From the NCBI GenBank assembly GCA_963555825.3, contig CAUVXB020000002.1:544001-608000 (forward strand): a stretch of DNA of 64,000 bases. The letters are read 5' to 3'. The notes under the pieces are model-generated. The model did not search any database. It saw only the letters and a list, made by a program, of their open reading frames with translations, and was not told where the DNA came from. This document shows positions 1 to 64,000 of the stretch, piece after piece; position 1 is the first letter of the stretch, and every line of letters begins with the position of its first letter. The stretch comes from Alphaproteobacteria bacterium. Lineage in GTDB: Bacteria; Pseudomonadota; Alphaproteobacteria; JAAXGF01. The translations under genes and the position numbers were made by a program.

Positions 1-719
1 CGGCATCACCAGGGTGACGTCGTCGCCGGTGTCCGGGCGCACGGCGGAGAAGATGTAGGCCCACTGGTAGCCGATTTGACGCGTCCCGGGGGCACGCTCG
101 CCCCTGCGCCACCACCGGTGACACACCCGGCCCTTGTTGCCGACGCGCGCTTCATCCTGAAACCACAGCTGTAGGCGCTTGTCGGGATGCGCCGCGGCGG
201 TCGCCTTCAGGATGTCGCGAAGCCCCCTTTTTTGAAGCGCTCCTGCGCTTCGGCGTCCCTTCGCGGGTGGCTCGGGCGCGCCTTCTGGCGGGAAAATCCC
301 ATCCGCCGTAGAACCCGGGTCATGCTCGAGGGGTGGTAGGTCTTGGCGAAGCGCTCCTCCAGCCAGCGGCACAGATCGGCCCGGGTCCAGGCGCAAACCC
401 CGTCGCGCTCAGGCTCCGGCCCGGCGATGATGACCGCCGCCAGCGCCGCTTCCTCGTCTGCCGTCAGCCGCCGCGGCGAGTAGCCCTTTGGACGGTCGTG
501 AAGCCCCTCCAATCCCTTTGCATTGTAACGAACAACCGCGTCGCGAAGCGTTTGGCGATCCATCCCCGCAAGCCGCGCGGCATCAGCCCGGGGCATCTCC
601 TCCAAAGCATTCGCGATCCCATAGGCCCGCGCCGCCGCTCGACCGTACGATTCCACGCGAGCCCAGCGCCGAAGCTCCAAAGGCGTCAAATCATCCCGTA
701 TCTTGAGTGCTGATCCCAT
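1..719 (-). CDS. IS630 transposase, orfA/orfB joined by a probable programmed -1 frameshift, partial
   Basis: orfA 207-719 ends FKKGG. A6G slippery motif on the minus strand at 227-233. Downstream frame reads LWFQDEARVGNKGR. Confidence 0.85.
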
Positions 720-816
720 GACATCCCCCACATCTGGTGGGAGACCATAGAATCACAATCCGCCATCATCCGCCATCAATGAATATCCCGAGAGTCAATT
801 CAGGCGCTCACTGGTA
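1..816 (-). mobile_element. IS630-family element, runs off the left edge
   Basis: HTH/winged-helix orfA followed by a frameshifted DDE orfB (WFQDEARVG). The outer end is followed by a TA dinucleotide at 817-818. Confidence 0.85.
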
Positions 817-889
817 TAAGGCTAGACTACTGCAACCAGCCGTCGGGAGGCAAGCCGAGGCGGCACGGCGGGGCGTCCGGCCGTCACGC

Positions 890-4492
<3,603 letters not shown>

Positions 4493-4692
4493 CCCGTCGC
4501 CCCCGCGTCGTTGTCTTGGCCGCGCCATCCGAGGCACGATGCGCTTAAGGATAGGGCCATCGAATCGGTCGGCCCACACCCGATTTCCGCATAGCCGCCA
4601 AACGGAATTGTAGGACGCCGAGGGATCGGGCTGGGCAGCGCCATGGCCGGCGCGCTAGGCCGTGTGGACCAACGAAGGATGAGGACACGTAC

Positions 4693-5535
4693 ATGATACT
4701 GATCACCGGGGTGACCGGCACGGTCGGCCGTGCGGTGCTCGAACAGGCGGCGGGCGTCCCAGCACGCGTGCTGATCCGCGATGCGGCCAAGGCCACCGCG
4801 TTCGAGGGCGTCGCCGAGGTCGCGGTCGGCGATTTCGCCGATCCGGCGTCGCTCGAGGCCGCGGTGGCCAACATCGACGCGGTCTTCATGGCGTCGTTCG
4901 ACGGCGCCGAACAGCTCGGCCCGCAGGGCAACCTGATCGCCGCGGCCAAGCACGCCGGCGTGCGCCACATGGTCAGGCTCTCGGCGGTGTCATCCGATGA
5001 GAACGCCGAGGCGGGGCTCGCCCTCTGGCACGGCATCGGCGACCGCCAGCTCGCCGGTTCGGGACTCGGCTATATCCTGCTGCGGCCCGGCCTGTTCGCC
5101 CAGAACCTGCTCGAATACGCGGCCAGCGGCACCATCGCGCTGCCCGCCGGCCAGACCCGCGTCTCGTTCATCGACGTCCGCGATATTGCCGCGGTGGCCG
5201 TCAAGGCGCTGACCGAGCCGGGCCACGAGGGCCGGACTTACGAACTGACCGGCGCCGCGCAGCTGACCTACGGCGACGTCGCAGATATCCTCTCGACAGC
5301 GACCGGCCGGCGCTGCACGTACCAAGACCTGAGCGACGACGAATACCACGCCGAGATTCTGCGCCAGGGCCGCGAGCCGTGGGACGCCGACATGGTCGTC
5401 GAGCACTACCGGCGAATTCGCGCGCAAGGCACGCGCAAGACGACCGATACGGTCGAACGCCTGCTCGGCCGTCCACCGATCAGCATCGAGACGTTCGCCC
5501 GCGACCACGCCGCGGCCTTTGCCGGTGAAGGCTGA
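4693..5535 (+). CDS. NmrA-like atypical SDR / NAD(P)H-binding oxidoreductase
   Basis: N-terminal ILITGVTGTVG, plus LRPGLFAQN and FIDVRDIA motifs; GAGGA RBS upstream. Confidence 0.9.
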   Translation: MILITGVTGTVGRAVLEQAAGVPARVLIRDAAKATAFEGVAEVAVGDFADPASLEAAVANIDAVFMASFDGAEQLGPQGNLIAAAKHAGVRHMVRLSAVSSDENAEAGLALWHGIGDRQLAGSGLGYILLRPGLFAQNLLEYAASGTIALPAGQTRVSFIDVRDIAAVAVKALTEPGHEGRTYELTGAAQLTYGDVADILSTATGRRCTYQDLSDDEYHAEILRQGREPWDADMVVEHYRRIRAQGTRKTTDTVERLLGRPPISIETFARDHAAAFAGEG

Positions 5536-5719
5536 GCGGCTGGCTTGATTCAATTAACTATTGCTCAGTAGCTAGTTATCCATTAGACTTAATGTTTCGT
5601 CGTAATGACGACTATAAGCTGCCGACACTACGCCGGGTATGGCGTCAACGAAGTAGGTGGCCCAGGGATGCTCGCCGGTTCGCTATGCGACGCGGCATGT
5701 ATTGAGCAGGTAGTCGTCC

Positions 5720-6883
5720 ATGTTGAAATCATATTCGTTGCGCGCGGCGACCGCCGCGGTGATGGCATTCTCCCTCGTGGCGTTCGGCGGAGCAGCCCTG
5801 TCGACCGACGCAACGGCGGCCAACGGCCTCGCCTGGATCAAGCACCGGGGCGTCAACCTGATAGCGCTCGAGCCGGTCGCCGGCGCGAGTTTCGACGTCG
5901 ATATCGTCGGCAAGTCCAGGGCGCTCGGCACGCTGCGCGCGGCACTCGATACGCTGCTCGACCGTTCGCCGCTCAACGCGGCGGCGATCGCCAAGCTCAA
6001 GCGCAAGGGCGGCGTCTTCATCGTCTACGACCCGGGCTACCCCAAGGAGCCGTCGCCCGACATCCTCGGCGCGCGGCTCGCCGAATTCCGCACCGACCTG
6101 TTCGACAACGCGGCCGAGTTGACTGACGGCATCGCCTTCGCCGTCGTCATCGGCCGCTATCTCGTCACATGGCCGAGCGACGAGGTCGCCGCGATGCTCG
6201 CCCAGGAGATCGTCGGCCACGGCATGCAGCAGCGCGAGGGGCGCTTCGAGACGATGAACCAGCGCGACGCCCGCTGCGAGGCGGGCCTCTACAAGGAGAA
6301 GGCGCACCAGGACTTCGGCCTCAACAAGCACGCCGCGCTGCGCGTCAAGTTCCGCCAGACCCTCGAATGGCACTGGTGCAGCGATTTCAAACGCTACATG
6401 AAAGCGCGCGCGCCGGAGCGCATGGCGCTGTGGAAGACGCTGCATCCCGACGTGCCCGCGCTGCTCGCCATTTTCGCCGACTACGTCGCCGAGGGTCCCG
6501 TCGCGCCGGTCGCGATGGCGCCCGTGCCCGAACCGAAGCCAGCGCCGGCCGTCGTAGCCGAGCCCGTGGCGCCGCCCGTCGCCGTCGCCCTGGCGCCAGT
6601 CCCTGAACCGGTAGCGCCGGCCGTCGTGATCGCGCCCACTCCGGCGGTCGTGGCCGCGCCGGCCGTCGAGTCACCGGTCACGGAAGATCATCTCATCTCG
6701 CTGTTCGATGAGCTGGCCGAATGGTTCGGCGGCCCGGACGACGCGGCCACCGAGGTCGCCGCCGCGGCGGCGCCCGGCACATCGGATGACGAGATCGCCG
6801 CGTGGTTCGTCGAGATCGCCGGACTCTTCGAGCCGGACGAGACCCCGGCGAATGCGCGAAACTTGCCGGTGTCGCCGCGCTAG
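5720..6883 (+). CDS. Hypothetical exported protein with Pro/Ala/Val-rich C-terminal linker
   Basis: Signal-peptide-like N-terminus, high-GC3 codon usage, QEIVGH zincin-like motif. Confidence 0.7.
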   Translation: MLKSYSLRAATAAVMAFSLVAFGGAALSTDATAANGLAWIKHRGVNLIALEPVAGASFDVDIVGKSRALGTLRAALDTLLDRSPLNAAAIAKLKRKGGVFIVYDPGYPKEPSPDILGARLAEFRTDLFDNAAELTDGIAFAVVIGRYLVTWPSDEVAAMLAQEIVGHGMQQREGRFETMNQRDARCEAGLYKEKAHQDFGLNKHAALRVKFRQTLEWHWCSDFKRYMKARAPERMALWKTLHPDVPALLAIFADYVAEGPVAPVAMAPVPEPKPAPAVVAEPVAPPVAVALAPVPEPVAPAVVIAPTPAVVAAPAVESPVTEDHLISLFDELAEWFGGPDDAATEVAAAAAPGTSDDEIAAWFVEIAGLFEPDETPANARNLPVSPR

Positions 6884-7155
6884 ACCGGAATTCTCACCAT
6901 GGACGGGTGCGGCACGGCGGATATCGGACGACAGGCTAGGAAAAGCGCGCGGCGCAATGCTTGCGCATCGGGCAAGCGCTTTGACGCGGTCCTGTCGTCC
7001 GAGATCCGCCGCCCTTAAGGGTCGCGCCGGGCGGGCCGCCCGCGGCGTCGAAGGCCTTGCGCGTAGCCCCGGCCACGCTCGGCGGCCTTCTCCTGGCGGC
7101 TCGGCGACCGCCCGACGCGATGACGCGCCTGTCCATAGTGAGAACTCCGGGCTAG
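6880..7155. mobile_element. MITE-like element with ~28-bp imperfect terminal inverted repeats ending in CTAG
   Basis: CTAGACCGGAATTCTCACCATGGACGGG at the left end versus the reverse complement of CCTGTCCATAGTGAGAACTCCGGGCTAG at the right end; no coding capacity. Confidence 0.7.
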
Positions 7156-7164
7156 ACCGGAACG

Positions 7165-7815
7165 CTACTCGCCGCGCGGCAGCACGCCGCGCAGGATGAC
7201 GCCGCTGACCGCGTCGTCGATGCGCTCGAAGTCCTTCTTCTGGAGCGTCTTGCGGCCCCACACGGCGCGCACCTGAACCGCGAAGTCGGCATAGTGCTGG
7301 GTCGTCGCCCAGATCATGAAGATCAAGTGGATCGGGTCGACCGGCGCCAGCCGGCCCTCGGCGATCCACTGCTCGACGACCGCGACCTTGCGCTCGACGA
7401 GCTGGCGCAGATCGCCGCGCAGATGGTCCATCAGCACCGGCGCGCCGCGCAGCATCTCGCTGGCGAAGACACGCGACGCCTCGGGGTCCTGGCGCGACGC
7501 CTCGATCTTGCGCGCGATATAGCGGCGCAGCTCGGTCTCGGGATCGTTCGCCGCATCGAGCTCGCGCAACGGCTCGAGCCAGAATTCAAGCGTCTGCTCG
7601 AGGACCGCGCGGTAAAGCGCCTTCTTGTTCTTGAAATAATACAAGAGGTTGGGCTTCGACATCTCGGCGCGCTGCGCGATCTCGTCGACCGTGGCGCCAC
7701 GGAAGCCGTGCTCGGCGAAGACCCGCTTGGCGGCGTCCAGGATGCGCGCCTCGTTGATCGTCTGGATGCGGGTTTTGCCGTTGGCTGCCTTGCTCTGACG
7801 TCCTACAGTCGCCAT
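7165..7815 (-). CDS. rutR: TetR-family pyrimidine utilisation regulator RutR/PydR
   Basis: TetR HTH (SKPNLLYYF), RutR-type C-terminus (IWATTQHYADF), divergent from pyrimidine catabolic genes, RutR boxes upstream. Confidence 0.88.
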   Translation of the reverse strand: MATVGRQSKAANGKTRIQTINEARILDAAKRVFAEHGFRGATVDEIAQRAEMSKPNLLYYFKNKKALYRAVLEQTLEFWLEPLRELDAANDPETELRRYIARKIEASRQDPEASRVFASEMLRGAPVLMDHLRGDLRQLVERKVAVVEQWIAEGRLAPVDPIHLIFMIWATTQHYADFAVQVRAVWGRKTLQKKDFERIDDAVSGVILRGVLPRGE

Positions 7816-7851
7816 ACCATCCCCGAGCCGTCCCAATGTCTGGGAATATTA

Positions 7852-7867
7852 TTGACCAAATGGTCAA
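7852..7867. promoter_or_regulatory. RutR box 1
   Basis: TTGACCAAATGGTCAA, a perfect match to TTGACCAnnTGGTCAA. Confidence 0.9.
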
Positions 7868-7884
7868 CGCTCAATAGCATGTTC

Positions 7885-7900
7885 TTGACCAATTGGACAA
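7885..7900. promoter_or_regulatory. RutR box 2
   Basis: TTGACCAATTGGACAA, one mismatch to the consensus. Confidence 0.8.
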
Positions 7901-7958
7901 GAATTCGGAACGTCGCGACGATCGTCGAAACGGGGATGCGCGGCGTGGGAGGGACACG

Positions 7959-8822
7959 ATGACCAAGCTGAAATGCGGTTTGATCCAGATGGCGCTGAAG
8001 GGCGACACCGAGATGGCGCCCGAGGCGATCCGCGACGCCATGCTCGAGGCGCATTTTCCGCTGATCGACGAGGCCGGCGAGGCGGGCGTCCAGGTGCTCT
8101 GTTTCCAGGAGGTCTTCACCCAGCCCTACTTCTGCCCGAGCCAGGACGCCAAGTGGTACGCCGCGGCCGAGACAATCCCCGACGGCCACACGACGCGGCT
8201 GATGCAGGACTACGCCAAGAAGCACAACATGGTCATCGTCGTGCCGATCTACGAAGAGGAGATGACCGGCGTCTACTTCAACACCGCCGCGGTGATCGAC
8301 GCCGACGGCAGCTATCTGGGCAAGTACCGCAAGAGCCACATCCCCCACGTCGGCGGCTTCTGGGAGAAGTTCTTCTTCAAGCCCGGCAACTCCGACTGGC
8401 CGGTCTTCGAGACCGCCTACTGCAAGCTCGGCGTCTACATCTGCTACGACCGGCATTTCCCCGAGGGCTGGCGCGCGCTGGCGCTGGGCGGCGCCGAGTA
8501 CATCGTCAACCCGTCGGCGACCGTCGCCGGCCTCTCGCAGTATCTCTGGGAGCTCGAACAGCCCGCCTCGGCGGCGGCCAACGGCGTGTTCATCGGCGCC
8601 ATCAACCGTGTCGGCACAGAGGCGCCGTGGAACATCGGCGAGTTCTACGGGTCGAGCTACGTCGTCAATCCGCGCGGCGAGATCGTCGCCCAGGCGAGCG
8701 CCGACTCCGACGAGCTGCTGATCCACGAAATCGACCTCGATATGGTCAGGGAAATCCGCAACAATTGGCAATTCTTCCGCGATCGGCGGCCCGAGCTGTA
8801 CGATATGCTGATCGAGCTATAG
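7959..8822 (+). CDS. Nitrilase-superfamily beta-ureidopropionase (N-carbamoyl-beta-alanine amidohydrolase)
   Basis: E-K-C triad motifs FQEVF, KYRKSHIP and ICYDRHFPE; operon context. Confidence 0.88.
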   Translation: MTKLKCGLIQMALKGDTEMAPEAIRDAMLEAHFPLIDEAGEAGVQVLCFQEVFTQPYFCPSQDAKWYAAAETIPDGHTTRLMQDYAKKHNMVIVVPIYEEEMTGVYFNTAAVIDADGSYLGKYRKSHIPHVGGFWEKFFFKPGNSDWPVFETAYCKLGVYICYDRHFPEGWRALALGGAEYIVNPSATVAGLSQYLWELEQPASAAANGVFIGAINRVGTEAPWNIGEFYGSSYVVNPRGEIVAQASADSDELLIHEIDLDMVREIRNNWQFFRDRRPELYDMLIEL

Positions 8823-9011
8823 TGGATAGAATCCAACATATGGTGCCCATACGATCCCATATCCCGGTTTCTCGGCAGGCGAGCACCCGCGGGCGATGCC
8901 GAAGCATCGGCAAGGGTGTTCGACGCCCCGAGAAGCCGGGATATGGGACCCGAAGGACGGCGTCCCAAGGCCGCCGTCGTATGGCTGCCCTATGTTGGGT
9001 TCTATCCACTA
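8820..9011. mobile_element. 192-bp MITE with TA ends and nested hairpins
   Basis: TAGTGGATAGAATCCAACATA ... TATGTTGGGTTCTATCCACTA terminal IR with one mismatch; inner stems CCCATATCCCGG/CCGGGATATGGG. Confidence 0.8.
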
Positions 9012-9043
9012 GGCAATCCGGCCGCGTCAGGGAGGCGTGACAC

Positions 9044-10288
9044 ATGGCAGACAGAAATTTGCGCATCGACGGTCAGCGGCTGTGGGAGAGCCTGATGGAA
9101 ATGGCCAAGATCGGCGCCACCGAGAAGGGCGGCGTGTGTCGCCTGGCGCTGACCGACCTCGACAAGGAGAGCCGCGACCTGTTCATCGAATGGTGCGAGG
9201 CAGTCGGCTGCTCGATCAAGGTCGACAAGATGGGCAACATCTTCGCCCGCCGTCCGGGCCGCGACAACGAGCTCGCACCGGTCATCACCGGCAGCCACCT
9301 CGACAGCCAGCCGACCGGCGGCCGTTTCGACGGCGTCTATGGCGTGCTTTCCGGGCTCGAGGTGCTGCGCACGCTGAACGACCTGGGCTACGAGACCGAG
9401 CGCCCGGTCGAGGTCGCGGTGTGGACCAACGAGGAAGGCTCGCGCTTCGCGCCGGCGATGGTCGCCTCGGGCGTGTTCGGCGGCGTCTTCGACCTCGAGT
9501 ACGGCCTGTCGCGCCCCGATCAGGACGGCAAGACGATGGGCGAGGAACTCGAACGCATCGGCTATGCGGGATCGGAAGAGGTCGGCGGCCGCGACGTGCA
9601 CGCCTATTTCGAGGCGCATATTGAGCAGGGGCCGATCCTCGAGGACCAAGACATCACGATCGGCGTGGTGACCGACGCCCAGGGCCAGCGCTGGTACGAG
9701 GCGACGCTGACCGGCGTCGAGAGCCACGCCGGGCCGACGCCGATGCCGGTGCGCAAGGACGCGCTGTTGGGCGCCGCGCGCATCGTCGATCTGGTCAACC
9801 GCATCGGCCTCGACAACGCGCCGGTCGCCTGTGCGACGGTCGGCATGATGAACGTCTATCCCAATTCGCGGAACGTCATTCCCGGTCAGGTCTTCATGAC
9901 CATCGACTTCCGCCACCCCGACGACGCCGTGCTGGCCGGCATGGACGCCGCGTTGCGCGAGGGCGTCCGGGCGATCGTCGACGGCATCGGGCTCGAGCTC
10001 GAGATCGAGCAGATTTTCTACTACGCGCCGATCCACTTCGACGACGACTGCATCGGCGCGGTGCGCGAGGGCGCCGCCAACTGCGATTATTCGATGCGCG
10101 AGATGGTTTCCGGCGCCGGCCACGACGCCTGCTACGTCTCCAAGGTCGCGCCGACCTCGATGATCTTCATTCCCTGCGTCGACGGCATCAGCCACAACGA
10201 GGTCGAGGACGCCAAGCCCGAGTGGGTAACGGCGGGCTGCGACGTGCTGTTGCACGCCATCCTCGACAAGGCGGGCCAGGCCGGTTGA
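9044..10288 (+). CDS. pydC: Zn-dependent N-carbamoyl-amino acid amidohydrolase (M20/HyuC-PydC family)
   Basis: GSHLDSQPTGGRFDG, NEEGSRF, EAHIEQGP, SGAGHDA and GISHNE motifs. Confidence 0.88.
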   Translation: MADRNLRIDGQRLWESLMEMAKIGATEKGGVCRLALTDLDKESRDLFIEWCEAVGCSIKVDKMGNIFARRPGRDNELAPVITGSHLDSQPTGGRFDGVYGVLSGLEVLRTLNDLGYETERPVEVAVWTNEEGSRFAPAMVASGVFGGVFDLEYGLSRPDQDGKTMGEELERIGYAGSEEVGGRDVHAYFEAHIEQGPILEDQDITIGVVTDAQGQRWYEATLTGVESHAGPTPMPVRKDALLGAARIVDLVNRIGLDNAPVACATVGMMNVYPNSRNVIPGQVFMTIDFRHPDDAVLAGMDAALREGVRAIVDGIGLELEIEQIFYYAPIHFDDDCIGAVREGAANCDYSMREMVSGAGHDACYVSKVAPTSMIFIPCVDGISHNEVEDAKPEWVTAGCDVLLHAILDKAGQAG

Positions 10289-10316
10289 CGCGGTGGACGG
10301 CGACGGGACTCAGGCC

Positions 10317-11147
10317 ATGACCGAGGCGGCGCACGGCGGACCCGCCCAGAAGGGCGCGGCCGACGAACGACGCATCGTCGTCGACATCGCCGGCCTCGGC
10401 CTGACGTTTGAGACCGCCGATGCGCCGGTCTACGCGCTCGCCGACGTCGACCTCCAAATCCGCCACGGCGATTTCGTCTCGCTGATCGGGCCGTCGGGCT
10501 GCGGCAAGACGACGCTGCTGCGCGTCGTCGCCGACCTCGAGCAGCCGACCGAGGGCGCCATCACGGTCAACGGCACCTCGCCCGACGAAGCGCGGCTGGC
10601 GCGCGCCTACGGCTACGTCTTCCAGGCCCCGGCGCTCTATCCCTGGCGCAGCGTGTTGCGCAACGTCACCCTGCCGCTCGAGATTATGGGCCTGAGCGCG
10701 GCCGAGCGGAAGCAGCGCGCCCAGCGTCAGTTGGAGCTGGTCAACCTCACCGGCTTCGAGGGCAAGTTCCCCTGGCAGCTTTCCGGCGGCATGCAGCAGC
10801 GCGTCTCGATCGCCCGCGCGCTGTCGTTCGAGCCCGAGCTTCTGTTGATGGACGAGCCGTTCGGCGCCTTGGACGAGATCACCCGCGACCATCTCAACGA
10901 ACAGCTCCTCAGGCTCTGGGAGAAGACCAAGAAGACGGTCATCTTCGTCACCCATTCGATCCCCGAGGCGGCGTTCCTGTCGAGCCGCATCGTCGTCATG
11001 TCGCCCAGGCCCGGACGCGTCATCGACGTCATCGATTGCGACCTGCCCGCCGACCGCACTCTCGACATCCGCGAGACACCCGAGTTCCTCGACATCGCGC
11101 ACCGGGTGCGCGAGGGCCTGCGCGCCGGCCACGGTTATGGCGACTGA
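10317..11147 (+). CDS. NitT/TauT-family ABC transporter ATP-binding protein
   Basis: GPSGCGKT, LSGGMQQR and LMDEPFGALD motifs. Confidence 0.92.
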   Translation: MTEAAHGGPAQKGAADERRIVVDIAGLGLTFETADAPVYALADVDLQIRHGDFVSLIGPSGCGKTTLLRVVADLEQPTEGAITVNGTSPDEARLARAYGYVFQAPALYPWRSVLRNVTLPLEIMGLSAAERKQRAQRQLELVNLTGFEGKFPWQLSGGMQQRVSIARALSFEPELLLMDEPFGALDEITRDHLNEQLLRLWEKTKKTVIFVTHSIPEAAFLSSRIVVMSPRPGRVIDVIDCDLPADRTLDIRETPEFLDIAHRVREGLRAGHGYGD

Positions 11148-12067
11148 CGCCGCCGTGATCGCCGGTGCGGCGGGCGGGGCCGGCCTCTGGCAGCGCGTCC
11201 GCGAGGGCAGGACCGGGCCGGTGTTGGTCATCGTCGCGGCGATCGTCATCGCCTGGTACGCCGGCGCGGTCTATCTCAACACGCCCTGGCAGATCGAGGT
11301 CTTCGAGCGCGCCAAGCAGGACTGGACCGCCCGGGACCTGATCGCCGAGACCTGGGCGCAGGAGCGCCCCGTGTTGCCGGCGCCGCATCAGGTGTTCGTC
11401 GATCTCTACAAGTCGACGATCGGCACGCCGCTGACGTCGAAGCGCATCCTGCTGTTCCACGCCTGGGTGACGGCGTCGTCGACGCTGCTGGGCTTCGCCA
11501 TGGGCACGCTGCTCGGCATCGTGCTGGCGGTCGGCATCGTCCACGTGCGCACGCTCGAACGCTCGCTCCTGCCCTGGATCATCACCTCGCAGACCATCCC
11601 AATCCTGGCGGTCGCGCCGATGATCATCGTCGTCTTGGGTGCGATCGGCCTCAAGGGTCTGATCCCCAAGGCGATCATCTCGACTTAATCTGTGCTTCTT
11701 TCCGGTGGTCATCGGCATGGTCAAGGGGCTGCGCGCGCCCGATGTCCTGCAGCGCGACCTGATGCGCACCTATTCGGCGTCGCGCTGGCAGGTCTTCTGG
11801 AAGCTGCGCGTGCCGTCGTCGGTGCCGTTCCTGTTCACCAGCCTCAAGATCGCCGCGGCGATCAGCCTGGTCGGCGCGATCGTCGGCGAGCTGCCGACCG
11901 GCGCGCAGGCGGGCATCGGCGCGCGGCTGTTGGTCGGTTCGTATTATGGCCAGACCGTGCAGATCTGGTCGGCGCTGATCATGGGATCGCTGATGGCCGG
12001 ATTGTTCGTCACCCTGGTCGCTTTGGTCGAGCGTATCGTCGTCGGCCGCATGGGGTTCAGATCGTGA
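11137..12067 (+). pseudogene. ABC transporter permease 1, split by a 1-bp insertion at ~11687
   Basis: ...IIST-stop, then YLCFFPVVIGMVKGL continues in another frame (ACTTAATCTG versus expected ACTTATCTG). May be a sequencing error. Confidence 0.8.
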
Positions 12068-13197
12068 GCCGGCGCTGGAACATTTCGGCACTGGCGGCGC
12101 TGGCGGCGGCCGTGCTTGCGGCGGTAGTGCCTATCGCGACGCCAGGCACGCCGGCGATCGGCTTTTTCGGCGAGCCGGTCATGACGGTCGCCTGGCTGGC
12201 GGCGCTCGCCGTGGCGGCCTGGGTGCTGTGGCGACCCTCGACAACCGTCATCGCCGGCCTTGTCCTCTTGTGCGTCGTCCTGCTCGGCGGCCTCGCGACG
12301 CTGGCCGCGATTGTGCCGGGCGGCGCCAAGGGGTTTGGCGCCCTCGGTTTCTGGTGCTTCATCGTGGCGCTCGCCTTCCTGGTCTGGCGCGGCATGGCCG
12401 TGATGTCCGACTGCGCGGTCGAGAGCGCCGCCTTGCAGCGCTGCCTGAACGTCGTCGTGCCGGCCGCCTTCGGCTTCTGGATCCTTTATCTCTGGGAGAT
12501 CGTCGTCGTTGGCTTCGGCATCTCGCCGATCCTGCTGCCGGCGCCATCGGCGATCGGCGTATCGATCGCCCAGAACCTCGACGTGCTGGCGGCCGACTTC
12601 TACCAGACCTTCGCCAAGGCGGTGCTGTCGGGCTACGTCATGGGCTGCGGCGCGGGCTTCCTGGTCGGCGTGTTGGTCGACCGCGTGCCCTTCCTGCAGC
12701 GCGGTCTCCTGCCGCTCGGCAATCTGATCAGCGCGCTACCGATCGTCGGCGTCGCGCCGATCATGGTCATGTGGTTCGGTTTCGACTGGCAGTCGAAGGC
12801 CGCGGTCGTCGTCATCATGACCTTCTTTCCGATGCTGGTGAACACCATCGCGGGTCTCGCCGCCGCCGGCCGCATGGAGCGCGACCTGATGCGCTCCTAC
12901 GGCGCGAGCTATCTGGAAACCCTGATCAAGCTGCGCCTGCCGATCGGCTTGCCCTTCGTCTTCAACGCGTTGAAGATCAACTCGACGCTGGCGCTGATCG
13001 GTGCCATCGTTGCCGAGTTCTTCGGCACGCCGATCGTCGGCATGGGCTTTCGCATTTCGACCGAGGTAGGGCGCATGAATTTGGACATGGTCTGGGCGAC
13101 GATTGCGGTGGCGGCGCTCGCCGGATCGCTGTTCTACGGTGCGGTTGCGCTGCTCGAGCGGACCCTGACCTTCTGGCATCCATCGTTCCGGCGCTAA
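12064..13197 (+). CDS. ABC transporter permease 2
   Basis: GTG start overlapping the upstream TGA; multiple TM segments; GAIVAEFFG motif. Confidence 0.88.
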   Translation: MSRRWNISALAALAAAVLAAVVPIATPGTPAIGFFGEPVMTVAWLAALAVAAWVLWRPSTTVIAGLVLLCVVLLGGLATLAAIVPGGAKGFGALGFWCFIVALAFLVWRGMAVMSDCAVESAALQRCLNVVVPAAFGFWILYLWEIVVVGFGISPILLPAPSAIGVSIAQNLDVLAADFYQTFAKAVLSGYVMGCGAGFLVGVLVDRVPFLQRGLLPLGNLISALPIVGVAPIMVMWFGFDWQSKAAVVVIMTFFPMLVNTIAGLAAAGRMERDLMRSYGASYLETLIKLRLPIGLPFVFNALKINSTLALIGAIVAEFFGTPIVGMGFRISTEVGRMNLDMVWATIAVAALAGSLFYGAVALLERTLTFWHPSFRR

Positions 13198-13248
13198 CAG
13201 CCGGGCGGAGACAACACGAGAAAACCATTACTCAAGGGAGACAAACCG

Positions 13249-14247
13249 ATGCGTAGACTAATGACAATGGCGATGGCCCTGACCCTGGGCCTCGGACTTG
13301 CGGTCCAGAGCGCCGCGGCGGCCGACGCGGTCACCATCCAGCTCAAATGGGTGACCCAGGCGCAGTTCGCCGGCTATTTCGTCGCCAAGGACAAGGGGCT
13401 CTACGAGGCCGAAGGTCTCGACGTCACGATCAACCCCGGCGGCCCCGACATCTCGCCGCCCCAGGTCATCGTCGGCGGCGGCGCCGACGTGATCATCAAC
13501 TGGATGCCCTCGGCGCTGGCGTCGCGCGAGAAGGGCGTGCCGCTGGTCAACATCGCCCAGCCGTTCAAGCGCTCGGGCATGATGCTGACGTGCCGCAAGA
13601 AGACCGGCATCAAGGGACCGCAGGACTTCCGCGGCAAGACCCTGGGGGTCTGGTTCTTCGGCAACGAGTATCCCTTCCTCAGCTGGATGTCGCGGCTCGG
13701 CATTCCGACCACGGGCGGTGACGACGGCGTCACGGTGCTGAAGCAGGGCTTCAACGTCGATCCGATCCTGCAGAAGCAGGCCGATTGCATTTCGACCATG
13801 ACCTACAACGAGTATTGGCAGGTCATCGACGCCGGCCTTCCGGCCGACGAACTGGTCGTCTTCAAATACGAAGACGAGGGCGTCGCGACACTCGAGGACG
13901 GCCTCTACGTGCTCGAGGACAACCTCGAGGACCCGGCCTTCGTCGACCGCATGGCCCGCTTCGTGCGCGCCACCATGAAGGGCTTCGACTGGGCGCGCGA
14001 GAACCCCAAGGCCGCCGCCCTGATCGTGCTCGACAACGACATGACCGGCGCCCAGACCGAGAAGCATCAGGTGCGCATGATGGGCGAGATCAACAAGCTC
14101 ACGGCAGGCAGCTCCGGCAAACTCGACCCGGCCGACTTCGACCGCACGGTCAACACGCTCTTGTCGGGCGGTTCGGACCCGGTCATCACCAAGGCGCCGA
14201 CCGGCGCCTGGACGCACGCAGTGACCGATAAGGCAGGCTTGATGTAG
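13249..14247 (+). CDS. ABC substrate-binding protein, NMT1/THI5-like (pyrimidine uptake)
   Basis: Signal peptide; QLKWVTQAQFAGY and MTYNEY motifs. Confidence 0.9.
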   Translation: MRRLMTMAMALTLGLGLAVQSAAAADAVTIQLKWVTQAQFAGYFVAKDKGLYEAEGLDVTINPGGPDISPPQVIVGGGADVIINWMPSALASREKGVPLVNIAQPFKRSGMMLTCRKKTGIKGPQDFRGKTLGVWFFGNEYPFLSWMSRLGIPTTGGDDGVTVLKQGFNVDPILQKQADCISTMTYNEYWQVIDAGLPADELVVFKYEDEGVATLEDGLYVLEDNLEDPAFVDRMARFVRATMKGFDWARENPKAAALIVLDNDMTGAQTEKHQVRMMGEINKLTAGSSGKLDPADFDRTVNTLLSGGSDPVITKAPTGAWTHAVTDKAGLM

Positions 14248-14282
14248 GGCGCGCATTGCGCGTTTGAGCTAGTACCAGTTCA

Positions 14283-14309
14283 GGGGGCGGCGCGGGCGCG
14301 CCGTCCCCC
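14283..14309. other. Intercistronic GC-rich stem-loop after the binding-protein gene
   Basis: GGGGGCGGCGCG...CGCGCCGTCCCC dyad with no U-tract. Confidence 0.45.
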
Positions 14310-14320
14310 GAGGCAACTGA

Positions 14321-15796
<1,476 letters not shown>

Positions 15797-15906
15797 CCGG
15801 GCGGATATCGGGCGAACGACTGCGGGGCCGCATCGGCCGCGATGCGACGCCGCAGCCTTTGTTGTGTCCGCGGCCAAATCATGACCGACCGGAGGGGACG
15901 CGACCG

Positions 15907-16356
15907 ATGGGACAGTGGATCTTTCTTCTGATGGCGGTCGCGGCGGGCAGCTGCCTGCCGCTGCAGGCCGGCATCAACACCGGCCTCGCCAAGGGCCTGG
16001 GCCATCCGATCAGCGCCGCCTTCGTCTCCTTCCTCGCCGGCACGACAATCCTGTTCGCCTATGTGCTGGTCGCGCGCCTGCCGCTGCCGGCGCTCGGCCG
16101 GCTGCCGGTGCTGCCGTGGTGGACCTGGATCGGCGGCGGCTTCCTCGGCGCCTATTTCGTCTCGGCGACGATCATCGCGGCGCCCCGGCTCGGCGCCACC
16201 GTGCTGGTCGTGACGATCATCGCCGGGCAGGTCCTGGTCGCCATGCTGCTCGACCACAAGGGCTGGCTGGGCTTCGAGCAACGCCCGATCAGCCTGGGCC
16301 GCATCGCCGGCATCGCCTGCCTGATCGCCGGCGTCTACCTGGCCCGGAGATTTTAG
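15907..16356 (+). CDS. DMT-family (YdcZ-like) small transporter
   Basis: LPLQAGIN, PWWTWIGGGFLGA and APRLGA motifs; hydrophobic, ~149 aa. Confidence 0.85.
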   Translation: MGQWIFLLMAVAAGSCLPLQAGINTGLAKGLGHPISAAFVSFLAGTTILFAYVLVARLPLPALGRLPVLPWWTWIGGGFLGAYFVSATIIAAPRLGATVLVVTIIAGQVLVAMLLDHKGWLGFEQRPISLGRIAGIACLIAGVYLARRF

Positions 16357-16509
16357 AGATTTGTGCGATCGATCAGGATCGGTCCGGTTGTTTCAGCCCG
16401 CGACCGCGGGCCGCCGACCGTTCGGCGGAAGCATGCGCGGCGATTGAGCGCAGGTCAGCTTTGCGTGAGCCAAAGGTGACCGCACAAAAAAAGAAACAGG
16501 AGATAAACC

Positions 16510-17298
16510 ATGAGTGGACGGCTCGAGGGACGGACGGCGATCGTCACCGGCGCGGCGTCGGGCATCGGCCGGGCGATCGCGCTGCGCTTCGCGGCGGAAG
16601 GCGCCATCGTCGTCGTTGCCGATGTCACCCAGACGCCGCGCGAGGGCGGCGAGACGACGCTTGCGCTGGTCGAGGCGGCCGGCGGGCGCGCCGCGTTCGT
16701 CGAGACCGACGTCGCGAGCGACGCCCAGGTCGCGGCGCTGATCGCCGGCGTCACCGAACGACACGGCCGGCTCGACGTCATGGTCAACAACGCCGCGGTC
16801 TCGACCGGCCAGCGCCTGACCGAGACCGAGGAGAAGGATTGGGACCGGGTCATGAGCGTCAACCTCAAGGGCGTCTACCTGTGCTGCCGCCGCGCGGTCG
16901 AGCAGATGCTGCGCCAGGAGCCGCGCGGCGCGGCGGGCAACGAATGTCGCGGGCGCATCGTCAATATCTCGTCGCAGCACGGCATGGTCTCGGCGCCCGG
17001 CGACTTCGCCTACGGCGTGAGCAAGTCGGGCGTCGTCTACATGACGCGCCAGATCGCCGCCGATTACGCCACCGACGGCATCATCTGCAACGCGGTCGCG
17101 CCGGGCAAGATCCTGACCGGCAAGGGCGGCGACGCGGTGACGCCGCAGGCGCTGGCGTATTCGCGCGCGCACACGCCGATGCCGCGCCTCGGCCGGCCCG
17201 AGGACGTCGCCAACGCGGCGCTTTTCTTGGCGAGCGACGAGGCGACCTACATCACCGGCGAGAACCTGATGGTCGACGGCGGCTGGCGCGCCGCCTGA
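16510..17298 (+). CDS. Classical short-chain dehydrogenase/reductase
   Basis: TGAASGIG, NNAA and YGVSK motifs. Confidence 0.92.
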   Translation: MSGRLEGRTAIVTGAASGIGRAIALRFAAEGAIVVVADVTQTPREGGETTLALVEAAGGRAAFVETDVASDAQVAALIAGVTERHGRLDVMVNNAAVSTGQRLTETEEKDWDRVMSVNLKGVYLCCRRAVEQMLRQEPRGAAGNECRGRIVNISSQHGMVSAPGDFAYGVSKSGVVYMTRQIAADYATDGIICNAVAPGKILTGKGGDAVTPQALAYSRAHTPMPRLGRPEDVANAALFLASDEATYITGENLMVDGGWRAA

Positions 17299-17309
17299 CG
17301 ACCCGCATC

Positions 17310-17470
17310 TTTAAACGTAAGCTGTATACCTTTTCCACGAAAATTAAATCGTAAGCATTATATATTCTCTGTCGACATGATGGCGGTGTCGATCGCGGCG
17401 AAGCCGCTTTAAAATATATACTGCTTACGTTTTACTCGCGCGTCTTAAATGTATACCGCTTATGTTTAAA
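17310..17470. repeat. AT-rich palindromic element with four AAACGTAAGCNGTATA-like sites
   Basis: Two direct sites at the left and two inverted sites at the right around central GC hairpins, between convergent genes. Confidence 0.75.
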
Positions 17471-18439
17471 TCAGGCGATGCCGTCGGTGCCGGCGCCGCA
17501 GACGATGGCGGCGATGGTGGCTTCGGGATCGGCCGCGATGCGGCCGGTCTGAACGGCGGCGAGCGCCGCGGCGCCAGAGAGTTCGGCCGCGATGCCGGCC
17601 TCGAACCACAGCCAGCGCGCCGCGGCGCGCATCTCGTCGTCGGTGACCAGCACGATCTCATCGACCTTGGAACGCACGATGTCGAGGTTGATCTCGGCGC
17701 TGCGCCGCGGCGCCAGCGTCACCGCGTCGGTCTCGACCGTTTCCAGCGTGGTCACCACGCCCGCCGCCAGGGCGGTGCTCAGCGTCGGCGCGCCGACCGG
17801 CTCGACGCCGATGACGCGGATGTCGGGCACCATCGCCTTGGCCGCCGTCGCGACGCCCGAGATCAGGCCACCGCCGCCGATCGCAACGACCAGGACGTCG
17901 ATGCCGGGCGACTGTTTGAGCATCTCGCGCCCGACCGTGCCCTGGCCGGCGATGACGGCCGGATCGGCGAAGGGGTGGATGTAGCTCAGCCCGTCGCGCC
18001 AGGCGCGCGCCATTGCGGCCTCGTTGGCGTCGTCCCACAGCGCGCCCTCGATGACCACCTCGGCGCCCCAGGCGCGCAATCTCTCGGCCTTCGCCGCCGG
18101 CACGTTCTCGGACAGATAGATGACCGTTCGTGCGCCCGAGGCGTGCCCGGCATAGGCCACCGCGATGCCGTGGTTGCCGCCCGAGGCGGTGATGATGCCG
18201 CGCCCGAGCGCCGCGGAATCGAGGCCGAGCACGGCGTTGTTGGCGCCACGCGCCTTGAACGAGCCGGTCACCTGCAGGCATTCGAGCTTGAGCAACAACG
18301 GGCCGTCGTGCAGCGGGTTCAAGGTGAAGCGGCTGCGCAGGCACGGCGTGCGGCGCACGCGGCCGGCGATGCGCTCGGCGGCGGCCTCGATATCGTCCAA
18401 GCTAACGCGGGGTGTCTCCGGGGCGGTCTCGGCATCCAT
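17471..18439 (-). CDS. PLP-dependent threonine/serine dehydratase family protein
   Basis: LQVTGSFKARGA, SGGNHG and IGGGGLI motifs. Confidence 0.9.
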   Translation of the reverse strand: MDAETAPETPRVSLDDIEAAAERIAGRVRRTPCLRSRFTLNPLHDGPLLLKLECLQVTGSFKARGANNAVLGLDSAALGRGIITASGGNHGIAVAYAGHASGARTVIYLSENVPAAKAERLRAWGAEVVIEGALWDDANEAAMARAWRDGLSYIHPFADPAVIAGQGTVGREMLKQSPGIDVLVVAIGGGGLISGVATAAKAMVPDIRVIGVEPVGAPTLSTALAAGVVTTLETVETDAVTLAPRRSAEINLDIVRSKVDEIVLVTDDEMRAAARWLWFEAGIAAELSGAAALAAVQTGRIAADPEATIAAIVCGAGTDGIA

Positions 18440-18541
18440 CGCTGATCTCCCAATGGCGCGTTGACAACTTATCGCAAGCGCCCCTGAATAGCGCAAGACA
18501 TGCGGCCGATCGGGTCGAACTAACGATAAGGGAGACACCCC

Positions 18542-19420
18542 GTGTCACGCGACGTCATCGTCACCTGCGCCGTCACCGGCGGCCATCAGATGCACACCAA
18601 GCATCCCGACTATCCGATCACGCCGGCGCAAATCGCCGCGACCTGCCTCGAGGCGCGCCAGGCGGGCGCCGCGATCTGCCACATCCACGTGCGCGAACCC
18701 GAGACCGGCATGCCGACCGGCGAAGTCGCGCTCTACCGCGAGGTGGTCGAGCGCATCCGCGATTCGGGCAGCGACATCTTGATCAACCTGACGACCGGCT
18801 ACGGCGGCCGCTACGTGCCGAGCGCGGACGACCCGCGTGTTGCCGGCCCGGGCACCTCGCTGATGCAGCCCGAGGAACGCGTCGTCCACGTCGAGCAACT
18901 GCTGCCCGATATCTGCAGCCTCGACGTCGGCACCTTCAACTTCGGCGCCGCGGTGTTCATGAACACGCCCGACCACCTGCGCCGCATGGCGACGCGCATT
19001 CAGGCGTCCGGCGTCAAGCCCGAGATCGAGGTCTTCGATTCGGGTCACATCGTCTTCGCCAACGAGATGATCGGCCAAGGCCTGGTCGACGACCCGCCGA
19101 TGTTCCAGCTCTGCCTGGGCATCCCCTACGCCTCGCCGGCGACCGCCGACGCGATGGCCTATATGAGCAGCCTGTTGCCCGACAATGCGCGCTGGAGCGC
19201 CTTCGGCATCTCGCGCCAGCAGTTCCCGATGGTCGGCGAGGCGGTCGCGCGCGGCGGCAACGTGCGCGTCGGGCTCGAGGACAATCTCTACATCGCCAAG
19301 GGCGAGTTCGCGACCAACGCCGGGCTCGTCGAGAAGGCGGTCGACATCATCCGCGAGCACGGCGCAGAGCCCGCCGAACCGGCGCGCGCCAGGGAGATTC
19401 TGGGTCTGCCAGAAGCGTAA
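18542..19420 (+). CDS. Beta-keto acid cleavage enzyme (BKACE/DUF849)
   Basis: TCAVTG, HIHVR and NVRVGLEDN motifs. Confidence 0.9.
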   Translation: MSRDVIVTCAVTGGHQMHTKHPDYPITPAQIAATCLEARQAGAAICHIHVREPETGMPTGEVALYREVVERIRDSGSDILINLTTGYGGRYVPSADDPRVAGPGTSLMQPEERVVHVEQLLPDICSLDVGTFNFGAAVFMNTPDHLRRMATRIQASGVKPEIEVFDSGHIVFANEMIGQGLVDDPPMFQLCLGIPYASPATADAMAYMSSLLPDNARWSAFGISRQQFPMVGEAVARGGNVRVGLEDNLYIAKGEFATNAGLVEKAVDIIREHGAEPAEPARAREILGLPEA

Positions 19421-19471
19421 CCGACACCACCTCGACAGCGTCCGACGCGATCCGGCGGCTTTGCTCGCTAG

Positions 19472-21421
19472 TCAGATCTCGGTCGCGACCTTGAAGCCTT
19501 CGAAGACGGCCTCCTCGGCGGTGCGGGGGCTGAGGCAGTCGCCGATCAGGTGGAGCTCGCCCGGGTAGTCCGCCAGTGCCTGTTCGAGGCCGGTGACCGG
19601 CTCGTGGCCGAGCGACGTGACCAGGGTGTCGATGCCCTCGCAATAGATCGGCTCGCCGCTGGTGGTGTGCTGGAGATAGACGGTGTCGGCGTCGACGCCG
19701 GCGAGGCGCGAATAAGTGACGATGTTGACGCCCAGTTTGTGCAGCTCGCCGACCCAGCGGTCGCGGACGTACTGCTGGATCGACTGGCCCGCCATGCTGC
19801 CGTTGACCGCGAGCGTAACGATGCAGCCGTCGCGCGCCAGCTTTTCGGCGACGCCGAGCCCGATCCAGTCGCAGCGCCAGTCGGCGATGACGACGTTGGT
19901 GCCGACGTTGGCCTCGTCCTTGATGACCTGCCAGGCGTCGACGACGTGGGCGTCGGCGGCACCCTCGATCGGCGGCCGGCGCACCGTCGCGCCGGTCGCG
20001 ACGATGACGACGTCGGGACGCTCGGCGTCGATCAGCGCGCGCGTCACCTCGGTCCCTTTGACGATCTCGACGCCGGCCAGTTCCATCTCGCGCGCGAAGT
20101 TCGTGACGATGCCGCCGAACTCGGCCCGCCCGGGCAGCAGCTGGGCCAAGAGCGCCTGGCCACCGAGCCGGTCGGCGCGCTCGTAGAGCGTCACCCGGTG
20201 GCCGCGTTCGGCCGCCACCGCCGCCGCCTTCATGCCGCCCGGACCGCCGCCGGCGACGAGCACCTTGCGCGGCGTCTCGGCGCGCACCTGTGTGCCGTAG
20301 ACCGTCTCGCGCCCGGACACCGGGTTCTGGATGCACGAGACCGGAAAGCCCTGCCACATATGCCCGATGCACGCCTGATTGCAGGCGATGCAGGCGCGGA
20401 TGTCGTCGAGCCGGCCGGCCGCGGCCTTGCCGGCCATCTCGGGGTCGCAGATCATGGCGCGCGTCATGCCGCACATGTCGGCCTGGCCCGAGGCGACGAT
20501 GCGCTCGGCGACCTGCGGCTGGTTGATGCGTCCGGCGACGAAGACCGGCACCGAGACCCGGGCCTTGATCGCCGCGGCGTAGGGCGCGACATAGCCCGCC
20601 TCGATGTTCATCGGCGGCACGATATGGACCGAGCCGGCCAGCCCGGTCGACGACCCGGCGATGACGTTGAAGTAATCGAGCCCGCCGTCGCTGTCGAGCA
20701 GCACGGTGCTCTCGAGGCTCTCGTCGGGGGTCAGCCCCTCGTGCTCCAGCTCGTCGCCCGAGATGCGCATGCCGACGACCATGTCGCGGCCGATCCCGTG
20801 GCGCACCTCGGCGACGATCTCGCGGTGCAGCCGGAGCCTGTTTTCGAGGCTGCCGCCGTACTCGTCAGCGCGCCGATTGACCCGCGAATTGAGGAACTGG
20901 GAGAGCAGGTAACCTTGGCTGGCCGAGATCTCGACGCCGTCGACGCCCGCCTCACGCATGCGCGCCGCGGCGGCGCCATAACCGGCGACGATCTCGCCGA
21001 TCATCGCCTTCGAAAGCTCGCGTGGCATGACGTGGAAGCGCTCGTTGGGCATCGCCGACGGCGCGAAGGCGACCGGCGCAACGCCGTCGAGGCTACCGAT
21101 ATTCTCGCGTCCCTGGTGGCCGAGCTGGGCAAACAGCTTGCAGCCGTGGGCATGCACGGCCGCCGCGATGCGCGCGTAGCCCGGGATGCAGTCGTCGTCG
21201 TAGAGCTTGATCAGAATCGGGTTGCCGCTCCAGTGGACCGACGCCGATTCGGTGATGATCAGACCGGCGCCGCCGGCCGCCCGCGCAGCGTGATAGGCGA
21301 CCAGCTCGTCGCTCGGCAGGCGGTCGCGCGCCAGCACCGTCATATGCGCGGTCGAGAAGATCCGGTTGCGCAGCGTGATTGGACCGACGACGAGCGGCGA
21401 GAACAGGTTGGGCAGCGGCAT
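19472..21421 (-). CDS. NADH:flavin oxidoreductase (OYE + 4Fe-4S + FAD domains), StcD/DgcA-like
   Basis: LRNRIFSTAH, NRRADEYGGSLENR, CIACNQAC and GGGPGG motifs. Confidence 0.88.
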   Translation of the reverse strand: MPLPNLFSPLVVGPITLRNRIFSTAHMTVLARDRLPSDELVAYHAARAAGGAGLIITESASVHWSGNPILIKLYDDDCIPGYARIAAAVHAHGCKLFAQLGHQGRENIGSLDGVAPVAFAPSAMPNERFHVMPRELSKAMIGEIVAGYGAAAARMREAGVDGVEISASQGYLLSQFLNSRVNRRADEYGGSLENRLRLHREIVAEVRHGIGRDMVVGMRISGDELEHEGLTPDESLESTVLLDSDGGLDYFNVIAGSSTGLAGSVHIVPPMNIEAGYVAPYAAAIKARVSVPVFVAGRINQPQVAERIVASGQADMCGMTRAMICDPEMAGKAAAGRLDDIRACIACNQACIGHMWQGFPVSCIQNPVSGRETVYGTQVRAETPRKVLVAGGGPGGMKAAAVAAERGHRVTLYERADRLGGQALLAQLLPGRAEFGGIVTNFAREMELAGVEIVKGTEVTRALIDAERPDVVIVATGATVRRPPIEGAADAHVVDAWQVIKDEANVGTNVVIADWRCDWIGLGVAEKLARDGCIVTLAVNGSMAGQSIQQYVRDRWVGELHKLGVNIVTYSRLAGVDADTVYLQHTTSGEPIYCEGIDTLVTSLGHEPVTGLEQALADYPGELHLIGDCLSPRTAEEAVFEGFKVATEI

Positions 21422-21504
21422 GACGTTCCTCGCGATGGTGGCGGTCCTCGTCATCGGTGATACCCTACGGCCATGGCAACGGCCTGTCACGAAGGGCAAG
21501 ACGC

Positions 21505-22893
21505 ATGACGCGTGAGGCGGCGATCGCCGGCATCGGCGCGTATTTCGACGACGGCGGGTTCTTCGACGACCTGGCGCGCCGCGTCGCGATTCGCACCGAG
21601 AGCCAGGACCCGGCGCGGCGCGCCGAGCTTTACCGCTATCTGACCGACGAGATGACGCCGAGCCTCGCGGCGCTCGGCTTCGAATGCCGGGTTCATGAGA
21701 ACCCTGCCGCGCATGGCGGACCGTTCCTGGTCGCCCGCCGCCACGAAGGCGACGCGCTGCCGACGGTGATGAGCTACGGCCACGGCGACGTCGTGCTCGG
21801 CTACGACGAGCAATGGCGCGCCGGGCTGAACCCCTGGGTGCTGACCAAGGACGGCGCGCGCTGGTACGGCCGCGGCAGCGCCGACAACAAGGGCCAGCAC
21901 ACGATCAACATCGCCGCGCTTTCGCAGGTGCTGGCGGAACGAGGCTCGCTCGGCTTCAACGCCATCATGCTGATCGAGACCGGCGAGGAGGCCGGCTCGC
22001 CGGGCTTGCGCGAGTTCTGCGCCGCCAACGCGGCGCTGTTCACCGCCGACGTCTTCATCGCGTCCGACGGGCCCAGGCTCGCGCCCGACCGGCCGACCAT
22101 CTTCATGGGCTCGCGCGGCACCATGAACTTCGACCTCACGGTCGATCTGCGCGAGGGCGGCCACCATTCGGGCAATTGGGGCGGCTTGCTCGCCAACCCG
22201 GGTATCATCCTGGCCCATGCGATCGCCAGCCTGACCACGGCGAGCGGTGAAATCCTGGTGCCCGAATGGCGCCCGCCGCCGATCCCGGGCTCGGTGCGCG
22301 ACGCGATCGCCGGGCTCGAGATCGACGGCGGCGAGAACGCGCCGGCGATCGACCCCGATTGGGGCGAACCGGGGCTGAGCGCGGCCGAGAAGGTGTTCGC
22401 CTGGAACACCTTCGAGGTGCTCGCCTTCACGACCGGCAATCCAGAACACCCGGTCAACGCCGTGCCGCCGCGCGCCAGCGCGACCTGTCACATGCGCTAT
22501 GTCGTGCCGAGCCTGGCCGAGGATTTCGTGCCGGCGCTGCGCCGCCACCTCGACGAACGGGGTTTCGCCATGGTCGAGATCACGCCCCAAGAGGACAACA
22601 TGGCGGCGACCCGCCTCGACCCCGACCACCCCTGGGCGCGCTGGGCGGTCGCCTCGATCGAGGCGAGTACGGGCAAAGCCTGCGCGGTGCTGCCCAACCT
22701 GGGCGGCTCGCTGCCCAACGACGTGTTTTCCGAGCTGCTCGGCCTGCCGACCATCTGGGTGCCGCATTCCTACGCGTCGTGCTCGCAGCACGCGCCAAAC
22801 GAACACATCCTGGATCACGTCTCGCGCGAGGCGCTCGGGATCATGACCGGCCTGTTCTGGGACCTGGGCGCCCCCGGCACGCCGGGACGCTGA
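21505..22893 (+). CDS. M20-family metallopeptidase/amidohydrolase
   Basis: YGHGDV, GRGSADNKGQ, GEEAGS and HAPNE motifs. Confidence 0.9.
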   Translation: MTREAAIAGIGAYFDDGGFFDDLARRVAIRTESQDPARRAELYRYLTDEMTPSLAALGFECRVHENPAAHGGPFLVARRHEGDALPTVMSYGHGDVVLGYDEQWRAGLNPWVLTKDGARWYGRGSADNKGQHTINIAALSQVLAERGSLGFNAIMLIETGEEAGSPGLREFCAANAALFTADVFIASDGPRLAPDRPTIFMGSRGTMNFDLTVDLREGGHHSGNWGGLLANPGIILAHAIASLTTASGEILVPEWRPPPIPGSVRDAIAGLEIDGGENAPAIDPDWGEPGLSAAEKVFAWNTFEVLAFTTGNPEHPVNAVPPRASATCHMRYVVPSLAEDFVPALRRHLDERGFAMVEITPQEDNMAATRLDPDHPWARWAVASIEASTGKACAVLPNLGGSLPNDVFSELLGLPTIWVPHSYASCSQHAPNEHILDHVSREALGIMTGLFWDLGAPGTPGR

Positions 22894-23060
22894 GCGGCGG
22901 CGGGCGATCGGGCTCACCCGACACTATCGGTGATTCAGTTGTCGCCAGCTTTCGAAGCCGTCCGGTCTCGAAAACCTTCGTCCCCTCGCCGCACTCAAGC
23001 AGTGCAACACCAACAATGACGAGAAGGGCGTCGCGCAATTACTAGGCCGTCTCGCCCGTT

Positions 23061-23948
23061 TTATCGCTCGGCGTACTGATTGCGTCTGGGTGTATTGCCG
23101 TCCGATGCGGATGGCGGTCGCCGCTCGAAAAGTTCCGGATGGGGATAGATGAGCTCGGTTTGCCGTGTAACCAGATCGTTGCGCTCGACATAGCGCCAGA
23201 TCGCCTTGACGGTATTGGTTTCGAATTGTCCGCGATGCCGCGCTGCCGCGGGATGATCATCGAAGAAGACGTTTGATCGGGTCATCGTGGCCAGCATCTG
23301 CTTGAGCGGCGAAAGGTGAATCATGGTGCCTCGGTAGCCGAGCCGTTGGTAGAGCGCCTGCGCCTCGTGGCGTTGCGTGATCGACATGCCGACGAGGTCA
23401 CCCTGCGCGGCGGCGAGGATTTCCAGCAGCCACTGGTTCGAGTTCTGATACTTCGTGCTGAACGGGTTGGCCACGGTGCTGTACGCGCGATGGTAGAAGC
23501 GACGCGCGTAACCCGCCTCGATTCGCGCCACGATCGCCTCTTGGAGCCGGCTGTCGAGCTCGAGAATGAGTATGTCCAGCGCGAAGGGGTCATCCAAGAG
23601 GAAGTTCAGCAAGCCTTGATCATAGATGTGTCCGATGTCGCGACCACAGGTGTTCAGCAAATGCACCAGCCCCCAACGGCCCTTCGGGTGATCGCGCCAG
23701 ACGAAGCCGATATGCGTGTAGCGCAAGCCGTACTCGCTCACGTCGCTGCCGACCCGCGCGATGAGGGCCAGTTCGGGGTTCGCCCTGTCGAGCTCGCGGT
23801 AAATCTGGACGGCCCATTCCGCGCGCCGCGCCAACTCTTCGCCCGAGATCGGCGCGGCCGTGCAGCCACCGCCGGCCATCGCCGGCGTCATCGCACTCAA
23901 CATCGCGATGCCGGCGCAGGCCAGCGCCTTGGCGATGCGGGAAATCAT
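23061..23948 (-). CDS. DUF2145-family exported protein
   Basis: ARVGSDVSEYGLRYTHIG, HLLNTC and YQNSNQWLLE motifs. Confidence 0.8.
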   Translation of the reverse strand: MISRIAKALACAGIAMLSAMTPAMAGGGCTAAPISGEELARRAEWAVQIYRELDRANPELALIARVGSDVSEYGLRYTHIGFVWRDHPKGRWGLVHLLNTCGRDIGHIYDQGLLNFLLDDPFALDILILELDSRLQEAIVARIEAGYARRFYHRAYSTVANPFSTKYQNSNQWLLEILAAAQGDLVGMSITQRHEAQALYQRLGYRGTMIHLSPLKQMLATMTRSNVFFDDHPAAARHRGQFETNTVKAIWRYVERNDLVTRQTELIYPHPELFERRPPSASDGNTPRRNQYAER

Positions 23949-24244
23949 GAGCTCTCTCCATGATAGCTGCTGTGCACGAGAGAATGACCGATCTCATTGG
24001 GGACGAAGGCCAACACCTCGCTGCCCTGGTAGAGAACGTGGCCGGCTGCCGTCGAAACGACCGCTATCGATTGACCGACGCCGATGGCCGACGCGCCCAG
24101 CGCTTCGCCCGCTCCGGTCAATACGATGTGGCTTGCTTCGCCGACGCCCTTGAGGACGATCACCACGCTTTCGCCGACCACCTTGACCGATTCGACGACC
24201 AGCTGCCCGCCGGCGACCAGAATTTCGCTGGATCCGCGCACCAC
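23945..24244 (-). pseudogene. 3' remnant of the small hypothetical gene upstream of DUF2145, 5' end removed by IS21
   Basis: Val/Gly-rich ORF ending LAFVPNEIGHSLVH; overlaps the DUF2145 start (ATGA) and abuts the IS21 IRL. Confidence 0.65.
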
Positions 24245-24362
24245 TGAGAACGGCAGAGCAATAATCCCCCACTGAAGCGGCCGGTCGATCCGGCTGCGGC
24301 GGACCAAAATGGGACCGCGTATAGCCTTCTGTCAGGGTTGTTCTGACTGGAAGGCGGGGGGG

Positions 24363-25862
24363 ATGTATCGGGTGGAGTTGTACGCACGGGTTCGGCGGGC
24401 GTGTCATGTCGAGGGGATGAGCACCCGCGAGGCCTCGCGGGTGTTTGGTGTAGACCGCAAGACGGTCCGTAAGATGCTGTCGTTCTCGGTGCCGCCAGGG
24501 TATCGCCGAAGCGCGCCGCCGAGGCGGCCAAAGCTGGGTCCGTTCACGGGAATCATCGATCGGATCTTGGAAGACGATCGGACCAGCCACCGCAAGCAAC
24601 GGCACACTGCGAAGCGCATCTTCGACCGCCTCCGGGACGAGTACGGTTTCACGGGCGGCTACACCATCGTGAAGGACTACGTTCGTGAGCAGGGGCTTCG
24701 GTCGCGTGAGGTGTTCGTGCCACTCTCCCATTCCCCCGGTCACGCCCAGGCGGACTTCGGCGAAGCGATGGCGGTGATCGGCGGCGCGTTACGGAAGATC
24801 CACTTCCTTGCCTTCGACCTTCCCCACAGTGATGGTTGCTTTGTTGCGGCCTATCCGGCGGAGACGACCGAAGCATTCTGCGATGGCCACAACGCGGCGT
24901 TTGCCTTCTTCGGCGGCGTCCCCCGATCCATCCTGTACGACAACACCAAGCTGGCGGTTGCCCGGATCCTGGGCGATGGGAAGCGGCAGCGAACGCGCGT
25001 CTTCACGGAGCTTCAGTCCCACTATCTGTTCGAGGACAGGTTCGGCCGGCCGGGCAAGGGCAACGACAAGGGCAAGGTCGAGGGACTGGTCGGCTTCATC
25101 CGGCGGAACTTCCTGGTCCCCGTCCCGCGTGCCGAGAGCTTCGCGGCCCTCAACGATGCTCTCGCCGAACAGTGCCGCCGGCGCCAGGCGGCGCGGCTGC
25201 GGGGCCACAAGGAGACCATCGGCGAGCGTCTCGAGCGGGATCGTCAAGTTCTCTTGCCATTGCCGCCTGCTCCCTATGATGCCTGCGATAAGCGCCCTGG
25301 ACGGGCGAGTTCGCTGTCGCTGGTGCGTTACCGCAGCAACGACTATTCCGTGCCCGTGGCCTACGGCCACCGTGAGGTGCTCATCCGGGGCTACGTCGAT
25401 GAGGTGGTGATCAGCTGCGGGGCCGAGGTGATCGCCCGGCACCGCCGGTCCTACGACAGCGAGGACCTGATCTTCGACCCGCTGCATTACCTGCCCTTGA
25501 TCGAGCAGAAGATCGGCGCCCTCGACCAGGCCGCGCCATTGGCGGGCTGGGACCTGCCCGAGGCCTTCATCACTCTGCGGCGGCTCCTCGAAGCTCGTAT
25601 GGGCAAGGCAGGCAAGCGCGAGTACGTCCAGGTGCTCCGTCTACTGGAGACCTTCCGGCTCGAGGAGGTCGAGGGTGCGGTCGGCGACGCCCTGCGGCTC
25701 GGCGCAATCGGCTTTGATGCGGTGAAGCACCTGGTACTGTGCCGCATCGAGCGGCGGCCGCCCAGGCTCAACCTCGACGTCTATCCGTATCTGCCGCGCG
25801 CCCGGGTCGCGATGACGTCCGCCAAGTCGTACATGAGCCTGCTGTCGGGGCTCGGCGCATGA
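24363..25862 (+). CDS. istA: IS21 transposase IstA
   Basis: AQADFG, LYDN and KGKVEG DDE motifs. Confidence 0.93.
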   Translation: MYRVELYARVRRACHVEGMSTREASRVFGVDRKTVRKMLSFSVPPGYRRSAPPRRPKLGPFTGIIDRILEDDRTSHRKQRHTAKRIFDRLRDEYGFTGGYTIVKDYVREQGLRSREVFVPLSHSPGHAQADFGEAMAVIGGALRKIHFLAFDLPHSDGCFVAAYPAETTEAFCDGHNAAFAFFGGVPRSILYDNTKLAVARILGDGKRQRTRVFTELQSHYLFEDRFGRPGKGNDKGKVEGLVGFIRRNFLVPVPRAESFAALNDALAEQCRRRQAARLRGHKETIGERLERDRQVLLPLPPAPYDACDKRPGRASSLSLVRYRSNDYSVPVAYGHREVLIRGYVDEVVISCGAEVIARHRRSYDSEDLIFDPLHYLPLIEQKIGALDQAAPLAGWDLPEAFITLRRLLEARMGKAGKREYVQVLRLLETFRLEEVEGAVGDALRLGAIGFDAVKHLVLCRIERRPPRLNLDVYPYLPRARVAMTSAKSYMSLLSGLGA

Positions 25863-26623
25863 CCGACACACCGCAAGTGCTGCTCGCCCACCACCTCAAG
25901 ACGCTGAAGCTGCCGACCTTCCTGCGCGAGTACGACAAGATCGCCCGGCAGTGCGCCTCGGAAGGCGTCGATCACGTCCGCTACCTGTTGAGACTCGCCG
26001 AGCTCGAGCTGATCGACCGCGAGCGCCGCATGGTCGAGCGGCGCATCAAGGCGGCGCGCTTCCCCGTGGTCAAGAGCCTCGACAGCTTCGACTTCAAGGT
26101 CATCCCCTCGCTCAACAAGGCGCTGGTCCTGGAGCTGGCCCGCTGCGAGTACATCGAGCGCCGCGAGAACCTCATCGCGCTCGGCAACAGTGGGACCGGC
26201 AAGACCCACATCGCCCTCGGTCTCGGCCTGGCGGCCTGCCAGAAGGGCCTCTCGGTCGGCTTCATCACCGCCGCCGCGCTGGTCCACGAACTCATCGAGG
26301 CCCGCGATGACAAGCAGCTGCTGAGGTTCCAGAAGAAGCTCGCCACCTACAAGCTTCTGATCGTCGACGAACTCGGCTTCGTGCCGCTGTCGAAGACCGG
26401 CGCCGAGCTGTTGTTCGAGGTGTTCAGCCAACGCTACGAGCGGGGCTCGACCCTGGTCACCACCAATCTGCCCTTCGACGAATGGACCGAGGTGTTCGGC
26501 TCCGAGCGCCTCACCGGCGCGCTCCTCGATCGCCTCACCCACCACGTCAACATCCTCGAGATGAACGGTGACAGCTACAGGCTCAACCAGAGCCGCAGGC
26601 GTCAAACCCCGACTGCTAACTGA
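25859..26623 (+). CDS. istB: IS21 helper ATPase IstB
   Basis: GNSGTGKT, LLIVDELG and LLDRLTHH motifs. Confidence 0.93.
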   Translation: MTDTPQVLLAHHLKTLKLPTFLREYDKIARQCASEGVDHVRYLLRLAELELIDRERRMVERRIKAARFPVVKSLDSFDFKVIPSLNKALVLELARCEYIERRENLIALGNSGTGKTHIALGLGLAACQKGLSVGFITAAALVHELIEARDDKQLLRFQKKLATYKLLIVDELGFVPLSKTGAELLFEVFSQRYERGSTLVTTNLPFDEWTEVFGSERLTGALLDRLTHHVNILEMNGDSYRLNQSRRRQTPTAN

Positions 26624-27039
26624 ACCGACCACCCAGCCCACGCTTGACCCCGTGGGCCCACAGGTCCCTCCCGCGCGCGCCGCCGCGTCAGCCTGTTGAG
26701 GGCACGCCGCGTCGCGCGCGGGGCCCTCCCGTGGACTACGGGGACAAGCCCGCAGCCGCCAAGCGGTCCCTTCTTACACCGCCGAGGTGGTCCCTTTTTG
26801 CTCCGCCATTGACAGCAAGAGACGTGAACGACCGCTTTGTCCCCATCCATGCCGATCAGATAGACATTCACGACGGCCGTTTCGGGCCGATCTGAGACCA
26901 TCGCAATTGGCACGAGTCGACCCGAAGTGGTTATTCACAGCTGCCTGACCGAATGTCGGCTTCCGAATCGCGTACCGGCCGTCCACACTCGGCGATCGAT
27001 ACGGCTGGAGTTGGCTGATTTCTGGCTTTCCTCAGAAAC

Positions 27040-27726
27040 TCAGTCTTCCGCCACGATCTGCAGAGACCTTCGGCGGAAATAGGCGGCTACTTCCTTCTGA
27101 GACGCCTCGATGTGGGCGTGTAGGAGATGGACGGCCGATTCCACATCTTCCTCCCCACAGGCTTCCAAGAGTTTTGTGTGTTCGTGGTGTGGCCGCTCCA
27201 AACCGGACACCAAGGTCACCTGAAGGCGTCTGAAAAGCCCCATCTGATCATGAAGCTGTCTGATCATTCTGAGCAGACGGTGCCGGTTACAGGGCTCATA
27301 CAGCGCGAGATGAAACCGCAGATTTAGATCGCTCCACCGCTCGAAGTCTCCGGCTTCCACATAGTCATCAAGAATGTCACGGGCGAAACGAAGATCGGCT
27401 TCGACCATGTTCGGAACAGCGAGCTCCAATGCACGACATTCAAGCGCAATGCGGAGGTCGAACATCTCGGCGAAGTCTTCGGGCGTCAGCTCGACGACGA
27501 TAGCGCCGCGACGCGGCCGAAATTCGACCAGGCCTTCGGACTCCAGTTGCCTAAGGGCTTCGCGTACCGGGATCTTGCTGACGTTGAAGCGCCCGGCAAG
27601 CTCGTCTTGACGCAATGGTGTGCCGGCGGCCAACGCGCCCGCCAAGATCTCTTTCCGCAAGAGCGGCACTATGTTCCGGGCTGTTGTGCCACTCATTTTG
27701 AGTTTCCGCGGCGGGCGTTCCGTCAT
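27040..27726 (-). CDS. GntR-family (FCD) transcriptional regulator
   Basis: LRQDELAGRFNVSKIPVREAL HTH; FH and EH FCD motifs. Confidence 0.9.
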   Translation of the reverse strand: MTERPPRKLKMSGTTARNIVPLLRKEILAGALAAGTPLRQDELAGRFNVSKIPVREALRQLESEGLVEFRPRRGAIVVELTPEDFAEMFDLRIALECRALELAVPNMVEADLRFARDILDDYVEAGDFERWSDLNLRFHLALYEPCNRHRLLRMIRQLHDQMGLFRRLQVTLVSGLERPHHEHTKLLEACGEEDVESAVHLLHAHIEASQKEVAAYFRRRSLQIVAED

Positions 27727-27848
27727 CGATACCCCATGGTCCAGCGTCCTATGGCCGATTTTATATTGACTACAATATGAATAAAATCGTATACGATCAA
27801 GCGCCTTGTGATCTGATTTTCTCATAGACCTGTGAGTCGCCAACATGG

Positions 27849-28970
27849 CTAGTGTCCCGATTCCGAAGTTCGCATGATTTTCGCCTGCTGTTCAGCGATT
27901 TCGATTGTTCGGAGGCAGAAGCGCTGGATGGCGCCGAGGATGTCATCGGCGGATTTGGTCCATTTGAAGGGTTTGGGGTTCTGGTTTGTCGTGTCGATGT
28001 AGTCGAGGATGGTGCGCTCCAACTCCTTGGTGGAGCGATGGACGCCGCGCCTGATCTGCTTGTCGGTCAGCAGCCCGAACCAGCGCTCGACCTGGTTCAG
28101 CCAGGAGGCGCTGGTGGGTGTGAAATGGGCCTGCCAGCGCGGCCGTTTGGCGAACCAGTCGCGGATCGCCTTGGTCTTGTGGGTCCCGTAGTTGTCCATG
28201 ACGATGTGGATGTCGAGATCAGCAGGGACGTTCGCCTCGACGAGGTCGAGGAATTTGCGGAACTCTCGGGCCCGATGGCGCGGGAAACATTTGCCGATGA
28301 TCTCTCCCGTGGCGATGTCGAGGGCCGCGAAGAGAGAGGTCGTGCCGTGGCGCTTGTAGTCGTGGCTGCGCCGCTCCGCCTGCCCGGGGCGCATCGGCAA
28401 GAGGGGCTGGGAACGGTCCAGGGCCTGGATCTGGCTCTTTTCGTCGACACAGAGAACCAGGGCACGATCCGGCGGCGCCAAATACAGACCGACGATGTCG
28501 CGGACCTTCTCCACGAAGAAGGGATCGCTCGACAGCTTGAAGGTCTCCGAGCGATGCGGCTGCAAGCCGAAGGCCCGCCAGATGCGATGAATGGTCGAGG
28601 GCGCGTGGCCGCTCGCCCGCGCCATCGAGCGAAGGCTCCAATGGGTCGCGTCCGGCGGCGTCTCTTCCAGCGTCAGCCGGACCGCTTCCGCGATGGCGTC
28701 ATCGCCGATTTGACGCGGCGCGCCGGGGCGGGGTTCGTCGTACAGACCGTCGAGGCCCTCCGCCGCATAGCGGCGTCGCCACTTGCCCACGGTGTCCGCG
28801 CTCGCCTCGAGACGAACGGCGATCTCCTTGTTCTCCAACCCTTCCGCCGCCGCCAAGACGATCCGAGCCCGCCGCGCAAGCCCCTGCGACGTCTTGCGAC
28901 GACGAGACAGCGCCTCCAATTCGGCGCGCTCGTCATCGCTCAAAGAGATCGTCACCGCCACTCTCGCCAT
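27849..28970 (-). CDS. IS630 transposase
   Basis: [17 protein letters not shown] and [10 protein letters not shown] motifs. Confidence 0.93.
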
Positions 28971-29032
28971 CAATCGCGCCTCCTAAAAACAAATAGAGAC
29001 ATAATCATATCAATTTATCGATCAGGACACTA
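27850..29032 (-). mobile_element. IS630-family element (single ORF) with TA duplication
   Basis: IRs TAGTGTCCCGAT / ATCAGGACACTA. Confidence 0.92.
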
Positions 29033-29164
29033 GGGATGGTAAGAGCCCGTATACGCAGCATGGAATCACGGCGATCGATTATCCGGTCGTCGCCATTGCC
29101 GACATGGAAGTGGCGCGGCGAAGATTCGAGCGCCTTGGCTTTGTGGTTCCACCACGCGGTCATC
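29033..29164 (+). pseudogene. N-terminal fragment of a VOC/glyoxalase-like protein
   Basis: Translates HGITAIDYPVVAIADMEVARRRFERLGFVVPPRGH; bounded by IS630 and IS256. Confidence 0.6.
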
Positions 29165-29182
29165 GAGCTATAACCGAATCTT

Positions 29183-30983
29183 GACGGGGCGGTAAAAAGT
29201 TGTTGGCCGATGGCGTGCTTGTACAGGTCTTTGCGGTTCGGTGAAGAATATTTGCCTGTCTCCGCGTTGCTGGTGGATAAAACCTGATATTACCTATCCT
29301 TGGCTTCTCCTTGGCTTCGTTTTTTATGGTGCGATTGCCGCGCAGCGTCGGATATTGAGGCCGAGGGCACGCAGATTGACCACGTAGCGCATGGCCGGCA
29401 TGCCGCGAATGCGTAGGTGAGCCAGGTTCATCTGGTACTTTAATCGCGACATGGTCGCTTCTATGCCGGCCCGCCATCTGTAGACGTCGCGGAAGGCATC
29501 GCTTTGTTCATAAAGCCGGCGCTTTTGGTTGGCAGCCCTGGCCGGGGTATATTGAAAGCGGGAAAATTGGCCGTCACGCTTGGCCGCCTGCACGGGACAT
29601 CGCAGTATATCGGGACATTTTTGGCAGATGGAGAGGTCGAAACGGGCCTGCAGCTTGGCTTTGGCGAGCGAGGCTGAAACCGGTTCGACGTTATTGGGAC
29701 AGCGCAAGACCAAGCCTTCTTCGTTGAGAGTGAAATCCTCCAACGTCAACCGTCCCGAGACGGCGCCTTTCGGCGGTCGCGCGGGCGCCACGAGATTGAT
29801 GTTCTGTTCGCGCGTCAGAGCCATGTTGTCACTGGAACCGTAATGTGAATCACCCAGCATCACCGCCGGCGTCAGCGCGCGCTCGCTCAGATCATCCAGC
29901 GCATCGGCCAAGCGATGGCCGTCATGCACCGTCATCTTGTGGACCTCCACGTGGGTGATGAGGTCCGGTGTCGCGGCAACCGCCTCGTTACTGTCATCTT
30001 CACAATAGGTTTCGACGATCTGCGCCATGTATCCCTGACCCTTGTGCGCGTTGTAGCTCGCGTCCGGGTCGGCCGGATTGCCGACGGTATCGCACGGCAC
30101 ATCCTTTGGATCTCGAATCGCGGCGCGCTTTGCGTCACGATCGCCACACTCATCATCAACGATCTCGAACTGATCGCGCAGAACCCTCTCCAGGATCGCA
30201 AAACTGGAAAGCTTTGCCGCCGCCGTGTCACGGAATTGCAGCACCAGGGCTAGGAGATACTGACCCGCTTCGCCGAGGCGCCGTTTTGAAACACTCGGCG
30301 CCGTATTCGCGAACGCGCCATTGCCCTCGCGATCGACATAGCGGCGGATCACCTCCTTGCTGATCTGCTCGTGCAGACCGGGATGATATCGCTCAAGCTC
30401 ACGGGCAAACTTCGAGATGCTCTCAACAACGATACCAAGTCGTGTCAGCGCCCGCATCGCCGAACGAAGGGCCGTCGAATCCATGCGTTGGTGGCTGGTA
30501 TCGACAGAGAACCCCTGCACCAGCCGATCCGTCAAACACCGGAACAGCAATTCATCGAGACCTTGTTCGATAAACAGACGGCGATAGTTGCGCAGGGTTT
30601 TCTCACAGAAATAGCTGTCCGCTTCGCTGCGCACGTCCAAGGCATAGTGCCACGCCATATTGAAGGCCAGGGCCTCGACGGTCTCTGCATCGCTCAGATC
30701 GTGCAGCTGCTGCAAAAGCAAGACCCCGATGACAACGTGTAGATCCTTCGATGGTCGGCCCATGCGTTCATCAAGGTGACGGCAAAGATCGTCAACCGGA
30801 AGTTCGACAAGCAGATGGTTCCGAAAAACCCCGGCCCAGGATTGCTCCATCAGGCGCCGACGTTTGTCCCCGAAATAGGACCAGCGATCAAACAATTCTC
30901 CGGTCCGTCGGTCGCGTAAAGTAAACATGCACAATTATAACCCAGCCGACTCTCATGAGGAATCGACTTTTTACCGCCCCGTC
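29183..30983 (-). mobile_element. IS1182/IS5-like element
   Basis: 17-bp perfect IRs GACGGGGCGGTAAAAAG; 7-bp duplication GAATCTT at 29176-29182 and 30984-30990. Confidence 0.88.
29324..30928 (-). CDS. DDE transposase (IS1182/IS5-like)
   Basis: GRPS, MDST, GDSHYG and YRWRAGIEATMSRLK motifs; Cys cluster before the C-terminal domain. Confidence 0.85.
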   Translation of the reverse strand: MFTLRDRRTGELFDRWSYFGDKRRRLMEQSWAGVFRNHLLVELPVDDLCRHLDERMGRPSKDLHVVIGVLLLQQLHDLSDAETVEALAFNMAWHYALDVRSEADSYFCEKTLRNYRRLFIEQGLDELLFRCLTDRLVQGFSVDTSHQRMDSTALRSAMRALTRLGIVVESISKFARELERYHPGLHEQISKEVIRRYVDREGNGAFANTAPSVSKRRLGEAGQYLLALVLQFRDTAAAKLSSFAILERVLRDQFEIVDDECGDRDAKRAAIRDPKDVPCDTVGNPADPDASYNAHKGQGYMAQIVETYCEDDSNEAVAATPDLITHVEVHKMTVHDGHRLADALDDLSERALTPAVMLGDSHYGSSDNMALTREQNINLVAPARPPKGAVSGRLTLEDFTLNEEGLVLRCPNNVEPVSASLAKAKLQARFDLSICQKCPDILRCPVQAAKRDGQFSRFQYTPARAANQKRRLYEQSDAFRDVYRWRAGIEATMSRLKYQMNLAHLRIRGMPAMRYVVNLRALGLNIRRCAAIAP

Positions 30984-31071
30984 GAATCTTGTGTACGGCG
31001 TTGAAATGAAGGCGGCGTATCCTGGTGATTGTTGATGTCACCACTTGAGCTAAGCCAAGGAAGGATACGCC

Positions 31072-32316
31072 ATGAAAGAGAATACCGTTGTTGCTTTTCA
31101 AAACCCATCTGATTTTCAGAAAGATCCGTTGACGGAAGTCCTACAAGCTGGAGCTCGCGAGTTGTTGGCCCAAGCCGTTGAGGCCGAGGTCTCCGTGTTT
31201 TTGGGTAGCCATGCGGCGCTTGTTGACGCCGCCGGCCGCCGCCGGGTTGTCCGCAATGGATATCTGCCGGAACGCTTCATCCAGACCGGGATCGGCCCGG
31301 TGAGCGTGCGCCAACCCCGTGTGCGGGACCGGGGGGACGGCGCCATCCGCTTCACGTCGGCGATCCTGCCGCGCTATCTGCGCCGCGCCAAGAGCCTGGA
31401 AGACCTTTTGCCATGGCTGTATCTGAAGGGCATTTCCACCGGCGACTTCGGGGAAGCCTTGGCGGCGCTCCTGGGGAGCTCCGCGCCGGGGCTTTCGGCC
31501 TCCACGATCACCCGGCTGAAAGAGGTCTGGGGGGTTGAGGCGGAGCGCTGGCAACGGCGCGACCTCACGGCCAAGCGCTACGTCTATTTCTGGGTGGACG
31601 GCATCTATTTCAGCGCCCGCATGGAGGAAGAGAAGCAGTGCATCCTGGTGATCGTCGGGGCCACGGACAAGGGACAGAAGGAACTGATCGCCATCGCCGA
31701 CGGCTATCGCGAAAGTGAGCAGTCCTGGCTCGAAGTTCTGCTCGATCTCAAGCGGCGCGGCCTTGAAATGGGTCCGCAACTGGCGCTCGGCGACGGCGCG
31801 CTCGGCTTCTGGAAGGCGCTCCGCCAAGTCTACCCAGGCGCCCGCGAGCAACGCTGCTGGGTTCACAAGACGGGCAACGTCTTGAACAAGCTGCCCAAGG
31901 GTCTGCAAAAGAAAGCCAAGGGGCGCCTGCAAGACATCTGGATGGCCGAAACCAGGAAGGATGCCGAGAGCGCCTTCGACTTCTTCCTGGAAGCCTACGG
32001 GCCGAAGTACGACAAGGCCGCGGCCTGCCTGGCCAAGGACCGCGACGTCCTGCTGACGTTCTACGACTTCCCCGCCGAGCACTGGAAGCATGTACGCACG
32101 ACCAACCCCATCGAGAGCACGTTCGCCACGGTTCGTCTGCGCACCTACCGGACCAAGGGCTGCCTGTCGCGCAAGACGGCGATGGCCATGGTCTTCAAAC
32201 TATGCCAGTGCGCTCAGAGAAAATGGAGAAAACTCGATGGATCGAACCATCTCGCCGAGATCATTCGCGGCGTCAAATTCGTAGATGGAGAACGCCAGGA
32301 TCGCGCCGCCGCATGA
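31072..32316 (+). CDS. IS256 transposase
   Basis: YLKGISTGDF, WVDGIY, QRCWVHK and RTTNPIES motifs. Confidence 0.95.
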   Translation: MKENTVVAFQNPSDFQKDPLTEVLQAGARELLAQAVEAEVSVFLGSHAALVDAAGRRRVVRNGYLPERFIQTGIGPVSVRQPRVRDRGDGAIRFTSAILPRYLRRAKSLEDLLPWLYLKGISTGDFGEALAALLGSSAPGLSASTITRLKEVWGVEAERWQRRDLTAKRYVYFWVDGIYFSARMEEEKQCILVIVGATDKGQKELIAIADGYRESEQSWLEVLLDLKRRGLEMGPQLALGDGALGFWKALRQVYPGAREQRCWVHKTGNVLNKLPKGLQKKAKGRLQDIWMAETRKDAESAFDFFLEAYGPKYDKAAACLAKDRDVLLTFYDFPAEHWKHVRTTNPIESTFATVRLRTYRTKGCLSRKTAMAMVFKLCQCAQRKWRKLDGSNHLAEIIRGVKFVDGERQDRAAA

Positions 32317-32347
32317 TCAGCCCATACACAACTTTTGACAATAGCTC

Positions 32348-33296
32348 CGCCGCCTGGCGCCGGCGGCACTGTTCGGCGAGAGCATCGTTGAGGGCCGCGA
32401 AGCTCTCGGCACGCGGGACGGGGACCAGGAAGTTCCGCCGGATGAAGCCGACCAGTCCCTCGACCTTGCCCTTGTCGTTGCCCTTGCCCGGCCGGCCGAA
32501 CCTGTCCTCGAACAGATAGTGGGACTGAAGCTCCGTGAAGACGCGCGTTCGCTGCCGCTTCCCATCGCCCAGGATCCGGGCAACCGCCAGCTTGGTGTTG
32601 TCGTACAGGATGGATCGGGGGACGCCGCCGAAGAAGGCAAACGCCGCGTTGTGGCCATCGCAGAATGCTTCGGTCGTCTCCGCCGGATAGGCCGCAACAA
32701 AGCAACCATCACTGTGGGGAAGGTCGAAGGCAAGGAAGTGGATCTTCCGTAACGCGCCGCCGATCACCGCCATCGCTTCGCCGAAGTCCGCCTGGGCGTG
32801 ACCGGGGGAATGGGAGAGTGGCACGAACACCTCACGCGACCGAAGCCCCTGCTCACGAACGTAGTCCTTCACGATGGTGTAGCCGCCCGTGAAACCGTAC
32901 TCGTCCCGGAGGCGGTCGAAGATGCGCTTCGCAGTGTGCCGTTGCTTGCGGTGGCTGGTCCGATCGTCTTCCAAGATCCGATCGATGATTCCCGTGAACG
33001 GACCCAGCTTTGGCCGCCTCGGCGGCGCGCTTCGGCGATACCCTGGCGGCACCGAGAACGACAGCATCTTACGGACCGTCTTGCGGTCTACACCAAACAC
33101 CCGCGAGGCCTCGCGGGTGCTCATCCCCTCGACATGACACGCCCGCCGAACCCGTGCGTACAACTCCACCCGATACATCCCCCCCGCCTTCCAGTCAGAG
33201 CAACCCTGACAGAAGGCTATACGCGGTCCCATTTTGGTCCGCCGCAGCCGGATCGACCGGCCGCTTCAGTGGGGGATTATTGCTCTGCCGTTCTCA
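32348..33296 (-). mobile_element. istA: IS21 copy 2, truncated (IRL plus 5' istA)
   Basis: Near-identical to 24245-25193 in reverse orientation; cut by IS256. Confidence 0.92.
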
Positions 33297-34104
33297 CCGA
33301 GAATGCCGCAAAGGGTTATTTCGGGGTTCAGGACATCCGCCGCGTTGTGTTCGAGAAGCCGTCGGAATTCCTGCTTCGAGTACAATGTCTCGCCTGTAAC
33401 GACCGTCAGGTTTGATTGGGCGCGGATACGAGCAAGCGAGTCCACGTCGCTTGCGCTGGCCGGGTCCTCAAACCATGAGACCCCATGGGCGTGGAGCGCA
33501 TCGACGATCACGGGGAAGTCCTCCTGGCGCATCCTGCTCCACATATCGATAAGAACTGAAACATCGGGGCCCACCGCATCCCTCACGGCGCGCAGGCACG
33601 CGATGCCGTCTCCGACCGAGTTGTCATAAAGGAAGGGATAGATTTTTACGGCCCTGAATCCTCTTTCCACTTGTTCCGTGGCGAAGGATGCAAGCTGTTC
33701 GGGCGAGCGGGTTTCGTCACTCCAGCAATTTGCATAAACGCCGATGCGCTCGCGGCAAGGACCGCCCAACAACTTGTGAATCGGTGAGTCCAGAGCCTTG
33801 CCGACGATATCCCACAGGGCAATTTCAATGCCGGCGGCAGCCGTTGAAATTTCGATTCCATCTCGGGGGTTGGTGATACTGTCATATGCCATCGTCATGA
33901 AGCGTTTGATGCAAAACGGGTCCATGCCGACGACGTCGTGCGACAGCCTTTGAACCTTCCTGGCAATCGCATGTTCGCGCTCATGTATCCTGTGGGTCTC
34001 TCCCCACCCCTCTATGCCTTCGTCGGTTTCCAGCTTGACCAATATCCAGGTTCTTCCCGGACCCCATGCCGTCACGGATATTTCGGGGGGGATGAAATAG
34101 ATTT

Positions 34105-34824
34105 GGGGCTGTCCTAGCTAAGCGGCATGCTTAGGCTAGGATGGCGGGATGTACGAGAGGAAAAGCCGGCTCAGTGATTGGAAGCGCGGTCGTCTGATTG
34201 AGCACTTCGTTGCGGGTACGACGGCTCGGGCAGCAGCCGAACTGGTTGGCGTCCACCGGAACACGGCGGCCTCGTTTTATACTCGGCTTCGCAAGGTGAT
34301 TGCCGAGGAAATGGAGAAGGCCTCGCCTTTTGCCGGAGAGATCGAGGTTGATGAGAGTTATTTTGGCGGCCGCCGCAAAGGCAAGCGGGGTCGAGGCGCT
34401 GGCGGAAAAGTCCCGGTTTTCGGGCTTTTGAAGCGAGGTGGGAAGGTCTACACGGCGATGATTCCCAATGCCCGGACTGCCACGTTGATGCCGATTATGG
34501 AGCGTATGATCCGGCCTGACAGCATCGTCTATACGGACGGCTTTTCGAGCTATGATGCCCTGGACGTTTCGGACTTCCACCATGTTCGGATCAATCACTC
34601 GGAGCGGTTCGTCGACGAGCGGAGCCATATCAACGGGATCGAGAACTTCTGGAACCAGGCGAAGCGGCATTTACGGCGCTTCAATGGCGTCCCGAAACAG
34701 AGCTTTCACCTGTTCCTCAAGGAGTGCGAATGGCGGTTCAACGGAGGTGACCACCGAGAACTGCTTAACCAATTGAAGACATGGATTATTTTGAGACAGA
34801 AACGCCCTTAGCTAGGACAGCCCG
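34105..34824 (+). mobile_element. IS1595-family element
   Basis: IRs GGGCTGTCCTAGCTAAG / CTTAGCTAGGACAGCCC; 8-bp duplication ATAGATTT. Confidence 0.92.
34149..34811 (+). CDS. IS1595 transposase
   Basis: EVDESYFGG, VYTD, HINGIENFW and ECEWRFN motifs. Confidence 0.93.
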   Translation: MYERKSRLSDWKRGRLIEHFVAGTTARAAAELVGVHRNTAASFYTRLRKVIAEEMEKASPFAGEIEVDESYFGGRRKGKRGRGAGGKVPVFGLLKRGGKVYTAMIPNARTATLMPIMERMIRPDSIVYTDGFSSYDALDVSDFHHVRINHSERFVDERSHINGIENFWNQAKRHLRRFNGVPKQSFHLFLKECEWRFNGGDHRELLNQLKTWIILRQKRP

Positions 34825-35218
34825 ATAGATTTTTGCAGCCGTGATTTTCATGAAGTGCGAACCTCCCCTTACTCGTCATCCGACGAGCCGGAGTTTTCTT
34901 GGCGCTCTTCTATCAGGGAACCCGCCAAGATGCTTTAGCCGGCCATCTACTCTCGAGAAATTGCTGCCTCATGGCGACACGCCCGCAGAATAATCCAAGG
35001 CATTAATATGAACAGCCTTCAAATGACATCACTGGGGGAATCCTACGAAAGCCCGCTCACGGCTAGAAGCCGACATCCAGCGTGATCTCGCTTGGCGTCC
35101 GGTTTCCGCTCGTAAGCGGAAGTGCCTGTCCTGAAAATTCGGGCGTGAATCATTGAAGTCCGGTTACCGCTCGGAAGTGGACACCGTGAGCCTACGCCGC
35201 TGATGTCTGGTGCTGACC

Positions 35219-35380
35219 CAGGCTGTGTAAAAACCGCCCCCGAGCGCTATTGGCACGATTTTCTCTAACTTCTCGAATTTCTAAACTCAACAAAATCAAC
35301 ATCTTATCAGAGGGCACTTTAGAAGAATTGACCGAGCACTCTCCTGTTAGTGGTATTTTCCGGCGTTTTTACACAGCCTG
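35219..35380. mobile_element. 162-bp MITE with IS1182-type ends
   Basis: CAGGCTGTGTAAAAAC / GTTTTTACACAGCCTG IRs; 4-bp duplication GACC. Confidence 0.8.
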
Positions 35381-35429
35381 GACCCGACGCGGACTTTGAG
35401 TTTGTCGGTTCGGTCCTACAAGCGCCAGC

Positions 35430-35477
35430 TTGACAAATAGCATATTATATCGCCTTTCGATGTCGAATTTCGATATA
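35430..35477 (+). promoter_or_regulatory. Candidate chrA promoter/operator
   Basis: TTGACA at 35430 and dyad TATATCG...CGATATA (35446-35477) upstream of a GGAGG RBS. Confidence 0.4.
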
Positions 35478-35494
35478 GCACGGAGGAGTACGCA

Positions 35495-35735
35495 ATTTCT
35501 GACGTTTCGCAGGCGGACTCACGGGTAGAAGCCGCGGCGCGGACCTCGCCCGCGAAAGTCTTCCTCATCTTCCTACGGTTGGGGTGTACGTCGTTTGGCG
35601 GGCCAGTCGCACATCTCGGCTATTTCCGTGACGAGTTTGTCGGCCGGCGGAATTGGATCGATGAACGCGCATATGCCGATCTAGTGGCCCTCTGCCAGTT
35701 CCTGCCTGGACCGGCGTCGAGTCAGGTCGGTATTG
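35495..35735 (+). pseudogene. chrA: Chromate transporter ChrA N-terminal fragment
   Basis: FLRLGCTSFGGPVAHLGYFRDEFV...LCQFLPGPASSQVG; ATT at the expected start position; truncated by IS21. Absent from the ORF track. Confidence 0.88.
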
Positions 35736-36710
35736 TGAGAACGGCAGAGCAATAATCCCCCACTGAAGCGGCCGGTCGATCCGGCTGCGGCGGACCAAAA
35801 TGGGACCGCGTATAGCCTTCTGTCAGGGTTGCTCTGACTGGAAGGCGGGGGGGGGGGGGGGATGTATCGGGTGGAGTTGTACGCACGGGTTCGGCGGGCG
35901 TGTCATGTCGAGGGGATGAGCACCCGCGAGGCCTCGCGGGTGTTTGGTGTAGACCGCAAGACGGTCCGTAAGATGCTGTCGTTCTCGGTGCCGCCAGGGT
36001 ATCGCCGAAGCGCGCCGCCGAGGCGGCCAAAGCTGGGTCCGTTCACGGGAATCATCGATCGGATCTTGGAAGACGATCGGACCAGCCACCGCAAGCAACG
36101 GCACACTGCGAAGCGCATCTTCGACCGCCTCCGGGACGAGTACGGTTTCACGGGCGGCTACACCATCGTGAAGGACTACGTTCGTGAGCAGGGGCTTCGG
36201 TCGCGTGAGGTGTTCGTGCCACTCTCCCATTCCCCCGGTCACGCCCAGGCGGACTTCGGCGAAGCGATGGCGGTGATCGGCGGCGCGTTACGGAAGATCC
36301 ACTTCCTTGCCTTCGACCTTCCCCACAGTGATGGTTGCTTTGTTGCGGCCTATCCGGCGGAGACGACCGAAGCATTCTGCGATGGCCACAACGCGGCGTT
36401 TGCCTTCTTCGGCGGCGTCCCCCGATCCATCCTGTACGACAACACCAAGCTGGCGGTTGCCCGGATCCTGGGCGATGGGAAGCGGCAGCGAACGCGCGTC
36501 TTCACGGAGCTTCAGTCCCACTATCTGTTCGAGGACAGGTTCGGCCGGCCGGGCAAGGGCAACGACAAGGGCAAGGTCGAGGGACTGGTCGGCTTCATCC
36601 GGCGGAACTTCCTGGTCCCCGTCCCGCGTGCCGAGAGCTTCGCGGCCCTCAACGATGCTCTCGCCGAACAGTGCCGCCGGCGCCAGGCGGCGCGGCTGCG
36701 GGGCCACAAG

Positions 36711-38234
36711 ATGCTATGAGGCTGAAGGACGCAGCCTCAAGCTCCTTCGATTATTTCAACCTCGATCAGAAGGAGCGACACGATGGCACAGTTTCCGGTA
36801 TCGACCTCCAATGAACACGCTATTTATGCGGCACTGGAGTTGAGCAAGAACAGCTGGCTTTTGGCGATCCAGGCTCCGGGGCGGGGCAATCCGAGCTTGC
36901 ATCCGATCAAGGGCGGCGACGCTGAAGGACTGATGGCCAAGCTGGACGCGGCGCGGGACCGGGTGGTCAAGGTGACGGGTCGAACGCCGACGATAACGCT
37001 GTGCTACGAGGCCGGCTACGACGGCTTCTGGTTGGCGCGGTTCCTCGAGCAGCGCGGCATCGAGTGTCTGGTCATGGAGCCGGCCAGCTTGCGGGTCAAC
37101 CGCCGGGCGCGGCGGGTGAAGACCGACCGCATCGATGTCGAGAATATTCTTCATACGCTGATCGCCTGGTGCCGCGGCGAGCGTCATGTCTGCTCCATGG
37201 TGGTGATTCCGAGCGTCGCGGAGGAGGACCTTCGCCGCTCTCATCGGGAACGTGACCGATTGGTCCGCGAGCGAACCGCCCACATCAACCGGATCAAGGG
37301 TCTGCTATTCGGTCAGGGCATTCGCGGCATCAATGTCAAGGCGCGCTACAAGACCTTGACACCGGCGGCGCTGGTCACCGGAGACGGCCGACCCCTGCCG
37401 GACCGTCTCGGCCGCGAGATCGCGCGGGAGATCGCGAGACTGGCCCAGGTCCAAGCGCAGATCGTCGAGGTCGAGCGTGAGCGTGATCAAGCGCCGACAC
37501 CGTGTGTGGCCACGGAAAGCAAGCGTCACCAGCTGCTGCGCTTAAAGGGCCTCGGCCCGGCCTTATCCACGACGCTCGCACGGGAAGTCTATTATCGCCA
37601 GTTCGCCAATCGCCGACAGGTGGCAAGCTATATCGGGATCACGCCCAGTGCCTATGACAGCGGCGACGGGCGCCGCAGCCAAGGCATCTCCAAGGCGGGC
37701 AATCGGCTGGCACGGGTTGCCATGATCGAAGCCGCATGGCTTTGGGTCCGCCATCAACCCGATAGCGCTCTGACCCAGTGGTTCCATGACCGCACCCAAG
37801 GTCAGAAGGGGCGCATCAGGCGCGTCATGATCGTCGCCCTGGCCCGCAAACTGGCGATCGCGCTTTGGCGGTATCTGGAAACCGGGCTGATCCCGGTGGG
37901 TGCTGTCGTCAAATAGGACTGCGGATCAGCTCAGCGTTCTAACGGGCTTCATTCCCCGATGGGAACGCTTGTTGGCAGGTTGGATGTGTGACTGCATGTC
38001 TCCTTGGCGAAGGTGCCGTCCACAAGATTAGTCCCATCCCCGTCCTGTGATGGTCCATGTATACAGCATTGTGGCAAGCCGGATCGGAGCTGCCGGATAT
38101 AAGGTGATGCGATCACTCGCACGAAACACGGAACTCATCGCAAGACCCGCCCTGGATACAAAGCCATAACCAATGGAAGAGACGATCATGTGGCGTAGAT
38201 TAAATCCACCTTGACAGCAAACGCCTCATATAAG
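36711..38234 (+). mobile_element. IS110-family (IS1111-type) element
   Basis: Subterminal IRs TATGAGGC/GCCTCATA, AAG core shared with the target, ~315-bp 3' non-coding end. Confidence 0.88.
36783..37916 (+). CDS. IS110-family recombinase
   Basis: LELSK, CYEAG, KTDRID, SGDGRRSQGISKAGN and ALARKL motifs. Confidence 0.92.
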   Translation: MAQFPVSTSNEHAIYAALELSKNSWLLAIQAPGRGNPSLHPIKGGDAEGLMAKLDAARDRVVKVTGRTPTITLCYEAGYDGFWLARFLEQRGIECLVMEPASLRVNRRARRVKTDRIDVENILHTLIAWCRGERHVCSMVVIPSVAEEDLRRSHRERDRLVRERTAHINRIKGLLFGQGIRGINVKARYKTLTPAALVTGDGRPLPDRLGREIAREIARLAQVQAQIVEVERERDQAPTPCVATESKRHQLLRLKGLGPALSTTLAREVYYRQFANRRQVASYIGITPSAYDSGDGRRSQGISKAGNRLARVAMIEAAWLWVRHQPDSALTQWFHDRTQGQKGRIRRVMIVALARKLAIALWRYLETGLIPVGAVVK

Positions 38235-38881
38235 GAGACCATCGGCGAGCGTCTCGAGCGGGATCGTCAAGTTCTCTTGCCATTGCCGCCTGCTCCCTAT
38301 GATGCCTGCGATAAGCGCCCTGGACGGGCGAGTTCGCTGTCGCTGGTGCGTTACCGCAGCAACGACTATTCCGTGCCCGTGGCCTACGGCCACCGTGAGG
38401 TGCTCATCCGGGGCTACGTCGATGAGGTGGTGATCAGCTGCGGGGCCGAGGTGATCGCCCGGCACCGCCGGTCCTACGACAGCGAGGACCTGATCTTCGA
38501 CCCGCTGCATTACCTGCCCTTGATCGAGCAGAAGATCGGCGCCCTCGACCAGGCCGCGCCATTGGCGGGCTGGGACCTGCCCGAGGCCTTCATCACTCTG
38601 CGGCGGCTCCTCGAAGCTCGTATGGGCAAGGCAGGCAAGCGCGAGTACGTCCAGGTGCTCCGTCTACTGGAGACCTTCCGGCTCGAGGAGGTCGAGGGTG
38701 CGGTCGGCGACGCCCTGCGGCTCGGCGCAATCGGCTTTGATGCGGTGAAGCACCTGGTACTGTGCCGCATCGAGCGGCGGCCGCCCAGGCTCAACCTCGA
38801 CGTCTATCCGTATCTGCCGCGCGCCCGGGTCGCGATGACGTCCGCCAAGTCGTACATGAGCCTGCTGTCGGGGCTCGGCGC

Positions 38882-39646
38882 ATGACCGACACACCGCAAG
38901 TGCTGCTCGCCCACCACCTCAAGACGCTGAAGCTGCCGACCTTCCTGCGCGAGTACGACAAGATCGCCCGGCAGTGCGCCTCGGAAGGCGTCGATCACGT
39001 CCGCTACCTGTTGAGACTCGCCGAGCTCGAGCTGATCGACCGCGAGCGCCGCATGGTCGAGCGGCGCATCAAGGCGGCGCGCTTCCCCGTGGTCAAGAGC
39101 CTCGACAGCTTCGACTTCAAGGTCATCCCCTCGCTCAACAAGGCGCTGGTCCTGGAGCTGGCCCGCTGCGAGTACATCGAGCGCCGCGAGAACCTCATCG
39201 CGCTCGGCAACAGTGGGACCGGCAAGACCCACATCGCCCTCGGTCTCGGCCTGGCGGCCTGCCAGAAGGGCCTCTCGGTCGGCTTCATCACCGCCGCCGC
39301 GCTGGTCCACGAACTCATCGAGGCCCGCGATGACAAGCAGCTGCTGAGGTTCCAGAAGAAGCTCGCCACCTACAAGCTTCTGATCGTCGACGAACTCGGC
39401 TTCGTGCCGCTGTCGAAGACCGGCGCCGAGCTGTTGTTCGAGGTGTTCAGCCAACGCTACGAGCGGGGCTCGACCCTGGTCACCACCAATCTGCCCTTCG
39501 ACGAATGGACCGAGGTGTTCGGCTCCGAGCGCCTCACCGGCGCGCTCCTCGATCGCCTCACCCACCACGTCAACATCCTCGAGATGAACGGTGACAGCTA
39601 CAGGCTCAACCAGAGCCGCAGGCGTCAAACCCCGACTGCTAACTGA
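38882..39646 (+). CDS. istB: IS21 helper ATPase IstB (copy 3)
   Basis: Translation identical to 25859-26623. Confidence 0.92.
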   Translation: MTDTPQVLLAHHLKTLKLPTFLREYDKIARQCASEGVDHVRYLLRLAELELIDRERRMVERRIKAARFPVVKSLDSFDFKVIPSLNKALVLELARCEYIERRENLIALGNSGTGKTHIALGLGLAACQKGLSVGFITAAALVHELIEARDDKQLLRFQKKLATYKLLIVDELGFVPLSKTGAELLFEVFSQRYERGSTLVTTNLPFDEWTEVFGSERLTGALLDRLTHHVNILEMNGDSYRLNQSRRRQTPTAN

Positions 39647-39837
39647 ACCGACCACCCAGCCCACGCTTGACCCCGTGGGCCCACAGGTCCCTCCCGCGCG
39701 CGCCGCCGCGTCAGCCTGTTGAGGGCACGCCGCGTCGCGCGCGGGGCCCTCCCGTGGACTACGGGGACAAGCCCGCAGCCGCCAAGCGGTCCCTTCTTAC
39801 ACCGCCGAGGTGGTCCCTTTTTGCTCCGCCATTGACA

Positions 39838-42753
39838 ACGGTGACGGTCACGCTGAGCCCAAGCGGCGCGGGTGCCTCGAGTCTGAGCACGGACCCGCAG
39901 ACCCTGACGTTCACCGCCTTGAGCTGGAACACGGCGGAAACAGTGACCGTCTCGGCCGCAAACGACTCCGACGCCAACGACGAGACAGGCGCAATCGGGC
40001 ACACAGGGTCCGGAGCCGACTACGCAGGGCTACACAGCGATCTCGACGTGACCATCCTCGACAACACCGGAGGACCGATCGTCACCGCAGTAACGATCTC
40101 GCCAACACCCCCCGGAGCGAGCGCGGTCGCCAGGAGCCCGAGGACAAAGGACGAACTCGCGGCGCTGCCCGCAAACGCAGTGCACGGACCCGGAGCAAGG
40201 CTCGTGTTCACCGTGACGTTCAGCAGGGCAGTCACCGTGGTACCTGATCCGAACACCGGAGCAAAACCTGAGCTGAAGCTCGACATCTTCGGGCGCACAC
40301 ACACGGCACGCTACAGCGGGGGGTCGGGCACGACACAGCTCAGGTTCGGATGGACGGCGTCGCAGGGCGACTACGATCCAGACGGACCGAGCATAGACGA
40401 ACTCACAGAGAACGGAGCGAAGATCGAGGACGGAACCGGACGGGAAGCGAACCTCACAGGAGCGAAGCAAAGCAACCTTCAAGCGCATCGAGTGCGAGGC
40501 GGCTTCTACAACATGCGGATCAGCGCAGAGAGCACCAGCGTGCGCGAGGGCGACGACCTCGAGATCAGAGTAACCAGAAGCGGGGAGCACGACGAGACAG
40601 CGCACGCGTCGGTGAGGGTGACCGACAGCGGACTGCCCCAAGAGAGCAGGACCAGCGTGCTCTCGTTCCCGTTCAACTTTGACAGCGAGAACGCACGTCA
40701 AGCGGTATCGACAAATCGCATCACGGTGCCTGGAGACGGTGTGATGAACAACGACCGCACGATCACGCTCGAGATTACCTACGCGGATTTCGGAAACCAA
40801 TGGTACGAGATCGGACCGCCCGCTTCGGCGAGCGTCGCGGTCACGGAGAACAACCTCGGAGAGAACGCACCGGTGCTGTCGGTAGGACCGGCAGATGCGC
40901 ACGAGGTGCCGGGGGCAACGCTCAATTTCGAGGTGAGTCTCAACAAGACACCGGACGAAATGGTCACCGTCGATTACACGACGCGCGACGGAACGGCAAC
41001 CGTGGCCGACGGTGATTACGTCGAGAGGAGCGGAACGCTGACGTTCGAGGGGACCGAGACAGAGCACACGGTGGCCGTGGAAGTGCTTCCTGATGCGCAC
41101 GACGAGGGGAGGGAAACCGTATGGCTCGTGCTGTCGAACCCGCAAGGCGCCGTGATCGGGCGGGGCGAGAACTACGGCCATATCCACAATGACGGACCAA
41201 TCCCGAAGGCGTGGATCGCGCGCTTCGGGCGCACGGTGGCCGAACAGGTGCTGGAGGCGGTCGAGGGCCGGATGCGCGCGGCGCCGGCGCCCGGCGCCGA
41301 GGTCGCGCTCGCCGGCGAGCGGATCGGGGCGCAGTCCCCGGATCGGGGTCCGGGGCAAGCCGAGCCCGGCAGCGACGCGGAACGGGAGGCCCGGCGGGAA
41401 GAGGAGGCCCGGCGCGATACGCAGCGCCTCGCCGGCTGGCTGCAGGGCGAGACCGACCCGGAGGAGGCGCAGCGTCTCAGGTCCCGCGCGGTGACGCCGC
41501 GCGACCTGCTGACCGGCTCGTCTTTCGCGCTGACCGCGGAGACGGCCGGCAAGGACCTGGTCTCGCTCTGGGGCCGGGGCGCGGTGACGCGCTTCGACGG
41601 GCGCGAGGGCGATCTCATGCTGGACGGCGAGGTCGTGACCGGCATGCTCGGCGCCGACTGGACGGGCGGGCGCTGGACCGCCGGTCTGATCGTCTCCCAC
41701 AGCACCGCCGAGGGCGGGTATTCCGGGGCGCCGGACGCCGGGGACGCCGGCAGCGGCGGCAAGGTCGAGGCGACCCTGACCGGCCTCTTCCCCTGGGCGC
41801 GCCATGCGCTCTCGGAGCGGCTGGAGGCCTGGGGCGCGGCCGGCTACGGCCAGGGCGAGCTGACGGTGACGCCGAAGGCGCCGGGGACCGGCGGGGACGG
41901 CCCGGCGATCCACGCCGACCTCGACCTCCGGATGGCGGCGGTGGGCTTGCGCGGCGTGCTGCTGGATCCCGAATCGGGGTCCGGCTTCCAGCTGACCGGC
42001 AAGACCGACGCGATGGTCGTGCAGACGGCGTCGGGGCGGGGGCGCAGCGCCGACGGCGGCAGGCTCGAACCGGCCCGGGCGACGGTGACCCGGCTGCGTC
42101 TCGGGCTGGAGGCGGTGCGGCCGGTCGGGCTCGGCGGCGGGGCGACCCTGACGCCGCGCCTGGAGATCGGGGTGCGCCACGACGGCGGCGACGCCGAGAC
42201 CGGCGTCGGCCTCGACCTCGGCGGCGGGCTTGCGCTCAGCGACCCGAAGCGCGGCCTCCAGGCCGAGCTCAGCGGGCGCGGGCTGCTCGCCCACCAGTCG
42301 ACGGGCTTCCGCGACCTCGGCTTCTCGGGTTCGCTCGCCTGGGAAGGCAAGTCCGGCTCGGACCGGGGGGCGAAGCTGAGGCTGACCCAGACGGTCGGCG
42401 GGTCGTCCGCGGGCGGCGCCGATGCGCTCCTGTCGCGCACCACGCTGGAAGGGCTGGCGGCGAACGACAACGGCGAGGGCGGCAACGACGAGCTGAAGAG
42501 CCGGCGGCTGGAGCTGAAGTTCGGCTACGGCCTGTCGGCCTTCGGCGACCGTTTCACCTGGACGCCGGAGGTTGGCGTCGGCCTGTCGGACACCGGGCGC
42601 GACTACAGCCTCAGCTGGCGCCTGGTGCGCGGCGGGTCCGGCAGCGACGGCGGCGCGCTCGAACTCTCCTTCGAGGCGCGCCGGCGCGAGAGCGCCAACG
42701 ACGACACGGACCCGGTGCACGAGGTCGGTCTCCGTCTGACGGCGCGCTTCTGA
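39838..42753 (+). pseudogene. 5'-truncated surface protein with Ig-like/Calx-beta repeats and a C-terminal autotransporter-like beta-barrel
   Basis: VTVDYTTRDGTATVADGDYVERSGTLTF Calx-beta motif; AWIARFGRTVAEQV linker; amphipathic C-terminus ending in F. The 5' end is replaced by IS21. Confidence 0.8.
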
Positions 42754-42924
42754 TGGGGTCCGGGCGGGTGTTGTCGGCAGTTTTCCTTTCGCGATTTCTT
42801 CCTCAGCGATATCACCGCCGAAGGCCCTGCGGCAAGGAGGGGAAGCATGGTGCGCGCGCGACGCGTGACCCTTCACGAGTCGGAGCGACGGTTCTACCGC
42901 GCGAAGCGCGGCCCCCTCCCGCTT

Positions 42925-43096
42925 TCATTGTTTGGCTCCAGCACCGGCTTCATCGATGCGCATGGACGTGCCGTGCAGCTCGAAGCGTATGGCGCCATGA
43001 ACGAGACGGTCGAGGATGGCGTCTGCCAGGGTGGGATCGTTGAGCTGGCGGTGCCAGTCGGCGACGGGCAACTGACTGGTGACGATCACCGAGCGG
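42925..43096 (-). pseudogene. istB: IstB C-terminal remnant of a different IS21
   Basis: [12 protein letters not shown]...[14 protein letters not shown]...LHGTSMR. Confidence 0.75.
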
Positions 43097-43225
43097 CGGC
43101 TGACGCGGTCCGGTTCCGGGCCGGGGTCTCTGGAGCTTTCGCTTGAGGCGCGCCGGCGCGAGAGAGCCAATGACAACACCCCGCCCGAGCACGGGTTCGT
43201 GCTCACGGTGACTGCGCGCTGGTAG
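43097..43225 (+). pseudogene. Relic last beta-strands of a second autotransporter-like gene
   Basis: [42 protein letters not shown]-stop, paralogous to 42618-42753. Confidence 0.75.
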
Positions 43226-43251
43226 CGGGATTAGCAAGCGGGAGACATGGG

Positions 43252-43536
43252 ATGAACCGATCGGAACTGGTCCGGCAGGTGGCCGTGCAAACGGGCTTGG
43301 ACCCGGCGGCGGCGGATGCGGCGGTGAAAGCCGCGCTCGGAGCGGTCGCCGGCGCGCTGGCGCGGGGCGAGACGGTACGGCTTGTGGGGTTCGGGGCGTT
43401 CGGCGTGCGCTCGCGCCCGGCGCGCACGGCGCGCAATCCCGCGACCGGCGCGAGCATCGCCGTGCCGGCGTCGCGGTCGGTGTCGTTCCGGGCCGGCAAG
43501 GGGCTCCGGGACGCGGTGAACCGGACGGCCGGGTAG
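43252..43536 (+). CDS. HU/IHF-family DNA-binding protein
   Basis: MNRSELV, VRLVGFGAF, ARNPATG and FRAGKGLRDAVN motifs. Confidence 0.92.
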   Translation: MNRSELVRQVAVQTGLDPAAADAAVKAALGAVAGALARGETVRLVGFGAFGVRSRPARTARNPATGASIAVPASRSVSFRAGKGLRDAVNRTAG

Positions 43537-43722
43537 CCGTGGCGGGGGCGGACGGACCGGGTTGCGGCTTCAGGGCGGGGCTTCGGCCCCCGCGGGAAGG
43601 CGGTCTGCGAACGACCGGCGCGGATCGCTGCGCCGCGCCAGGTCTTGCGGCACTGCCTTGGGCGACATTGGGCGGCGGCGTTGAATGATATTGGCGTGCG
43701 ACACTGGTGATGTTCGGCAGCT

Positions 43723-44536
43723 GTGCCGGACCCGGGCCGCGCAGTGCGGAACCGGTGCCGGGCAGTGAGGCGCCGGGGCCGTAAACGGGCCGCGAAGGAG
43801 ACCGTTGACGGGTTTCGGGCGTGGCTGTTTCTCAGACACGTCGAGACTTATCTGGCGGCGTGGCGGGTGCACTCCGTCCTGCCCGCTCTCGAGCCGGTCT
43901 TCGAGCCCGGTCCCTTCCCGATCCGCATCCAGACGGCGGCGGATCTGGAGGCCGCCCGGTTCGATGTTCTGGCGTGGGCGGACCCCGACGCGGACGGACC
44001 GGCGCCGCCCTTCTGGGTTCAATCGAAGATGGCGGAAGGCGTGCTTGAGCCGGACGCGGAGCCCCTGGTTGCAGAGGTTGCGGCCGACGGGGGCGCGGTC
44101 GAGGGGCTGCGCCTGGCCGGCGGCGACCTGGTGCTCAAGATCGAGTGGGTCGGCGCGGTCGTGCAGATCCGGATCCGGGGCTCCGCGCCGTTCCCCGAGG
44201 ACGGCGGGATCGACATTCGTCACCGCTTCGCGCTGCGGATGCCGCCGACGATGGGACGAATGGTCGACTTCTGGAGCGTGGCGGGCCTGCCGGCCCCTCG
44301 GTTGGGGCGGGTCGGGGGGCGAGGATCGGGCTCTTGTGAAGGCGCTGGACGGACTGCGGGCCGGTAAGACGCCGCGCCAGATTGCCGTGGACATCTACGG
44401 GGCGGACGAGGTGGCCGCCGAGTGGTACAGCGACGGCGGGATGCGCTCGCAGGTCAGGCGGTGGATCGACAAGGCCAGCGCCCTGGCGGACGGCGGCTGG
44501 CGCGACCTGGTGCCGCGCCATGGGCCCGTCGGGTGA
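43723..44536 (+). CDS. FseA-like DUF6499-DUF2285 transcriptional activator, split by a +1 frameshift near 44290-44325
   Basis: Frame 1 has AWLFLRH..Y.AAW and AARFDVLAWADP...PFW; the +1 frame has ALDGLRAGKTPRQIAVDIYG...MRSQVRR...GGWRDLV. Confidence 0.7.
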
Positions 44537-44544
44537 CCGCGTTC

Positions 44545-44793
44545 GGGAGGCGTGCCGGCCTTTCGGACGGGTCGGGAACGGGGGGCGAAGATTGGGAGGA
44601 CTGCAAGTTCGTGAAGGAGCTGGACGGGCAGCGGGAGGACAAGGCGGCCCGCGAGGTCGCCGAGGTCATCTTCGGGCCGGCGGTCGAGGCCGAGTGGCGC
44701 TGCGACGGCGGGATGCGCTCGCAGGTCAGGCGGCAGATCGCCACGGCGCGCGCCCGCAACGGCGGCGGCCGGCGCGATCTCGTGACCCCGTAA
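44545..44793 (+). pseudogene. Degenerate tandem copy of the DUF2285 C-terminal module
   Basis: ELDGQREDKAAREVAEVIFG...DGGMRSQVRR; CGACGGCGGGATGCGCTCGCAGGTCAGGCGG is shared with 44431-44461. Confidence 0.7.
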
Positions 44794-44819
44794 CGGGGCG
44801 GAGGATTGATCGGGTGCGG

Positions 44820-45315
44820 GCGACGATCTCGGCCTCGGCGGCCGTGGCCACCGGCGCGTCGTAATAGGTCGAGCGTGGCAGGCCCATCAGTCGGCATCCT
44901 TGGGCGATGGAGAGACCATCGGGCCGGCAATCACGGATGTAGTCGCGCTTCTCGGCCGGGGTGCGCTTTTCAGAGCCCCTTTTAGAAACTCGATCTCCAG
45001 CGCCTGCCGGCCGACCAGGCGCTCGAGGGCAGCGATTTTCGCCTCGTATTCCTGCAGGAGATCGGCAGCCTCGGCATCTTCGTCGTAGGTGCCGGCTTCC
45101 AGCTTCGCCACCCAGACACGGATCAAGTTACGCGAGACGTCGTGGCGCCGGGAGAGCCCGTGAAGGCTCTCCCCGGCGAGAAACTCCTGCGCCACCTGCC
45201 GCTTGAATTCGATACTGTATGTGCGGTGCTTTGCCATGGCTTTCATCCTCTGAAAGCCCGGCGTCCCCGGTCAACTCCTTATACATCACCTGTCCGGGTC
45301 CAGGGGCGCACTCCA
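44820..45315 (-). mobile_element. IS3-family remnant (orfA 44887-45237 plus the start of orfB)
   Basis: YSIEFKRQV HTH, LERLVGRQALEIEFLKGA, orfB GLPRSTYY; TG-starting end at 45315. Confidence 0.82.
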
Positions 45316-45462
45316 ATGACGGGGGTCAATATTGAGAGCCGATTGACACCCTGGAGGAAGGCAAAGCCATCTGGAGGGAAAAGTTCGTAGCCTGAACTTA
45401 AACTGACAGACGCCGCCTCAAATCCGGCACCTGTCAGATCAGGTCTGAATTACTACATCTAA

Positions 45463-47106
45463 ACCCGCATTTCCCAAGTATCGTCGATATTCAGTGCGGC
45501 GAGAAGGCGATTCTGCTATAAGAATCATGAAGTTGTAGCATACATGGAGCGGCGGATATGGCACACCCGATGGGTGAATCGAAACCGGGGTGCCTTCGGG
45601 TCGTTTTTGACCGTCGATTGAAGCTTGAATTCCACGGTTCCAAGATCACCTCTGATGCCGGGTTGCTCGCCTACCGGGAGCTTGACGATGCCCTCGGCCT
45701 GACTGAGATGGCCGAGGGTGTTTTCCAGGATAGCCGTACCGGCAAGAACGGATGGCACGGCATGACGGGTCAGTTTCGCCAGTCCGTTTTCGGGCGCCTT
45801 GGCGGCTATGACGATGTGAACGACGCCGACCGTCTGGGACGCGATCCCGCCATGCGCTGGATTGTTGGCGGCAAGGCCATCGAAAGACAGGCCGCTTCCA
45901 CCAGCCAGATGGGACGCTTCGAGACGGAGCTATTGGCCACCGACGAGAACGTTGAAGCCTTGGTCGACATGAACGGGGTGTGGATCGACAAGGTTCATGA
46001 CCGCCATCCGCCGAAGATGATCATTCTCGACATGGACAGCAGCGTCAGCCCGACCCATGGCGAACAAGAGGGAACAGCGTACAATGGTCACTTCGGCTGT
46101 ACCTGCTAGCATCCGCTATTCCTGTTCAACCAGTTCGGCGACTTGGAGAGATGTTCCCTGCGCCCCGGTAATGTTCACAGTGCCGACGGATGGCGGAATG
46201 TTCTGGAGCCGGTGGTGATGCGCTATAAGGAAAGGAAGGTGCGGCTGTATTTTCGTGGCGATGCCGCCTTCGCCTCACCGGAGATATACGAATATCTCGA
46301 AGCCGAGGGATTACTCTACGTCATCCGCCTCAAAGCGAACGCGATTCTCCAGCGGAACATTGCCCATCTGCTTACGCGACCTGTCGGTCGCCCGCCCGAC
46401 CATGTTCGCCGTTTCCACGCCAGCTTCAGCTATCAGGCCGGATCGTGGAACAAGAAGCGCCGTGTCGTGGCCAAAGTGGAGTGGCACCCCGGCGAGCTGG
46501 TTCCTCGCGTCGGTTTCATCGTCACTAATCTGTCGCGCCCTACCAAGCGGGTGGTGGCGTTCTATAATCACCGTGGCACGGCGGAGCAGCACATCAAGGA
46601 AGGCAAGAACGCCATCAACTGGACCCGTCTGTCATGTCGCAAGTTCCGCAACAATGCCGTTCGGCTCCAGCTTCACGCCCTGGCCTACAATCTGGGCAAC
46701 TTCATGAGGACACTGGCTTTGCCGAAGGAGGTGGAGCACTGGTCGATGACGACGTTGCGCGACAAGCTGGTGAAGATCGGGGCCAAGGTTGTCCGACATG
46801 GCCGCTACGTTACGTTCCAATTGGCTGAGGTGGCGGTGCCGAGGGACCTGTTCCGGAAAATCCTGAGCTTGATTGATGATCTGCGACGAAGACCCGCTCC
46901 GGCGTAGGCCGAGGGAATCGACGGCGAGGAGAAAGCGACAGGAGAGGTGTGTCTGGATGGCGAGAAAAATGACCGAGTGGCCTTCCAAGCGCGGGCCGAT
47001 TACCAAAATCATGCCATCGGATGGCTGCATAGGGGATACAGTTCCCTTGGCGGTGGGAAAGTGGTACGATTTCCACGAATTTGGATGGTATATGGGGAAT
47101 GTCGGT
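45463..47106 (+). mobile_element. IS1380-family element
   Basis: Imperfect IRs ACCCGCATTTCCC / GGGGAATGTCGGT; 4-bp duplication CTAA. Confidence 0.82.
45570..46907 (+). pseudogene. IS1380 transposase with in-frame TAG at 46107-46109
   Basis: ITSDAGLL, LDMDSS, RGDAAF and RGTAEQHIKEGK motifs; CTC-stop-HPLF where Tyr is expected. Confidence 0.88.
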
Positions 47107-47477
47107 CTAAGTGACATACCCTTCGAGCTCAAGACGGATGAGACGATGTGCGGGAATGGCGGCTGTGGGTCTACCATCGAATTTCGTGAGGAATAGGCTG
47201 TTGTTGCGCAGTGGGGATGTGCGAGAACTCGCGGCGGCGAGTTATCCACATATCCAGTGCGGCGGCAGTGATTTTCCTGGAATCGCAGGTGGCTTGTGCG
47301 GTGAACGGCGGTTAGCCTGACGCCGACGGGGGTGTGGCTGTTTGGGTCAGTGGTCCGGCTTGCCGGGCTCACTCAAGTTTGAATTGCCGCCCCCGTCACC
47401 TGCATCATCCGACGGGTCGACCGGGATGGTGCCGATCGCTGGCGATCGTGGCTCTGCAGGTAGACGAGACCGAAGGA

Positions 47478-48852
47478 GAGCTATAACCGAATCTTGTGTA
47501 CGGCGTTGAAATGAAGGCGGCGTATCCTGGTGATTGTTGATGTCACCACTTGAGCTAAGCCAAGGAAGGATACGCCATGAAAGAGAATACCGTTGTTGCT
47601 TTTCAAAACCCATCTGATTTTCAGAAAGATCCGTTGACGGAAGTCCTACAAGCTGGAGCTCGCGAGTTGTTGGCCCAAGCCGTTGAGGCCGAGGTCTCCG
47701 TGTTTTTGGGTAGCCATGCGGCGCTTGTTGACGCCGCCGGCCGCCGCCGGGTTGTCCGCAATGGATATCTGCCGGAACGCTTCATCCAGACCGGGATCGG
47801 CCCGGTGAGCGTGCGCCAACCCCGTGTGCGGGACCGGGGGGACGGCGCCATCCGCTTCACGTCGGCGATCCTGCCGCGCTATCTGCGCCGCGCCAAGAGC
47901 CTGGAAGACCTTTTGCCATGGCTGTATCTGAAGGGCATTTCCACCGGCGACTTCGGGGAAGCCTTGGCGGCGCTCCTGGGGAGCTCCGCGCCGGGGCTTT
48001 CGGCCTCCACGATCACCCGGCTGAAAGAGGTCTGGGGGGTTGAGGCGGAGCGCTGGCAACGGCGCGACCTCACGGCCAAGCGCTACGTCTATTTCTGGGT
48101 GGACGGCATCTATTTCAGCGCCCGCATGGAGGAAGAGAAGCAGTGCATCCTGGTGATCGTCGGGGCCACGGACAAGGGACAGAAGGAACTGATCGCCATC
48201 GCCGACGGCTATCGCGAAAGTGAGCAGTCCTGGCTCGAAGTTCTGCTCGATCTCAAGCGGCGCGGCCTTGAAATGGGTCCGCAACTGGCGCTCGGCGACG
48301 GCGCGCTCGGCTTCTGGAAGGCGCTCCGCCAAGTCTACCCAGGCGCCCGCGAGCAACGCTGCTGGGTTCACAAGACGGGCAACGTCTTGAACAAGCTGCC
48401 CAAGGGTCTGCAAAAGAAAGCCAAGGGGCGCCTGCAAGACATCTGGATGGCCGAAACCAGGAAGGATGCCGAGAGCGCCTTCGACTTCTTCCTGGAAGCC
48501 TACGGGCCGAAGTACGACAAGGCCGCGGCCTGCCTGGCCAAGGACCGCGACGTCCTGCTGACGTTCTACGACTTCCCCGCCGAGCACTGGAAGCATGTAC
48601 GCACGACCAACCCCATCGAGAGCACGTTCGCCACGGTTCGTCTGCGCACCTACCGGACCAAGGGCTGCCTGTCGCGCAAGACGGCGATGGCCATGGTCTT
48701 CAAACTATGCCAGTGCGCTCAGAGAAAATGGAGAAAACTCGATGGATCGAACCATCTCGCCGAGATCATTCGCGGCGTCAAATTCGTAGATGGAGAACGC
48801 CAGGATCGCGCCGCCGCATGATCAGCCCATACACAACTTTTGACAATAGCTC
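47478..48852 (+). mobile_element. IS256-family copy 2, intact
   Basis: 9-bp duplication ACCGAAGGA (47469-47477 and 48853-48861). Confidence 0.95.
47577..48821 (+). CDS. IS256 transposase
   Basis: Translation identical to 31072-32316. Confidence 0.95.
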   Translation: MKENTVVAFQNPSDFQKDPLTEVLQAGARELLAQAVEAEVSVFLGSHAALVDAAGRRRVVRNGYLPERFIQTGIGPVSVRQPRVRDRGDGAIRFTSAILPRYLRRAKSLEDLLPWLYLKGISTGDFGEALAALLGSSAPGLSASTITRLKEVWGVEAERWQRRDLTAKRYVYFWVDGIYFSARMEEEKQCILVIVGATDKGQKELIAIADGYRESEQSWLEVLLDLKRRGLEMGPQLALGDGALGFWKALRQVYPGAREQRCWVHKTGNVLNKLPKGLQKKAKGRLQDIWMAETRKDAESAFDFFLEAYGPKYDKAAACLAKDRDVLLTFYDFPAEHWKHVRTTNPIESTFATVRLRTYRTKGCLSRKTAMAMVFKLCQCAQRKWRKLDGSNHLAEIIRGVKFVDGERQDRAAA

Positions 48853-48896
48853 ACCGAAGGATGATCCGAGGGTCTTGTTTGCTGAAGGAGCGATCC

Positions 48897-49076
48897 ATGC
48901 TGAACCCCCAAGCTTTGCAACTGCGTGTCGGTGTCGATGTCGGCTCGCAGTGCCACTCTGTTGCCGTCGGTCTCACGGACGGCAGTCTGCTCGAGGAATT
49001 CGAGATCCCGCATACGGCAGCGGGTTTCGAGTATTTCTTTGCCCGCATCGAGGGGCACGCCAAGCGCCATCCCTAA
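48897..49076 (+). pseudogene. IS110 transposase N-terminal remnant
   Basis: VGVDVGSQCHSVAV RuvC-like first Asp motif; stops after 59 aa. Confidence 0.7.
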
Positions 49077-49215
49077 CCCGCTTCCCTACCGCGACCCTTC
49101 GCCTTGCGGAATGAAATAGAGCGCGGGTCGCTGACCGCGCTGCGGGAGAAGTTGGTATCTGTGTCCTCGACTTGTGCTATATCAATCAGCCGAAATACGT
49201 TTTCCTGGAGCCCGT

Positions 49216-50610
49216 ATGCGCATCCCTGGAGCCGATAAGGCTATCGACAATCTCATTAAATGGTCCGCGAACGAGGAGTGGAACCCTTTTCGTGAGCAGG
49301 TATTCGCGGAGCATTTTGACATGATCTTCGACCGCTTCGACACCACCAAGGAGGAAATCGCCGACCTTCTAGGCGATTCATTTGGCATGGTGTTCGGGTG
49401 CGTCCTCGAGGACTTCTTTACCGCCAGATTTGGCGACAAGGGCGATAACATCATTGATGACTACCTGAAGCGACGGGGGTGGCGGGAGAAAATCTCGGCA
49501 AAACGTTACCTGGAGGCCATCAGGGACTCTGTTTTGTCGCTCTACGAGGTCGTTGACCTAGATCCGGGACACAGTATGACGGTCAGGGATTTGGTATTGG
49601 GGGGCGATACTATCACTGTAGAGGAAAAGCTTGGGTCGGAAACGGCCGCGCGGTGGGACCGGATTGCTGGACGGATCGTGACGGTCAACAAGAAGGTCTA
49701 TTTCACCGGCTCCTTGCTGCTGTTCCCGCACGAGGTGGCGGATGAGATTCTTTCCGGCATCGAGGAGATGGTCAAGAGTATCAAGAAGAAGCTCCAGAGG
49801 GAGGCCAAGAAGCAGGGAGAACCAGCGGATTTCAAGGACAGAGACCTGCGGGAGATGTTTCTTCACGCGAGCGCCCGCCTATTCACCCGGACTTGGCTGA
49901 TTGATGTTCTGGATCGAGCCTCAGAACCTTTACCCGAGATCCGCAATACCGATGGCGATGAGATCGTGTTCTCAGAAGCCCGGTTTCCAATCACCGGCGA
50001 ACTTGCCAGTGTCATCGTCGGCCTCGACGCAATCAACGAGTTCGAAAGGGACGACCCCGACGAATTGCAATGGACTTGGCATGGACATGGTTCACCATCC
50101 AAGAGGGTGTCGCGAGGAAAGGGCCACACCTTCAAGGCGGACGATGATGCCGGTCGAACCATACTGGGCAACATCGAGATCGGTGAGGACGCACTAGTCC
50201 TGAGCACGAATTCGAAGGAACGCGCCGATAAGGGCCGGGACCTATTGCTTTCTCGCCTTGATGGGTTGGTTGGCCAGCCTCTGACCTCACATCAGACCCC
50301 GGAGAAAATGCTTGATGAGCGATCCGGTTCCGCTCCTGTGCAGTCCGAACTGCCTCCCGAAGTGGCAGAGCAAGTCATCCATTCCTATTTGGAAACCCAT
50401 TATCGGCAGGCCCTCGATGACCCGCTGCCTTATCTCGACGGCAAAACACCTCGACAAGCCGCAAAGACCAAAAAGGGCAGAGCGCAAGTGATAAATTGGC
50501 TCAAGAAACTGGAAAACTCGGAAGCCAGGCGCGCTGCTAGTGAAGGGCAAGAGCCCTATAACTTCCAGTGGATGTGGCGGGAGATGAAGATCGACGATGC
50601 TCGTCGCTAA
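49216..50610 (+). CDS. Hypothetical protein with a C-terminal Xre/MbcA/ParS-antitoxin-like (DUF2384) motif
   Basis: Long ORF; SLYEV and LDDPLPYLDGKTPRQAA motifs. Confidence 0.65.
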   Translation: MRIPGADKAIDNLIKWSANEEWNPFREQVFAEHFDMIFDRFDTTKEEIADLLGDSFGMVFGCVLEDFFTARFGDKGDNIIDDYLKRRGWREKISAKRYLEAIRDSVLSLYEVVDLDPGHSMTVRDLVLGGDTITVEEKLGSETAARWDRIAGRIVTVNKKVYFTGSLLLFPHEVADEILSGIEEMVKSIKKKLQREAKKQGEPADFKDRDLREMFLHASARLFTRTWLIDVLDRASEPLPEIRNTDGDEIVFSEARFPITGELASVIVGLDAINEFERDDPDELQWTWHGHGSPSKRVSRGKGHTFKADDDAGRTILGNIEIGEDALVLSTNSKERADKGRDLLLSRLDGLVGQPLTSHQTPEKMLDERSGSAPVQSELPPEVAEQVIHSYLETHYRQALDDPLPYLDGKTPRQAAKTKKGRAQVINWLKKLENSEARRAASEGQEPYNFQWMWREMKIDDARR

Positions 50611-50726
50611 GAAAGTAAAACCGTGATCGAAAGCAGAGCCCTAGCAGGAAATCCGGCATAGGCTTTGAATGTCTCTCGTTGGGGGATAAGCGGAAGTTCA
50701 AGGCACGGCCCCAAAGAGTCCGCTTA

Positions 50727-50897
50727 TAATGGGGTGGACGGCCCCACACGGCATCTAGGTGCCAGAAGTGGTAGCTGTTGACTGACCACTTACAAAGGAG
50801 CCGTCCTATGACCGAAGTTAGCACGATTGGGCTTGATCTTGCGAAGAACGTTTTCCAGGTTCACGGGGTCGATGTCTCAGGCGAGACCGTGATCCGC
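50727..50897 (+). mobile_element. IS1111-type left end plus truncated transposase start (ATG 50808)
   Basis: TAATGGGGTGGACGGCCCC end; MTEVSTIGLDLAKNVFQVHGVD. Confidence 0.8.
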
Positions 50898-50945
50898 CCT
50901 AAAGAGTGTCTTAAGTCTCGGTCTGTAGCGCCAAGCGCGAGGCTG

Positions 50946-53900
50946 CTACATGCCCATGCTTCGTCCCCGGGATCTTTTGTGGGTCTGGCGTTCTTCTTCC
51001 TCGGCCGTTTCGCGCGTTTTGGAGTGGCGCTCAACATAGTCGTCGAATTCCTTTTGTGCCGCCTTGCGTTCTTCCCCCGTTGCGTTGTACGCGGCTGACT
51101 GGAGCCGGCTGAACTCGCGAGCGTCCCTTTGTGCGCGGCGCTGGCTTTCCTCGTGCGTCTCCTGCGGTGCGGATTGTTCGCTATGGCGCTCCCGTTCAGC
51201 GGCCTCCGATATCTGCCTGTCGTCCCTGGCCATCAGCCTGCCGATATCGGTGAGCGCCCAGCGCATGCGCTCCAGGCCGAGCGGGATGCCGTTGAGATGA
51301 CTGCCGTAGATAACATGGCCATCCATGATACGCCGGCCGGTCTCGGCCAGCCTGTCGATGTCCGTCCGCCACCTGTCATAGCCGGTGAGACCGGTAACCG
51401 GTCTGTTTAAATCGATCGCGACGGTTTCCAGCACCTCGCTACGATATTCCAGCCGGTCCTTGACCGCAGCGAGATAATCCTCGATTTCACGCCGGGTTTT
51501 GGTCCCTTTGTCGAGTTGGGCGAGCACGTTCCCGAGCGACCGGCGTGGGCGGTCTTCAAGGGCCGGGTTTTTGGCCAACGCTTCCATGCGGGCTCGGAGC
51601 TGTTTGTAGCCTTTCACATATATGGCATGAACACCGGCCCGTTCCGCGGCCGCGAGGTGACGGCTCCAGTCATGTCTCAATACCGAATAGGTATCCCAGG
51701 CGATCTGCTCTTCCGTGTGTGTGGACGGTTCCTTCACGGACGGGGCTGGCGCCACGGGTGAAGGTTGTACATCCGGATCTCGTTCGGTTGGCATGGCAAC
51801 CGTTTCAATCGGTGGAGGGGCATGTGCTGGGTTACGCGGCCTGTCACCGTCAGGCCCTGCAGGCTGGATGCGCCCGTCCGGCACGGTGACTGCCGGTTCA
51901 ACGGCTCCGACGCCAAGCGGCAGCACTCCCTGGCGCCTCTTGGGCTCGATCCCCTGTTGTTCGGCCTCCCGCTTGATCCGATGCACGTAGCGCATCGTGG
52001 ACGCCCGCCGGTGGCGTCGCGCCCGTGTATGGAGATCCTCGAAAGCATCGAGGTCCTTGCGCCCGATGCCGCCGCGCTGGGCCAACAGGGAGGCGAAGTC
52101 GCCGGGCCGGGCGCGGAAGATCTCGGCCTGTTTCAGCAGCACGGCGTGCCGGGTGAGGGTTTCCTGGAAAGCCCCGCTGAGCGCGACGGAGTCGCCCTCG
52201 GCGCGAGTCCGTTCGCGGAGATCGTCGTACGCCGCCAGAACTTGCCCGCGGCCGTCTACGAACGAAGCCACCGCCTGGGCATGACGCCAGCCGAAGGCGG
52301 TGCGCCGGATATCCCGTGCGATGCGAGCCAGCGCGTTGTCGTTCGCCGCCGGACGGGCTTCCAGCGGTTCTCCCCGGGTTTCTCGGATTGACCGGGAATT
52401 GTCCTCCCGGACATTCTCCCGCCGGTCTTCCCATTTGCCCTCGGCCATGTAGTCGAGCGCGGCCTCCTTCGGTTGCGACCGCGACCAGCGTTCAGCCAGA
52501 TACGCCCGGATCTCGGTGTCCGTTACCGCCACTTCCCGGTCGTTGTCCGCTCGCCTGTCGGCGATATCGAGAGCGAGCGGGGCGCGATTGACATAGATGT
52601 CGAGCCCCTCGCGATGGCGTGTCGCGGCGGGATAGATCGTCTCACGCGCGGGCCTTGCATCGGCCAGCAGGAACGTGCGGTCCACGGTCAACCCCTGGGC
52701 CGAGGTGATGGTGAGCGCATAGCCGTGATCGAGGCGGATATTGCTGTACCAGTCGCGGATCTCGTCGTGATGGAACGAGACGGACCGCCCATCCTCGGTA
52801 CGCGCCGATATCAGGACACTCGGCTCCGTACCGGCCTCACCCCTCTCAACCTTGAAGTCGTCCACCGTGACCACGGTGCCGTTGAACAGCTGCTTCTCCC
52901 AGTGGGTGGCGCCGATACGCAGCCTGTCGCCGCGCGCGATCTCGAGCGGCGAAGCCGTCCGTTCGTCTTCCATCCCCCGGCTTACGATCACCGTCACCCG
53001 ATCCGTATCGAGCCGTTCCCCATCCGGCAGGGCGGCGAACCGGCGTTCCCGCATCAGATGCGAAAGAGCCCGCACCTCGGCCCGTGTGCGCGCCAGCACC
53101 ACGCTGGACTTGTCGGGGTTCGCCCGCTGGTAGCGATCCCAGTCATCAACCAAGCCGGTCAACGTCTTTTCTTCATCATATCCGATATGGAACCGGCCTC
53201 TTGCGTGATGAGCCGCGATGGCCGATACCGCATCGCCATCGCGCAAGGCCTCCGACGCGGCAACCTGCCACGGCGTGAACTGGGGCTTCTCAGCCATGGC
53301 CTCGTAGTCGCCAAGAATTTTGGCGCGTTCTTGCTCTCCCATCAATTCCGCGCGGAACCGCGCTGCCTCCGGCGTCTCGCCATGGACATGAACCAGGATA
53401 TCCTCCGGGTCCGCTTTCTGGCGCCGTATGCGGTCCACCCGCACGCTGCCAACGGCGTCGCGGATCAACCTCAACCCCGGTCCCGCTTCCACCGGTTGTT
53501 GCTGCTGTGTGTCGCCCGCGAAGACGATCTTCGCTCCATGGCGTTCGGAGAGTTGGAGAATGTGATGCGCCTGGCGGGTCGACAGCATCCCCGCTTCGTC
53601 GACGATAATGGTGGTATCCTTGTTAATCTCGATCCCACCCCGAGCGGCAAGGCGCAGCAGCTTGTCGACACAGAACGGCCGCGCATCGACATCGTTGCCA
53701 AGCGCCACGGCCGTGCGCCAGGCCACGGCCGTGGCGATAATGCTCTGCCCGTGTTCGCGATAGAGATCGGCAATGGGCCTGAGCGTCGTGGTTTTGCCCG
53801 AGCCTGCCGCTCCTTCGATGATGGCGACCCGGCCCTCGGATGAGGTGACCGAGCGGATCGCCGCGATCTGTTCCTCGCTCAGCGGATAACCCGCCTTCAG

Positions 53901-55213
53901 CAACCCCGCCACCTTTGCCCCGATGGCCTGGGCGGACAAGGAATGGCCCGTATCGGCGGCCATGCCTTCCGCCATATCCCTGACTTCCTGCTCCATCCGC
54001 AGGTTGTGACGGGTCGAATACAGCCTCGTGTGCGCCATATCGGCCCGACCCTCGGCCGAACGCGGCGGGCGGGTCAGGCGCACCACCTCGGGGCTTAGAA
54101 GCACGCGTTCGATACTTGTCGCCACCGCGTCCCGGTTCAACAAGCCGGCGGTGGCGTTGCCCACCCGCTCGACGATATCCGGCAGGCGGAATACCGCTTC
54201 CTCGCGTGTAAGACGGTACGGCAGGTCTTCCAGGACTTCTGTCAGCGCCCGGATCTGCTCTTGGGTAATCTCTTCCGACTTGCCCAATAGCGAGGCAATT
54301 AGTGCCTCGCGTTCGACATATCCCTCCGCCTCGCCGCGCCAGCGCTGATGCCGGATCTCCGGATCGTTGTCCGGCGACTTGCCAGCCCGTGTGATCTTGT
54401 TCGCTGCTGCTGCACGCGGTGCGTTGCCCTCGACCGTAAAGCCCATCTCCCGGGCCGCTTCGATAATCGCCGCCCGGCGCTTCGACCAGTGTCCGATCAG
54501 GTGCTCGGGCATGCCTGTGATACGCGTGAACTCTCCATCCTTGCCGTACTGTTCCATGCGGATGCCGAGACGATCTTGCAGGCTCCAGGCGAGTGTATTG
54601 CGGTAAACCGCCCCCGCCGCCTTCATCCAGGTGTAGACCGGGTGCTGATGCAGCGCCCGGTACTTGCCGTCCCGGTGTGTCCGGGCGGCATTGAAGATCA
54701 CGCAGTGGGTATGCAGCTGGGGGTCGTTATCCCGGCTGGTGCCGTGCTGGAACATCGCTGCCGCGATATCGGCCGGCAGCACCTCGATATCGCCGTCCCG
54801 GTTACGGATACGGGTGTAGGCGCAATGGCGCAGCACCGTCTCTTCCAGCGCTACGCGAGCCGCATCGTTATGCGCGTCTCGATCTTTGAACGTAGCTCGG
54901 GATCGGCGATGGCCCACAAGGCCGAGACGCTCTTGTCGGCGCTGAAGGTCAGGTCGAGACCGGCCGAACGGCGCTCGCTGCCGGCATTCCGCGTTAGCTT
55001 GCCTCCGCCGTTCGGGGCGAAGCCGTGATACAGCCGGTGGAAGTCGCTGCTGTCGACCTTGCCGCCGTCGACAAGACCGAACAGGCCGTTGGGGTTGAAC
55101 CACACTCCGTCCGGCTCTTCTCCCGCCGTGTAATACTCGTTGGGATGGCGGAAGGAGCGCTGGCTCTCCAGGTAGTACGCGGCAGACGCCGCCTGGGCGA
55201 GTGTCGCTACCAC
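50946..55213 (-). pseudogene. mobF: MOBF (TrwC-type) relaxase-RecD-like helicase, left arm, 1-bp frameshift at ~54876
   Basis: AAYY/EYY, DLTFSADKSVS, HGTSRDNDPQLHTH, GAAGSGKTT and DEAGM motifs; N-terminal 120 aa out of frame. Confidence 0.88.
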
Positions 55214-55409
55214 GATGAGCTCCGCAAGGCAGGGGGAATGACCGCGGCGACGGAGCCAAGCGCCGCCTTCCGGCCCGGGGCCGGGACGGCGTCCATGACT
55301 ACTGGAGCGGAAATCCTCATAAGCGTCCGATCGTTACCCGGGTTTCCCAAGCAAATCGTCCCTCGTTGACCGATACTCGGCCACAGTCTCCCTGGGACAG
55401 CGCACTTCA

Positions 55410-55530
55410 GTGCAGAGGTGTGAGAAGTAACAAACGCCATTTCTCTCTCGTTCGCGACCGAGCATACGCATATCGTTCAAGGTTGCAAGGGATTTTTTGA
55501 CACGCCGCAGGGACGGCGCGCAGGTTTGGC
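55410..55530. other. Candidate oriT (left arm)
   Basis: Non-coding, conserved between arms, upstream of the relaxase; GAGGTGTGAG resembles the F nic GGGGTGT^GG. Confidence 0.4.
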
Positions 55531-55800
55531 AAACGCTGGATTTTCACGCTGTTGCATTCGGGGGAGGTTAGGCAAGCGCACGGACCATCATGGCTGGTGT
55601 TTCGGATTGCCAAGGTTCTCATTCCTCAGAACGGTGACCGGATAGCCGGCGAATGCATCTGGGCCTGATTACGAATCCTAATCGAGGGCGACGACAACGC
55701 TTCCCAGACCCTGGCGGCGGCGAGGCAAACCTCGAGGCGGTGGATGTGGCGCCGACGGTCGGCCGAATGTGTGACCGATAATGGCGGAGGGAGACGGAAT

Positions 55801-56103
55801 ATGACTGCGAAACGCTTCAACAAAGCGGATATCGACTTCGATGCCATAGATGGTGAATTGGCGAAACTTGTGCCGCCTAAGCTGAGCCTGACGGATGTGC
55901 TGGACCGTTTACGGAAGCGGCTGGTTGAGCAACAGTCCAAGGGGGTTACGGTGGCTCAGATGCATGAAGTGTTGAAATCGGGCGGCATCGATATCACGGA
56001 GCGCAGTCTGCGGACGTTTCTGACCAAGGGCGTATTGCCGGGAAGGAAGGTTGCCGAGGCCGCCAGGGCCATGGTGTCGGAAGAAGGCAAAGAGCCGTTC
56101 TGA
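55801..56103 (+). CDS. Small hypothetical protein, probable relaxosome accessory/DNA-binding protein
   Basis: GGAG RBS; divergent from the relaxase across the candidate oriT; paralog in the right arm. Confidence 0.65.
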   Translation: MTAKRFNKADIDFDAIDGELAKLVPPKLSLTDVLDRLRKRLVEQQSKGVTVAQMHEVLKSGGIDITERSLRTFLTKGVLPGRKVAEAARAMVSEEGKEPF

Positions 56104-56572
56104 GCCGAATGACGGCGCATATGGGTTCGTCGTGGCGGTTTTCGGGATGCGAATAATGAAGTTGCAATGGGGGATGGCCGGGCCCCAGCGTGGCGCTTCA
56201 GCGCCCGCATACGGCGATGGCGCGAAGTGGCCGAGCCGATAGGCGGCGATGCATCATTCGAAGAACGAGGAGCCGACAGCGAGCGTAAGCTCGCACAATT
56301 GGCGGTGGCGCGAAGCGCCCCGCCATGGGCCGTGACTTTATGCACACGGCATAAAAAAGGGGCCGACCTCCGCTGTGTGATGGCGGGGGCCGACCCTGAA
56401 GGGTGTCGCTACGCGGCGGCGAGAATAATGCCGAGTAGTTGCTAATGCCGAGTGACGTGCGGGGAACGGCTTGTCCGCGCCGATTTCCCACCGATTCGCT
56501 CGGCATTAATTCTGGTAGTCAGTTTTCCGGCAAAGTCGTCCTCCCTTTCGATCAGATGGAGGACGACAACAA

Positions 56573-58144
56573 ATGTCTTCGACACCCAACCGCCGGCCCC
56601 TGCTGGGGACCACAGCACTGGCCGGCTTCGACGCAAGCATTTTCGCGTTCATTGACGATCTTCGTCGTCGCGGCGAGATTGCTGAAGGTCAGTTCCCCAA
56701 GTACCGGTATGCCGCCCGTCACTTCCTGATCTGGCTTGAGCTCACCGGTATCGCGCTCAAAACAGTCGACGCCACAGTCATCGACCGCTTTCTGCGGCAC
56801 GATTGCCGTTGTGCCGCATCGTCCGCACCTGTCCGGCCTCGCCGCTGGCGCAAGGGCCGCACGTCGCCCAAACTCATGACGTTCATCCGCTTCCTTGAGC
56901 GGACGGGGCGGATCGAGACGCCGGGTGAGCTGGACGACAATTTCCAGTTGCTGGACGCGTTCCTCGCGGGCTTGCGCCGCGGTAGATATGCGACCGCAAC
57001 CATCAAACTGTACCGTTACGGCTGCGCCGGTCTCATTGTCTGGCTCCACCTCTCACGGATCCGCCTGCGCGATCTGACACCGGATATTTATGCACGCTTC
57101 CGGAACAGGCAGTTCGTCTGCTCAATCCCCGGGATGTTCTGCGGCCACGAAACGCAGTCACCCGGAACCGCTTACCGAACCGAAGTCCGCGGCTTCCTGA
57201 AGCATCTCGTCGCAATCGGGCGGATTGAACCCCTGGAGCCGTTCCCGGGCGAGAAGGCGCCGTCCGCTCGCCTTGAGAGGTACGCCGTGTGGCTTGAACG
57301 CCATCGCGGCATCTGCCCGGGGACTATACGCCAGCATGTCCGTTTGATCGCAGAGATGCTGCCTCACCTTGGAGATGATCCCGGGGGTTATGGCGCGGCA
57401 CTGATCCGGCGAGTGCTGTTCGAGCATATGGAGCCCTGGTCGCGAAGCTACGCCCAGAGGCTGACAACCGTGATGCGCATGTACCTTCGGTTCCTGGTAT
57501 CGGAAGGCAGCATCGCGGCAGCGCTGGTCGGGGCCGTGCCGACGGTGCCTCAGTGGCGGTTGTCAACCTTGCCACGGTACATCCCGGCCGACGATGTCGC
57601 GCGCACCATCGCCTCCTGCGGTGATGACCCTATGGGCGTACGCGACCGGGCGATCCTGCTGCTTCTGGCACGACTTGCACTGCGGGCAGGGGACATCGTT
57701 GCCCTGCGCCTCGGCGATATCGACTGGGACAGGGCCGAGATCCGTGTCTCGGGAAAGTCACGACGGCAGACGGCTCTGCCGCTGCCCCAGGATGCCGGCG
57801 ACGCGCTCCATGCCTATATCGCGACGGTGCGGCCAAGGGTGGATGAGGAGAAGGTGTTCCTCTGCGTCAACGCACCCTGTCGACCGTTCACCGACTCAAG
57901 CACCGTCAGTGCTGTGGCGGAACGCGCACTCGACCGCGTCGGGGTCAAGACCTTCGCCGGTCGCGGTGCGCATGCGTTCCGCCACTCCCAGGCGACAGCG
58001 TTGCTCAGGTCGGGAGCAACGCTCGATGTCATCCAATCGCTGCTCCGGCACGCCTCCCCCGACACCACCATGATCTACGCCAAGACCGATGCGGTCATGT
58101 TGCAGGAGATCGCCCAGCCCTGGATCGGAGGGATCGAGGCATGA
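56573..58144 (+). CDS. ritA: Tyrosine recombinase RitA (extended N-terminus)
   Basis: LALRAGD, GKS, HAFRHS, LRH and IYAK motifs. Confidence 0.9.
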   Translation: MSSTPNRRPLLGTTALAGFDASIFAFIDDLRRRGEIAEGQFPKYRYAARHFLIWLELTGIALKTVDATVIDRFLRHDCRCAASSAPVRPRRWRKGRTSPKLMTFIRFLERTGRIETPGELDDNFQLLDAFLAGLRRGRYATATIKLYRYGCAGLIVWLHLSRIRLRDLTPDIYARFRNRQFVCSIPGMFCGHETQSPGTAYRTEVRGFLKHLVAIGRIEPLEPFPGEKAPSARLERYAVWLERHRGICPGTIRQHVRLIAEMLPHLGDDPGGYGAALIRRVLFEHMEPWSRSYAQRLTTVMRMYLRFLVSEGSIAAALVGAVPTVPQWRLSTLPRYIPADDVARTIASCGDDPMGVRDRAILLLLARLALRAGDIVALRLGDIDWDRAEIRVSGKSRRQTALPLPQDAGDALHAYIATVRPRVDEEKVFLCVNAPCRPFTDSSTVSAVAERALDRVGVKTFAGRGAHAFRHSQATALLRSGATLDVIQSLLRHASPDTTMIYAKTDAVMLQEIAQPWIGGIEA

Positions 58145-59079
58145 CGGAGAAAGCCACCATCACAGAGCATATCGAGCGCTTTGTCGCGATGAAGCAAAGG
58201 GTCGGTTACCGGTTCACGCGGAGCGGGACGACACTGCGGAGCTTTGCGCGGTTCGCCGAGGGCCGTGACGAAACATTCATCCGTTACGAGACAGCCCTCG
58301 AATGGGCATCGGCATCGGCGGCGGCGTCACGAAACGAGCGAGTGAGCAAGCTGCGAGCGGTCCATGCCATGGCCTGCTGGCTGCATGCCGAGGACCCACG
58401 TCACGAGGTGCCGCCCCGTGATGCTCTAGGTCATCTGTCCAAAAGGAGACCGCAGCCGTACCTGGTATCGGTCCCGGACATCCAGAAACTGCTGACAGCG
58501 GCACTGTCCATGCGGCCCGTCGGCACCATCGCCCCGCTGACCTGGCACCACCTGTTCGGTCTCATCGCCGCAACCGGCCTGCGCATCGGCGAAGCCCTCG
58601 CATTGACGCTGGACGACATCACGCCTGACGGCCTCGTCATCCGAGACACGAAGTTCGGCAAGACGAGGATGGTCGCGCTGCACCCGACCACCTGGGATGC
58701 GCTGAACCGCTATCTGGATGCACGACTCAAGGAGAAAACTCCAGACCGGCATCTGTTCGTGATCGCCACCGGCCGGTGCCCACATAGACAGTATGCGGAT
58801 CACGTCTTCCGCAAAATCGCGGAGCAAGCGGGAATCCGGGAACCCGACGCGGCACGAGGACCGACCCCGCACTCGCTACGGCATTCTTTCGCCGTCCGGT
58901 CACTTGAGAACCTGGCTCCCGGCGTCAACCCGGACCGTCACATATTGGCCCTCGCCACCTACCTCGGCCATGTCGGGGTCTCGAGCACCTATTGGTATCT
59001 GGAATCGACCCCGGTCCTGCTGCGCGGCATCGCCGAGGCCGCGCAGCAGGCTCACGCGAATGGAGGGTCCGATGACTGA
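58141..59079 (+). CDS. ritB: Tyrosine recombinase RitB
   Basis: TGLRIGE, TKFGK, HSLRHSFA and YLGH...TYWYL motifs. Confidence 0.9.
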   Translation: MTEKATITEHIERFVAMKQRVGYRFTRSGTTLRSFARFAEGRDETFIRYETALEWASASAAASRNERVSKLRAVHAMACWLHAEDPRHEVPPRDALGHLSKRRPQPYLVSVPDIQKLLTAALSMRPVGTIAPLTWHHLFGLIAATGLRIGEALALTLDDITPDGLVIRDTKFGKTRMVALHPTTWDALNRYLDARLKEKTPDRHLFVIATGRCPHRQYADHVFRKIAEQAGIREPDAARGPTPHSLRHSFAVRSLENLAPGVNPDRHILALATYLGHVGVSSTYWYLESTPVLLRGIAEAAQQAHANGGSDD

Positions 59080-60064
59080 TCTTGCCCCCCATCTCACCGC
59101 CTTCCTGCAGGAGCACCTGCCCAACGAGCGGCGCTTCAGCCGACACACCGTGCAGAGCTATACCGAGTGCTTCCGGCTGCTCGTCCTCTACGCGGCGGAG
59201 CAAATCAAAGTCCGCCCCTGTGCTTTGAAAATCGAGCACTTCACGGTGGCGCTCCTGCTGGCCTTCCTCGAATCCCTGGAGAAGGTTCGCAACAACAGCA
59301 TCGGCACGCGCAATATCCGCCTCGCCGCCATCAAGTCCTTCTTCCGGTACGTGGAATACCGTGTCCCGAGCTGCCTCGACCACGCATTGCAGGTGCGCGC
59401 CATCCCGCAGAAGCGCGCCGACAAGCCCCTGATCGACTGGCTCGACCGGACCGAGATGCAGGCGATCCTGGATGCTCCGGATACCGCAACGGTGGCAGGC
59501 TTGCGCGACCGCGCGATGCTGCACCTGTGCTACGCCGCCGGGCTGCGGGTGTCGGAACTGACCGGACTCACCCTCGACAGCCTGTCGGGTTCCCAGCTTG
59601 AGACTATCCGCGTCCTGGGCAAGGGGCGGCGCGAGCGCGAACTGCCGCTGTGGAGGGAAACGAAAACCGTCCTCAATGAGTGGCTCGACGTCCGGCCGGC
59701 CGTCAACAACCGCTACCTGTTCCTCAACGCACGGGGGCGGGCAATGAGCACGGACGGCTTCGCATACATCCTCAAGCAGCATGTCGCCACGGCGGCCCAG
59801 AAGGTCCCGTCGATCGACACCAAGCGGGTGACCCCGCATGTGCTCCGTCACTCGACGGCAATGACGATCCTGCATGCCACCGACGATATACGGAAGGTCT
59901 CGTTGTGGCTCGGGCATGCGGACATCAAGATCACCGAAACGTATGTCCGCGCGAGCCCGGCCGAGAAACTGGCAATCCTTGAGATCAACACACCGCCTTC
60001 CATCCGGTCGGGGAACTTCCCGGGTCTGAAGGACAGCCTGATGAGGGTTCTCGGCGGGAACTGA
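59072..60064 (+). CDS. ritC: Tyrosine recombinase RitC
   Basis: GLRVSE, GKGRRER, HVLRHS and WLGH...ETY motifs. Confidence 0.9.
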   Translation: MTDLAPHLTAFLQEHLPNERRFSRHTVQSYTECFRLLVLYAAEQIKVRPCALKIEHFTVALLLAFLESLEKVRNNSIGTRNIRLAAIKSFFRYVEYRVPSCLDHALQVRAIPQKRADKPLIDWLDRTEMQAILDAPDTATVAGLRDRAMLHLCYAAGLRVSELTGLTLDSLSGSQLETIRVLGKGRRERELPLWRETKTVLNEWLDVRPAVNNRYLFLNARGRAMSTDGFAYILKQHVATAAQKVPSIDTKRVTPHVLRHSTAMTILHATDDIRKVSLWLGHADIKITETYVRASPAEKLAILEINTPPSIRSGNFPGLKDSLMRVLGGN

Positions 60065-60514
60065 CTGCCAGAATTAATGCCGAGCGAATCGGCGGGAAAT
60101 CGGCGCGGACAAGCCGTTCCCCGCACGTCACTCGGCATTAGCAACTACTCGGCATTATGCTCGCCGCCGCGTAGCGACACCATTCAGGGTCGGCCCCCGC
60201 CATCACACGGCGGAGGTCGGCCCCCTTTTTATGCCGGGTGCATAAAGTCACGGCCCAAGGCGGGGCGCTTCGCGCCGCCGCCAACTGTGCGAGCTTACGC
60301 TCGCTGGCGGCTCGCCGTTCTTCGAACGATGCATCGCCGCCTCACGGCACGGCGCTTCGCGCCATTGCCGTACGCGGGCGCTGACGCGCCACGCCATATC
60401 CGAAAACCTCCCCCCGCAGATTCGGTGTTCATACCCCGAGAACCGCCACGACGGACCGCCGTTCATTGAACGCCGCTTCCTTGCTTTACGAACCCGCATG
60501 CGCCGTCGTTCGGC

Positions 60515-60816
60515 TCAGAACGGATCGCTGCCTTCTTCGGACACCATGGCCCTGGCAACCTCGGCAACCTTCCTTCCCGGCAATACGCCCTTGTCCAGAA
60601 ACGTCCGCAGACTGCGCTCCGTGATATCGATGCTTCCAGCGTTCAACACCTCTTGCATCTGAGCCACCGTCACTCCCTTGGCCTGTTGTTCGACCAATCG
60701 CTTCCGCAAACGGTCCAGCACATCCGTCAGGCTCAGCTTAGGCGGCACAAGTTTGCCAACACCCCGTCTATGGCACCGAAGTCGATATCCGCTTCGTTGA
60801 AGCGTTTCGCAGACAT
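60515..60816 (-). pseudogene. Paralog of 55801-56103, frameshifted by a 1-bp deletion at ~60755
   Basis: MSAKRFNEADIDF start; TTGGCAAACTT versus TTGGCGAAACTT in the left arm. Confidence 0.7.
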
Positions 60817-60989
60817 ATTCCGTCTCTCTCGCCATTTCAGGATTCGTAATCAGGCCCAGATGCATTCGTCGGCTATCCGATCACCGTTCTGAGGAATAAG
60901 AGCCTTGGCAATCCGAAACACCGGCCATGATGGTCCGTGCGCTTGCCTAACCTCCCCCGAATGCAACAGCGCGAAAATCCTGTGTTTGC

Positions 60990-61108
60990 CAAACCTGCGC
61001 GCCGTCCCTGCGGCGTGTCAAAAAATCCCTTGCAACGTCGAACGATATGCGTATGCTCGGTCGCGAACGAGAGCGAAATGGCGTTTGTTACTTCTCACAC
61101 CTCTGCAC
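60990..61108. other. Candidate oriT (right arm)
   Basis: Inverted copy of 55410-55530. Confidence 0.4.
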
Positions 61109-61303
61109 CCTTAGGTGCTTTGATCTCGATAAATGTAATGAACTTTGCCCTGATTTGTAAAGATCGCACGGCCATTTCGTTAAACCTCTGTAAAATACAG
61201 GAATTCCCAAGGCTGGAATCATGAGAGCTACGACAGTCATATTCCGGCTGTACTCCGGCCAGGTTGTATCCCTATCCGGCAACGTCGTTACCGGGCTGGC
61301 GTC

Positions 61304-64000
61304 ATGGTAGCCACTCTGGCCCAGGCCGCATCGGCTGCGTATTACCTGGAGAGCCAGCGCTCCTTTCGTCATCCCAATGAGTACTACACAGCGGGTGAAG
61401 AACCGGATGGCGTCTGGTTCAATCCGAAGGGCCTGTTCGGTCTTGCCGACGACGGCAAGGTCGACAGCAGCGACTTCCACCGGCTGTATAACGGCTTCGC
61501 ACCGAACACCGGAGGCAAGCTCACACAAAACGCGGGCAGCGAGCGGCGCTCGGCGGGTCTCGACATGACCTTCAGCGCGGACAAGAGCGTCTCGGCTTTA
61601 TGGGCGGTCGCCGATCCGGAACTGCGTTCGGAGATCGAGCGGGCGCATAACGATGCGGCTCGGGTAGCGCTGGAGGAGACGGTGCTACGTCATTGCGGGT
61701 ATACCCGCGTCCGTAACCGGGACGGCGGGATCGAGGTGCTTCCCGCCGATATATCCGCCGCGATGTTCCAACATGGAACCAGCCGGGACAACGACCCGCA
61801 ACTGCATACCCACTGCGTGATCTTTAATGCCGCCCGGACCCACCGGGACGGCAAGTACCGGGCGCTGCATCAACACCCGGTCTATACCTGGATGAAGGCG
61901 GCGGGAGCGGTCTACCGCAATGCGTTAGCCTGGAGCCTGCGAGACCGTCTCGGCGTCCGCATGGAACAGTATGGCAGGGATGGAGAGTTCACGCGTATCG
62001 CAGGCATGCCCGAGGACCTGATCGGTCACTGGTCGAAGCGCCGGGCGGCGATTATCGAAGCGGCCCGGGAGATGGGCTTTACGGTCGAGGGCAACGCGCC
62101 GCGGGCAGCGGCGGCGAACAAGATCACACGCGCAGGAAAATCGCCCGACAATGACCCGGAGATCCGGCACGGGCGCTGGCGCGGCGAAGCGGAAGGGTAT
62201 GTCGAACGCGAGGCACTGATCGCCTCGCTTCTTGGGAAGGCGGAAGAGATTACCCAAGAGCATATCCGGGCTCTAACAGAGGTGCTGGAAGACCTGCCGT
62301 ACCGTCTTACCCGCGAGGAAGCGGTATTCCGCCTGCCGGATATCGTGGAGCGCGTGGGCAATGCTACCGCAGGGCTGTTGAACCATGAGGCGGTCGCGAC
62401 AAGCATAGAGCGTGTTCTTCTGAGCCCTGAGGTCGTGCGCCTGACCCGCGCGCCACGGTCGGCCGAGGGCCGGGCCGACATGGCGCACACCAGGCTCTAT
62501 TCAACCCGTCACAACCTCCAAATGGAGCTTGAAGTCCGTGACATGGCGGCCGGAATGGCCGCAGATACGGGACATTCCTTGTCCGCCCAGGCAATCGAGA
62601 ACAAGGTGACGGGGCTTCTGGCGGCGGGTTATCCGTTGAGCGAAGAACAGATCCAGGCGATTCGGGCCGTCACGTCTTCGAGCGGGCGTGTAGCCATCAT
62701 CGAGGGAGCGGCGGGTTCGGGAAAGACCACAACGCTGCGGCCCATCGCCGATCTATACCGCGAACACGGACAGAGCATCATCGCCACGGCCGTGGCTTGG
62801 CGCACCGCCGTGGCGCTGGGTAACGATGTCGATGCGCGGCCGTTCTGCGTCGACAAGCTGCTGCGCCTTGCCGCGCGGGGCGGTATCGAGATCGATGGAG
62901 ACACCACCATCATCGTCGACGAGGCGGGGATGCTGTCGACCCGTCAGGCGCATCATATTCTCCAACTCTCAGAACGCCATGGGGCGAAGATCGTCTTCGC
63001 AGGCGACACGCAGCAGCAGCAACCGGTGGAAGCGGGACCGGGGTTGAGGTTGGTGCGCGACGCTGTGGGCAGCGTTAGGGTTGACAGAATCCGCCGCCAG
63101 AAGGCCGACCTGGAAGATATTCTGGTCCATGTCCATGGGGAGAATCCGGAGGCTGCGCGGCTCCGTACGGGGATGATGGGGGAGCAGGAACGCACCCGCA
63201 TTGTTGCTGAATACGAGGCGATGGAGGATAAGCCTGCATTCACACCGTGGCAGGTGGCGGCATCGGAAGCGCTGCGCGATGGCGACGCGGCATCGGCCAT
63301 AGCGGCTCACCACGCAAGGGGCCGGTTTCATATCGGGTACGACGAAGAAAAGACGCTGACCGGTCTGGTCGATGACTGGGACCGCTACCAGCGGGAACAT
63401 CCCGACAAATCCAGCGTGGTGCTGGCGCGCACACGAGCCGAAGTGCGGGCGCTGTCGTACCTGATGCGGGAGCGTCGTTTCGCCGCCCTGCCGGATGGGG
63501 AACGGCCCGATACGGACCGGGTGACGGTGATCGTAAGCCGGGGGACGGAAGACGAGCGAACAACCTCTCCACTGGAGATCGCGCGCGGCGACCGGTTGCG
63601 CATCGGCGCCACCCACTGGGAGAAGCAACTGTTCAACGGCACCGTGGTCACGGTTGACGACTTCAAGGTTGAGAGGGGCGAGGCCGGTACGGAGCCAAGT
63701 GTCCTGATATCGGCGCGCACCGAGGACGGACGAGAGGTCATTTTCCGTCACGATGAGATCCGCGACTGGTTCGGCAATATCCGCCTCGATCACGGCTATG
63801 CCCTCACTATTACCTCCGCCCAGGGGTTGACCGTGGACAGGACGTTCCTGCTGGCCGATGCACGGCCGGCACGTGAGACGATCTATCCCGCCGCGACACG
63901 CCATCGCGAGGGGCTCGACATCTACGTCAACCGGGCGCCGCTCGTTCTCGATATCGCCGACAGGCGAGCGGACAACGACCGGGAAATTGCGGTGACGGAC
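61304..64000 (+). CDS. mobF: MOBF relaxase-helicase, right arm, apparently open to the window edge
   Basis: MVATLAQAASAAYY start; DMTFSADKSVS, HGTSRDNDPQLHTH and GAAGSGKTT motifs. Missing from the ORF track because there is no stop before 64000. Confidence 0.88.
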   Translation, partial: MVATLAQAASAAYYLESQRSFRHPNEYYTAGEEPDGVWFNPKGLFGLADDGKVDSSDFHRLYNGFAPNTGGKLTQNAGSERRSAGLDMTFSADKSVSALWAVADPELRSEIERAHNDAARVALEETVLRHCGYTRVRNRDGGIEVLPADISAAMFQHGTSRDNDPQLHTHCVIFNAARTHRDGKYRALHQHPVYTWMKAAGAVYRNALAWSLRDRLGVRMEQYGRDGEFTRIAGMPEDLIGHWSKRRAAIIEAAREMGFTVEGNAPRAAAANKITRAGKSPDNDPEIRHGRWRGEAEGYVEREALIASLLGKAEEITQEHIRALTEVLEDLPYRLTREEAVFRLPDIVERVGNATAGLLNHEAVATSIERVLLSPEVVRLTRAPRSAEGRADMAHTRLYSTRHNLQMELEVRDMAAGMAADTGHSLSAQAIENKVTGLLAAGYPLSEEQIQAIRAVTSSSGRVAIIEGAAGSGKTTTLRPIADLYREHGQSIIATAVAWRTAVALGNDVDARPFCVDKLLRLAARGGIEIDGDTTIIVDEAGMLSTRQAHHILQLSERHGAKIVFAGDTQQQQPVEAGPGLRLVRDAVGSVRVDRIRRQKADLEDILVHVHGENPEAARLRTGMMGEQERTRIVAEYEAMEDKPAFTPWQVAASEALRDGDAASAIAAHHARGRFHIGYDEEKTLTGLVDDWDRYQREHPDKSSVVLARTRAEVRALSYLMRERRFAALPDGERPDTDRVTVIVSRGTEDERTTSPLEIARGDRLRIGATHWEKQLFNGTVVTVDDFKVERGEAGTEPSVLISARTEDGREVIFRHDEIRDWFGNIRLDHGYALTITSAQGLTVDRTFLLADARPARETIYPAATRHREGLDIYVNRAPLVLDIADRRADNDREIAVTD

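Follow-up and report, generated by a model that had tools for sequence, protein, structure and literature searches.

Why does a trio of adjacent tyrosine recombinase genes (a RIT element) lie at the axis of a large inverted pair of MOBF mobilization modules? The locus stands toward the end of the stretch of DNA analyzed here (64,000 nucleotides, hereafter the window), and a first-pass annotation had offered two readings of it: a RIT-integrated element with two outward-facing relaxases, or a fusion of two sister elements joined via their RITs. The gene order that it gave, relaxase (−), small gene (+), ritABC, small gene (−), relaxase (+), is the order that we find from open reading frames (ORFs) and Pfam matches, and the homology of at least 3.9 kb with many synonymous changes that it saw between the arms is real and larger, at 5.6 kb. 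The central element and its genes are:

56425..60159, + strand: RIT element, 3,735 bp, ritABC with terminal inverted repeats
56573..58144, + strand: ritA, 523 aa, Pfam Phage_integrase (3.4e-27) and a SAM-like N domain, HxxR...Y
58141..59079, + strand: ritB, 312 aa, Pfam Phage_integrase (1.3e-19), HxxR, GH, Y
59072..60064, + strand (listed ORF 58793-60064): ritC, about 330 aa, Pfam Phage_integrase (4.9e-31)

As in RIT elements, three tyrosine recombinase genes follow one another on the same strand, with PF00589 detected in all three ORFs. An HxxR with a downstream tyrosine, a possible catalytic motif of the form R...HxxR...Y, was present in RitA, RitB, and RitC, and an alignment of RitC to XerD (1a0p) spans the R, K, HxxR, H, and Y positions; we assume that these residues play the roles in the Rit proteins that they play in XerD. 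The ritA and ritB genes overlap by 4 nt (ATGA, 58141-58144), and ritC most likely starts at the ATG at 59072, which would overlap the ritB stop (59077-59079) by 8 nt. With that predicted start, the overlaps match the 4-8 nt given for RITs in the portions of PMC3414803 used here. The terminal inverted repeats are about 100 bp long (56425-56524 and 60060-60159) and 97% alike, and each contains a 10-mer three times, such that all six copies of this 10-mer in the window fall inside the repeats (0.06 expected). Rit homologues encoded on 258 plasmids bear no annotation more specific than tyrosine recombinase, and often three such genes are consecutive. These plasmids carried no close relative of the element; the best DNA matches were 64-66% and covered the rit genes only.

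The window RIT (RIT1) is 100% identical to a copy at C2:3599764-3603498 (RIT2; 3,735/3,735), and a third copy (RIT3) is also 100% identical, barring a 1,459-bp insertion sequence (IS). In the 300 bp next to the element, the flanks of RIT1 and RIT2 are only ~93% identical, and identity between the modules is 84-95%; the boundaries of the element are therefore sharp. A 99.5% match over 56124-60163 was considered as marking the end of the element and rejected, as it averages an identical RIT with a ~93% flank. Three identical copies in one genome, together with empty paralogous sites, suggest that the RIT moves as a unit, and by these comparisons the core of the structure is a RIT element of the ordinary kind that was active recently.

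On either side of this core, we annotated the following features:

50946..55213, − strand: left MOBF relaxase/helicase, frameshifted by a 1-nt deletion near 54877/8
55214..55682, no strand: left intergenic region, candidate oriT, with a 17-mer at 55410-55426
55683..55785, no strand: MITE-like repeat, 103 bp, immediately 5′ of the small gene, present only in the left arm
55801..56103, + strand (listed ORF 55744-56103): left small gene, canonical 100-aa form
60515..60865, − strand: right small gene, C-terminal 80 aa conserved
60866..61303, no strand: right intergenic region, candidate oriT, with the invariant 17-mer at 61092-61108
61304..64000, continuing past the window to 65725, + strand: right MOBF relaxase/helicase, intact, 1473 aa

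The right relaxase matches Pfam TrwC (2.6e-68; PF08751, 231 bits), AAA_30, and the NCBIfam MobF model (NF041492; 213.6 bits against a cut-off of 100), and its TrwC domain above the family cut-off, together with the SF1 helicase, places it in MOBF. The same domains are present in the left copy, split by a frameshift: the first 113 codons lie in ORF 54851-55213 with TrwC profile positions 4-103, and the remainder lies in the frame of ORF 50946-55259 with positions 102-284 and AAA_30. The deletion appears as a single gap column in the alignment, a profile scan of the genome splits the TrwC match in two, and the alignment of the left and right proteins begins only at residue 129. The left 1437-aa ORF had been taken for one relaxase gene; its TrwC and AAA_30 content stands, but a single intact gene does not, given the 1-nt deletion. 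The small gene, a conserved 100-aa protein as defined by an alignment of four copies, matched no Pfam or NCBIfam family (Atlas scores were at most 0.77), and the N-terminus of its right copy is altered by a 1-nt indel near 60752-60754. Each arm thus carries a frame-breaking 1-nt indel, the left in its relaxase gene and the right in its small gene, and assembly errors could be an alternative source of both.

The intergenic regions contain a conserved block seen in an alignment of six copies, and the 17-mer is identical in both arms, occurring twice in the window with 0 expected. The predicted folding of the right region was unconvincing for a candidate oriT (z-score only -1.9), and Rfam and tRNA scans of 40-64 kb returned nothing. 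The MITE-like repeat has 14 blastn matches over both contigs of the genome and is missing from the right arm. A coupling protein (TraG/VirD4) and a DotA/TraY gene lie 10-15 kb from the right relaxase, with an SSB nearby. A profile search of the genome found no VirB4/TrbE (PF03135), which is explained by the type-IVB nature of the system indicated by the DotA/TraY match, and we saw no complete mating-pair apparatus adjoining either arm.

Extending the comparison beyond 64 kb, as the first-pass annotation had proposed, set the outer limits of the arms at 50930-56424 and 60160-65739 (5.6 kb, 78-96% identity), or 50930-56524 and 60059-65739 when the terminal repeats of the RIT are counted in. The largest inverted-repeat pair within the window is 52518-54875 against 61643-64000 (2358 nt, 87%), and the inner blocks of the arms are 86-96% identical, with the highest values (94-96%) nearest the axis. 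The left and right relaxases share 728 of 785 residues (93%) against 86% at the DNA level, which implies many synonymous changes between the arms. The genome contains at least six copies of the MOBF relaxase module. Among these, the right arm is 94.6% identical to the copy M4 and only 87.3% to the left arm, and the closest match of the left arm is the copy M3 (88.7%). On these identities the arms come from different module lineages, and each has a closer relative elsewhere in the genome. The left-arm module survives as a remnant of 5.6 kb, with insertion sequences at its bounds.

The junctions between the RIT and its arms fall in two short regions:

56104..56424, no strand: left L region, non-coding module tail, with the L half of the attachment site at 56407-56423
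60160..60514, no strand: right L region, inverted, with the L half at 60160-60176 on the minus strand

Three module copies free of a RIT provide the empty site, which reads L then R with CGAGAA shared at the join. RIT2 and RIT3 show a normal insertion, in the order L, RIT, 27-bp palindrome, R. The window RIT instead reads L, RIT, inverted L: it has its terminal repeats, but the palindrome is found only at its two identical copies, and the R half is missing as well. Alignment with the three empty and two occupied sites places the left junction at 56424|56425, and on the right the L half directly abuts the ritC-side repeat with no palindrome between them. Across the genome we counted eight L halves, five R halves, and two palindromes, those of RIT2 and RIT3. 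The R half corresponds to the 3′ terminus of a gene of the YAcAr/SLOG type (YAcAr, PF10686), which belongs to the backbone of the conjugative element and adjoins the block of small gene, candidate oriT, and relaxase. Its product ends in GIPVLLAAA* at empty sites and GIPVLLVMQSSA* at occupied sites, so that at this site, the only one where the junction was read, the palindrome re-creates the gene end. The first-pass annotation had allowed that such relaxase modules might never be linked to RITs elsewhere, making the locus a one-off. In this genome three of the six relaxase-bearing copies abut a RIT, a fourth has a RIT footprint, and a seventh, partial copy that lacks the relaxase abuts a RIT too, all of these being non-independent observations within one genome.

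Related RITs in other genomes share much of this anatomy. We found 29 related loci and checked 17 of them for the palindrome, which was present once in 14, on the ritC side in eight and on the ritA side in six, and always on the same side of the target wherever a target was identifiable. The YAcAr 3′ end is also used in two other metagenome-assembled genomes (L017/L019 in one; L020/L022/L031 in the other), and relatives in this clade are repeatedly inserted in genes of conjugative backbones. The earlier view of RITs as having unrelated flanks and lacking transfer genes therefore fails for this clade. For one further locus, L032, a search of its own genome for the undisrupted target gene gave weak partial matches only. 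A Pseudomonadales genome carries two identical RIT copies in mutually inverted orientation, one with no palindrome and with inverted homologous flanks of 627 bp (74%), and the other with a palindrome at both ends. In sequence organization this pair is the two reciprocal products expected of an exchange of the kind we propose below.

We suggest, with a probability of roughly 70%, that two copies of a conjugative element were joined at their RIT attachment sites and that everything between them was lost, which would make the inverted pair a scar of rearrangement. The proposal of two sister elements joined via their RITs was thus essentially right: both ends of the RIT abut L halves from diverged module copies, and the missing palindrome and R halves fit such junctions. 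The mobile unit in this lineage would be the RIT plus the 27-bp palindrome, integrating site-specifically into the last codons of the YAcAr/SLOG gene carried by a MOBF conjugative element of type IVB (DotA/TraY), in a genome that contains many diverged and mostly decayed copies of that element. This attachment-site model is purely comparative. In the window, the ritA end is joined to the L half of the left-arm copy and the ritC end to the L half of the inverted right-arm copy. Because both RIT copies would have entered the same specific site of paralogous elements, the product is a near-perfect large palindrome, and because the RIT copies are 100% identical, the junctions must have formed long after the arms diverged.

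Two routes may lead to this product. The comparisons show the anatomy of the junctions, the target site, and the kinship of the arms; the order of events and the enzyme responsible are inferred. Homologous recombination could have taken place between two RITs in opposite orientation, one in each element copy. Alternatively, recombination catalyzed by the RIT may have joined a repeat/palindrome site, still intact at one insertion, to the unoccupied site of a second copy, possibly an excised circular element; the RIT's own enzymes could have made the join, since a complete recombinase site is kept after integration. In either case the palindrome, both R halves, and the intervening DNA would have been deleted or would have decayed later through IS activity. 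The assembly contains no reciprocal product or palindrome scar and therefore does not discriminate between a deletion, an inversion with subsequent loss, and a capture with subsequent decay.

An assembly artefact is an improbable source of the structure. Two RIT insertions would have been collapsed through the identical 3.7-kb RIT and the sequence between them dropped; three copies identical over 3,735 bp are a classic cause of such mis-joins, and the palindrome and R halves that two insertions should have left are missing from the assembly. Four of the 13 public runs that contain this stretch were inspected and yielded only short unitigs that break at repeats, where loose ends with a palindrome could derive from the other RIT copies. 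However, the assembly comprises two contigs at 99.3% completeness, which suggests long reads that span 3.7 kb, and the dropped segment would need to have vanished wholly. Both odd junctions must still be real DNA even under a mis-join, which leaves the account of site-specific insertion unaffected.

A functional mobilizable element, integrated by the RIT and able to mobilize DNA both ways from two outward-facing relaxase/oriT modules, is very unlikely. The symmetrical layout, the conserved intergenic regions, and the intact right relaxase with a coupling protein and DotA/TraY within reach would suit it, but against it stand the frameshift in the left relaxase, the MITE in the intergenic region on that side, the altered right small gene, and a left arm that is an IS-bounded remnant. 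The RIT appears to move alone, as its three identical copies indicate, and its two normal insertions have a module on one side only. The ends of the RIT lie inside the arms, which themselves belong to different module lineages, and we found neither joint movement nor a conserved design: across the 29 related loci, neither flank of the RIT carries a close homologue of the window relaxase plus small gene, and no locus repeats the arrangement with intact genes. The window structure is probably not a working transfer device.

We give equally little credence to a one-step insertion of the RIT into an older head-to-head junction of modules, in which L and inverted L would mimic the RIT palindrome. 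The RIT has a palindromic recombination site, one of whose half-sites is similar to the L half, yet a normal insertion leaves a palindrome at one end (as in the 14 loci above), the window RIT has none, and no empty head-to-head junction was seen in the genome. An in-situ inverted duplication of one module around the RIT followed by divergence can be dismissed almost entirely, because its 5.6-kb mirror symmetry with identity peaking near the axis is outweighed by the closer kinship of the right arm to M4, by a RIT identical to copies elsewhere at junctions far younger than the arms, and by the fact that high near-axis identity is common to all copies of that segment.

The joining of two element copies at RIT sites, which we favor, has wider implications. 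It is possible, although we put it forward tentatively, that RITs of this clade are specialized hitch-hikers of conjugative elements with a symmetric attachment site and the ability to rearrange element copies. They would then integrate into a small set of conserved backbone genes, namely at the YAcAr 3′ end, in the DUF7146-Toprim gene, in the helicase P-loop of TrwC relaxases, and in strawberry-notch genes. A circular form would carry repeat, palindrome, and repeat as its symmetric attachment site, and the complete site left at one end after integration might let a resident RIT capture, fuse, invert, or delete further copies. If so, RITs would be an unrecognized driver of chimerism and decay in conjugative elements, and the window would be one such product. 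The data point to an ability of RITs to fuse conjugative-element copies with one another, which bears on the recombination and decay of these elements in IS-rich symbiont genomes. Empty, normal, and rearranged sites of one identical RIT, along with the target shared by relatives and the reciprocal pair, combine into a testable model in which the unit is the repeats plus the palindrome, the join is 6 bp, the palindrome may fall at either end, and integration occurs at the end of a conjugative-element gene. The main value of the locus lies in what its junctions reveal of RIT integration.

RIT elements have been known since 2009. The portions of PMC3414803 (Van Houdt et al. 2012) and PMC5737581 (Nielsen et al. 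2017) on which we draw describe their mobility and target specificity as untested, give no experimental demonstration of RIT recombination, and report RITs as common in alphaproteobacterial plasmids and genomic islands. The window element resembles those described there in having three tyrosine recombinase genes on the same strand that overlap by 4 nt and, with the predicted ritC start, by 8 nt, in its size (~3.5-3.7 kb), in its terminal inverted repeats, and in occurring as multiple identical copies within a genome; the palindrome that those elements have beside one end is found at its two other copies. It differs in that the target, the 6-bp shared join, and the palindrome at either end can be read here from empty and occupied sites, and in that the window copy, which has no palindrome, lies between two inverted copies of one target half. 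The arms resemble type-IVB (IncI/Dot-Icm-like, DotA/TraY) MOBF modules in their TrwC-type relaxase fused to an SF1 helicase and in a divergent small gene and intergenic region where an oriT is expected; unlike those modules, the copies here are IS-ridden remnants and the oriT is only a candidate.

Inversions and deletions mediated by ISs and transposons arise through recombination between dispersed copies of the element. The present case is similar in that identical copies in paralogous places act as portable homology, joining non-neighbors with loss or inversion of the interval, and differs in that both copies lie in the same specific site of paralogous conjugative elements. Core sites of the Xer/dif type offer another comparison: the boundary of repeat and palindrome in the RIT likewise forms two short inverted arms around a 6-bp spacer, and XerC/XerD are the best-scoring models for all three Rit proteins. 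The Rit scores nevertheless fall far below the Xer cut-offs, and the RIT system is encoded by the element and uses three proteins, not two. Three-integrase islands such as GInt and strand-biased circularizing elements, as outlined in the portions of PMC10214605 used here, also group several tyrosine recombinases and integrate site-specifically, but they carry cargo, a fourth gene, and asymmetric ends, in contrast to the three recombinases and symmetric repeats of the RIT.

The genome is 6.04 Mb in two contigs with 65% G+C, the window occupies 544001-608000 of contig C2, and public sequencing runs containing the stretch include sponge metagenomes. The first-pass annotation had described a recombinase-in-trio (RIT) element between two outward-facing MOBF relaxase modules in the order relaxase (-), small gene (+), ritABC, small gene (-), relaxase (+), and an ORF listing with Pfam searches reproduced this order (the small ORFs from the ORF listing, the others from both):

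50946-55259, minus strand, left relaxase/helicase, TrwC-type
55744-56103, plus strand, left small ORF
56573-58144, 58141-59079 and 58793-60064, plus strand, three tyrosine-recombinase ORFs
60515-60865, minus strand, right small ORF
61304-65725 (past the window end), plus strand, right relaxase, 1473 aa

The inverted homology claimed for the arms was borne out by the repeat finder and by sequence past 64 kb: 52518-54875 pairs with 61643-64000 (2,358 nt, 87%), five inner repeat blocks are 86-96% identical, and homology extends from 50930 to 65739, stopping just beyond the stop codons of both relaxases. The two relaxases share 93% protein identity (728/785) and 86% DNA identity. Both arms are damaged and neither is intact. 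The left relaxase carries a 1-nt deletion near 54877/8, a position with no homopolymer, that leaves the first 113 TrwC-domain codons in a separate frame (ORF 54851-55213), and the left intergenic region holds, immediately ahead of the small gene, a 103-bp MITE-like repeat (55683-55785) with 14 blastn matches spread over both contigs. Alignment of four copies revealed that the small gene encodes a conserved 100-aa protein, for which Pfam and NCBIfam profile searches gave no family match, and that the right-arm copy has its N-terminus replaced through a 1-nt indel. Assembly errors could account for the arm indels.

The immediate outer neighbour of the left arm is a single-copy 478-aa ORF (49174-50610) with no Pfam or NCBIfam family; a 180-bp repeat (50716-50898), present in several copies on contig C2, forms its right border. 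Insertion sequences are dense in the left two-thirds of the window (24309-26623, 31072-32316, 38211-39646, 45558-46907 and 47577-48821). The types represented are IS21 (istA/istB copies), IS256 (two identical transposase genes), IS110 and IS630, together with a split DDE_Tnp_1_4 gene. The G+C content drops from ~68% to ~59% over the 26-36 kb interval. An ORF with a RovC-type DNA-binding domain contains or adjoins a 103-nt direct repeat (80%; 44410-44512 and 44682-44784).

Whole-genome blastn detected two further RIT copies and at least six copies of the relaxase module, all on C2. The RIT proper spans 56425-60159 (3,735 bp) and is base-for-base identical to the copy at C2:3599764-3603498; the third copy is also identical save for a 1,459-bp IS insertion, and these second and third copies (RIT2 and RIT3) lie within a segmental duplication spanning 13 kb or more. 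The 300 bp adjoining the RIT copies are only about 93% alike, so the RIT ends are sharply defined, and since the modules are only 84-95% alike among themselves, the spread of the RIT is far younger than module divergence. An in-situ inverted duplication of one module is unlikely because the arms are not sisters: left and right are 87.3% alike, while the right arm matches another module copy, M4, at 94.6% identity and the left arm reaches at best 88.7%, with a further copy, M3.

Aligning the module ends of all copies in the genome yielded the attachment site, a left half (L) and a right half (R) that meet at a 6-bp CGAGAA in the three RIT-free modules. At RIT2 and RIT3 the order is L, ritA-side repeat, ritC-side repeat, a 27-bp perfect palindrome, and R. 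The R half corresponds to the 3' end of a YAcAr/SLOG-domain (PF10686) gene, beyond which lie a DUF7146-Toprim gene and a strawberry-notch helicase; together these form a conjugative-element backbone. YAcAr proteins end in GIPVLLAAA at empty sites and in GIPVLLVMQSSA at occupied ones, so there the last codons and the stop come from the palindrome. The right-arm element also carries umuDC, a TraG/VirD4 coupling protein, SSB, and a DotA/TraY protein (TIGR04346, 233.6 bits; cut-off 100), the last of which accounts for the lack of any VirB4-family match in the genome.

M4 has an extra L half with only the first 15 bp of the ritA-side repeat (C2:70886-71031; about 14886-15031 of stretch L003), followed by a ~120-bp repeat of the L region and then the empty site, which looks like the footprint of an earlier, largely deleted RIT. 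Between its Toprim and YAcAr genes, M4 also holds two tyrosine recombinase genes (340 and 416 aa; C2:65465-68650, L003 9465-12650), the RitA-like member being 33% identical, that may be a second, distant, incomplete RIT. In three further YAcAr genes (C2:639382, 707297 and 2300485), a shared AT-rich IS21-like end cuts the gene at one position, ~30 bp short of the RIT target, marking a second hot spot for insertion in this gene end. The first of them, an orphan fragment 30 kb right of the RIT (window-equivalent 95382-95726, stretch L002), could be the R side lost from the left arm.

The junctions of the window RIT differ from those of RIT2 and RIT3. Its ritA end meets the L half of the left module at 56424|56425 and its ritC end meets the inverted L half of the right module at 60159|60160, and the module-end alignment gave neither a palindrome nor an R half at either side. 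Genome-wide we counted eight L halves, five R halves and two palindromes, the latter only at RIT2 and RIT3, and no R-palindrome-R scar. The proposal of a RIT-integrated mobilisable element with two outward relaxases is not supported, and the alternative, two sister elements fused via their RITs, is supported in substance by the L half at both ends.

We infer a model in which the circular RIT would carry the ritC-side repeat, palindrome and ritA-side repeat in succession, each repeat/palindrome boundary forming two short inverted arms around the 6-bp join. Crossover with the target at either boundary would set RIT orientation and leave the palindrome on the R side, with the other boundary remaining a complete site after integration. 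The window junction could then arise by homologous recombination of two oppositely oriented RITs in two module copies, or by crossover between the intact boundary of an integrated RIT and the unoccupied site of another copy, which may have been an element excised as a circle. Both routes would take the palindrome and R halves out of the junction, and losing the remaining DNA would require deletion or later decay; the region around the window RIT is rich in insertion sequences.

Scanning one genome per species gave 29 loci with RitA relatives. In none of them does a close homologue of the window relaxase, coupling protein or small gene adjoin the RIT; at three loci in one genome, a RIT interrupts a different TrwC relaxase gene at the helicase P-loop. 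End structure was inspected in 17; the remaining 12, which were left out, comprised loci on short contigs, copies that were partial, interrupted or distant, a duplicate of L017 (a Micropepsaceae locus), and L035 (the same as locus L014 of genome G003). A single 32-36-bp palindrome was present in 14 of the 17 (ritC side in eight, ritA side in six), with one locus having it at neither end, one at both, and one being an interrupted copy without it. The palindrome consists of two inverted copies of the motif that ends the repeat and co-varies with RIT lineage, and where the target is identifiable its side is constant relative to the target regardless of RIT direction. Two other metagenome-assembled genomes have RITs at the same YAcAr 3' end, where the palindrome likewise contains the stop codon, and further RIT copies are located in Toprim genes. 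On the conjugative MOBF plasmid p3 of Sphingobium sp. CAP-1 (NZ_CP046256.1), two inverted recombinase trios lie inside a strawberry-notch helicase gene, which adjoins ParB and Toprim genes. In the Micropepsaceae metagenome-assembled genome, a YAcAr gene and part of a Toprim gene are bracketed by two 99.9% identical RITs that face each other 2.8 kb apart; the first occupies the 3' end of the YAcAr gene and the second lies within the Toprim gene.

One Pseudomonadales metagenome-assembled genome carries two identical RITs that are inverted relative to each other and separated by about 690 kb. The first lacks a palindrome and lies between inverted homologous stretches of 627 bp (74%); the second is bounded by a palindrome at each end, and its flanks, also homologous and inverted, are short. 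The flanks of one RIT are unrelated to those of the other. The pair looks like the reciprocal outcome of a large inversion between insertions of this kind. This match to the expected inversion outcome indicates that the window junction type is a recurring outcome and not a one-off.

In the available parts of PMC3414803, PMC5737581 and PMC10214605, experimental RIT recombination is not reported and neither the YAcAr target nor RIT-bounded inverted junctions are described; a table in the last lists the target specificity and the movement of RITs as untested. The window core is a canonical RIT. RitA, RitB and RitC retain the HxxR...Y motif, the RitC alignment to XerD spans the catalytic positions, and the terminal inverted repeats are ~100 bp, containing all six window copies of one 10-mer, three per end (0.06 expected). 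The ritA/ritB overlap is 4 nt and ritC most likely starts at 59072, giving an 8-nt overlap with ritB; these are the gene overlaps described for RITs in the accessible text of PMC3414803. The structure is most likely a rearrangement product of this known kind of element, and its junctions offer an unusually clear view of RIT integration and of how RITs can fuse copies of conjugative elements.
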